From Narcine bancroftii (lineage: Eukaryota): 64,000 nucleotides of DNA. Shown here one piece after another: positions 1-64,000 of this stretch. Positions within the stretch are counted from its first letter, which is position 1. Each line of letters begins with the position of its first letter. Made by a program: the position numbers and the translations under genes. The notes beneath the pieces are model-generated. The model was not told where the DNA came from. It saw only the letters and a program-made list of their open reading frames with translations, and searched no databases. The stretch spans positions 85,808,001 through 85,872,000 of the forward strand of contig NC_091481.1 in the NCBI RefSeq assembly GCF_036971445.1, given 5' to 3'.

Positions 1-175
1 ATCTGAGACTCTACTATTTGTTTAACAATATTTTTACATGTGGATAAACATACTGTACATGTATCATTTGCATGTGTTATATCTGGTTGTGTGTCTGCAT
101 GTTTTGCACGGAGGACTGGAGAATGCTGTTTTGTTGAGCTGTATTTGTACAGTCACAATAAACTTGAACTTGTAC

Positions 176-399
176 CTGTTAGAACGGTTCTGGAACAACA
201 TCTTCAGTTCTTCTCGGTCACTTCTTGGCTGCAATTGGCCTTCTGCAAGAACTTGGTACAGCTTTTTCACAGGTAATGCTGACGGGCTAGAAAATTGTGG
301 GGGCGGGGGAAGAGGAGGGGGAGGAAGTGGCAACCTATCTGAATCAAAAGAGATCGTAGAGTTGTCCTGCCTGGAACTTAATCCCCATTGTTCTGACAT
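176..399 (-). CDS. ACTMAP: Actin maturation protease (ACTMAP/C19orf54), first coding exon; gene continues off the left edge
   Basis: Encodes MSEQ...PLPPPPLPPPP...RSDREELKMLFQNRSN-R. This matches the proline-rich N-terminus and the KGREDVKRLLKLHKDR segment of human ACTMAP as recalled. Donor AG|gtacaa at 176/175; pyrimidine-rich acceptor at 509-510. Head-to-head with SNRPA, as in human 19q13.2. Confidence 0.75.
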
Positions 400-1399
400 T
401 TTGAGGATCTTGTGGAGCTGTTATCAGTTTTTAACTTCGTCGAGCTTCATACTGCCTGAATCTCTCCAACCGCTTTCTCCAACAATCAGAACTGACAAAT
501 GACGGTACCTTGACAAGGGGGAGAAAATAGTGTAAGTGTGACAGCAATATAAAATCTCGGTTAGACCCCATTTGGAATATTGTGCTCAGTTCTCCCTGCA
601 AGAAGGATGTGGACCTGCTGGTGCGGGCCTTGGAAGAGTGTCCCCCAAATGGCCCTGCCATATAGACTCCATATAGGCTTTAAAGGAGCAAATGGTGCTT
701 TATTTGAAATCCTGTGATAGTGAGATCTGGGTGCAAGGTGGCGGAAATTGCATTTTGACAGCGGCCCGGGTAGGGGAGCAGCACAGGGCACCAGTAGCGG
801 GGAGAATAGCCTGCCATAGCAGAGGAGTTGACACAAGGACAGTGGCCATGGCAGCGGGCCAGCTGAACGACACACACAGGCGGTGAGTCGTTGGCGTCTG
901 GTGGGGAGGGCTGCTGGAGAACGGGGGTATGGGAACTGAGATTTGAGAGGGTGCTCAGGGCAAGGGCTCTGAGGTTTGGATCTGGGCTGGGATGGCCGAT
1001 GGTTTTAACCGGAGTCCCGTGCAGCTCCGGGACAAATCCACGGTCACTCAGTGACTCTCTTTGGATTCTCTTTCTCTGACTGTAAGAGGTGCTTCAGGCA
1101 ATTTCTGCTGATGGCGAATCTGTCCGCCTTTTGTGTTTGCAAATGTTCTGTTTCATGCCATTGGGTCAAGTCAGGACACAGACCCAACTCCCAGGGAGAG
1201 CACTGGAGGGCCCCACGTGACGTTGTTGGCCATGGGACACGCCTCCATAGGATTGGCCAATCAGATTGCAGGACTCATGATAGGTTCAAAAGGAACTCCA
1301 TCGTTTGATGAACGGCTATTCCCACCTATCAGCGGTGCCCACCGGCTTCACCTCATCCAATCAGTTCCTTTCCTTGACTTGAAACGTTAACGGATCGTT

Positions 1400-1860
1400 T
1401 AGAGGATCATCGAAGCCGGAAGCAGGTTAAATAAATAGACGGTTGATTTTAACGAGCGCCTTTACAGTTTTTGGTTTAAATTAGGCTGATTTTTGTTTTG
1501 TCATGTTGATTGATCTAGAAATGAGCCAATCAGAATTGGGGCTTGGGGGCAGGGTGAACCAATAGGAGGAGAGTGGGGGCGGGACGTCCGGCGGCGCGGG
1601 AGGACAGTGAGGAGGCGCGGTGACGGGACGCGGACAATCGGGGTCCATCCGTGAGTCGGGGGGCGGCGGCGGGAGGGGGGAGAGCGCGGGGTGGCTCGGC
1701 CCGGGCTCCGGGCCTCGGGCCGTGTGTGGGCGCCGGTATCGCAACGCCAGGCCGGGGGGTGGAGCCGCGGTCTTACCGGTCGGTGCTCGGCAGGCCTGCG
1801 GCTCGGCCGGGCGGGTCGAAGGTCACGATCGGGAGGGGGGACTTCCGGTCGGGATCTGGA
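1400..1860. promoter_or_regulatory. CpG-island bidirectional promoter region of ACTMAP/SNRPA
   Basis: Densest CpG cluster in the window. CCAAT boxes at about 1526 and 1559, GC box GGGGCGGG at about 1576, ETS-like CCGGAAG at about 1416 and ACTTCCGG at about 1841. Candidate 5'-exon donors at 1651 (+, gtgagt) and 1776 (-, gtaaga). Confidence 0.7.
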
Positions 1861-1870
1861 GGGGAATAAG

Positions 1871-4190
1871 GGGGGGGCAGGGAGAGAAGGAGAGGGGGGC
1901 AGGGAGAGAAGGAGAGGGGGGCAGGGAGAGAAGGAGAGGGGGGCAGGGAGAGGAGGAGAGGGGGGCAGGGAGAGAAGGAGAGGGGGGGGCTGGGAGAGAA
2001 GGAGAGGGGGGGGCTGGGAGAGAAGGAGAGGGGGGCAGGGAGAGAAGGAGAGGGGGGCAGGGAGAGAAGGAGAGGGGGGCAGGGAGAGAAGGAGAGGGGG
2101 GCAGGGAGAGAAGGAGAGGGGGGCAGGGAGAGAAGGAGAGGGGGGCAGGGAGAGAAGGAGAGGGGGCTGGCAGAGAAGGAGAGGGGGGCAGGGAGAGAAG
2201 GAGAGGGGGGCAGGGAGAGAAGGGGGCTGGGAGAGAAGGAGGGCAGGAAGAGAAGGAGAGAGGGGGGCAGGAAGAGAAGGAGAGAGGGGGGCAGGAAGAG
2301 AAGGAGAGAGGGGGGCAGGGAGAGAAGGAGAGAGGGGGCAGGGAGAGAAGGAGAGGGGGGCTGGGAGAGAAGGAGAGGGGGGCTGGGAGAGAAGGAGAGG
2401 GGGGCAGGGAGAGAAGGAGAGAGGGGGGCAGGGAGAGAAGGAGAAAGGGGGGCAGGAAGAGAAGGAGAGAGGGGGGCAGGAAGAGAAGGAGAGAGGGGGC
2501 GGGGAGAGAAGGAGAGAGGGGGCGGGGAGAGAAGGAGAGAGGGGGCGGGGAGAGAAGGAGAGAGGGGGCGGGGAGAGAAGGAGAGAGGGGGCGAGGAGAG
2601 AGGGGGGCAGGAAGAGAAGGAGAGAGGGGGCAGGGAGAGAAGGAGAGAGGGGGCAGTGAGAGAAGGAGAGAGGGGGCAGTGAGAGAAGGAGAGAGGGGGG
2701 CAGGGAGAGAAGGAGAGAGGGGGCTGGGAGAGAAGGAGAGGGGGGCAGGGAGAGAAGGAGAGGGGGGCAGGGAGAGAAGGAGAGGGGGGGCAGGGAGAGA
2801 AGGAGAGGGGGCTGGCAGAGAAGGAGAGGGGGCAGGGAGAGAAGGGGGCTGGGAGAGAAGGGGGCTGGGAGAGAAGGGGGCTGGGAGAGAAGGAGGGCAG
2901 GAAGAGAAGGAGAGAGGGGGGCAGGGAGAGAAGGAGAGAGGGGGCAGGGAGAGAAGGAGAGGGGGGCTGGGAGAGAAGGAGAGGGGGGCTGGGAGAGAAG
3001 GAGAGGGGGGCTGGGAGAGAAGGAGAGGGGGGGCAGGGAGAGAAGGAGAGGGGGGCTGGGAGAGAAGGAGAGGGGGCTGGGAGAGAAGGAGAGGGGGGCT
3101 GGGAGAGAAGGAGAGGGGGGCTGGGAGAGAAGGAGAGGGGGGCAGGGAGAGAAGGAGAGGGGGGGCAGGGAGAGAAGGAGAGAGGGGGCAGGGAGAGAAG
3201 GAGAGAGGGGGCAGGGAGAGAAGGAGAGGGGGCAGGGAGAGAAGGAGAGGGGGCAGGGAGAGAAGGAGAGGGGGCAGGGAGAGAAGGAGAGGGGGCAGGG
3301 AGAGAAGGAGAGGGGGCAGGGAGAGGAGAGGGGGGCAGGGAGAGAAGGGGGCTGGGAGAGAAGGAGGGCAGGAAGAGAAGGAGAGAGGGGGGCAGGAAGA
3401 GAAGGAGAGAGGGGGGCAGGGAGAGAAGGAGAGAGGGGGCAGGGAGAGAAGGAGAGGGGGGCTGGAGAGAAGGAGAGGGGGGCTGGGAGAGAAGGAGAGG
3501 GGGGCAGGGAGAGAAGGAGAGAGGGGGGCAGGGAGAGAAGGAGAAAGGGGGGCAGGAAGAGAAGGAGAGAGGGGGGCAGGAAGAGAAGGAGAGAGGGGGC
3601 AGGGAGAGAAGGAGAGAGGGGGCGGGGAGAGAAGGAGAGAGGGGGGCAGGAAGAGAAGGAGAGAGGGGGCAGGGAGAGAAGGAGAGAGGGGGCAGGGAGA
3701 GAAGGAGAGGGGGGGCAGGGAGAGAAGGAGAGGGGGGGCAGGGAGAGAAGGAGAGGGGGGGCAGGGAGAGAAGGAGAGAGGGGGGGCAGGGAGAGAAGGA
3801 GAGAGGGGGGCAGGGAGAGAAGGAGCGAGGGGGCAGGGAGAGAAGGAGAGAGGGGGCAGGGAGAGAAGGAGAGGGGGGCAGGGAGAGAAGGAGAGAGGGG
3901 GCAGGGAGAGAAGGAGAGGGGGGCAGGGAGAGAGGGGGCAGGGAGAGAAGGTGAGAGGGGGCAGGGAGAGAAGGTGAGAGGGGGTCAGGGAGAGAAGGAG
4001 AGAGGGGGGCAGGGAGAGGAGAGGGGGGGAATGAGAGTAGGAGAGGGGGCAGGGAGAGGAGGAGAGGGAGGGCAGGGAGAGAAGGAGAGGGGGGCAGTGG
4101 GGGAGGGAGGAAATGTGAGAGAAGGGGGTCTAGGGAGAGAGAAGGGAGGTTTCAGGGAGGGAGAGAGAAGGAGGGTCAGGGACTGAGGGG
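1871..4190. repeat. About 2.3 kb purine-rich tandem minisatellite (GGGAGAGAAGGAGAGGGGGCA-like, about 21-24 bp unit) upstream of the SNRPA coding exons (putative intron 1)
   Basis: Directly visible; the + strand is almost entirely G/A. Confidence 0.95.
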
Positions 4191-4563
4191 GAGGGTGGGT
4201 GGGAGGGAAGAAAGTGGTAGTTGGGAAGGGGAGGGGGCTGAGTAGTCAGGGGAGGGTGGGGAGGGACTGACAGAGGCCAGGTCGGCACCAGATCTGCACG
4301 TCGTATGTTGATCCATTTTTTTTTGACATCTGCAAAATGTTTGTGTTGATATTTGCTCACTTTCCTGGTGAAAGCCAAAATCCGTTTGGGTTTATTAAAT
4401 GTATCATGTTCGTGGAGTTTTGATTTCTGGGTTTACTTTTGCTGTCCTGTAGTGATCTATGCTTGTTGATCTTTGTAGCTGTGGAGAAGTTTTCAGTGAA
4501 TGTCCTACTGTGATTGAATTCTGTTCTTCCCCTCTCATTTTCCATTTAGTTCAGTGAAGAGCG

Positions 4564-4636
4564 ATGTCTGTCCAGGACAGCCGTCCGAACCACACCATCT
4601 ACATCAATAATCTGAACGAAAAGATTAAAAAAGATG
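4564..4636 (+). CDS. SNRPA: U1 snRNP protein A, coding exon 1 ([24 protein letters not shown])
   Basis: ATG at 4564; RRM1 RNP2 motif IYINNL; donor G|gtaact; 73 coding nt. Confidence 0.95.
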
Positions 4637-4913
4637 GTAACTCTTTGAGGGAGTGTCTGCATGCTGGGTTAATGATTGTGCAGCTGTGCATTTGATGATG
4701 GAAACTTGTGGGGAAGCAGGCCTTTTGAACCAATTTGTCCTCCTTTCTCCTTTGTACTCATCAACCTCCATTTTCAAGGGGAACGGAACTGTTCCCTGTT
4801 TCAGAAAATCCCACTTGTAACTGTCTGGGGAAAGAAATATCCTGTGAACCTCTTAAAAGGGTTTATTATTGACCATTATTCCTGTTTTTTTTTATTATTC
4901 CCCATCTATGTAA

Positions 4914-5150
4914 CCAGCATGGTTGGTGTAGCGGTTAGCGCAATGCTGTTACAGCGCCAGCGATCGGGACTGGAGTCTGTCAGGAGTTTGTACGTTCTCC
5001 CCGTGTCTGCATGGGTTTCCCCCCAGCGGCTCCGGTTTCCTTCCACCGTTTGAAACATACTGGGGGTTGTAGGTCAATTGGGTGTAATTGTTGGCACGGG
5101 CTTGTGAGCCGGAAGGGCCTGTTTCTCTGTGCTATATGTCTAAATTTAAA
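4914..5150 (+). mobile_element. tRNA-type SINE; many other copies, e.g. about 22065-22295, 23670-23860, 34620-34825, 46925-47360, 53000-53230, 59400-59600
   Basis: Recurrent about 230 bp element: GGTTAGCGCAATGCTGTTACAGCGCCAG...GGAGTTTGTACGTTCTCCCCGTGTCTGC...GTCTAAATTTAAA. Confidence 0.75.
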
Positions 5151-5400
5151 TTCATTGCAATTTTAAACTCTTCTATTAGTGCGTCACTCATTTAGGGGCA
5201 AATAGCCCCAGTGATTCTGCCTTGCTAATGGTTAACACTAGTGTGGTGTGTCTCAGAGCTGTTTCTGTCATGTGGAAACCAGAACTCTGCTCCGTGCGGT
5301 GTCACGTAAAAACAAAAATCTCTGCTATTAAAGCTGCTCGCCTGCTTTAATTAGGCCTATAATTTGGTGCTAACCTCTGCGGAGTTGAAATGGAAGCTGA

Positions 5401-5652
<252 letters not shown>

Positions 5653-6560
5653 TGACAAACAGCAATGGGCCCAGCATTTTGAGGTTTGCATCGGGTGGCC
5701 AATGGTTTGGACTGAAGACTGCAGCAGCAGGGGCTGCGGGAATCTCTGGAAGCAAATCCACAGACACTCAGTATCTCTGAAGGGACTCTCTTTTGCTTCT
5801 CTTTCTCTGACTGTAAGGGGTGCTCGGTAATTTCAGTTGATGGTGAGTCCTTATCTGCTTAATGCCAGACTTCATGCAATTTTGTATATGTAATATTACA
5901 TCTTTTTTATTACATAAAAATAAGAATCTTAAAACTGTGATCCACAACTAGTCACAGGCCTCCAGTCCAAAAAACATCCTTCCACAACACCCTCTGCTTT
6001 ATCTCCACATATTATCTCCTTAGATCCCATGCAATCTAACCTTCCAAAGCAACCTGCTGTTGTGGCCCCTCATCGAATGCATGGCAGAATTCACTCTATA
6101 TATATACACCAGATCTTGACTTCTGTGAAAAAGTATTCATTTTCCCACCGTGTCTGAAATGTCTGGCACTCCCTTGTTATTTTCTTTCTTTTCGACTCCT
6201 CCGCGTTTAATCAACTGGGGTAAACGTATTTTTTAATTTTCATTGATGAGTACCATTGCAACGGTCAGTCTAGTAGTTGTTCAAAATGGCAGTGACTTCC
6301 AGGGTTGAAACTAAGAAGTACAATGTACACACAGTGCGATTTATTGTCAGAGACTGAGTTTTAATGGGCCATATTCCATTTTATCTTTAAAATTCATCCT
6401 GGGCCACTTAAAAATGGGCAATGGCCTGCAGTTTAACCCCCCCACCCCTCAGTCAAATGAATGCATTGATGGTGCATCACCACACTGGACTAATAATGCC
6501 CTTGTGTAAGCAGTCTGTGGCGTGTTGGTAGCCTGATGCAATATTTCCCCATCGTCACAG

Positions 6561-6728
6561 CGGATCCAATATGCAAAAACAGATTCTGACATCATAGCCA
6601 AGATGAAGGGCACCTTCGTAGAGCGTGACCGGAAGAAGGAGAAGAGGAAAGTGAAGGCTCCTGAACCTTCTGTCAATAAGAAGGCGAATGCCCAACCTTC
6701 AGCCAATGCTGTGGCCCCTCCTGTCTCG
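6561..6728 (+). CDS. SNRPA: SNRPA coding exon 3 ([30 protein letters not shown]...)
   Basis: cacag| acceptor and |gtaagt donor, 168 nt, helix C and basic region. Confidence 0.95.
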
Positions 6729-6857
6729 GTAAGTGTGCCAACTCACACGCAAGGAGAAAGAGTAACTTGTTGGGAATTGAGAGTAACTTGGTGATGTGTG
6801 CTAGGTGAATTATTGAGCCTCTTTCTTACTCGGAGTGACAATGCTTGTCATAACCAT

Positions 6858-7220
6858 TGTAAGGTAAAACATCATGAGATGGGAATGTGTAAGGAGTTAC
6901 CCTGTGCAGGGCTGTAACAAGATGTGAATGCATCCTTGTACTTACAAGATAAGAGAGACATTGATGGATTGAGAGGCAGGAAGCTAGCAGGGAAAGGATA
7001 GCAACAGTTTTAGTCATTGGACAAGTAATGATATGATGATGTTCTAAGCACATATCCAAGGGTATAAAAAATCACCATTTTGCTGATAACGGCAGAATGC
7101 ATTCTCCGACTAACATTGTTAGTCGCAAGTGTTACAATCCGGTAATAAAGAACAAAGAACCCTGATTTCGACTCAGCCTGGTGTTTGTCTCACTCATTCA
7201 TGAACAAAGCAGACCTAACA
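6858..7220 (+). mobile_element. Solo LTR (363 bp) in a SNRPA intron
   Basis: TG...CA termini, 4-bp target duplication CCAT (6854-6857 and 7221-7224), internal TATAAA at 7063 and AATAAA at 7144. Confidence 0.8.
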
Positions 7221-8181
7221 CCATGTGGAGTGAAGTGGTTGTAGACTGATAATGGGTAATCTGCAACCCAGCGCTTGTTCAGCTGACAAACATCCAACAT
7301 ATTATCCTCCACAATTTCTGACCGACAATATGATTCCACCACTAGACACATCTTCTGCTCTCCTCCCTTCTCCACCTTCTGTAGGGACCGCTCCGTCTGT
7401 GACTAGCTTGTCATTTTCCAACAAACCACCCCCTTGGCACCTTCCCCTGGAACCACAAGAAGTGCCACACTTGCTCCAAGGGGGGCAGTTGGTGGTTTTG
7501 GGAGATGTGGACAAGGGAGCATTGGATGGAGCAGTCCCTGCGGAAGGCGGAGAGGGGAAGATGTCTGGTGGTGGACAGAAATGGTGTTGGATGCAGAGAC
7601 TGGTGGGGTGGTAAGTGAGGGCAAGGGGAATCCTGTCCTTGTGTGTGGAAGCATCTGGACGAGGCAGACATTGTGTCCCTCCAAGCACCTGCAAACAGAC
7701 CGTTTGTAATTCGTGTCCAAGCACTCTCAGGAGAAAGCCTCAACTTAGCCAGTGGGGGCTAAGCCAATCTCAGCTGCCTCGCAGACTGTTGACCCCGATG
7801 GAGATGTCAGGATGATGTGTGTCAGCCTAACTTTGTCTTGTTGACTAAGTTTCACCCCCTCTACATCAACCCTTGTCATTACCTCACGAAGGGTACTGAA
7901 AGGTCAATGTCTGAATCAGTGAAACCTAACGTGTCCTTCATATTTGTGTCTTACAGTGACGTTTAAATTAACGCAGCAGAGACTAGATCTCTGGAGAGCC
8001 GAGGGCTGTTGTTAACTGAATGATGAGGCCCCTACTCTGTTTGAACTGTAACCCTGCCCCATGCACCGTTTTACCCTGCTGTGTTTCTAGACAGATGGAC
8101 TTGCTGGGTAGCAAGCAGAATGAACCTCGGCACGACCAACTGCTCTGTGGTTCATTCTCTCTTCCCCTCTCTTTATTCTAG

Positions 8182-8355
8182 GGCATGTCGATGATGACCC
8201 AAACCCCTCGGATGATGCCGATGTCGGGGCAGCCACCTTACATGCCGCCTCCTGGGATGATGCCCCCACCCGGGATGGCTCCTGGCCAGATGCCCCCGGG
8301 CTCCATTCCTCCTGGCCAAATGATGCCCGGCCAGATGCCACCTCCTGCTCAGACG
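8182..8355 (+). CDS. SNRPA: SNRPA coding exon 4 (Met/Pro/Gly-rich linker)
   Basis: [31 protein letters not shown]...; ag/gtaag boundaries, 174 nt, in frame. Confidence 0.93.
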
Positions 8356-10184
8356 GTAAGTGTTCTCATTGGGGAAAATATAAGGGGTTTACCAATTGGA
8401 TTGTAATATGAGTTTAACCTGGCAGTTTGGCAGGTAATCTACCCGTGTACAGTTTCAAACCACGTGGAGGTGGATTGCTGATCTGTCAATATGCACCGTG
8501 TTGCTGCTGCTGGTCAGTCTGCAAGCAGTCATGGCTGTCCTGGTAGAAAATGACGTCAGCGCTTGTATGCAATGGCTGTCTTTCTTACCCATAATCCCCC
8601 ACGCCAGAGCGGTTCCAGCAGCGTGGGGGATTGTGTTTAATAAGGACGGCCATTGGTCCTGCCCCAACACTGTTCCCCGGCCCCAACAGTGTTCCGACAG
8701 CGCTTGCCACGGCCCCAACAGCACCCCGTCCCAATTCCACACCCATCCTGACCACTTACCTTTTGAAGGCCAGCACAGGAAATTCCTTGCAGGGCCTCTG
8801 ATGATGCGGTGAGTGCTTGGCACGTCAATCGCTGCGTCACTGAAGGGACGAGGGCGCCCTTAAATTGCTGTTCAGTCGGGCAATAAGGGGCTGTAGGGCC
8901 CCACTACGCGGATCCCGAGCAGCCCCAGTTTGTAAGCGCCTCGATCGCAGATGGATCTTTAACCTGGTGATGGGAAGACTCCTGGAGAAAAGTCCTCAAT
9001 ATGTCATGAGCCCCCTGCTGTCCTCTGTGGGTTCCCTGGGAGGGGTCCGTCCTTAAACCTTCTTGGAGCAACTCTCAAGAAAAGCTCTGATCTTGTCCGG
9101 TGTGAAGGTTGTATTTTACAACATTTGCTTTGTTGCTAAATTAGAATTAGTTCATGTACCATCTATGCTGGCATATAGGACAATCCTGAAACTTGAAAAT
9201 GCCACATCAAGGGTCGTCCTATATGCTGGGTCTAAAACCTGAACATTGCCATCAAAGTCTCAACAACACCATCTTCCCACTGGCTCCAACACAATCTCGC
9301 GCCTGCCCCGAGTGATTTGTGAAGTTTCAGCCCTCCTCTGCAGGGACCATCCGCCCGGTCCAACTGCCATCGGCTCTGAACGGGCTTTAAACGGCCCATT
9401 ACAGGAGCCAACGATGGTTTATCTAAATATAATTAAGACCTTTTCATGCTAATTTGTTATTAAAATATTATGATTTGCTTTTAACTGCATCCACTGATTG
9501 GCATTAAGTGCCAGATTTGGGGGGGATGTGCTAAACAAAGAGTATTGCTCAAAACCAGCATTTTAGATGGAAATTGTGGGTCGTCCCATATGCTGGGATA
9601 TACGGTATATTAAAATCCGACTCGTTCAGTCTGCTCGACTGGAATGTCCACATTCCCTGGAGCCTGTAGCTATGGTTTATTTCTGCTTACTGCTTGTGAT
9701 ACTCAATAGTTGTGTCTGTCTTCCCTCCGGTTCTTAGCTCTGTTGTTACCAAACTGGCATCAGAGCCCCACATGAGCACATTGGGTGAATTTTTTTTCAA
9801 CTTGTGAAGTCATGTCACCGCTGGGGGAAAAGAAGTCTGGATAACTGAGCTGTTCCATTAACTGAACCGCTAGGATAATCAGAAATGTCCTGTATTAATG
9901 AGGTTGTAGGTCATTTGGCTATAATTGGGCATCACGGGCTTGTGGGCCATAGGGGCCTGTCACCATACTGGATGGACATCTAAATTTAAATGACTTTTTT
10001 TGGATTATTGCATGACAATAAAGGAATGGCTCAGTGCCGAGTGGGTTACAGGGCAGCTTTAAGGAGTAGCTTTTAGAACAAGGTAGTTAAGCAAAGGCTT
10101 GTGACGTTGAGGAAATGGGAGGATCTCCAGCAGTGTGGTAGGGGCAGTTTGAGCAGTTGTGAGAACAATTTGCTTGGGAGTTAA

Positions 10185-10295
<111 letters not shown>

Positions 10296-10599
10296 TGAGT
10301 ATCAGATAGGACAGACCTTCAGCATGGAACTGTTGAGTCGGGGGCGATGCTGGTGGCATGGACGAGGTTTTCTTCTCGACTCTGTCACCAGCCCTCATTC
10401 CTTTCGGCCTTTCAGCTTCTCGACGGACATTTTAACTGTTTTTCTCACACCGCGGGTGGTGCCTGACAACTGGAAATCAAATGTAAACAAAAATTTGTTG
10501 GAAATGGTCAGGCGGCACCCGTGGAGAGAGAAACAGTGAATATATTGGGTCAAAGATCCTCGAAACTGGGAAAGTGAGGAGACAAGGTGCAGAAAAGGT

Positions 10600-11310
10600 A
10601 GTGTGAAACACGAAACTGCAGATGCCATGATTGTAGTAAAAACACACAGTAATGCTGGTCTCACAGCATCCATAGGAAGGAAAGATGTATCACTGACATT
10701 TTGGACCTGAACCCTTCAAGGTACGAGTGAAAAGGAGGCAGGCACCTAAATTAAAAGGTTGGGGAGGGAAATAAACCCAGCAGAGATAAGGATATGGCTG
10801 GGAGGAGAAGTGAGAACTGTGTGGGGAGTTGTTTGGGGCTCTGTGAGCAGTGCTGGGGGAAAGGAGACCGGGTAAAAAGTGGGGGGCGGGGGGGGGGGGG
10901 GGGCAGTGAGAGAGACCTAGAGGAAAGGAGACATGGGGGTGGGTGGGGCTAATGGAAACCAGGGAGGTCGACGTTGATACCATCTGGTTGGAGGTGGCCC
11001 AGACAGAAGGTGAGGTGCTGTTCCTCCAATTTGCGGGTGGTCTCAGTCTGGCAGGGCATGACACCGTGGACAGACATGTCAGTGTGAATGGGACAGGGAA
11101 TTGAAATTGGTGGCCAATGGCAGATCCACACTATTACGAGAGCCAAGGTGCCCAACAAAGCGACCTCCCAGTCTGTGCCCAGTCTCTCCGATGGAAAGGA
11201 CACCACAACAAGAGCACTGGATGCAGTAGACGACTCCTGTGGATTCACAAGTGAAGTGTTGCTTTACTTAGGAGGACTGGGTGGGCCCCCGAATGGTGGT
11301 GAGGGAGGAG
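10600..11310 (-). mobile_element. Penelope-like element 3' remnant (GIY-YIG region); related pieces at about 7500-7720 (-) and 23020-23490 (+)
   Basis: Translation CQTETTRKLEEQHLTFCLGHLQPDGINVD and DRIPLALTYHPTSL, typical of vertebrate Penelope ORFs. Confidence 0.7.
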
Positions 11311-11426
11311 CATAGCAAGCTCCTGCAGAACATTGTCTGCCTTCCTTCCCATGTTACCATACAGTGATCAAGGTGCGTGATCAGTTGTTGGGGCGCCTTT
11401 TCGCACCCTGTTGCTGTTGGGTTTGA

Positions 11427-11627
<201 letters not shown>

Positions 11628-12088
11628 GGGTCGATCTGCTTCAATATGGCTTTGCTTTCAAAGCCCTTTCACAATTTTATATAACATAGCACAGTAATCG
11701 GTTTGTGTATTAGGTTCGAAAGTCCAGGTGCCTCAGGTAAGTGAGGGTGAGGAGGTCCTTGGGCCCACATTGTGCCATCTACCCTGCCTCAGTGGATTCC
11801 CTGCAAGAGGTCCAGCGTGAATCCTCCGTTTGCAGACCAGAGTGCACAGATCAGATTGTGTTGTGGATGTGGTATCCCTTCCGTGGACGTCAATCTGAAT
11901 CTTCCTCCCCCCCCCCCCCCCCCCTCTTTTTTCCCTTTCTGAATGATAGTTGGGAACTGGTAATGGACTTGGCCCCTGAACAAAGGGACTGGGTGGGCTC
12001 CCTCTCCTCAGTTTCTGAATCTTGTGTGTCCTGTGCATCTGTGAGTGAATGGATGTCGGTCTGACTGAGGCGGTTTAATTGTAACGCA

Positions 12089-12151
12089 GAAAGCAGTTCA
12101 CCCAGAGTCTCAGTGACATTGCACCTGGAGCTTTCCAAGAGAAGAATTAAA
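12089..12151 (+). promoter_or_regulatory. U1A polyadenylation inhibition element (PIE) and ATTAAA poly(A) signal
   Basis: Stems GAAAGC/GCTTTC, CCAG/CTGG and GTC/GAC, with two 7-nt asymmetric loops (AGTTCAC at 12095-12101, ATTGCAC at 12118-12124). ATTAAA at 12146-12151. Same layout as the human SNRPA PIE. Confidence 0.9.
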
Positions 12152-22535: not shown

Positions 22536-25500
22536 GGGGGAAGAAGGCAATTGGCTGTCACCATCACCTGTAGACCGAACAATACTGCATTGAGTCAGAA
22601 TGTAGAATGAGAAGATTTGAAGGCTGTGTGAACTGTAGTGGTAATGATAATCTCACATCAGAATAAACAGGTATAAAGCTGCTATGCTGGTCGTTATTTC
22701 CCTCAGTGACTCTAGGGGGAACTGAAGTTAGAGGCATTTATGTTTCTCATGGTACCCCTCAGTGTGAGAGGGCAGAAGCTACTGTGTCACATTATCCCCA
22801 CACCATTACATATAGGAGCAGAAATAGGCCATTTGGCCCATTGAGTCTGCTCCATTCTCCCACTCAGCCCCACTCCTTGGCCTTCTCCCCATAACCTTTG
22901 ATACCATTCAAGAGTCATCAAACATTCCTCATACGTTAATCCCTTCATTCCAGGAATCATTTTTGTAAATCTTCCCTGAACCCTCTCCAACACATCTTTC
23001 CTAAATAAGGAACCCAAAATTCCCCACCCTATTTCCTTGCTGACATGCCTGTCCGTGGTCTCATGCACAGCCAGACTAAGACCACCTGCAAATTGGAGGA
23101 ACACCTCATCTTCCATCTGGGCACCCTCCAACTGGATGGCATTAACATCGACTTCTCCGGTTTCTATTAAACCCCCTCCCCCTTCTCCTGTCATCTGTCT
23201 CTCTATAGCTTCCCTTTTGCCTCTATCTCCTTTCACCTAGCCAAAATCAATTCTCAACTTTCCTCTCATCATATCCATCTAACACCTTTTGTTGGTCTGG
23301 ACTCTTCCCAGGCCAGTCTTCAATCTTTATTCTGACACCTTCCTGTTCTTTGCTTACTCCTTGAAGGGCTCAGACCCAAAATGTCAGTAATATATCTTTA
23401 TCTTCTAAGGATGCTGCGAGATCAGCTGAGTTCCTCCAACATTCCTGTGTGCTTTTACTGCAATCACAGTGACTGCAGCCTTTAGAGTTTCACTTCACAT
23501 CCTTGGTTATCTTAGTGCAAAGCACGGAGGGAAAAGTGCTCACAGATTCACCAGTTGTCATCAGATTGTGGGGAATTTGAGGTCAGGATTGTTTTATGTA
23601 ATTGTCACCACAGGACAGGGGATGGCACTGGTGAGCTGATGACATTGAACATTGAAAACAATGTTTCTGGTTAGCGTATCACTGTTACAGAACCAGAGTC
23701 GCCGGTTCGAATCCCACACTGTCTGTAAGGAGTTTGCAAATTCTCTGTGTGTGTGTGCCGGTTTCCTCCCACACTCCAAAAAAAAGTACAGGAGATGTAG
23801 GCCAATTGGGTGTATTTGGGCGGCATGGGCCTGTTACTGTGGTGTATGTCTAAATTTAAGAAGTTTTGAGTTTTTTTTCAAAATTTAAAAGTTGAATTGA
23901 ATAGGCTGGGAGTGTAATCCCTGCAATAGAGCCATGGAACACTACAGCACAGAAACAGGCCATTCAACCCTTTTAGTCTGTCCCATCAACCTGCTCCCTG
24001 TCCATGTAGCGGTCCAAATTTTTCTTAAATGTCAACATTGACATAATATAGGACACCGAGGAGTGACATTCTCAGGGTTTACAAAATTATGATAATTGAT
24101 AGATGGACTTTTTTTTTCCCCCTAGGACTGAATCTTAGAGAGGAAAAGTTTAAAAGGTAGGGGAGAAATTTTGGAGATCTGACAACAAATCTGAACTATG
24201 AACTTTATGGACCCCTCTAGAAGTCATAGAACCATAGGACATTACCACAGAAAAGTCTAGTCTGTGCCGAACTATTATTCTGCCCAATGCCACTGGCCTG
24301 CACCCAGTCCATTGCCCTCCATGTCCCTTCCAATCATGTATCTGTCCAAATTTTTCTTACAGCATGGAAGTGCACCCTTTGGCCTTAATGAAATCACAGA
24401 ACTTCCAACAGGCAATGACACTTTATTTTATTCTCCCAACATTCCCAAATTCTATCACCCATTTGCACGCTAATGAGCAATTTGAAGCAGCCAACTAGCC
24501 TACCCATGTATCTTGGGAGCATCTTGGGAGAATGTGCCAACTCCACGCACACAATGCCTGAAGACAGGATCAAACCCGGGTGACTTGCTCAGTGAGGCAG
24601 TTTCTCTGCTTGCTGTAACACTGTGCCATCCTTGTCTATTGGTTCACCACCTTGCTCATGCCTGGTCTAATGGGGCTGGTTTGGGGAAGTGACTTGGTCA
24701 GCCCAGGCAAGATGGGCTGAAGGGCCAGTTTCTGTGATGTCAAACACTACAACCCTCCCTCCTTTTAGGCAAGTTTTGGAGATGGCTCCCATGCATTTAC
24801 ACAGCTGTGCCCAAACCTGTTGCTGCCTCAGCCCCTCCCACCACTGCCCATCCTGCCTGCACACCAATAACAGCTCGATTCACAAGGGAGACAGGAGAAA
24901 ATGAACTGGACGTCCAGCCTGCAATCCCGGGGGGATTTAAAAAAAGGTCACTTGGCTCTCAGAAAGTTTACTTCCCCATCTCTTGGTGCAAAATATTTAT
25001 CCAATTAACCTCACATCACAAACTACCAATCAGTGTAGCAGGGCTGGCACCCTTCCATTTAGATCAAGAATGATCTTGGAGTTTGGGGGGGGGGGGTGGT
25101 TTAAATCATATTAGTTTTCAAAAGATTTGGTTTTAATTTTTCTTTTTGGCCAACTTTTACAAATATGTCAATCCCAAAAGAATCCAAACAGAGTGAACTT
25201 CAAAAAAACTGTCCGCTTTGAAGTGTACAAGAGTGAGTGATTTTGAAGTGGCAGAATTTGTTGTACAGCAATGAAATTAATCAACCAAACCTGATGCAAG
25301 GTCTTGAAACAATTCCCCCTTGTTCCTCCCCTGCAGATACTGCCTGACCTGCTGAGTTCTTTCAGCAATTTTAATTTGCACTTGGTCAGAGTTGTCAAGG
25401 GATGGTCACTCTGCACCCAGTCAGCTTGAGCCTTCCCTCAACTGTGAAAGCTCTACAGTGTAACAGGAAAGTCCACAGACGCTGTGATTGTAGTAAAAAG

Positions 25501-28323
25501 CACAAATGCTGGAGGAAGTCATCCGGTCACACAGCATCCACAGGAGGGAGATATAACCGACGTTTACCTTGAAGAAGGGCTGAGGCCCGCAACGTTGGTA
25601 ATATGTCTTTACTTCCTGTGGACGCTGCGAGACCTGCAGTTCCTCCAGCATTTCTGTGTTTTCACTGTGGAAGTTCTGCAGCCAAGTCTAGAGGAGAGGG
25701 CTGCAGAGGCACAACTTTGCAGAGGGACCCTGCTATGCCGTCTTCACAGCTCCAGACTTCTCATTTCTGGGGCCTTGCTGACTTTCTCCAGTCCCCCAGC
25801 ACCCCTTCCTACAAACTCCTTTGCTCCCCACCTGTACCCTGGACGTAACGTACAGCCACATGCAGGGCGTCAACACACTTCCCCAGGAAGTCAGAGCCTC
25901 TACTGTGATAAATCCCAACCCCCAATATGCATTTCTATCCACTCCTGCCTCACAAACCCAGGCACTGACAGCTCCCCCAACCCATTATCCAATGCAGCAG
26001 GAGGGTAAACCTGCAAGAGTGTCACAGCCTGTCTGCTACCTCAAGTCTTTGACAGAGAACAGAGATTGGAGTAGGTTGGGGGGAGGAGCAGACGAAGCTC
26101 TACAAACCTGGCTGCAGGCCTTGCCCTGTTGTTTTCCCCACCCTCCACAAGAGCAGAGTTAATCCACACCTTCTGTTTACACTGCAGCTTTAAACAGTAT
26201 AACCATAACAGTACAGAAACAGGCCATCTCGGCCCCTCTCGTCCACAACGATTTAAGTGAACTCCACTAGTCCCACCTTCCTGCTCCCTGCCCATAACCC
26301 TCCAATCCCCTCACATCCATGCACTCATCCAACCTTCTCTTAAATGACAAAACTGACCCTGCTGCAACCACCTCTTCCGGAAGGTCATTCCACTCAGTAG
26401 ATGAGGAAAGAACCAAACCGTTCGGGGATTGGGTTGGTCCGGATTCTCAGGCGATTCTTTTAAAATTCAAATTTCAGGAGGAATAAAGAAGAAATGAACA
26501 GGTAAATTTTGATAGTTTATTCAATGGCAAATACAGCGTGCTTCATTTATCAAAAAAAAAAGCAGCTTTAAAGAAAAATAAAAATGCCGCTGTGCATCTG
26601 TGGCACTTACACACACACACACAAAAGCCTACTAAATTTTAAACGTTTGAGAGTTTTCAAAAAGTCTGGATTCTTGGGTGGTCTGGATTTCTGGCCTTCT
26701 GTACTTGCCTTTAACCCATGATGGTTTAACCCATCATGGCTCTCATTGGGGGGACCCTTGGGATTGAGGAAGACTTGCTTCCACCCTTCCACCCCAATTT
26801 TGCAAGCTCTGACATTGGAAGTATATTACAGGTGCAGAAAATTTTCCTTTAAGGGAGGGAAAGCTATTCCCTGCTAGGTGGATGCAGCCTGAGCTACAGA
26901 GTGTGTGTAAGTCTCTTATTTTAATCCCTAGCCTGAAATCTCCAGGCGTTCCTGCATGGAAACAGACTGACCGTGCTCTGCAGGGAAACTGTCCTGGCAA
27001 CTTCCCGCAAACTGCCAACATCCCTACGCAGACATCAATGGGAAGGGACGGCCCAAAATGACAAATTTGCTCTAGATGACCAGTTGAGAGGAGGAAGTCT
27101 CAGCTGAAGATCCTTGCTGATTCAGCAGCTTGGATGGAAATGTCTCACTTGGAAGAAGTTCAGATGCTTATTTTGGTAGTGTGCAAAATCCACAAACAGC
27201 AGCGAGACCAAAAAATCTGCAGTTAACCCATTCAGGAGCGAGGGGAAGAAGAGAAAGGTGTCCATTATACTAGCAGACTGTACCTTCTCTCTAAGGAGTA
27301 AAACATGAAGGTCTGCAGACACTGTGGTTGAAGTAAGAACACGACACTGGAGAAACTCAGCAGACAAACAGTGAACTTTATACAGCAGAGATAAAGATAC
27401 AGAACCAACGTTTCGGGCTTCAACCCTCATCAGGGTATGTGCAAAATGTTGGCAGGCGTCCGAGTTTGGGCATTTGTGGCCCTTACGCGCACACACTAAA
27501 TTTAGCCCACTAAATTTTAAACGTTTGAGATTTTTTCGAAAAGTCTGGATTCTTGCGTGGTCCAGATTTCTAGCATCTGAATTTTTAGCCTGTTTCTGTA
27601 CTTGCCTTTGTATTAATGGTTTGGGCGCCTGTCTGCATTTTTTTTGCTCATACCTTGATGAATGGCTCAAGTCTGAAATGATGTTCGGGCACCTGCCGAC
27701 ATTTTGCTCATACCTTGATGAGGGTTCAAGCCCGAAACATTGGTTATGTATCTTTATCTCTGCTATATAAAGTACACTGTTTGACTCTCTGCTATTGTGT
27801 TTTTACTCCAGACGGTACTGGCATCTTGAACATCTATCCAAGAGCACCAACACTTTAGACAGTACAACGCTCTGGGTGCACATGATGTATTCAAATCCGT
27901 TAAAGAATTGGCCGTTCATTGGTTAACATGGGGTTTGCAACTCTGGGCTATAATGAGCAATCTACAATCCCCTCACCAGAAGTGGCACAGAACTCTCTCC
28001 AGAACTGTGATGAAGCTACAGAAAGACAGATGGAGATTGGTCCTTTGTTTGTACTCTTGACCAGCAGGCTTGCCTTTATACAGCACCTTTCTCATTACTC
28101 CCAAAGAGCCTGACAGAAGAATGAAGTACAGTCAGAATGAAGTACTGTAAGAAATTCAGAAAGCTCAAGACCCTGAAGTGGTTTGGGCCCCAGGTTCTCT
28201 CCTCTCCACCCAAGACATTTGATAAGAAGCTGGCTGCATTCCTACGCCGCTCAGCTTGTCCGCCCTACCCCCACAGAGTGTTCCTCACAATGATGACTGC
28301 GGCACACATCATGTGGACACAGG

Positions 28324-29208
28324 TTAAGGGAGTGGTGGTTGGTCAGAGGCACCTCGGCGTTGAGCTGACCCAGGACTGGAAGGGGAAGAGATTCTGTAGG
28401 CCCCAGAATGCTTCATGGCCTCCTGCAGCCTGACTACATCCTGGGGGTCACTGCTCCGCATGGCGTTGCAGAACATGCGAACATGCTCCTTCAACTCGTC
28501 TACCTGCTGCTGCGTGCTGCCATTCTGGCGGATCAACTCCTTGGTTTTCAAAGTGATCTCCAGCAACCCAGAGCGGTTCAGGATCTCCACTGTGTTTCGG
28601 AAGCGGCGCTGCTTGGCTGGACTGGGGATGGAGCTCGGCTCACCACTGGGCAACTGTGCACCCAGAGGACCGGATGGCGCAGAGGAGGAAGAAGGGGAGG
28701 AAGATCCCGAGCATTCTGACGGAGAGACGAGATCCGGAGACAGCACAGGTGATGGGGATGCTGAGTCCAACTGGCTTAAAACGTTTGTGGCCCCAAGCCA
28801 CAGCTGTTGTTTTGAGTTCTGGAATTGCCAGTGAGCCTGGCAGCTTTCCACCGGCATCGTGTGGCCATTTTGGGGTGACGAAGATGCCAGTGGCTGGCCT
28901 CCCAACTCGTCGACCCACAACCGTTTGCTCTTGTGGTCCATAACCTTGTCCTGTTCCTGGTGGTCTTTGCGGTGTCGGCCTTTGGCTGGGTGTGGGGCAA
29001 TCTTGGGGTAGGAGTTTAAGATTGGGAGGTAGGTGTCCTTCCTGACTCCAGTCTTTGCTTCTGCCTTCCGGACCTTCAAGGAAGGCGGCAAAGGTTGCCG
29101 GATGAAGACCACTCTGGTCTGTCCTGGTGCGGGACCAAGGGAACACTGGTTTTCCAAGCTCTGGAGGCGGGTGTGAACAAGCTGGCTCCTTGCTGGAATG
29201 GACAAAGG
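28324..29208 (-). CDS. CIPC: CLOCK-interacting pacemaker-like protein, last coding exon
   Basis: Family motifs YLPILNSYPKIAPHP and KQRRFRNTVEILNRSGLLEITLKTKELIRQN...QVDELKEHVRMF. Acceptor ...tcttggacag| at 29209-29210, phase 0. Ortholog versus paralog is unresolved. Confidence 0.88.
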   Translation of the reverse strand, partial: PLSIPARSQLVHTRLQSLENQCSLGPAPGQTRVVFIRQPLPPSLKVRKAEAKTGVRKDTYLPILNSYPKIAPHPAKGRHRKDHQEQDKVMDHKSKRLWVDELGGQPLASSSPQNGHTMPVESCQAHWQFQNSKQQLWLGATNVLSQLDSASPSPVLSPDLVSPSECSGSSSPSSSSAPSGPLGAQLPSGEPSSIPSPAKQRRFRNTVEILNRSGLLEITLKTKELIRQNGSTQQQVDELKEHVRMFCNAMRSSDPQDVVRLQEAMKHSGAYRISSPSSPGSAQRRGASDQPPLP

Positions 29209-31269
29209 CTGTCCAAGACAGGAGAAACATAAATTAGGGCGAGAAATGGACAGCAGAATACACACAGGCCAATCTACTGTACAACAGGATTGCATAACAT
29301 CCAATGCAACAGTGTAACATGACCACAAGTGTCTATCAGAAGACATCCTTTCATTTAGTCAATGCATAACAACATTCAACATGTTTGTTTGCTGTTGTTG
29401 GATGAGCTTATCACATTTCCAGTAGAAACTATCACAAAATTTGCTTTTTTATTTGTCAGTGATCAATAATACATGACAAGAAAAAAAAGATTGGAAATAG
29501 AACAAGGGTTGGGTATTATACATAGAAACATGGTTAATGTATCAGGTGGATGACATTTAATCAGTTAGGCAGAGCTAAAAGTCAGACATATTAAATTGAA
29601 AGAAAGGGGTACGATGGAGAGAAGGGAGTGGCTGTGATACAGCAGATATCAAGAGAATAACTGACAAAGGCTAATGGTGCCATAGAGACAAATTCATGGG
29701 AGATCTTCCTGGGGATGAGATGTAAATAGAATGTAATACCAGTCGAATTTCTACAGGAGCTCTATCAAGTACATCCTGGCTGGTTGCATGACAGTGTGGT
29801 ATGGTTGCTGTAGAGCATTGGATCGGAGATCACTCAATCAAAATCTACTATTATTTAACAATATTTATTTATTTTTATCTATGTACTGCACAGGGTCGGT
29901 GCTGTATAATTACTCAGCAAAAATAGGTGGAAGGTGCTCCTTCCATCCAATAACCTACAGGGTCACCCTTGGGCAAGGTGTAGTACCTATTTAGCCTTCC
30001 AATCAGGGTCACGTGAAGCCATGGATTGCAGATGGTTTTTACAAGCAGATTCGACAAATTGGAATTTATGGTTGTGAAACCAGATCAATGGCCAGGTTAC
30101 CCGTCCAGAATGGAAACTGCAACTAAAGAAGGTAATGGGAAACCACTTCATTATTTTTCCCTTGTATAATCATGAACTCAACATTGACTACGGTCTCAGC
30201 TCAAAGATGGAGCCTTCACCAAAGGAGAACAGGGAGGCAAAAACTACAATTCGGAGAGTCAGAGATCGCGACGGATGGAGATACATGATTGTCCACGGCA
30301 AACTGCAAGGCCCTTGAATGATGATACGTACTGCATAGAAATCACTTGTAAATATGTGTGCTATGTCTTTATATGTGCTTGCTTGTTTTTATACCGAGGA
30401 CCGATGGACATTGTTTCATCCAGTTATACTTTACAATTGTATGACAGTAATAAACTTGAACTTGAAAATGAAGAAACCCTTCAGAGAGAAAACACAATGC
30501 TGGAACTGAGATACAAAGCCATGTAGCAATTGTTGGTATCCTGATCTAAAAGTGAACAATGGAAACATCCTGGAGGTCAAGGTGGGGGAAGAGAACAGAG
30601 TTAAGTAAAGCTGTCCAAATTTCAAATCCAATTGTGTTGACTGCTTTGGTGATGGCCACGAAGTGCATAGCAGTTGCTTGGAAGTCAGACTCTCATCTAG
30701 GCATTGTGCACTGGAATGCAGAAATACAGAGCTGTGTTCCCCTGGAGAAAATTCTTAAGGGGGAAATACGACCCCTTCCTTAAAATTTGGCAGCCGTACC
30801 TGCATTATATAGGGGCAAAGATGGTGGGGGGGGGGGGATCCATCTTAATTAGGTTGAGTCACAAAAATTTAAAGACCTGGAGGCTGGCGGTGGGGTCCCG
30901 ACGAATCCGACAATTTTTGTTCTTTCATTGTTTGTTTTTACTTTTTCAGAAGAATTTTTTTATGCGTGATTGTTTTGATTTACTTTTTGGCCTTTATGTC
31001 TGGAAGGTAAAGTGACACCGTAAAATGCTACAGGAATAGGGGACATAGACTATTGATGCCGTTTTTCTTTTTAGGGTAACTGTCCATTTAATTTTGTCTC
31101 TGGATATATTAGTTGGGATAAGGGAGGGGGAAGAAATTGGATGACAATGAAGCTTGTCTATAATTGGAAAATGTAGTTTGCTTTTATTATCATGGATTAT
31201 TATGGAAGTTTGAAAAATTATAAATAAAAAGTTTACGATTCACAGCGGGAAGAGGAACAGATACCTCAC

Positions 31270-31337
31270 AGTCTTCAGGACTGGCAATGGAGCCAACATT
31301 TCCAGTCGGAGACTGTTCTTCTGACCGTTTCCACATT
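31270..31337 (-). CDS. Candidate upstream CIPC-like exon (...EMLAPLPVLKT|)
   Basis: LAPLPVLKT resembles human CIPC LSPMVVMKNV at the end of the penultimate exon; the phase-0 donor gtgagg fits. An in-frame stop lies just upstream and the assembly gap is close, so the 5' boundary is unsure. Confidence 0.35.
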
Positions 31338-31421
31338 TTTAGTTTACATTTCCTGCCTCTTATCAACCTTTATCCTCAAGGACCCACCACCCAGGCCATG
31401 CCCTCTTCACACTACTACCAA

Positions 31422-31621
31422 NNNNNNNNNNNNNNNNNNNNNNNNNNNNNNNNNNNNNNNNNNNNNNNNNNNNNNNNNNNNNNNNNNNNNNNNNNNNNNN
31501 NNNNNNNNNNNNNNNNNNNNNNNNNNNNNNNNNNNNNNNNNNNNNNNNNNNNNNNNNNNNNNNNNNNNNNNNNNNNNNNNNNNNNNNNNNNNNNNNNNNN
31601 NNNNNNNNNNNNNNNNNNNNN
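31422..31621. other. Assembly gap (200 N)
   Basis: Run of N. Confidence 1.
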
Positions 31622-32329
31622 TCAGACATGTGTGCCCATAACAAGTACAAATTTGTACACTGTACTTATGTATGTGACGATAAACTCTCATACTCGAAAT
31701 AACACATGGTATCAGATGTCAGTCCCACAGTAGAATGTTGCTGCAGTCATGTGTCACTTAACATCTGCGATACGTTCTGTGAAATAGGATGTGATGCAAC
31801 ATTCATTTGGAGCGTTACTTAAATAGGCCCCAGAGAATTATTGAGGCCCCTTTCCATCCAGCACACAGTCATTTTGACCCACTACCATCAGGAAGGAGGT
31901 ACAGGAGCATCAAAAATCAGGACAGCCAGCCTGGGGAATAGACTCTTCCCACAGGCTGTGAGATTGATGAATGGTATCTGTGTAAATAATTCATAATATT
32001 TATAACTATTTATTTTAAATTATCTGTGTGTTGCACATGCGTGTGAGTGTGTGTGTGTCCACGTGCAAGTGTGCGCACCATGGTCCAGAGAAGCACCATT
32101 TTGTCAGGTTGCCTATGTACAGTCAGATGATAATAAACTTGAACTTGAACCTTTAAATGGCCAGTCTCTTATCCTGTAACTTGGTACTTTTTTCTCAAGA
32201 CTCCCCCAGAAAGTGAAAACATCTCAGTGTCCATGCTGTCCAAAGCCCTTTTAGGATCTTGCACATTGAATGATCACTGGGAATGCAGATGCCACCTTCA
32301 TTGGAAGGAACCCCAATTCCACCCAATTG

Positions 32330-34060
32330 ACCTACAATCTCCAGTACGTTTTGAAGGGTGGGAGGAAACCTATGCAGACACAAGGAGAATGTACAAACTC
32401 CTTTCAGGCAGCATGGTTTTCCAACCCGGGTCGCAGGTGCTGTAACAGTGTTGCACTAACCGAGCCGCCCCAATCTATACCATCTCAAAAGATTTCACTC
32501 TTAAAAGCACACGAGAAATAATTACTTATGATGGAAACAGCAGACATCATTTTAAAAAACACTAATTTTTATTCTCCAGAGTAATAAACAGTTGTGACAT
32601 TTTATATGTTAACCTCCAGTTACCTTTCCATTTTAAGCAACAATTTACAAAGTTCTATAGTCAGCCTGTTTTGGTATGGACCTCTTTAAATGAAGTCACT
32701 GATTCATATCTTGGTATTAAACCAAGAGCCCTGTCTCTCACAGACATACTATTATATGTGTGCAAGCTCTCCTCCAGCAAATCAACAAGATTCTGGGCAA
32801 ATCCAGGCGGGGAGTACTAAATGGACAACTGTCAACTTATGTTGAATATTCCAGCCACACCACATCCTGTACCCTCTACAAGACTGAGGATAGCATGGCT
32901 AGTGAACTCCAGATAAGTTCATCAGAGATTTCCTGCCACAGGTTATCCAACATCTCTGGAGCCACATCCCCTTGAAAGGAAGTACAGTTCTGGGGGGACC
33001 GAGGTCGACAACGAGCGGTATTAATTAGTCTGCCGGAGAGAACATTTCAATTATTAATCCCAACCAACCAAGCGAGTGCCGGTGTAAATGACAATTCTGT
33101 ATGTGAACGTCATCGCTAGCTCTGACATTTGTGTGTTAGGTTTAGGGGCAATGTGGAAATCCAGCTGGTCACCTCTAGTGTTTAGAACATTTTACTGTAG
33201 TGCGATAAGCAGAGAATGTTACACCACTGTAGGTTTCCCGAGCATTAGCTCCACCTGAACACTGTAACCTGTGTTGCCATAACATATATGCATGTTTTGC
33301 ACCAAGGTCACTGGCTCACCGGGTGGTACTTGTACAATCAGGTAACAATGAGCTTTCCTCACATTTTCACAGCAGACCATTGCGTTGATGTGAGCCATCG
33401 CAGCCAAACCCTTCCACTTCATGGTCTATGATTTTACTCCTCACTTGGCTGACCAATTCCTTAATGATTCCCCCGGCATCCACCTACACCAGGGGCAAGC
33501 AGTGTATCTTGGGGACGTGGGAGGAGAGCAGAGCACCAGGGTGGAGGTGCAAACAGTACTGGAGGTCATCACCTGGCACATCACTGTGCAGTCTAAGTTT
33601 TCAAACATTCCATATCCTGTTTCTAACAAGGTTTAACACAGAGCCACATTTGGAGGGCGAGGCAGAGAGATCCCATTCTTAGCTTCGGGGTCCCAGAAAG
33701 GAGACAATAAGAGTTAAAAATCAGGGGTTCACAAGAAAACTCTTCAGCTGCTGAATGGATAATTTGGTTTTTTTTTGTAAGTGAAGTGACAGTAAACACA
33801 CAGCAAGTCACATTCATACCACATTGCCTCCCCCTACAAATGATGTCTGCTGTTTCCATCATAAGTAATTATTTCTCGTGTGCTTTTAAGAGTGAAATCT
33901 TTTGAGATGGTATAGATTGGGGCGGCTCGGTTAGTGCAACACTGTTACAGCACCTGCGACCTGGGTTGGAAAACCATGCTGCCTGAAAGGAGTTTGTACA
34001 TTCTCCTTGTGTCTGCATAGGTTTCCTCCCACCCTTCAAAACGTACTGGAGATTGTAGGT
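32330..34060. repeat. 223-bp near-perfect inverted repeat pair (32330-32552 and 33838-34060)
   Basis: Arms are reverse complements; I found one mismatch (32428 vs 33962). Confidence 0.9.
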
Positions 34061-35290
34061 GACTGGTCCGACTTTAACATTTCTTTTAAAAAGGATCTGT
34101 CTACCTTCCCCATTAAAAGAAAAACACCAATTTCTTCAAGCATGCAAGAGTGCCTATTGGTCCTTCAACCAGAGACCTCAAAGTTTCCCCTGTCTCACCC
34201 ACCAATGGTCTACATTAACCTTGGGATTTTCCCAATTGCCTCGCCTGAGCAAGAACGTCGAGTGCCTGAAAAGTCAAAACCCAGGTTCAGGTTCAAAGCA
34301 AATAAATGCGCTGCTGCCTTGACATCATCTTCCCCAAGGTCTCTCTCCAAGGTCCCAATGCTTTAGGGTATTTGCAGCTCTATTTTGGATTTTTCGAATT
34401 TTTTTGGCCATTTTTGCAGGCACCTTTATCCCTACAATTAGAGCAGGTTCAACTACGATAATCTGTAGCCGCACTCGTTTCGCTCACATTCTTTGCATTC
34501 TCTCTTCCTCCTCTTCAATTATTCACGCACCACCTTCCCTTTTATCTCATTCCTATTTTGCCCTTTACATTTAATTCCACAGCAAATTGTACCCCTCTCC
34601 TTCTAAAAAGGTGCATAGTTAGTTCTCGATTGGGACTAGGGTCTGAATCCCGCACTGCATGTAAGGAGTTTGTACATTCTCCCCGTGTCTGCGTGGGTTT
34701 TCCCTGGGGGCTCCAGTTTCCTCCCACTGTTCGAAACATACCAGGAGTGTGGGGCTAATTGGGTGTAAATTGGACGACACGGACTCATAGGCTGAAAGGG
34801 CCTGTCACTGTGCTGTATGTCTAAAAAAGCTGTCGAGATGCAGAATAACATTGTCAGTATTTAACCCCAAGATTGTCCTTTGTCCTTTGCGCAGTAGTTC
34901 CGTCTTTGCTGCATTAATGTGTGCTACACTCATTCAGGGATGGAAACGTGGAGAGATCTTCCAGAACAGAACTAGTGTCCACAGAGGTACATCCCCAGCC
35001 ACACCTCCTCTCGTGACTGGTGCTCCATCAGGCAGGCTGCTTCCCGACAAGTACATAATTCCCTGAAAGTGGCGTCACAGGAGGACAGGATTGTAAAGAG
35101 ATCTTTTAGCATATTGGCCTTCATAAATCAAAGTATTGAGTGTAGGAGTTGGGATGTTAAAATTGTATAAGACATTGGCGAGGCCAAATTTAGAGCATTG
35201 CGTGGAGTTTTAGTCAATTATTACAGGAAATAAATAAGAATGAGGGAAATTTGATAGAGGTATTTAAAATTATGAGGGGGACAGAGTAAA

Positions 35291-35841
35291 TGTTGTCTCC
35301 GCTCCATCCTCAACATTCATTGGAGCGCTTTCATCCCTAACGTCGAAGTACTCGAGATGGCAGAGGTCGACAGCATTGAGTCCACGCTGCTGAAGATCCA
35401 GCTGCGCTGGGTGGGTCACGTCTCCAGAATGGAGGACCATCGCCTTCCAAGATCGTGTTATATGGCGAGCTCTCCACTGGCCACCGTGACAGAGGTGCAC
35501 CAAAGAAAAGGTACAAGGACTGCCTAAAGAAATCTCTTGGTGCCTGCCACATTGACCACCGCCAGTGGGCTGATATCGCCTCAAACCGTGCATCTTGGCG
35601 CCTTACAGTTTGGCGGGCAGCAACCTCCTTTGAAGAAGACCGCAGAGCCCACCTCACTGACAAAAGACAAAGGAGGAAAAACCCAACACCCAACCCCAAC
35701 CAACCAATTTTCCCCTGCAACCGCTGCAACCGTGTCTGCCTGTCCCGCATCGGACTTGTCAGCCACAAACGAGCCTGCAGCTGACGTGGACATTTACCCC
35801 CTCCATAAATCTTCGTCCGCGAAGCCAAGCCAAAGAAGAAG
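35291..35841 (+). mobile_element. RTE-clade LINE 3' fragment nested in a CR1
   Basis: Same family as 18457-19121; CR1 sequence on both sides. Confidence 0.9.
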
Positions 35842-37639
35842 ATGAGATACAAACCAGGGGACATGGGTTAAGGGAAAGGTTTAGTGGAGAACTTCTTCAC
35901 ACAGAGAGTGGTGGGAGTGTGGAACGAGCTGTCAGCTGAAATGGGCAAATGCTTGCTCAATTTTAACATTTAAAAATTTGTGAGAAGGACATGAAAGTTT
36001 TGGGCTGGGTGCAGGTCGGTGGGACTGGGCAGAATAGTTCGGTGTAATCTAGAAGGGCCTGTTTTCTGTGCTGTAATCTATGGGTGGGCAGATACTCCCT
36101 CAGTGAATTACTGGGGAAGGTGAAACCATCCCTGTGGTCAGCGGGAACTCTGCTCTCCAGCCCCATCTCCACCCCTCATCCTTGGTAATGTACCAACCTA
36201 ACCAAACTGGTTCCAACCGTGGAGTTATATTTGACACCGACCAAGGATCCACTCCAATGTCCGCCAATTTCCACCTCTATCTTACTGCTCCTCTGTACCC
36301 ACTCCTCAGCTCACCAGCTGCTCAAACCCTCATCCCTGCTTCTGTAACTGGGAGACCCCCGCATCCACCGCTCTTCAACTGTCACCCCCAGTGCTTGCTA
36401 ACACACTGACATCCTGGTTAAACACGATCTCCCCCTTCTTCTCAAATCCAATTGTGGTCCTGGATCCAATTTCTTTTTAAAAAGAACTTTGTGCACATTA
36501 TACAGATGAACACTATGCTCCTATTTAAAAAAAACCCAGAAAACTGACACACATGTTCACATGCACCCTCAGATGCACGGACAGCCACCCCACCCCTGAC
36601 CACCTTTGCGGACCATACCATCGGTATATTATCGATTGTACTGTTACAACCATCTCACGGTTAGTCTCTTACTCCGAAAGCACTTATAATTCAGAGAAAA
36701 AACACATGAAGGGTTGCCACTTGTGGGAATTTTTTCCGGTGGACCCTCTTAATGTGCATTTGATTTTCTCCAGTTTAATAAAGAAACAGGTAACCTTAAT
36801 CTACTGTGTGGCAGAAGGACCCCTGTCAGACTTCAGGTATAACAAGATTAGATGCTTGGGTGATAGGGCCGTAAATGCTTTTGCATCTCTCTGCAGGAAT
36901 TTAGAGTGGTCGAAGATTCCAAATATTGCAGTCAACAGGCAATATTTAAATATTGTGGAAAGTGAGCTGAAGACTCCGCTCCAGAACCCTTGTGATCCGG
37001 ATCCCATTTCTAATCCCCCCCCCCCCTGAGAAACTCAGCCACCCGTATTCTTCTGCTCCCCCCCCCCCCCCCCCGGATTATGCTTTAGGCCCCGGATCCT
37101 GATATCACCTGATGTGGTTTGGTATCCAACTTTGTTTGATAACGCTCTTCAAACCGCTTTGTGCATCACACGGTCTTAAATGACCAGCACTGAGATAGGA
37201 ATTTGTGATTCCAATCTCCGAGTTGGGCCGGAACCATGACTTGAACAGGAATGAGATAGGGTCAGTAAAGTAACATCAAACATCCACTGGCAGGCAAGTC
37301 GACACAGGATCAGACTGCTGGTTTAGATAGTGATAAAACACAGATAAATCCTATATTTACTGATGCAATTCTTTCAAGCTACTTTCACCACGAAAAGAAA
37401 TACCGAATGGATGGCTGGTGTCACAGTTTTCCTCAGGACAAAACAGCAGAGATCACTGGACCCAGATCTGATATTAGTGTGGATTAGGGTTCTGGAATGA
37501 TAAGTCTGTTTCCTGCTCCTCATAAGTAAGTTCTTATGACACAAACGTCCTTAAACATTAACCCTGTCTCATCTTTTCCTCCACAGATCTTTTTTATTTT
37601 GTCAATAGTATGAAAGTTATTGCAAGGTGTTCTAAGAGA

Positions 37640-38560
37640 TCAGACATACAAGTGTTTGGATAACCAGGGATTGATTAGGGAGTCAACATGGCTTTGTGTG
37701 TGGTAGGAGGTGCTTAACCAATCTGATGAGTTTTTCAAGCCAGTTACCGGAAACGTTGACGAAGGAAAGGCTGTGGATGTTGGCTACATGGCCTTTGACA
37801 AGGTCTCACATGGAGGTTAGTCAGGAAGGATCAGACGCTCGGTATTCATGATGAGGTAGTGAAGTGGATTTAACATTGGCTCCGCGGGAGAAGCCAAAGA
37901 GTGGTAGTGGAGGATTGCTTCTCAAACAGGCCTGCAACTCGTGGTGTGCCTCGGGGCTCCATGTTGTCTATATAAATGATCTGGATGATAATATGGTGAA
38001 TTGGATCAGCAAGTTTGCAGACGACACTAAGATTGGAGGCGTCGTGGACAGTAAGGAAGGTTTTCAAACCTTGCAGAGGGATCTGGACCAGCTGGGAAAA
38101 TGGGCTGATAAATGGCTGATGGAGTTTAATGCGGACAAGGGTGAGGTGTTGCATTTTGGAAGGACAAACCAAGAAAGGACACATACGGTAAATGGTCAGG
38201 CACTAAGGAGTGTGGTAGAACAGAGGGATCTGGGAATACAGAGACATAATTCCCTGAAAGTGGCGTCACAGGTGGATAGGGTTGTAAAGAGCTTTTGGCA
38301 TCTTGGCCCTCATAAATCAAATTATTGAGTATAGGAGTTGGGATGTTCTGGTAAAGCTGTGCAAGACCAAATTTGGAGTATTTGGACACCTGACTACAGG
38401 AAAGATTGTAAGAGTGCAGATTTACTAAGATGTTGCCCGGACCAGGAACTGAGTTACAGGGAAAGGGTAAACAGGTTAGGACTTTATTCCCTGGAGTGAA
38501 GAAAAATGAGGGGAGATTTGAGAGATATTTAAAATTATGAGGGGATAGACAGAGAATAAA
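37640..38560 (+). mobile_element. CR1 LINE ORF2 (RT) remnant
   Basis: YINDLDDNMVNWISKFADDTKIGG...LQRDLDQLGKWADKWLMEFNADK. Confidence 0.9.
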
Positions 38561-39819
38561 TCTGAACTTTGAATGCAACATGCAAACATACTGGAGAAAC
38601 TCAGCAGGTCACGCAGCAAAGGGTAACCCACATTTCAGGCCCAGGTCTGAGCTATAGGGAAAGGTTAAGGACGCAGGAGGATAAGGGGTATACAGGGCCA
38701 GATTAAAGCCAACAGATGCCCTAGGCCCTTCCATTGGCCCAACCAACACGACCTTAGTGCTGAATGTGAAATAAGAGGTTAAAAATTCAGTTTTCTTCCA
38801 GGCTGGGCACCACAACTGTATTAAATGTAACCTGTATTTTTCATTGATTGTGGGACCCCTTTTTGTGCGTCTCTAGTTCAGCTGAACCATGGTAAATCCG
38901 ACACTGGAAAAAAAAACGCGGTTTCCCCCTTCCCCTGGTGCCCCGAGCTCTTGCTTATTTTGCTTCATGGTTAATCCCGGCCTCAGTAATAGGTTGGGTA
39001 AAATAATCGGAAACCAGAGGAGACGGGTTTAAGGTGGTGGGGTGGGGTTAGGGGAAAGAATTAACAGGAACCTGAGGGGTGCCCTTTTGTTTACACAGAG
39101 GGCGGAAGGTTTACGGAACGGGCTGCTGGAGGAGGTGGTTGAAGCAGGAACTATTGCAATTGCAAGGAAAAAAGGATACAGGGAGAAGATGGGTTGAGAG
39201 TGATATGGGCCAAATGTAGTCAGGTGGGACTAGTGTGAGTGGGACATTTTGGGAAGGATGGGCCGAAGGGCCTGTTTCCACACTGTGACTCTAAGGGATA
39301 CAAAGGAGGGAATCAGATCATTCAACCCATTGAGTCCAGCTGACCACTCGGCTTCTGTTCCCACCGACTATTTATTCTAACCACATTCCCCCTACACCCC
39401 CTCCAGATTCCACACTCACCAACATGCTACAGGCAATTTATAGGAGCCATTTAACCTCCTGACCAGCACGTCCTTGGGATGTGGGAGGTAACAGGGAGAA
39501 GGTACAGATCCCACACAAGCAGCACCAAAGGTTGGGATTGAACACCGGTCTCTAGCACCTTGAGGGCCCTAGTCTCTAGCGCTGTGTTGGCAGCGGCTCT
39601 ACCCATCACACCACCACAATTTTGACACCACTCATCATTTTTATATCATGAACAAACGTTTTTAAAATGCATTGCTGCCTGTAAACCATGTTGACACTGG
39701 GTCCTTTGCAAGGGATATCTGTCCTGCTCTTTACAAAGGAGAAAAGAATCTTCACTGAATCCACTGGACAATAAAGATTTTCCTTCCTGAACACTTGTGG
39801 GTGTATTTTATGGATTTTG

Positions 39820-40360
39820 GGCTACTTAATCATGAAAATCACCTTAAAAATGTTCCTATCAAGTACCATTTTTTAGATATTATGTGTTTTTGTGATTTCC
39901 TGTCATCTTTTAAGTCCACTTCAAGCAGGTAAAACCATGAAGTGCAGCACGTCGTTGAAAATTCATTTTCTACATTCACACTTGGACGCCTTCCCTGCTG
40001 ATCAGTGACGAACATGATGAAAGGTTTCAGGACACTGTGACCATAGAAAAGCGGTATCAAGGCAACTGGAATCTGGCCGACTATTGTTGGACACTGACAC
40101 AAGAGGCATCAGATGCTGAGTACAAATGGAAATCAGCTGCAAACCATCTATAGGTTAGTTGAACAAATGCAATGTGTTAGTGTCATTATGCGATTAAACG
40201 TGCTAAATTCAATCAAAGTTAATTTAATGTTTCTCCAACTTCCTACGTGATATGGCAAATATGAAATTATCTTTATGTTCAGCTTGAAGTGGTCTATCAA
40301 AATCCCCCATTTCTTTTCAGGAAGCCAAACCTTCTGAGAATAAAAGTGTTGCCCATTGTT
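39820..40360 (+). mobile_element. Degraded DNA-transposon fragment (possibly Sola-like transposase C-terminus)
   Basis: Frameshifted SDEHxERF.QD...EKRYQGNWN..LADYCWTL at about 40003-40100. Superfamily assignment is from memory and uncertain. Confidence 0.45.
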
Positions 40361-40841
40361 ACTTGGAGCTGATGTGGAAAGGAGCTTAGAAACACAAATA
40401 CACACAACCGCCTAACTAATGCAGGACCCTGATGTGACAAACTTAAATATCGTGAACGTGGCTGGAATAGTCGACGAGACAGTTGCATTGTTGTAGATAA
40501 CAATTCCTTCCAATTAAGAATTGCTCTGAATCTGACAGAAAGGAGGAGTTCAGGGACGAGTGAAAGTTTAGAAGGGGTCCTGGTCTGCAGTGGCCTCTTC
40601 TCTGCTGCCACCCTCTCCCCACATTCCCAGGGTGAGGGATCCTGTTCACCAAAGGATAGTCAAGATGTCCAAGCATTTCCCTCCCCCTCCATCCCTCCCC
40701 CACCCTCACGGCAGCACGAGGAACCCACCACTATTGTTCATCGACGCCGAGACACAATCTTCACAATGTCTCTCCGTGCCTCGGACATACTGGCAGTCTT
40801 CCCCCACCCCCTAACCCAGTGGCCACCATCTTCCTCTTCCC

Positions 40842-40881
40842 TCAAGCTGCCTGGGGCTGCTTTCTCCTCATTGTGGGGCAT
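40842..40881 (-). CDS. PlGF/VEGF-like gene, predicted terminal exon (CPTMRRKQPQAA*)
   Basis: Strong acceptor ctatttcttgcttttcag|; phase 2 matches exons 5 and 6. The C..RR motif resembles VEGFA CDKPRR and PGF CGDAVPRR. Confidence 0.7.
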
Positions 40882-41019
40882 CTGAAAAGCAAGAAATAGG
40901 GAAAGAACGTCACAGAGGTCTGCAGTGGACCTTCAGCCCAACCCTGTCCCCACCAACCAAGTCGGCAACCCAAGTTAGACTTATAGCCCTTTAAACCTTC
41001 CCTCTCTGTGGCCTGAAGC

Positions 41020-41710
41020 GCCGTGTTTACAGATGGTAAGACAGTAGATGGCCTCATCAGCAACACTGTTGAGTTGGCTTACAGGGAGGTGGTTGGGAGG
41101 CTCGTAATATGGTGCGAGAACAATATCCTGAGACTTCTCACGGACAAAACAAAGATGATGATTATGGACTTCTGGAGGAACAAGGACAATCACTCTCAAT
41201 CACACATCAATGGCTCTGTCACATGGTGAGAACAAAATTCCTTGGTGTGCAGAGAAGGGACGACCCATCCTGGACCCACAAGCACCTACACTTTCTCAGG
41301 AGGTCGAGGAGGACAAGGTTACCGGCCCCCATCTTGGCCACATTTTACAGGATCACCATTGAGAGTGTCCTGTTCGGCTGCATCTCTGTGTGGGACGGGA
41401 GCTGCAAAGCATCGGACTGGACGTCAATACAGAGGATCATCAAAATGGCTGAAAAGATCACTGGGGTCTCCCTTTCCTCTGTTGGTGACATTCACTGGGA
41501 GAGTTGGTTAAATAGGGCTCAGAGAATTATAGAGGACCCTTTCCACCCAGCACACAGGACCTTTGACCCACTCCCATCAGGAAGGAGGTACAGGAGCATC
41601 AACATCAGGACGGCCAGGCTGGGGAATAGCTTCTTCCCACAGGCTGTGAGAGTGATGAACGGTATCTGAGTAAATAATTAGAAATATTTATAACTGTTTA
41701 TTTTAAATTA
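41020..41710 (+). mobile_element. Rex/Babar- or L2-like LINE 3' remnant; related copies at about 14600-14960, 31810-32020, 51790-52260, 58700-59330
   Basis: FYRITIESVLFGCISVWDG...HPAHRTFDPLPSGRRYRS...NSFFPQAVR. Confidence 0.75.
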
Positions 41711-43259
41711 TATCTGTATGTATTTATGTGATTTTTTTATGTGCCTTTGTCTCCTTTCACACAGACAAAATTAATTCTCACCTCTTCCCTTATCATATCC
41801 AATGAATGTCCTTAATTGGTCTCCCACCGGCCAGCACTGTCTCTATTCTGAGATTTGCTGTTTTTTCCTTATTCTTTGCTCATTCCTGGAGGACGGGCTC
41901 AGGCCTGAAAAGCTGTTCGTATACCTTTACCTTGTATGGACGCTGCGAGTCCGGCTGAGATCCTCCTGTGTTTTGACTACAGTCACGGTGTCTACAGGCT
42001 TTCGTGTTTCGTCCCTTTCAAAGCCGGCTTGGAAGACGCCCAGGAAGAGTATTCAGGCGTGGCGCTCCTGAAGATAAAGCACCCAACATGCTCGAGGGTC
42101 TCTGCAGCTCAGGCAGCATCCAGAGACGGCCAGAGACGGTCAATGCCTCGGCCTGAAATGCCAACTCCCTGTAGTCGGCCTTCCACGGTTACTGCCTGAC
42201 CCACTGAGTTCCTCCGGCACTTTGTGTATTTCTCCAGTGCTCATGGATCTGAAGTCTCTCCTGTTTGTTTCTGCAGTTTTGTGATCCGTTCCGCTGGCAA
42301 CATACAATCTCGCTGAGCGACTGCTTCCACGAGCACAATTTTCAGAGTCCAGTGTCTGTAATCGCTTGAGTTTGCCAATAACATTCCATAAGCCTTCCTC
42401 ATTACTCACTGTTCCAGCAAAGCACACAAAGGCCGTTCTAAGAGCTCGGTCATCTCTCACTATTTAGACAATGCTTCTTTTTTTAATTGACAAAAGGGTC
42501 AAATCCAGATTTTCCTGCATTACAGTAAAACACAAGTCTGCAGACACTGGGGTGAAGCAAAAGCATGACATTGGAGAAACTCAGCAGGTCACACAGTGTC
42601 CTTGATAGAGTAAACATAACCAATGTTTTGGGCTTGAGCAAAATGTCGGCAGGCGCCCGAACATCGATTCGGACTTGAGGCCTTCATCAAGGTGTGAGCA
42701 AAATGTCGGCAGGCACCCAGACCATTAAGTGTAGAAGTCGGCCAAAAAGTCGGATGCCAGAAATCTGGACCAGGCAAGAATTCGGACTTCTCGAAAAATC
42801 TCGTTTAAACCTTTGTGTGTGTGCATAAGTGCCACAGATGCCCAAACTCGGACGTCTGATGACATTGTGTTCATAGCTTGATTAAGGGCTCAAGACCAAA
42901 CCCTTGGTTCTGTTACTTTACCTTTACCACATTCACTGCTTGACCGGCTGAGTTTCTGCAGCTTCGTGTTTTTATTTTAATCCCATTTTCCTGTGTTCGG
43001 CCCATATCCCGTAAACCATTCCTATCCAAATGCATTTTAAAATGTTATAATTATATCCGTCCCTATTGTTTTCTCTGACAGCTCTTTCTAGACAACCACA
43101 ACCCTCTGAGTCAAAACGTTGACCCTCAGGTTCTCTTTGACTCTTTCCCCTCTCACCTTAACCCTTTCCCCTCTGGCTCTGGACACCCCCCCCCCCCCCA
43201 CAACTCTGGATAAAGGGCTGTGACCATCTGCCTTATAAATGCCTCTGAGCATTTTCCAA

Positions 43260-43628
43260 TACAGGTTAGGGTCTGCAGGCTTTCACGTTTCATCCCTTTC
43301 GAAGCCGGCTTGGAAGATGTCCTTTATCTGGACATCTAAAATCCGGAAAACTCCAAAATCCGGCAAGCGGGGAGAGAGATGGCAGCACGAGTCGGGCAGG
43401 TGAGAGACCAGCAGCGCAAGTCAGGCGGGTGAGGGGAAGAGACCGGCAGCGCGAGTCGGGCGGGCGAGGAGGAAGGGGGAAGACGGCAGCACGACTGGAA
43501 GGGGATGGGGATGCATACGGCAGCACAATTTGGGTGGGCTTAAATCTGGCTTTCCGAAATCCATAAAAATCCGAAAATCAGAACACTCTGTCCCCCAAGG
43601 GTTCCGGATAAAGGATTATGTACCTGTA
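43260..43628. mobile_element. Tc1/mariner(Tigger)-like MITE
   Basis: TA-CAGGT ... ACCTG-TA termini and subterminal CCTTTATC.GGA / TCCGGATAAAGG inverted motifs. Confidence 0.5.
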
Positions 43629-43830
43629 CAAGGCCCACCCTTTCAGAGGTACTTGACGGTAGAGGATCAATAAGCAGAAAACCTCCAGGTGACAAGGAGG
43701 CCCATCTGAATCACTCTGTAGCACAGAGAGAGGGAGGTGACCTCTCTAGATGCCACGCATAGTGGAAGAGTTGGTGGGGGGGGGGGGGTGGGGGGGTAAC
43801 CTGGTCTCAAGGAACGACCTGCACACTCAC

Positions 43831-43896
43831 TGGTTGAGCTCAGCCACCTCCTCCTGCTTGGACCTCTTCCTCGGGCCTTTCCTCTTGCCACTTCTC
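43831..43896 (-). CDS. PlGF/VEGF-like gene exon 6, basic heparin-binding-like (RSGKRKGPRKRSKQEEVAELN)
   Basis: tttcag| acceptor and |gtgagt donor, 66 nt, phase 2-2; analogous to PlGF-2 exon 6. Confidence 0.8.
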
Positions 43897-44006
43897 CTGA
43901 AAGAAGACATTCTCCTGTCAAGTCAACGGGAGGGGAAACTCCCCACTTGATGGGCCTTCCCCGAATTGCGCGGGCGTGTGGGACGGGAGGCTGAAAATTC
44001 CTTTAC

Positions 44007-44036
44007 CTGTCGCCTTTCAATCGTTTCCGCCGTGGT
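44007..44036 (-). CDS. PlGF/VEGF-like gene exon 5 (RPRRKRLKGDR)
   Basis: 30-nt exon, as in VEGFA and PGF exon 5; long pyrimidine tract, ag/gtaaag boundaries. Confidence 0.85.
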
Positions 44037-44784
44037 CTGAAACAAAGGAGAAGAGAGATTTCAGAGGAGTGGGTAAGGTGCCGTTTGGATGGGGTGGGGA
44101 GTCTGCAACCCACTAACCTACTGCCTGAGAGAGTGCTGGCACTAGAGAAAGCTGGAAGCACGTTGCTGCATCTTTGAAGGGTACTGACAGTTCACAAGGT
44201 TGTTGCCAGGATTAGAGAAGTTGTCCATTAGACATAGGAGCAGAAATAGGCCATTCAGCCCATCGAGTCTGCCTCTCCATTTATTAAGAGCTGATCCATT
44301 TTCCCACTCAGCCCCACTGCCCGGCCTCCTCCCCATAAACTTTGAGGCCCTGGCTAAGGAAGAACCCTTAAATACACTGTGAGGGGCCGGGCCTGTTCTC
44401 CTAAGTAGGAAGTGTATAAAATTGTGAGGAGCATTGATGGGGTGAAGAGAGAGTCTGATTCCTGGAGTAGGAGAATCTAAGAGATTGGGTGGACAGCCAG
44501 CAGCTTTTTCCCCGGAGTGAACACCAGAGGACATCCACTTAGGTCACGGGAAGAACGTACAAACTCCTTATAGACAGCTTGGGGTTCAAACCCCAGTCCC
44601 AACTGCTGTGCTGTAACAGCACAGCACTAACCGTTTTACACTATGGTTCTGTGGTTAAATGGGACTAACGTTGTGGGGCACAGTCAGACAACCTGGGCCT
44701 GTTCCCCTTCTGTAGGCCTTGATGACAAATCCCCAAACAAGGTCACACCACCAACACCCCAAGCCACTTCGACCCCACACTTAC

Positions 44785-44864
44785 CGGCATTCACAGCTGC
44801 TGTGTTCAGTGAAAATCATCTCCTCCTGCTTTGTCACCTGCTGCAAGGGCTTTAACTTAATGAC
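44785..44864 (-). CDS. PlGF/VEGF-like gene exon 4 (VIKLKPLQQVTKQEEMIFTEHSSCECR)
   Basis: F.EH..CEC motif; ccag| acceptor and |gtaagt donor; 80 nt. Confidence 0.92.
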
Positions 44865-44999
44865 CTGGAAAAGATTGGATTGATGAAGATTGTTTAAAAT
44901 AATGGGAGTCACTGAAGCCACTCATTCAGCACCAGCTTCCAAATTCAAGGCCAAGGTTAGTGTCACGTCACTCTGCCTATTGAGATGATAGGTAGATCG

Positions 45000-45610
45000 T
45001 TCCATCTATTTAAATCATCTTAATTTTATTAAAGAATGGAACATAATTTAACATACAGATTGTCTAAATTTCTATCAATTCTAATACCTAATTATTTAAT
45101 CGGGTGATATGTCCACTTAAATTGAACTACACGTTTACAACTGTCATAATCTCCTTCTACTAGTGGCATATCTTCACTTTTATCCCAATTAATTTTATAA
45201 CCAGATATTTCCCCATGATCTTGTAACTTTTTATATAAAGAAATTAAAGAATTTTTGGGATGTTATATAAATTAATATATCATCTGCAAACAAATTAATT
45301 TTATACTCCACCTCATTAACTTTAATTCCTTTAACACTACAATCTTGCCTTATTGATTGTACCAATCAATAAAACTAAAACAAACCATGCAGGAGATAAA
45401 GGACAACCTTATCCAGCCGATCAAGTTAATGAAAAAGAAGAAGAAAGTTGTCTATTAGTAACCACTCTCGCCAAAGGGTTTCCATATAAAGCTTTAATCC
45501 AATTCAGAAATATTGACCCAAATTGAAATTTTAAAAAATTTTAAATAAATAATTCCATTCTAATCTGTCAAAAGCCTTTTCAGCATCTAATGATAAAACT
45601 ATATAACAAG
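45000..45610 (-). mobile_element. L1/Tx1 ORF2 RT fragment
   Basis: AT-rich; reverse translation gives LSLDAEKAFDRLEW and KINLFADD. Confidence 0.8.
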
Positions 45611-46319
45611 GGTAATGAAGATCATTGGAGTGAGCTTTGTTCAGGAGCCTGATGGATGTGGGAAAGAAACTGTCTTTGAACCTTTGTTCAAACACTCTTG
45701 AACCTTAAATCACTCAATGACAAGCCTAAAGACAGGGACATGTCCCCACTGAGACCTCCACTCCCACAGGGGCCTGAGGAAATTCTGCATGCCCTTGGCA
45801 TCCCCCCATCAACCTCTGCCCTATCAAGGGTATCCAGTCAGGATTCACCAACGCCCGCTATGGGAAGCTGCTCCCGCCAAGGTTGCCAGATGCTGCAGAG
45901 AATTCTGAATGCAGCACAATCTCCCTTCTCATGCCCCAGAAAAGCAGCCAGCAAACTAAAGGGCTCATCCCATCCTGGTCCCTCTCCTTCCTCTCTCCAC
46001 TGCCACATCCGACATTTTCTTTCCTGCAGATATCTGGCTCCGGAACAAACCTTCTAGGGGCAAAATAACATTGCTCTTACTCTATTAAACTCCAGTCACA
46101 ACAGGCGCACCGCAAGGATGCGTGCTCAGCCCACTGCTTAACTCACCGTACACCCATCATTGTGAGGCCAGGCACAATTCTATTTTGCCGTTGACACCAC
46201 GGCTGTGAGCAGAATCACAGACGGAAAGTGTACAGGAGGGCGAGAGATCAGCTCACTGCAGTATCTGCACAGGTTTCAGCCCCGTGGCCCGAGTACTTCG
46301 GCTGCACATTGTCCCTCAC

Positions 46320-46516
46320 CTGTATGGTGACGTTGTACATTTCCTGGGCTGTGCAATGCAGCTTCTCATCTCCGCAGCAGCCGGCGCAGCGCAGCAGAGG
46401 GACGCAGGAGGGCTTGAAGATGTACTCAGACTCGCTTGGGTACTCTCGGGCCACGTCCACCAGCATCTCGATGGTCCGACAGTAACTCCGGTTCCAAACT
46501 TCCTCGAACGGGACCA
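46320..46516 (-). CDS. PlGF/VEGF-like gene exon 3 (VEGF/PDGF homology domain)
   Basis: VVPFEEVWNRSYCRTIEMLVDVAREYPSESEYIFKPSCVPLLRCAGCCGDEKLHCTAQEMYNVTIQ. 197 nt, as in VEGFA and PGF exon 3. PSCV..RC.GCC cystine-knot signature; the N-terminal part is closest to PlGF (VVPFQEVWGRSYCR). Confidence 0.95.
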
Positions 46517-48454
46517 CTGGGAAACACAAACACCTGCCAGTCACTCAGCCGGCATCCAGGAGTGGGTCATAATGGGCTGGCTCAGCCATTCCCACACCCT
46601 CGAGCGTCATAGGTCGCTGCACCACGGCTTGAGGGCTCGTGGCCTTTGGTGTCTGGTATCTGGTCCTTTCATTTGACTCCCAATTTGACCCAATGTTCTT
46701 ACATACAACAGGGAAACTGACCCTTCGGCCTCTCCATTCGCACTCGCCCCGTAACAATCCCGTTTTGTTCACCCCATCAACTCCCCCCCCACCCCCCGCA
46801 AAAGTTCTACAACTCACAAGGGACAGTATTCAGCAGGCAACCAACCTACCTGCATGACTTTGGGAACTGGGGCAGCCAGCAGAGGTGAGGGTGGGGGGGA
46901 AATCCCACGAGGATGCAGGGAGATTGGTCGGGAGTAGTGGTTAGTGCAAATGCATTACAGTACCAGCGATCGGGACCAGGATCCGAATCCTGCGCTGTCT
47001 GTAAGGAGTTTGCATCTTCTCCTTGTGGGTTTTCCCCGGGGGGGGGTTCCAGTTTCTTCCCACTGTTCAAAAAGTACCGGGATTTCATTTCAGCACACGA
47101 ACCTGTGCCGCCCAATTAACCTACAACTCATGGTAGGTTTTGAACGGTGGGAGGAAACCAGAGCCTGTGGGGAAAACCCACGCAGACATGGGGAGATTGA
47201 ACAAACTCCTTATAGACAGCGTGGGATTCAAACCCCGGTCCCAATTACTGGTGCTGTAACAGCGATGCATTAACCTCTATGATAACTGTGCCGGTAATTG
47301 GGTGGCAGAGGCTCGTGGCCCAAAAAGGCCTGTTACTGCACTGTGTGTCTAAGTTTAAAAATTTGAAATTTAAAAATGTCAGGATCTCTGAGGCTAGGAA
47401 GCAGTAACTCTACCCACAGCACCTCTGAGGCTTGAAATAATTTAGTGTTCAGAGTTCATGTCCACTTCCCTAAAGAGGTTTATAATATTGGTTAGGATTA
47501 AAACAAAACCGTTAAACCTCTGTCTCACATCCATCATCTGGGTTGTAATAACGAATGATTTCCTGGCTGGTTTCCCAGCTCTAGTTTAGACAATGTTTAC
47601 AAACATATTAAGAGCTGCATCCATGTTCTGGCTCCTGGCAGACCAGCATCTCCAATCCAAGTGTCCCTAACCAAGTCACTTTCACTCCAAAATGACAACG
47701 AGCCATCTCATGTTCACCCAAGAGATCTGTTCTCCTGAACCATGAACATCTCCGTTTTAAACCAACCATCTGTTGGGTTTTCGTACCAAAGATAGGAGAG
47801 GATTAAAAACTAGAGGACATGGGTTAAGAGTGAAAAGGGGAAAAGCATAATAGGAGAATTAAGGGACATGGGGGGAGGGGGGGGGAAAGGCAGATGGGTG
47901 GAGATGAGCCAATCATCAGATCAGCCAATGAATGGTGTAGCAGGTTCGATGGGCTGAATGGCTGACTCCTGCTCCTGTTTCTGATGTTCTTAAAGGTTAA
48001 TGGGAACTTTAGGGGGAACTTCACACAGAGAGAGTGAGAGTGGAGCGAGCTGCCTTCTGACGAGGTAAATGTGGGCTCAGTTTTAACATTTAAGAAGAAT
48101 TTGGTTATGTACATGGATGGGAGGAGTATGGAGGGCTATGGACTGGTAGAATAATAGTTCAGCAAACACTAGAAGGGCTGAATGGCATGTTTCTGTGCTG
48201 TAGTGCTCTGTGGTTCTATTTAGAGCAGAGAGGGAGAGAAGAGGCTGAAAGAGGAAATGAGGGGAGGGAGGGGGGTGAAGGTGATGGAGTGGGGAGGAGG
48301 GAAAAGGTGGAGGTGGGGAGGGAGGCGAGAGAATGTGAGATGTAGGAGATGAGAGGGGAGAGGGTGAAGAGGGGTAGGAAGTGAGCATGGTATGAGATGA
48401 GCAGGTAGGTGGTGGGAGGGAGAGGGGTAAGGGGGAGAGAATGGGGAAGGGAGT

Positions 48455-48732
48455 GGGGTGAGAGGGAGAGATGGGGTGAGAGGGAGAGATGGGGTGAGAG
48501 GGAGAGATGGGGTGAGAGGGAGAGATGGGGTGAGAGGGAGAGATGGGGTGAGAGGGAGAGATGGGGTGAGAGGGAGAGATGGGGTGAGAGGGAGAGATGG
48601 GGTGAGAGGGAGAGATGGGGTGAGAGGGAGAGATGGGGTGAGAGGGAGAGATGGGGTGAGAGGGAGAGATGGGGTGAGAGGGAGAGATGGGGTGAGAGGG
48701 AGAGATGGGGTGAGAGGGAGAGATGGGGTGAG
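48455..48732. repeat. 18-bp tandem repeat (GGGGTGAGAGGGAGAGAT, about 15 copies)
   Basis: Directly visible, nearly perfect. Confidence 0.95.
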
Positions 48733-48942
48733 GGGGAGAAGGAAGGGGAAAGGGAGTGAGAGGGTAAGGGGAAAGAGAAGGGGTGAGGGGGAGAGAGTGG
48801 GAGATGGGGAGGGTGTATCTGTATGTTTGGAACAGAGAGACGCTGCTTCTGGACACACAATGGTAAATATTCGACCCACGGCACGTCTCTCTGCCCTGAA
48901 GTGTACCGCCTGTTGAGTGTGAATGGAAGGCTAGGTACTCAC

Positions 48943-48964
48943 CTCCAGGGGCCTGGCTGGATAT
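48943..48964 (-). CDS. PlGF/VEGF-like gene exon 2 micro-exon (ISSQAPG + G)
   Basis: Strong acceptor ttttcttctttcttccag| and donor |gtgagt; 22 nt, phase 0 to 1, joins exon 3 in frame. Confidence 0.7.
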
Positions 48965-49913
48965 CTGGAAGAAAGAAGAAAATAAAATTAAGAGCTTTTT
49001 ATTCAACGAAGAGAAGCACCTTCCCCTAGCTTGGTCTCTCAGTTCTCAGCCACAGCCAAATGCATCTTGGGTAAAAACCAGCAAACGTGGCCAGTGAGGA
49101 TGCTCCCCTTCAACATCGTGGTAACAGGAGAGGAAGTTCCTCACCAGTCACCGGGCTCTTCTCCCACCAGCGTCACCCACTGGGTTCTACCTCAGGAGTT
49201 CAAGGCTTCACCCTCTCCCTGTAGCTGATCATTTGGATCTCCAGCCAGATGGAATGGTGGCAGCGTCGATCTGAGCACGGTGAGGGTATGGATTGGCACC
49301 AATCGGGGGTCGCACCTCGTGCCGAGTCTGTCCAGTGTACTATGTCAGCAGGGGAGGGGAGGGGGGGTCTATCTATCCGGGCGTTCACACTGAGATTGAC
49401 TCAGGGAAGGTGGTGGTAGCGGTGAGTTGGAGGAGATGGGGAGAGGGAACTAGACCAGACTAGGACAACCCCAGGATCGAAGCGACAGGGAGAGAGTGGA
49501 CCGGAATGGACCAGAACTGCTCCAGGACCAGAACAACTCCAGGACCAGAGTGACATGGAGAGAGAAGACCAAACTGGATCGGGACAATTCCAGGACTGGA
49601 GCGACAGGGGGAGAGGGGAGGAGTATGGAGGGCTATGGACTGGTAGAGTAATAGTTCAGCAAACACTAGAAGGGTCCGAACGGCATGTTTCTGTGCTGTA
49701 GTGCTCTGTGGTTCTATTTAGAGCAGAGAAGGAGAGAAGAGGCTGAAAGAGAGATGGAGTAAGAGGAAATGAGGGGAGGGAGGGGGTTGAAGGTAATGGA
49801 GTGGGGAGGAGGGAAAAGGTGGAGGAGGGGAGAGAGTGGGGAGGGAGAGGGGAGAACGAGATGTAGGAGATGGGAGGGGAGAGGGTGGAGGGGTAGGAAA
49901 TGAGCAGGGTAGG

Positions 49914-51200
49914 GGGAGAGGGGACTGGACCAGATTGGGATAGTTCTGGGACTGGAGCGACAGGGGGAGAGGGGACTGGACCAGATCGGGTTAGATCTGG
50001 GACCGGAGCGACAGGGGGAGAGGGGACTGGACCAGATCGGGTTAGTTCTGGGACCGGAGCGACAAGGGGAGAGGGGACTGGACCAGATCGGGCTAGTTCT
50101 GGGACTGGAGCGACAGGGGGAGAGGGGACTGGACCGGATCGGGCTAGTTCTGGGACTGGAGCGACAGGGGGAGAGGGGACTGGACCGGATCGGGCTAGTT
50201 CTGGGACCGGAGCGACAGGGGGAGAGGGGACTGGACCAGATCGGGTTAGTTCTGGGACCGGAGCGACAGGGGAAGAGGGGACTGGACCAGATCGGGTTAG
50301 TTCTGGGACCGGAGCGACAAGGGGAGAGGGGACTGGACCAGATCGGGTTAGTTCTGGGACTGGAGCGACAGGGGGAGAGGGGACTGGACCGGATCGGGCT
50401 AGTTCTGGGACTGGAGCGACAGGGGGAGAGGGGACTGGACCGGATCGGGCTAGTTCTGGGACCGGAGCGACAGGGGGAGAGGGGACTGGACCAGATCGGG
50501 TTAGTTCTGGGACCGGAGCGACAGGGGGAGAGGGGACTGGACCAGATCGGGCTAGTTCTAGGACTGGAGCGACAGGGGGAGAGGGGACTGGACCAGATCG
50601 GGCTAGTTCTGGGACTGGAGCGACAGGGGGAGAGGGGACTGGACCGGATCGGGCTAGTTCTGGGACCGGAGCGACAGGGGGAGAGGGGACTGGACCAGAT
50701 CGGGTTAGTTCTGGGACCGGAGCGACAAGGGGAGAGGGGACAGGACCAGATCGGGCTAGTTCTGGGACTGGAGCGACAGGGGGAGAGGGGACTGGACCAG
50801 ATCGGGCTAGTTCTGGGACTGGAGCGACAGGGGGAGAGGGGACAGGACCGGATCGGGCTAGTTCTGGGACCGGAGCGACAAGGGGTGAGGGGACTGGACC
50901 AGATCGGGTTAGTTCTGGGACCGGAGCGACAAGGGGAGAGGGGACAGGACCAGATCGGGCTAGTTCTGGGACTGGAGCGACAGGGGGAGAGGGGACTGGA
51001 CCAGATCGGGCTAGTTCTGGGACTGGAGCGACAGGGGGAGAGGGGACTGGACCGGATCGGGCTAGTTCTGGGACCGGAACGACAGGGGGAGAGGGGACTG
51101 GACCAGATCGGGTTAGTTCTGGGACCGGAGCGACAAGGGGAGAGGGGACTGGACCAGATTGGGCTAGTTCTGAGACTGGAGCGACAGGGGGAGAGGGGAC
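49914..51200. repeat. 51-bp tandem minisatellite (about 25 units)
   Basis: Unit GGGACTGGACCAGATCGGGCTAGTTCTGGGACCGGAGCGACAGGGGGAGAG; gives the 17-aa periodic ORFs on both strands. Confidence 0.95.
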
Positions 51201-54200
51201 TGTTCTGGGAATGAGACCCAAGTGACGGTCATGTTGGATTCCATGTAGATTTACATTTTAAATTTAATTTGCTTTTTAGGTTTGTAAATGCAAACGTTCA
51301 AGTTAAACGCCACCAATGTCACGATTAATCACGTTACTTTTTTTTAGAGACACAGCATTGCAACAGGTCCCTCCTGCCCTTGAGCCCGCACCACTTGACC
51401 TATGAACCCTGTATGTGTGTGGAATGGTGGAGGAGGGAGCACACAGAACTAAACCCAATGCTCCATCTAGTGTAACAGAGGGCAGTTCAGAGTGAATGCA
51501 GTTCTGGACCAAAGACTTTGGAGCTCCTTCCAGAAATTACACGAGTAAACCAGCTGGGTTCTCGTGTGATTTCAGTAGTTTAACGACTTCTGGCACCAGC
51601 GTACAGTTCCAGCTGTGATACATTAACAACATTAATTCTCCAGCAGTTGTAGTTGGGACTTACAAATGTTCTTCCAAATCATTAAGCCAAGCCCCTGGTT
51701 ATTAGTCGACTAATGTGTTCATCACAGTTTGCTGATTAAAGAGCTGTCAAAGAACTAAAGGCAGTACACAAGTGATGGGGAGATTCAGCAGGCCACACAG
51801 TATGTGTAAGAAGTACCTGTCGTGGACACACAGCATCTCCTCACTTGTCGGGAAGGCGCACCAGCGGCTGCACTTCCTGAGAAGACTGAAGCGGCCAAAG
51901 CTACCTGCCACCATCAGTGTCAACCTTCTACAGGAGCTCTGTCGAGAGCGTCCTGGCCGACTGCATCTCAGTGTGAGCACGGACACTACAAAGAAATGGA
52001 TCGGAGGTCAATCCACCAGACCATCAGAGCGGCAGAGAGGATCACTGGAATCTCCCTACCCCACCCCCCTCCCCTCCAATCTACGTGATCTACTGGGATC
52101 GTTGCTGAAGAGGGCACGCAAAAATCATTGCGGACCCCTTCCACCCCGCACACAGCATCTTTCAACTGCTCCGGTCGGGGAAGAGATCCAGGAGGATGAG
52201 AGCCAGCACTACCTGGCTGAGGATCAGCTTCTTCCCACAGGCAGTGAGAACGCTGAACGACTGCTAAAACAACTCACCGTGATTTTACTATTTATTAAGA
52301 ATATTTATGCTAATATGTGTACATATAATGAGGACATGGGTTAAGGGTGAAAAGGGAAAAGTTTAGGGGGAACCGGAGGAGGAAATTCCTTACACACTGA
52401 ATGGTGGGGGTGTGGAACGAGCTGCCAGCTGAAGTGGTGAATGCGGGCTCAATTTTAACATGTAAGAGGAATTTGGACAGGTACATGGATGGGGGGGCTA
52501 TGGTCTGGGTACAGGTCAGTGGGACTGGGCAGAATAACAGTTGGGCATAGACTAGAAGGGCTGAAGGGCCTGTTTCTGTGCTGTTATGCTCTATGGTTTG
52601 TATGTGTTATGTCTGTACACGTGTTCTGGAGAATGCTGTTTTTTGGGTTTCACTGGTACAACTTGAACTTGACTAGACCCCCAGTCGCTGCAGATTTTCT
52701 TGTTTAACATCAAAGAATTAAAACCTGCTTTTGCTCAAATCCACATCTTGGATCACTCAACTTAACTAAATGTTTTTTGGCACAATACATCGAGGTTAGG
52801 AGTGCCTGGGAACCACAATGGATTTTTATTTTAATTGTGAAGAGTTTCTATCCAATGGAATCTGCTGGAATTTCCCACACAAGCTGATTGTTCACTGGGC
52901 AAAGCTTTCCTAGTTGTTTATTCCCCTTGCCCTTCTCTCATGTTTAAAAGACCTGAGTTATGGGGAACTCAACTGAAATAGACAAGATCCTGAATTTAAA
53001 TTTAGTTTTAAAATTTAGATGTACTGCACTGTAACAGGCCCTTCTGGCCCCCAAGTGCGTGCCACCCAATGAACCTAAAACCCCTGGTATGTTTTGAAGG
53101 GTGGGAGGAAACCGGAGCCCCCGAGGAAAACCCACGCAGACATGGTGAGAACACACCAACGCCTTACAGACAGTGCAGGATTCGAAGCCAGGTTGCTGGC
53201 CCAGTAACAGCGTGGCACTGGCCGCTACGCTAGCCCTTTATCTCACAAAGGAAGCCATTCAGCCCATCGAGTCATGCCAGCTCGCAGAGAAACCCCACCT
53301 CCCCATTTATTTCCATGTCACCTACGCCCATACACCACACAAGAGGAAAAATATGATTGGGTTGGAGAAGGTGCAGAGGAGACTCACCAGGATGTGGCCC
53401 GGTAAGGTGGGTGGGGGGAGGGTTTCAGTTCGATGGAGAGATGGGGTTTTTTTCTTCAAGAGCAGCAGAGGTTTCACAGCCTCTCAGCGGCTCTGAAAGA
53501 ACCCCCTTTTACATTGTTTTCTCTCATACCGTAAGGGACGACACTAATGGCGACTTACGGCAGGTAAAAGTTATATTGTGTATGTTACATGTTTAATGTA
53601 TTATTACGTGAAAGGAACTTACTCAACAAACCCACCCCTACCTCCTACCAATAACCCTCCATTTTCCTCGCATCCGTGTGCCTGTCAAAGAGTCTTTTGA
53701 ATTCATTCAGGGAAAATTTCACTGGACAGGAGAATCAAAATAAAATGGAAATTAACTATAATTTTAACCTCATAGTTCTAGCGTACGGGCTCCAAATTTG
53801 CAGGAATAAAAAATATTTACCCCTCAAATTGTAAGTATTTTTTTTCTAATGGAATACAACTTTGAATCTCAGCACGCCATCCCTCTAATGTTACAGGTTT
53901 CCATGTTACAGTGATACATTTCCTTGCTTTTACTAAAGCTAATTTAAATTTTAATTTAGAATCCGACAACGATGATTTAGGAGGAACACTTTCAAGATTT
54001 CCTAACAATAATTCAGGATTTAACAGAAACAAATCACTCCAGTGTTTCGTTGCAAAGATTTTCTAACAGAGAGCAGCCGATGATTTTTCTGACACAAGTC
54101 TCAGAGATTAGACATCAAGGGTTCCACTGGGATCCGACAGTGACTCAGGATAATCCCAGGACAGCATGTAGATTCATCGTCTCAATCTCCTTCCTGTGTC

Positions 54201-54699
54201 TGTGTTCCATAAACAGCCCCTAGATACGGCAGCGACTCAACATCTTTCTAAAAGTTCCTCGCGTCCACCTCTGGTGGGGAGAAGACGAGGGGAGCACAGA
54301 GTCTCGCCATGCTCGGAGATAACATGGGGTTAAAGATTGCTCTTTTCTAGATTCCCAATGGGACATGGGATCAGTTAAATTCTGTGGCTGGGTTTGATTG
54401 TTTCTGTGGATTTTTTGAAAAATTTGCAACATTTGCAAAAAAAAAAACCTCCAATACAAAGGACAAAATGTTCTTGGCAGCAAAACAAAGCAAGTTCTCT
54501 CCTGATGCCAGATCTTTGCTGTGGTTTTGGTGACGCCTGTGTCTAAGGGGGGAAAAGGAGGGGGGAGATAGGGATGGAAATCCTGTTGAGGGCTTTGGAG
54601 GGGGTGGGGAGATTCTATGGGGTGGAGGTGAGGTGAGAGCAAGGGGAGGGGAGGGTGAGCCAAGTGAGTGGATGTCACAATCACACAAGATCTAGCAGC

Positions 54700-55935
54700 A
54701 AAAGTAGGCCCATCGAGTCTGTTCCGCCATTCTAATCATGAACTGATCCATCCTCCCACTCAGCCCCACTCCCTAGCCTTCTCCCCGTAACCTTTGATAC
54801 CCTGACTAATCAAATACCTGTCAATCTCTGCCTTAAATACATCCAACGACCTCAACAGGTTCCACAGACTCACGACCCTCTGGCTAATGAAATATTTACA
54901 CATTTCTGTTTTAAATCAACGCCCTTTTACCCTGAAGTTGTGCCCCCTTGTTCTAGACTCCCCGACCATGGGAAACATCCTGGCCACATCTACTCTGTCC
55001 AGGTCTTTCAGGATTCGAAATGCCTCGATGAGGTTCCCCCTCGTCCTTCTGTATCCCAACGGAACAGAAGGATGGGCAAGTAAGTTTGTGGATGGCATGA
55101 AGGTCGGAGGAGTTGTCATAGATTACAGGAGGATATAGACAGGATGCAGAGTTGGGCAGAAAAGTGGTAGTGTGAGTTGATGCATTTTGCAAAGTCAAAC
55201 CAGACGGCTGAGTATAGGGTTAATGGTCAGATACTTAAGAGTGTGAATGAACCTTGGGGTCCAAATCCATACATTCCTCAAGGTCACTGCACAGGTTGAG
55301 AGGATAGTTAAGAAGGCCTATGGGATGCTGGGCTTCATTAATAGAGGGATTGAGTTCAGGAGTTGAAAGGTCATGTTGCACCTACAAATCTCTGGTGAGA
55401 CCACACTTGGATTATTGTGTTCAGTTCTGGACCTCATTACAGGAAGGATGTGGAAGCTATGGAGAGGGGCCAGGGGAGATTGACCAGGACGATTCCTGGA
55501 TTGGAAAATAAGTCCTACAGGCAAGGCTAGCAGAGCCGGAACTTTTCTCTCTGGAGCGAAGATGACGAGAGGAGACTTGATCGAGGTCGACAAGATTCTG
55601 AGAGGTGCAGACAGAGTGGACAGCCAGCGCCTGTTTCCCAGGGCAGGATCAGTAAACACCAGAGGACATCTGTACAAAAGGAAGGGAGACAAGTTTGCAG
55701 GAGATGTCAGGGGTAAGGTTTTTTTTGTTTTTTTTTATATACACAGAGAGTTGTGGGTGCCTCGAATGCCTTGCCAGGGGTGGTGCTGGAGGCTGGAACA
55801 ACTGGGGAATTTAAGAGACTCTTAGACACAAGGATGGAGGGTTACGGGGTAGGGAGGGTTTAGATTATTTTTGGTAGGAATATATGGGCCAGCTCAACAT
55901 GGAGGGCCGAAGGGCCTGTACTGTCGTGTTATATA
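54700..55935. mobile_element. Two head-to-head CR1 LINE remnants (about 54700-55060 on -, about 55070-55935 on +)
   Basis: TRGHNFRVKG on -; YKSLVRPHLDYCVQFW...RGDLIEVDKILRG on +. Confidence 0.8.
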
Positions 55936-58900
55936 ACAGTCCCATCTGGCCAGGGACAGCAGGTCAGGCAGCTCTCTCTCTGTGCTGCCAATCACAGGGA
56001 GTTTCACTTGTTCTGCAGGCTACTTTTGACAGATTGCTGCCTTCGGTTGGACTGATGTTAACACAATTTCCACAGTTGTTGCTGCAGTTCAATAAAACCA
56101 CCTGGGGTGGGCAGATAGACCAACCTCCCCTTCCAGACCTGGCAACTCCCAGGAGACAAGAGCAGGAGTTGGGGAAGCTGGAATTCCGCAGAGGTTTAAA
56201 CAAAGGAACTATAATTCTGAGCCGCTCTCTCAAGATTCACCACGGTCGGCCTAGTGGTCAGCGCTCAACTGTTACAGCGCCAACGATCGGGAACGGGGTT
56301 CGAATCCCGCGCTGTCTGCATGGAGTTTGTACTCCTCACCTTTTTGTTCAGATGCCTGTCGACATTTTCCCACACCTTGATGAAGGGCTCAGGCCTGAAA
56401 CATTGGTTATGAACCTTCATCTTTGCTATGTAAAGGACCTGCTCAGTTTCTCCAGCGTCGTGAAGCACGGTGTCTGCAGACTGTCATATGTTCTCCCCGT
56501 GTCTGCATGGGTTTTCTCTGGGCGCTCACGTTTCCTCCCACCATTCAAAGAAAATACAGTAGTGTAATCAAGTGTAATTGGGTGGCATGGGCTCATGTGC
56601 CGAAAGGACCTGTTATCGAGCTGTGTGTCTAAATATTTTTTTTAAATTAAGAACATTTGGGGTTAAACACACAGGTAGCACACAGCAGCTCAGTGGTGCC
56701 TCACAGCCCCAGAGTCCTGGGTTTTACCCTAAGCTCCGGCGCTCTCCGCGTGCAGAGTTTGCACGATCTCTGTCCCCTTCCTGGGGTGCGTGGTTCCCTC
56801 CCAGATCCGGGACATTATGGCAGGTTAACAGGTTAAGTGATCCCTTAGTGGAGAGGAGAGGCAAAAGTGGGTGAATGAGAGAATAAGTTGCAGGGTTGGG
56901 GGCAATAAAAGGAAGGGGAATGGGATTACTGCGTTAGGAGCCAGCATGGGACTGATGGGCTGAATGGCCTTCCATGTCATTTACAAGACAGCCAGTATCC
57001 AAGAGGGTGACAATAACAGGCCTCAAAGGCCTATGGCCCCAACCTCTACCATTATGAAGTGTTTCGAGCATGTGGTGATGGAACGCATCAAAGCTCACCT
57101 CCCAGAAATGCTAGACCATTTCCATTTGTCTACAGAAGAAACTGTTCCACAGGTGACGCTGTAGCCCTGTCACTCCACTCCCCCCTGACCCTCCTGGAGA
57201 ACGATGCCCCATACGCCAGGTTGCTGTTCATTGACTTCATCTCAGTGTTCCCCAGAAATGGATGGAGAAGCTGCTTCCGCTGGGGCTCAACACCCTTCAC
57301 TGTAACTGGACTTCCTGATGGAAAGACCACAGTCTGTCCAGGTCAGTAGCAGAACATCGAGCACTGGCCAACCTCAGGGCTGTGTGCTCTGTTCACACTG
57401 TTGACCTGTACAACAAACCTGACTTGAAGTATAACTGTTTAACATGATTCCCTTTCGAGCTCAGAAACTTGAGTCTGAAATAAAACAGACTGCACAGCAC
57501 AGACTCTTCAGCCCACAATCACACACCCCTAACTCAAGGGCGACATTCCTTGTCCAACATCTACACAGGACCGTCAAGGAACCATCTCTCAACCAGACCA
57601 AACATCCAACCAGATCACACTACATCTCCCACAGCACTCTTTCAACTAACCCCAGTTGCTTCCTTTAGCTCCGCAACTAAAATCGGATGGTCTGTGCCGC
57701 TGGGTTGCGACAATCTCGATGTTACAACAGGGCAGTGGGGTGACGGACCCAGGCATCCAGAGGCCTTTACTAATACAGGTGGCCCATGTTACGGGGTGAT
57801 GTATTCCTGGAAAGTGGCCCATATCATAATATGTCCTGTGTCGACAAAAAATGGCATTTAAATTTAGAGGCACAGCACGGGAACAGGCCCTTCCAGCCCA
57901 TGAGCCCGTGCCCTCCAAATACACCAATTAATCTGCAAAACCCATACAATTATGGAAGGTGGGAAGAAACCAGAGCCCCCGGGTAAACCCCACGCAGACA
58001 CAGGGAAAACTCCTTACGGACAGCACGGGATTCGAGCCCAGGTCGCCGGTGCTGTAAAAGGGAGGCGTTGTAACAGCGTGGCACTAACCGTGCTGCCCAT
58101 ACACTCTCCTTTTGGCCTCTCCTTCTTACTGCCTTTTTACTCTAAGTTGACCTGAAACGTTGACTGACCATCGGACGCTGCCTGACCTGCTGAGTTCAGC
58201 CTGCGGGCAGCCTGTCGAACCGAACTAGCAGAAGGATCTTCCTTCCTATGGTGGAGGACCCTGCCGAGGTTTCCCTTCCCAGTGTGCCTTCCAACAGTCC
58301 TCCAGCGCAGCATTGCCAGTCAAGGAGCTGGGTGGGAGGAGACCATTTGTCCCCTCCAGTCTGAGGGCTACCACCTGGTCCCCTTCTCATTTCCCCCAAA
58401 GCTTTCTGGGGATTGATCCCATGCAGGAGCTATGGTTTCCTCTCTTCTTTGGTATGGTGGTCCAATGCGAGTTCCGTCCTGTGGTCCTTCAAGTGGCCCA
58501 TCTGGTGTCCAGTGTCCGACGTTCAACAGGAATTAGACTGGAGGTCCAAGACCAGGAAAGAGGGGAAGAGAACGAATCATTGGTGCAAGAAAACCACGCT
58601 GGCAAAACCCACCAAAGTATGGCTTAAATTGTCTGGTATGGTATCTGCAAGGCATCAGACCAGAGGGTAATAAAGAGGATCATCAAAATGGCCGAGAATG
58701 GTCAATGGGGTCTTCTTTTCTTCTTTTGGCCACATGTCCAGCCGAGATAAGGGAGATGATTGTGGACATCAGGACGATGAATGTTGACCTCTCTCTACTA
58801 CACATCAATGGCTCTGTCTTGGAGAGCACAAAGTCCACTGATGTGCACATGAAAGACGACCAGTCCTGGACCCACAACATCTCCTCATTCATCAGCAGTG

Positions 58901-61900
58901 CCTACACTTCCTCAGGAGTTCGAGGAGGGCAAGGCTACCGGCCCCCATCTAACATTTTACAGGAACACCACTGGGAGGGTCCTGTCAGGCTGCATCTCTG
59001 TGTGGACGGGAGCTACAAAGATCAGACTGGAAGTCAATACTAGAGGGTCATAGAATGGCCCAGAAGATCACTGGTGTCTCCCTTTCCTCTGTTGACAACA
59101 TTCACCATGGGGGCATTGCTTAAATAGGGCTCAGAGAATTATTGAGGACCCTTTCCATCCAGCACACGACCTTTGACCCACTACCATCAGGAAGGAGGTA
59201 CAGGAGGCCAGGCTGGGGAATAACTTCTTCCCACAAGTTGTGAGATTGATGAACAATGTCCTGTAACCGATAAATCAGCCCAAAATATTTACATATGTTT
59301 ATTTTAAATTATATCTTTATGTATAAATATGATTATTATGTGATGTGTATTGTGCATGGACCACAGTTTGGAGAAACGCTGTTTCAACTATTTAAATTTA
59401 GATGTCCATCATGGTAACAGCCCCTTTCGGCCCCGTGCCACTCAATTGACCTAAAACCCCTGGTACGTTTCAAATGGCGGGAGGAAACCAGAGCCCCCGG
59501 GGAAAACCCACACTGACACGGGGAGAACGTACAAACTCCTTACAAGACAGTGCAGGATTCAAACCCCAGTTCCGGTCGCTAGTGCCGTAACAGTGTTGCC
59601 AGGCCATCCATGCTGCCCCAATATTTGTATGTACAGACAGATGATAATGAACTTGAAAAGAGGGGCATTGATGTGCCCAGACAACTCATTTCCCTGGTGC
59701 AGCAGGGAAACTGGCTGTGAAGAAGAGGTGCCGACGCCCCCTTCATAGCCCAGACGTCACCACTGACTGTTATCCAGCCCAAGTGAATGGCAGTCCAGCC
59801 TGGGCCACTCGAGACGGCAGGAATGGCAAACTGTGGAAGGGGTATGAGCAAGGGCAGCACAGTGGCTCACCTGCCACCTCAAAGCAGCTCATATGGAATT
59901 TGCATGCTGGGTATAGATATAAAGAAATGACAGGTCCTTCATCCCATCATGTTGTGCTGACCTATGTAAACCTACTCCACAATAATCTAACTCCTCCCTA
60001 CCTCACATTCTACTTTTCTTACATCCACGTGCCTGTCTAAGAGTTCTTTTTAAATGTCCCTATTGTACCAGCCTCCACTACCACCCCCGGCAACGCATTC
60101 CAGGCCCCCACCACTCTCTGTGTAAAAAACTTACCCCTAAACTTTCCTCTATTCACTTTGTACAGATGTCCTCTGGTGTTTGCTACTCCCACTTTGATAA
60201 AAAGCTGCTGGCCGTCCATCCGATCTAAGCTCCTCATAACATTGTCGATTAAGTCACCCTTCCATCCTTTGTCTCTCCATTGGGAAAAGCTTGCTCCACA
60301 AGACATGTTCTCCCATCAGGGCCTCACCCTGGTAAACCTCCACCTGGCCCCTCTCCAAAGCTTCTACGTCCATCTTGTAATGAGGCGACCAAGAGCAGTC
60401 TCACCAGAGCTTCCCCCTGCGGCTCTGGAACTCGCTGAGACTGTGTTGGTGCTTGCGTTTCTACCCCGCATCCCAGAGACATGGGTTAACAGCTGCTCCT
60501 GGGATGCAGGTGAGCGGCGGTAGGTGTGGGGGGGGGGGGGGAGAGAGGGGTGGGCTGGGGGTGGAGCTGCTGGGGACGCAGGGAGAATCTCGTGGCGATG
60601 GGTGGTCAGTGTGAACTCGATGAGCTGAACGGCCTGTTTCCTTGCTGCAAGAGCAGTTTCCAGACTCATGCACGAGATGAAATGAAAGGAAGTTATTGGG
60701 AAAATATTTTGTTTGGATTGGAGGCCGCGACAGAACCAAGACCCTTAGAAAGGAGCAGAGGGAGCCAGATATGTGGGAGTACAACTGAGCTGTTAACCAA
60801 AAGCATATGTGACTACAAGTTTTATTAATGGGGAATCCCAAAGGATGGGGAAGATGCCAAACATAGCATGGGAAACCTTGGAATGATCAACAAACATGGA
60901 GACCAGCTTGTCAGTGAAGCAAAGAGGGCATTGTGTTTGATGTCAGAATAATTGTGGAGGATGGGGAGGGTGTGGTTGGGGGAGCAGGGGGAAATCTCGT
61001 GATCCTCTCCTTGATCCGAGGAGGACGCAGCTGATGAGAAACTACCCACTGGCGTCAGTAGTGGAGGGAATGCGGACCGCAATGGGGGACACCATCAGAA
61101 GGGGTGACACCAAAATGAGTCTATTGAATTTTTTGTGCAATGTTTCAGTAGAAATTTATTACTATTTATAAAAGTATCCCTGTCGTTCATTATAACAAAA
61201 AAAAAACATTTCTTGTAAGCCCAGTTGACATGATCCAATAGACTTACAAGGTTAAAAACTGATGCTCATTTACTTTTTGAACCATCTAATATGCTCCAGT
61301 CAGAGCTGTCGTTATTACCCAATAACAATGATGCTTCGAATCACATGGTTTTGTCTGCACAAGCAAGCGCTGTTGTTTTTGTTGCTGCTGTAATTTAAAG
61401 GTGTAATTTAAATTATGATCGGTGTTTATCTCACTACCATTGCCATTACATTCAGTGATCTACGGGGATTACAATTTACAAGTAATATTAGTACAAAGAA
61501 AATTACTAAGGATTCTGTATGGTCTGGTACAGGAGGAGGTCCATGTTAGGGGACCTCCCAACCTGCCCCAGCGATGGAGATCACAGGCTGTGGGGCTGCT
61601 GGAGGCCCACTCATGGGCACCAGGTTCTGGGGAGAAGATAGAGGTGGGTAAGTTGTTCCCATTGGTGAGGAAGACCAGAACCAGGGGACATAGCCTCAAG
61701 GTCCAGAGGAGTAGATTGAGACGGAGATGAGGAGGAACTGCTTTTCCCAGAGGGTGGGGAATCTGTGGAATTTGCTGCCCATTGAAGCAGTGGAGGTGAC
61801 CTCAGTTAATAGATTTAAGACAAGGTTGGGTAGATTTTTACAAAGTTGGGGAATTAAGGAACATGGGGAAAAGGCAGGTGGGTGGAGATGAGCCGATCAC

Positions 61901-63629
61901 AGCCAGGATCACATTAATGGGCTGAATGGCCAACTTCTGCTCCTATTTCCAATGCTCTTTTTCTCTCTAGGCAGTGCTCACGGCGACTCTTTGTTGCCTT
62001 ACAGCAGAGAAACATTGAAGTAGATTACGTGTCAGTAAAAGGAAGCTTGAACCTTGATTTCTAACTGCAAAACCACTTTCATGTAGCTTCTGTGAAGAAG
62101 GTTGAAAATACTCCACAACCAAGGATGCGTGATCACACGCCAGAGAGCAAAAGCACAGCAAGATCCCAGGCGTAGCATTTGATGAGCTCATCTGCTCTGG
62201 TTTGTTGAGGAGGAACGGTGACCACGACATCCCTGGTGTTATAGTAAAACTCCTAAAATCCCAAAATAGTTGGTCCAGAGTTTCAGATTGTCCTGATTCC
62301 TGTGCGGCACGGTACATCTGTGGCGCTTATGTAATGCAAGCCTGCCCGCAATGCACGTCTTCCTGAAATGTATGTACACACATAAATTCTCACATAAAAT
62401 GCACGTCCAGCCGTAGTCCATGCACACAAAAGCCGAGCGTTTTCAAGAAGTCTGGAGTGGTCCACTTTTCAGGCTTTTACTGTAATGTCTTCTACCCAGA
62501 AGAGGAAATGGACCTACGGCTTCATGTGCCGACCAGTAGTTTAATGCTCCTCAGGTGCCATTTTATCAAGGCACACATCCCACCATGGGGGGAGGCTGGG
62601 ACCGCCTTCGGTATCTGCGTCATTGGAAGGGGTCGGGAGCTCCGGTCTGTGGGCAGCGGGTGGGGAACTGGGAGGCACTGGGAGCTCCCATGGGTGGGGA
62701 AGGCTGAGGTGAGATCCATGTCTGGGGGGGTGGGGGGTGGGCGGTGTTAGGAGTCCTGATGGGCGGGCAGCTGCGGCCGAGACGCAAGTCTGCGTTCAGG
62801 GCACCAGGAGCTCCGATAGGTGGGCGACTGGGCCCGAGGTGAGAGACTACGGTCAACTTTAACATGAGGTGTATGGCAAATTCCAGAATTTTTGGCCAAA
62901 AATAAGAGGAAGGGTTGAACTTTACATGAGATCGACTTTTACTTGAGCATTTATAGTCAGATGAGAATAAATTTGAACTAGGAAATGCTGCCTGCAATGC
63001 GCTGTATCGTTCAAGGCTATTACTCTCTCTTTGCTGGTCTTCTCATTTAATTTAAAACCCTCTGACACATGGCCCATTGGTCTTTATCCTTTTGTGGTTG
63101 AATGCCACTCATTAAACAACGTCCTTCATGTCTGGGAACAGAAGTTAGGCTCTTTCAGCACTGAATATTTACAAGGCCTAGTGTCCAAACTACGTTGGGT
63201 GATTCAGGATCTCTGCAGTTCCTTCAGGCAACCAGTGGTGTTTACACAGCTTATTTGCAATCACTGGGGGATACAGCTGCATACACACTCAAATCTGGCC
63301 TGGTTTACGGCCTCTGTGACTCGCACCGGTTGTGAGATGGGGTTGGAATGGTCAGCCCTAAACTTTAAGCTTCTGCTTTCAGTGATCTCCACTGAAGCCG
63401 GAAGTGTCTGCTGGTCACGGGCCTGGGTGATTCACACCTCAGAGGCATTGTCCACAAAAATACAGCAGACGCTGGTAACCACCCACCCCCCCAACCTTTG
63501 TCCAGTCCGGCAACAAAAAAGCAGAGTTAATTTTTCAAGTCAAAGACTTGCCACCAAAAGAATGAAGACTCTGTGACCTGTTTCTCACTCCACTGAAGCT
63601 AATTGACCTTCTGAGTATTTCCAGCATTT

Positions 63630-63935
63630 TCTGTTTTATTTTCAGGGATATTATTAGTGGGCTGAGGAACCGACAGGCTGAGGTTGGGCTGCTGGAGACC
63701 GGCTCGTGGGAACCAGGTGTCGGAGAGGGGGCTGAGGGCAAGAAGGGCTCCTGAAGGGGCCTTGGGCGCTGAAGGCTTCCTGATCGTATGGGAGGTTCGG
63801 ATCTGGAGCTCGGCGGCCGATGGATCGATCAGGGGTCTGTGCGTCTGCAGGAATTGCTGGAGCGAATCCACGGACACTCAGTGACTCTGAATGGATTCTT
63901 TTTTGCTTCTCTTTCTCTCATGTGGTAAGGGGCTC
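63630..63935 (+). mobile_element. Unclassified dispersed repeat; copies at about 900-1160, 5680-5930 and 53470-53610
   Basis: Shared core CACGGACACTCAGTGACTCT...CTTTTGCTTCTCTTTCTCTGACTGTAAGGGG. Confidence 0.6.
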
Positions 63936-64000
63936 TGGTGTCACTAGGGGGCTACGGACCGCACCAGGTGACTCCATCAGAGAGGGTGACACCAGAATAA

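Follow-up and report, generated by a model that had tools for sequence, protein, structure and literature searches.

A PGF-like VEGF gene adjoining FOSB in the ray Narcine bancroftii: a probable fourth ohnolog of VEGFA, VEGFB and PGF

Introduction

In a survey of the VEGF family, VEGF-F was assigned a lepidosaur origin and a range of lepidosaurs only, sharks were reported to have PlGF, and limited duplications were preferred as the source of PlGF and VEGF-B (Rauniyar 2023, PMC10328876). The survey names the Podarcis protein XP_028597744.1 VEGF-F and states the original function of VEGF-F as an open question. In Bothrops insularis, microchromosome mi-7 carries VEGF-F along with a Kunitz gene and the serine-protease cluster (PMC12758475 Table S1).

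Here we describe a VEGF gene of the ray Narcine bancroftii, found in a window of 64,000 nt (contig NC_091481.1, hereafter C27). The human genome is not known to contain an ortholog of this gene. Almeida is said to have derived VEGF-F from a PGF-like gene already in 2021, and the novelty of our reading is lower than the first-pass annotation of this DNA assumed.

Results

Gene structure and transcript

The VEGF gene is real and spliced. Its parts and its neighbours are listed below by window position.

4565..11627, plus strand: SNRPA-like gene with two RRMs, approximate bounds (exons and domain matches)
17152..22534, plus strand: MIA-like gene (SH3), approximate bounds (exons read; SH3_2 E 3.5e-7)
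28342..29121, minus strand: main coding exon of a CiPC-domain (CIPC-like) gene, on the 3' side of the VEGF gene and on the same strand (Pfam PF15800, E 3.2e-48)
31422..31621: assembly gap of 200 N, separating the CIPC-like gene from the VEGF gene
40231..40841, minus strand: probable VEGF 3' UTR (high-depth contigs end at 40231-40305; ATTAAA at 40228)
40842..40881, minus strand: last coding exon, 40 nt including the stop
43831..43896, minus strand: exon 6, 66 nt, basic, putatively heparin-binding
44007..44036, minus strand: exon 5, 30 nt, basic, with conservation spanning sharks to lizards
44785..44864, minus strand: exon 4, 80 nt, covering loop 3, its one-residue insertion and the last two knot cysteines
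46320..46516, minus strand: exon 3, 197 nt, opening portion of the VEGF homology domain with six cysteines (listed spliced joint)
48943..48964, minus strand: exon 2, 22 nt (present in the loose end at 46518)
48965..64000, minus strand: intron 1, window portion only
75800..75886 (extrapolated; C27:85883800-85883886), minus strand: exon 1, 87 nt, ATG and putative signal peptide (tblastn with ray orthologs; GT donor)

The first-pass annotation had proposed six in-frame exons of 22, 197, 80, 30, 66 and 40 nt. All were confirmed, and every internal junction is GT-AG and in frame. The spliced joints of exons 3 to 7 (46320/44864, 44785/44036, 44007/43896 and 43831/40881, CT..AC on the plus strand) were present in all four sequencing runs, which come from one study and are presumed to be RNA. 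A loose end at 46518, seen in at least two of the four runs, reads exon 2 and then the end of exon 1 and supports the joining of exons 1, 2 and 3. The search for exon 1 within the 64-kb window gave no credible candidate, and tblastn located it 12 kb past the window end. Its hydrophobic stretch is conserved in rays; the signal peptide was judged by eye. An 84-nt exon 6 (in-frame acceptor at 43914) was our first reading and was dropped, as the joints listed correspond to an exon of 66 nt.

The predicted product has 173 amino acids, with a hydrophobic N-terminus, a cystine knot and a basic tail. Exon 3 matched the Pfam PDGF/VEGF family (E 1.2e-17) and PlGF in the PDB (E 1.4e-28). Domain reading bore out the earlier claim of all eight cystine-knot cysteines, to which the last exon adds one cysteine. 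The claimed lack of a VEGFA-type cysteine-rich exon 7 also held: exon 6 is spliced straight to the last exon in 4/4 runs, so that the transcript contig has no cysteine-rich exon, and a cysteine-rich scan of the intron revealed no VEGF-like exon. The ray gene shares with PGF (PlGF) a seven-exon layout without the cysteine-rich heparin-binding domain, and with VEGFA the eight-cysteine knot and the loop-1 motif. It differs from VEGFA in lacking the cysteine-rich exon, and from PGF in a shorter N-terminus, a VEGFA-like loop 1 and one extra residue in loop 3.

Neighbouring genes on C27

The plus-strand neighbours are presumably SNRPA and MIA. Between MIA and the VEGF gene lies the CIPC-like gene, which the first-pass annotation had overlooked. 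It is the only CiPC match over the cut-off in the genome (one of three matches from 10 candidates). Its 5' exons were searched for across the N gap and were not found. On the far side the order from the VEGF gene is FOSB, calpain and an RTN2-like gene, with FOSB 20 kb and the reticulon gene 145 kb upstream and zero N between. The gap at 31422, regarded earlier as a possible mis-join, therefore no longer matters. The proposal that the gene is the 19q13-segment sister of PGF is supported by FOSB and the reticulon gene, which are stronger evidence than SNRPA and MIA.

Other VEGF genes and FOS-family segments

The other two VEGFA-subfamily genes found in the ray genome are VEGFA, on C15, and VEGFB. 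Four FOS-family matches were obtained from six candidates, on C27, C17, C15 and C5. VEGFB is 0.72 Mb from one of these genes and VEGFA 6.4 Mb from another, and neither of the two is FOSB. Reticulon genes occur on C27, C17, C5 and C9, and TMEM63 genes on C5 and C15, there 0.62 Mb from VEGFA. Putative paralogous neighbours from the FOS, reticulon and TMEM63 families were found across four segments, as in a 2R quartet.

We searched the ray genome for a separate PGF and found none. Human PGF lies beside EIF2B2 in the FOS block. The ray gene does not occupy such a FOS block with EIF2B2: it adjoins FOSB on C27, and the slot on C5 is empty. Besides FOS and two bZIP neighbours, the C5 block has genes of the IF-2B, DHHC and TMEM63 families. 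Neither VEGF nor CiPC was matched there in 400 kb of gap-free sequence (best HMM E 1.1), with 89 of 272 unmasked ORFs tested against Pfam and 12.094-12.330 Mb lying outside the fetched sequence. PGF seems to have been lost from the ray genome. An acylphosphatase search gave no marker for the FOS block.

Phylogeny and sequence characters

In a tree of 65 rows, the ray gene fell in a clade of 24 rows (support 81/93) with coelacanth, amphibian, turtle, lizard and python proteins called VEGF-F or PGF-like. Support was 98/92 in a pruned tree of 38 rows, for which 27 of the 65 rows were removed in a selection made after the first tree had been viewed. PGF came out as the sister of this clade, and the two together were separated from VEGFA and VEGFB with 100/100 in the 38-row tree. 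Both free trees placed the ray gene outside PGF (98/96 with 65 rows, 92/91 with 38). AU tests of a tree uniting the chondrichthyan gene with PGF gave p 0.505 and, with 38 rows, p 0.387, and this tree was not rejected. VEGFA formed no clean clade apart from VEGFB, and the placement of four cyclostome rows in the 65-row tree did not settle the order of events.

A Cys6-Cys7 spacing of 34 was found in 8/8 chondrichthyan rows, 15/16 bony-vertebrate rows of the clade and 2/2 viper rows, compared with 3/16 PGF, 0/12 VEGFA and 0/5 VEGFB rows. This one-residue loop-3 insertion, common to the ray gene and the bony clade, agrees with the tree grouping. Eight alignment columns unite the chondrichthyans with the bony clade, and three unite them with PGF.

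The first-pass annotation had raised a relation to VEGF-F. This stands for VEGF-F outside vipers: lizard and python VEGF-F are in one clade with the ray gene, and Podarcis XP_028597744.1 is in the same 90% cluster as the Lacerta row of that clade. The non-viper proteins (Python, Podarcis, turtles, caecilians, coelacanth) have the loop-3 insertion and the basic exon-5 motif in common with the ray protein, and their genes are usually on small chromosomes. The tail of the ray protein is PGF-like (basic exon 6, short cysteine-containing end), whereas reptile tails are proline-rich or acidic.

All eight species checked have both PGF and the PGF-like/VEGF-F gene, on contigs that differ in length. 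A tandem pair in coelacanth, suggested by near-consecutive accession numbers, was dropped, since the contigs differ (69.2 and 18.6 Mb). Fused database models join FOSB to the ortholog of the ray gene in Mobula, and PGF to CiPC in Polypterus, indicating that VEGF and CIPC are an ancestral pair. In the ESM Atlas the ray and Polypterus CiPC proteins hit the same three clusters, with no separation of CIPC paralogs.

Viper venom VEGF

The venom VEGFs of vipers (svVEGF; vammin, VR-1) have very long branches and were not placed by the tree. When viper rows were added, clade support fell to 54/91 and the vipers went to the VEGFA/B side (58/100, with a long-branch warning). Constraining them into the clade was 1.53 lnL better with 65 rows and 2.06 worse with 42 rows, and a VEGFA origin was not rejected (p 0.108, 0.237). 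Both pitviper rows have the loop-3 insertion of the ray gene. The serine-protease cluster and Kunitz gene of mi-7 fit 19q13 by presumed homology, which gives the Bothrops gene a 19q13-like setting. Viper VEGF-F is venom-gland-restricted in Bothrops; for the ray gene there is no hint of a venom role.

Discussion

We consider it probable (roughly 0.8) that the ray gene completes the VEGFA/VEGFB/PGF quartet as its fourth 2R ohnolog, being the FOSB-segment sister of PGF and a member of the lineage ancestral to VEGF-F. Two vertebrate genome duplications would have produced the quartet, with the ray gene as its FOSB-segment (human 19q13-type) copy, and the PGF-like/VEGF-F genes of coelacanth, salamanders, caecilians, turtles, tuatara, lizards and python would be its orthologs. 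Provided that the clade is real, the duplication separating the ray gene from PGF would be older than the shark/bony divergence. The ray would have retained the FOSB-segment gene and lost true PGF and CIPC from the FOS segment, and vipers probably converted the PGF-like/VEGF-F gene into a venom VEGF. The absence from mammals claimed earlier holds for human gene content and for the proteins fetched, among which no member carried a mammal label.

An improbable alternative takes the ray gene for the true PGF ortholog. In cartilaginous fishes the PGF-CIPC pair would then have relocated to the FOSB segment, or have supplanted its homeolog there through exchange, and bony-vertebrate VEGF-F would be a separate paralog. 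No other PGF was found in the ray, as the first-pass annotation had expected of a simple translocation; the nesting within PGF expected with it was not recovered in the free trees, both of which prefer grouping with the VEGF-F-like clade, although AU p values of 0.39-0.51 leave the PGF-ortholog tree standing. The single CiPC gene adjoins the ray VEGF gene, and the C5 slot lacks both PGF and CiPC, as a move would also explain; such a move would have had to land at the ohnologous position adjoining FOSB, and the C27 CIPC is just 30% identical to the CIPC beside PGF in Polypterus. The best PDB match is PlGF, and PlGF has been reported from sharks (PMC10328876), whereas the common loop-3 insertion and the eight against three uniting columns favour the VEGF-F-like clade. 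Still less credible is a PGF paralog arising by segmental or single-gene duplication before the jawed-vertebrate split. Limited duplications are preferred for PlGF and VEGF-B in the same survey, and the cyclostome rows leave the order of events unsettled. Against it, the FOS, reticulon and TMEM63 families recur on the contigs of the VEGF genes or of the empty slot, FOS on all four segments, reticulon on three (the fourth gene being on C9) and TMEM63 on two.

The fourth-ohnolog reading conflicts with the survey of Rauniyar 2023 (PMC10328876) on the origin of VEGF-F and on shark PlGF. In its broadest form, to which we give slightly better than even odds, VEGF-F is no reptile invention but dates back to the origin of jawed vertebrates as a complete fourth 2R ohnolog. 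Every cartilaginous-fish PlGF would then be the VEGF-F gene, with true PGF and CIPC deleted; mammals, birds and ray-finned fishes would have lost the opposite twin, and sharks and rays would show the pre-venom function of the viper ligand. If this is true, the VEGF family consists of four whole-genome-duplication ohnologs and not of three genes supplemented by limited duplications, PGF and its FOSB-segment twin were lost reciprocally, VEGF-F arose in the jawed-vertebrate ancestor instead of in lepidosaurs, and its original function could be tested in skate, catshark, axolotl or turtle.

From what is known of the family, the ray protein would be a secreted, disulfide-linked homodimer and would act by dimerising VEGF receptors, its basic tail would bind heparan sulfate, and it would likely fill the PlGF-like vascular role in the ray. 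Binding to VEGFR1 is quite likely by analogy with PGF and VEGFB, which bind this receptor. Binding to VEGFR2 is plausible, at a little under even odds, given the VEGFA-like loop 1 and the basic loop-3 residues that are kept.

The annotation is corrected by these results. Orthologs are labelled VEGF-A-like in many databases, and otherwise PlGF-like, FosB-like or venom toxin, and the existing model for this species lacks a signal peptide. The AlphaFold model of a 351-aa database protein is poor (pLDDT 48).

Structure and splicing of the ray VEGF gene

The six exons of 22/197/80/30/66/40 nt proposed in the first-pass annotation were borne out on the minus strand (window 48964-40842), in frame and with GT-AG introns, and the eight knot cysteines it reported were present on translation. 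Exon 3 matched PlGF in PDB with an E value of 1.4e-28, compared with 2.8e-24 for VEGFA. Exon 1 was found through ray orthologs about 12 kb beyond the window end; its addition gave a product of 173 aa with a hydrophobic N-terminus. In assembled reads from four runs of one study, presumed to be RNA, contigs of every run ran from exon 3 to exon 7 with exactly the four intervening introns spliced out, and in two runs a loose contig end extended from the exon 3 side into exons 2 and 1. The gene is real, spliced, and conserved among cartilaginous fishes.

It is already in databases, under mixed names, and one entry, labelled Narcine bancroftii (an electric ray), is identical over exon 3. Its database protein model, P0002, takes an exon at 55671-55516 from a repeat and has no signal peptide. 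Other sequence features observed in the window were as follows.

55516-55671, minus strand: repeat fragment with many nearby copies, a coding exon in P0002 in place of the true signal-peptide exon
1870-4130, 48440-48740 and 49930-51200: purine-rich tandem arrays in or beside genes, with units of ~17 and ~40 bp in the latter two (all by eye)

Gene neighbourhood

The window lies at C27:85808001-85872000 of the ray genome, and the gene order on C27 was YIF1-family, ACTMAP-family, SNRPA, MIA, CiPC-domain gene, assembly gap, VEGF gene, FOSB, calpain, and reticulon. Families were assigned by Pfam and the FOSB name was taken from a Mobula label; the other paralogs are named by presumed homology, and human gene positions are taken as background.

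Window 28342-29200, minus strand: CiPC-domain gene, the sole CiPC match over the cut-off found in the ray genome
C27:85.98-86.01 Mb (L105-L107), minus strand: classical calpain gene between FOSB and reticulon

The stretch from window 31622 to reticulon contained zero N; the linkage to 19q13-type genes is therefore independent of the gap, and a possible mis-join at 31422 is irrelevant to it. Fused database models joining FOSB to the VEGF gene ortholog in two Mobula species gave independent evidence of adjacency. These fusions were in frame (proteins P0003, P0419-P0421, P0427, P0429), reflecting either FOSB read-through transcripts or a recurring annotation error.

The C27 CiPC-domain protein showed 30% identity to the Polypterus CIPC adjoining PGF and is possibly a CIPC ohnolog instead of CIPC itself; a search for its 5' exons found none. 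Adjacency of PGF and CIPC is likewise indicated by a Polypterus database model that fuses PGF with a CiPC protein and by a gar PGF bearing the UniRef name 'CLOCK-interacting pacemaker a'.

Phylogeny and relation to PGF

We consider the ray VEGF gene to be the fourth ohnolog and the root lineage of VEGF-F, with a probability of about 0.8. A tree (65 rows chosen among proteins fetched, 108 columns) placed it within a 24-row clade (supports 81/93) that roughly follows the species tree, opening with the cartilaginous fishes (chimaera, rays, sharks) and continuing through coelacanth, axolotl, caecilians, turtles, tuatara and lizards to python. PGF formed a distinct clade (98/96) with zero chondrichthyan rows. 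After removal of 27 long-branch or redundant rows, chosen once the first tree was known, the ray VEGF clade had supports of 98/92, and this clade plus PGF was separated from VEGFA plus VEGFB at 100/100.

Counting against this grouping, constraining the chondrichthyan rows to PGF, as expected of a PGF ortholog, cost just 0.37 or 3.6 lnL and was unrejected in AU tests (p 0.505, 0.387). However, the loop-3 insertion was present in 8/8 chondrichthyan, 15/16 bony-vertebrate and 2/2 viper rows versus 3/16 PGF rows, and chondrichthyans shared 8 columns with the bony clade versus 3 with PGF, which favours the unconstrained tree. In bony vertebrates, PGF and the VEGF-F-type gene were both present, on contigs of differing size, in all eight species checked; the latter is therefore a true PGF paralog. 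The side taken by the ray gene is less certain and is decided by synteny and the indel.

Sizes (Mb) of the two contigs bearing PGF and the VEGF-F-type gene
Latimeria 69, 19; Ambystoma 676, 1517
Dermochelys 131, 17; Emys 158, 22
Gopherus flavomarginatus 163, 26; Pangshura 145, 19
Chelonoidis 156, 63; Hemicordylus 459, 39

Salamander proteins (Ambystoma P0047, Pleurodeles P0263, with Lissotriton in the same cluster) fell inside the tetrapod PGF clade (100/98), in contrast to the accessible text of PMC10328876, which reports PlGF in sharks and its absence in amphibians.

VEGF and FOS loci in the ray genome

A genome search with exon 3 gave 12 matches among 15 candidates, three of them VEGFA-subfamily genes: the VEGF gene on C27, VEGFA on C15 and VEGFB on C17. 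A Polypterus PGF query (9 matches among 19 candidates) revealed no additional member. Four FOS-family matches were found, located 20 kb from the ray VEGF gene on C27, 0.72 Mb from VEGFB on C17, 6.4 Mb from VEGFA on C15, and on C5 with no accompanying VEGF gene. Two TMEM63-family genes in opposite orientation lay at C15:242.07 and 242.16 Mb, 0.6 Mb from VEGFA. PDGFB-like exons were seen at C27:68999629 (L007) and C8:362820215 (L008) and a PDGFA-like exon on C24, names that we assign on presumed likeness.

On C5, FOS was followed by two more bZIP genes and then IF-2B, DHHC and TMEM63 genes. We take the human order to be PGF facing EIF2B2 and CIPC preceding ZDHHC22-TMEM63C, which confines the ray PGF-CIPC slot to at most 13 kb.

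C5 12.333-12.343 Mb: IF-2B gene
C5:12343500-12356000 (L080-L081): expected PGF-CIPC slot between the IF-2B and DHHC genes, gap-free, empty
C5 12.357 Mb: DHHC gene
C5:12.441-12.444 Mb, plus strand (L090): LTR-retroelement-type remnant, with matches in separate frames to RT, RNase H, integrase and a zinc knuckle

The 400 kb fetched from C5 contained no VEGF or CiPC match. The first-pass annotation had proposed looking for a separate PGF beside EIF2B2; the slot there was empty, and neither a separate PGF nor a second CiPC match over the cut-off was found genome-wide, the one such CiPC match adjoining the ray VEGF gene. PGF and CIPC were apparently deleted jointly in the ray.

Venom VEGF and earlier proposals

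The two pitviper rows sat together on a branch of 0.9-1.0 and had an unstable placement between trees. Constraining them with lizards improved lnL by 1.53 (65 rows), and a 42-row tree set them beside VEGFA/VEGFB (58/100) with a long-branch warning. Viper venom VEGF probably belongs to the ray VEGF lineage, because of the loop-3 indel, loop-3 likeness, and the location of Bothrops VEGF-F on microchromosome mi-7 alongside a serine-protease cluster and a Kunitz gene, as described in the accessible part of PMC12758475.

The proposed fourth-ohnolog origin and VEGF-F root were partly anticipated in print. Almeida in 2021 reportedly derived VEGF-F by co-option from a PGF-like gene, not VEGF-A, with synteny figures that may already cover the FOSB locus. 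The available text of PMC10328876 favours a lepidosaur duplication with VEGFA as most likely parent, and that of PMC6062510 proposes venom genes including VEGF generally as one of four 2R copies, naming no locus. A literature search of titles and abstract openings, covering few subscription journals, found neither a gene at FOSB as fourth ohnolog nor shark PlGF as VEGF-F ortholog.

Predicted receptor binding

An intact spliced gene, a knot domain and a basic tail are established for the ray. Family knowledge predicts a secreted disulfide-linked dimer, which would engage VEGF receptors via helix 1 and loops 1-3, the epitopes described for the family in the accessible text of PMC8625919; the basic tail would keep it on heparan sulfate. 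By analogy, VEGFR1 would be the likeliest receptor. In the text available, pitviper VEGF-F prefers VEGFR-1 (PMC13030222) and vammin/VR-1 is VEGFR-2-specific (PMC8625919); the lineage therefore appears capable of either. The final residue of the ray product is not arginine. Neuropilin binding needs a C-terminal arginine, and would therefore require cleavage at a basic site.
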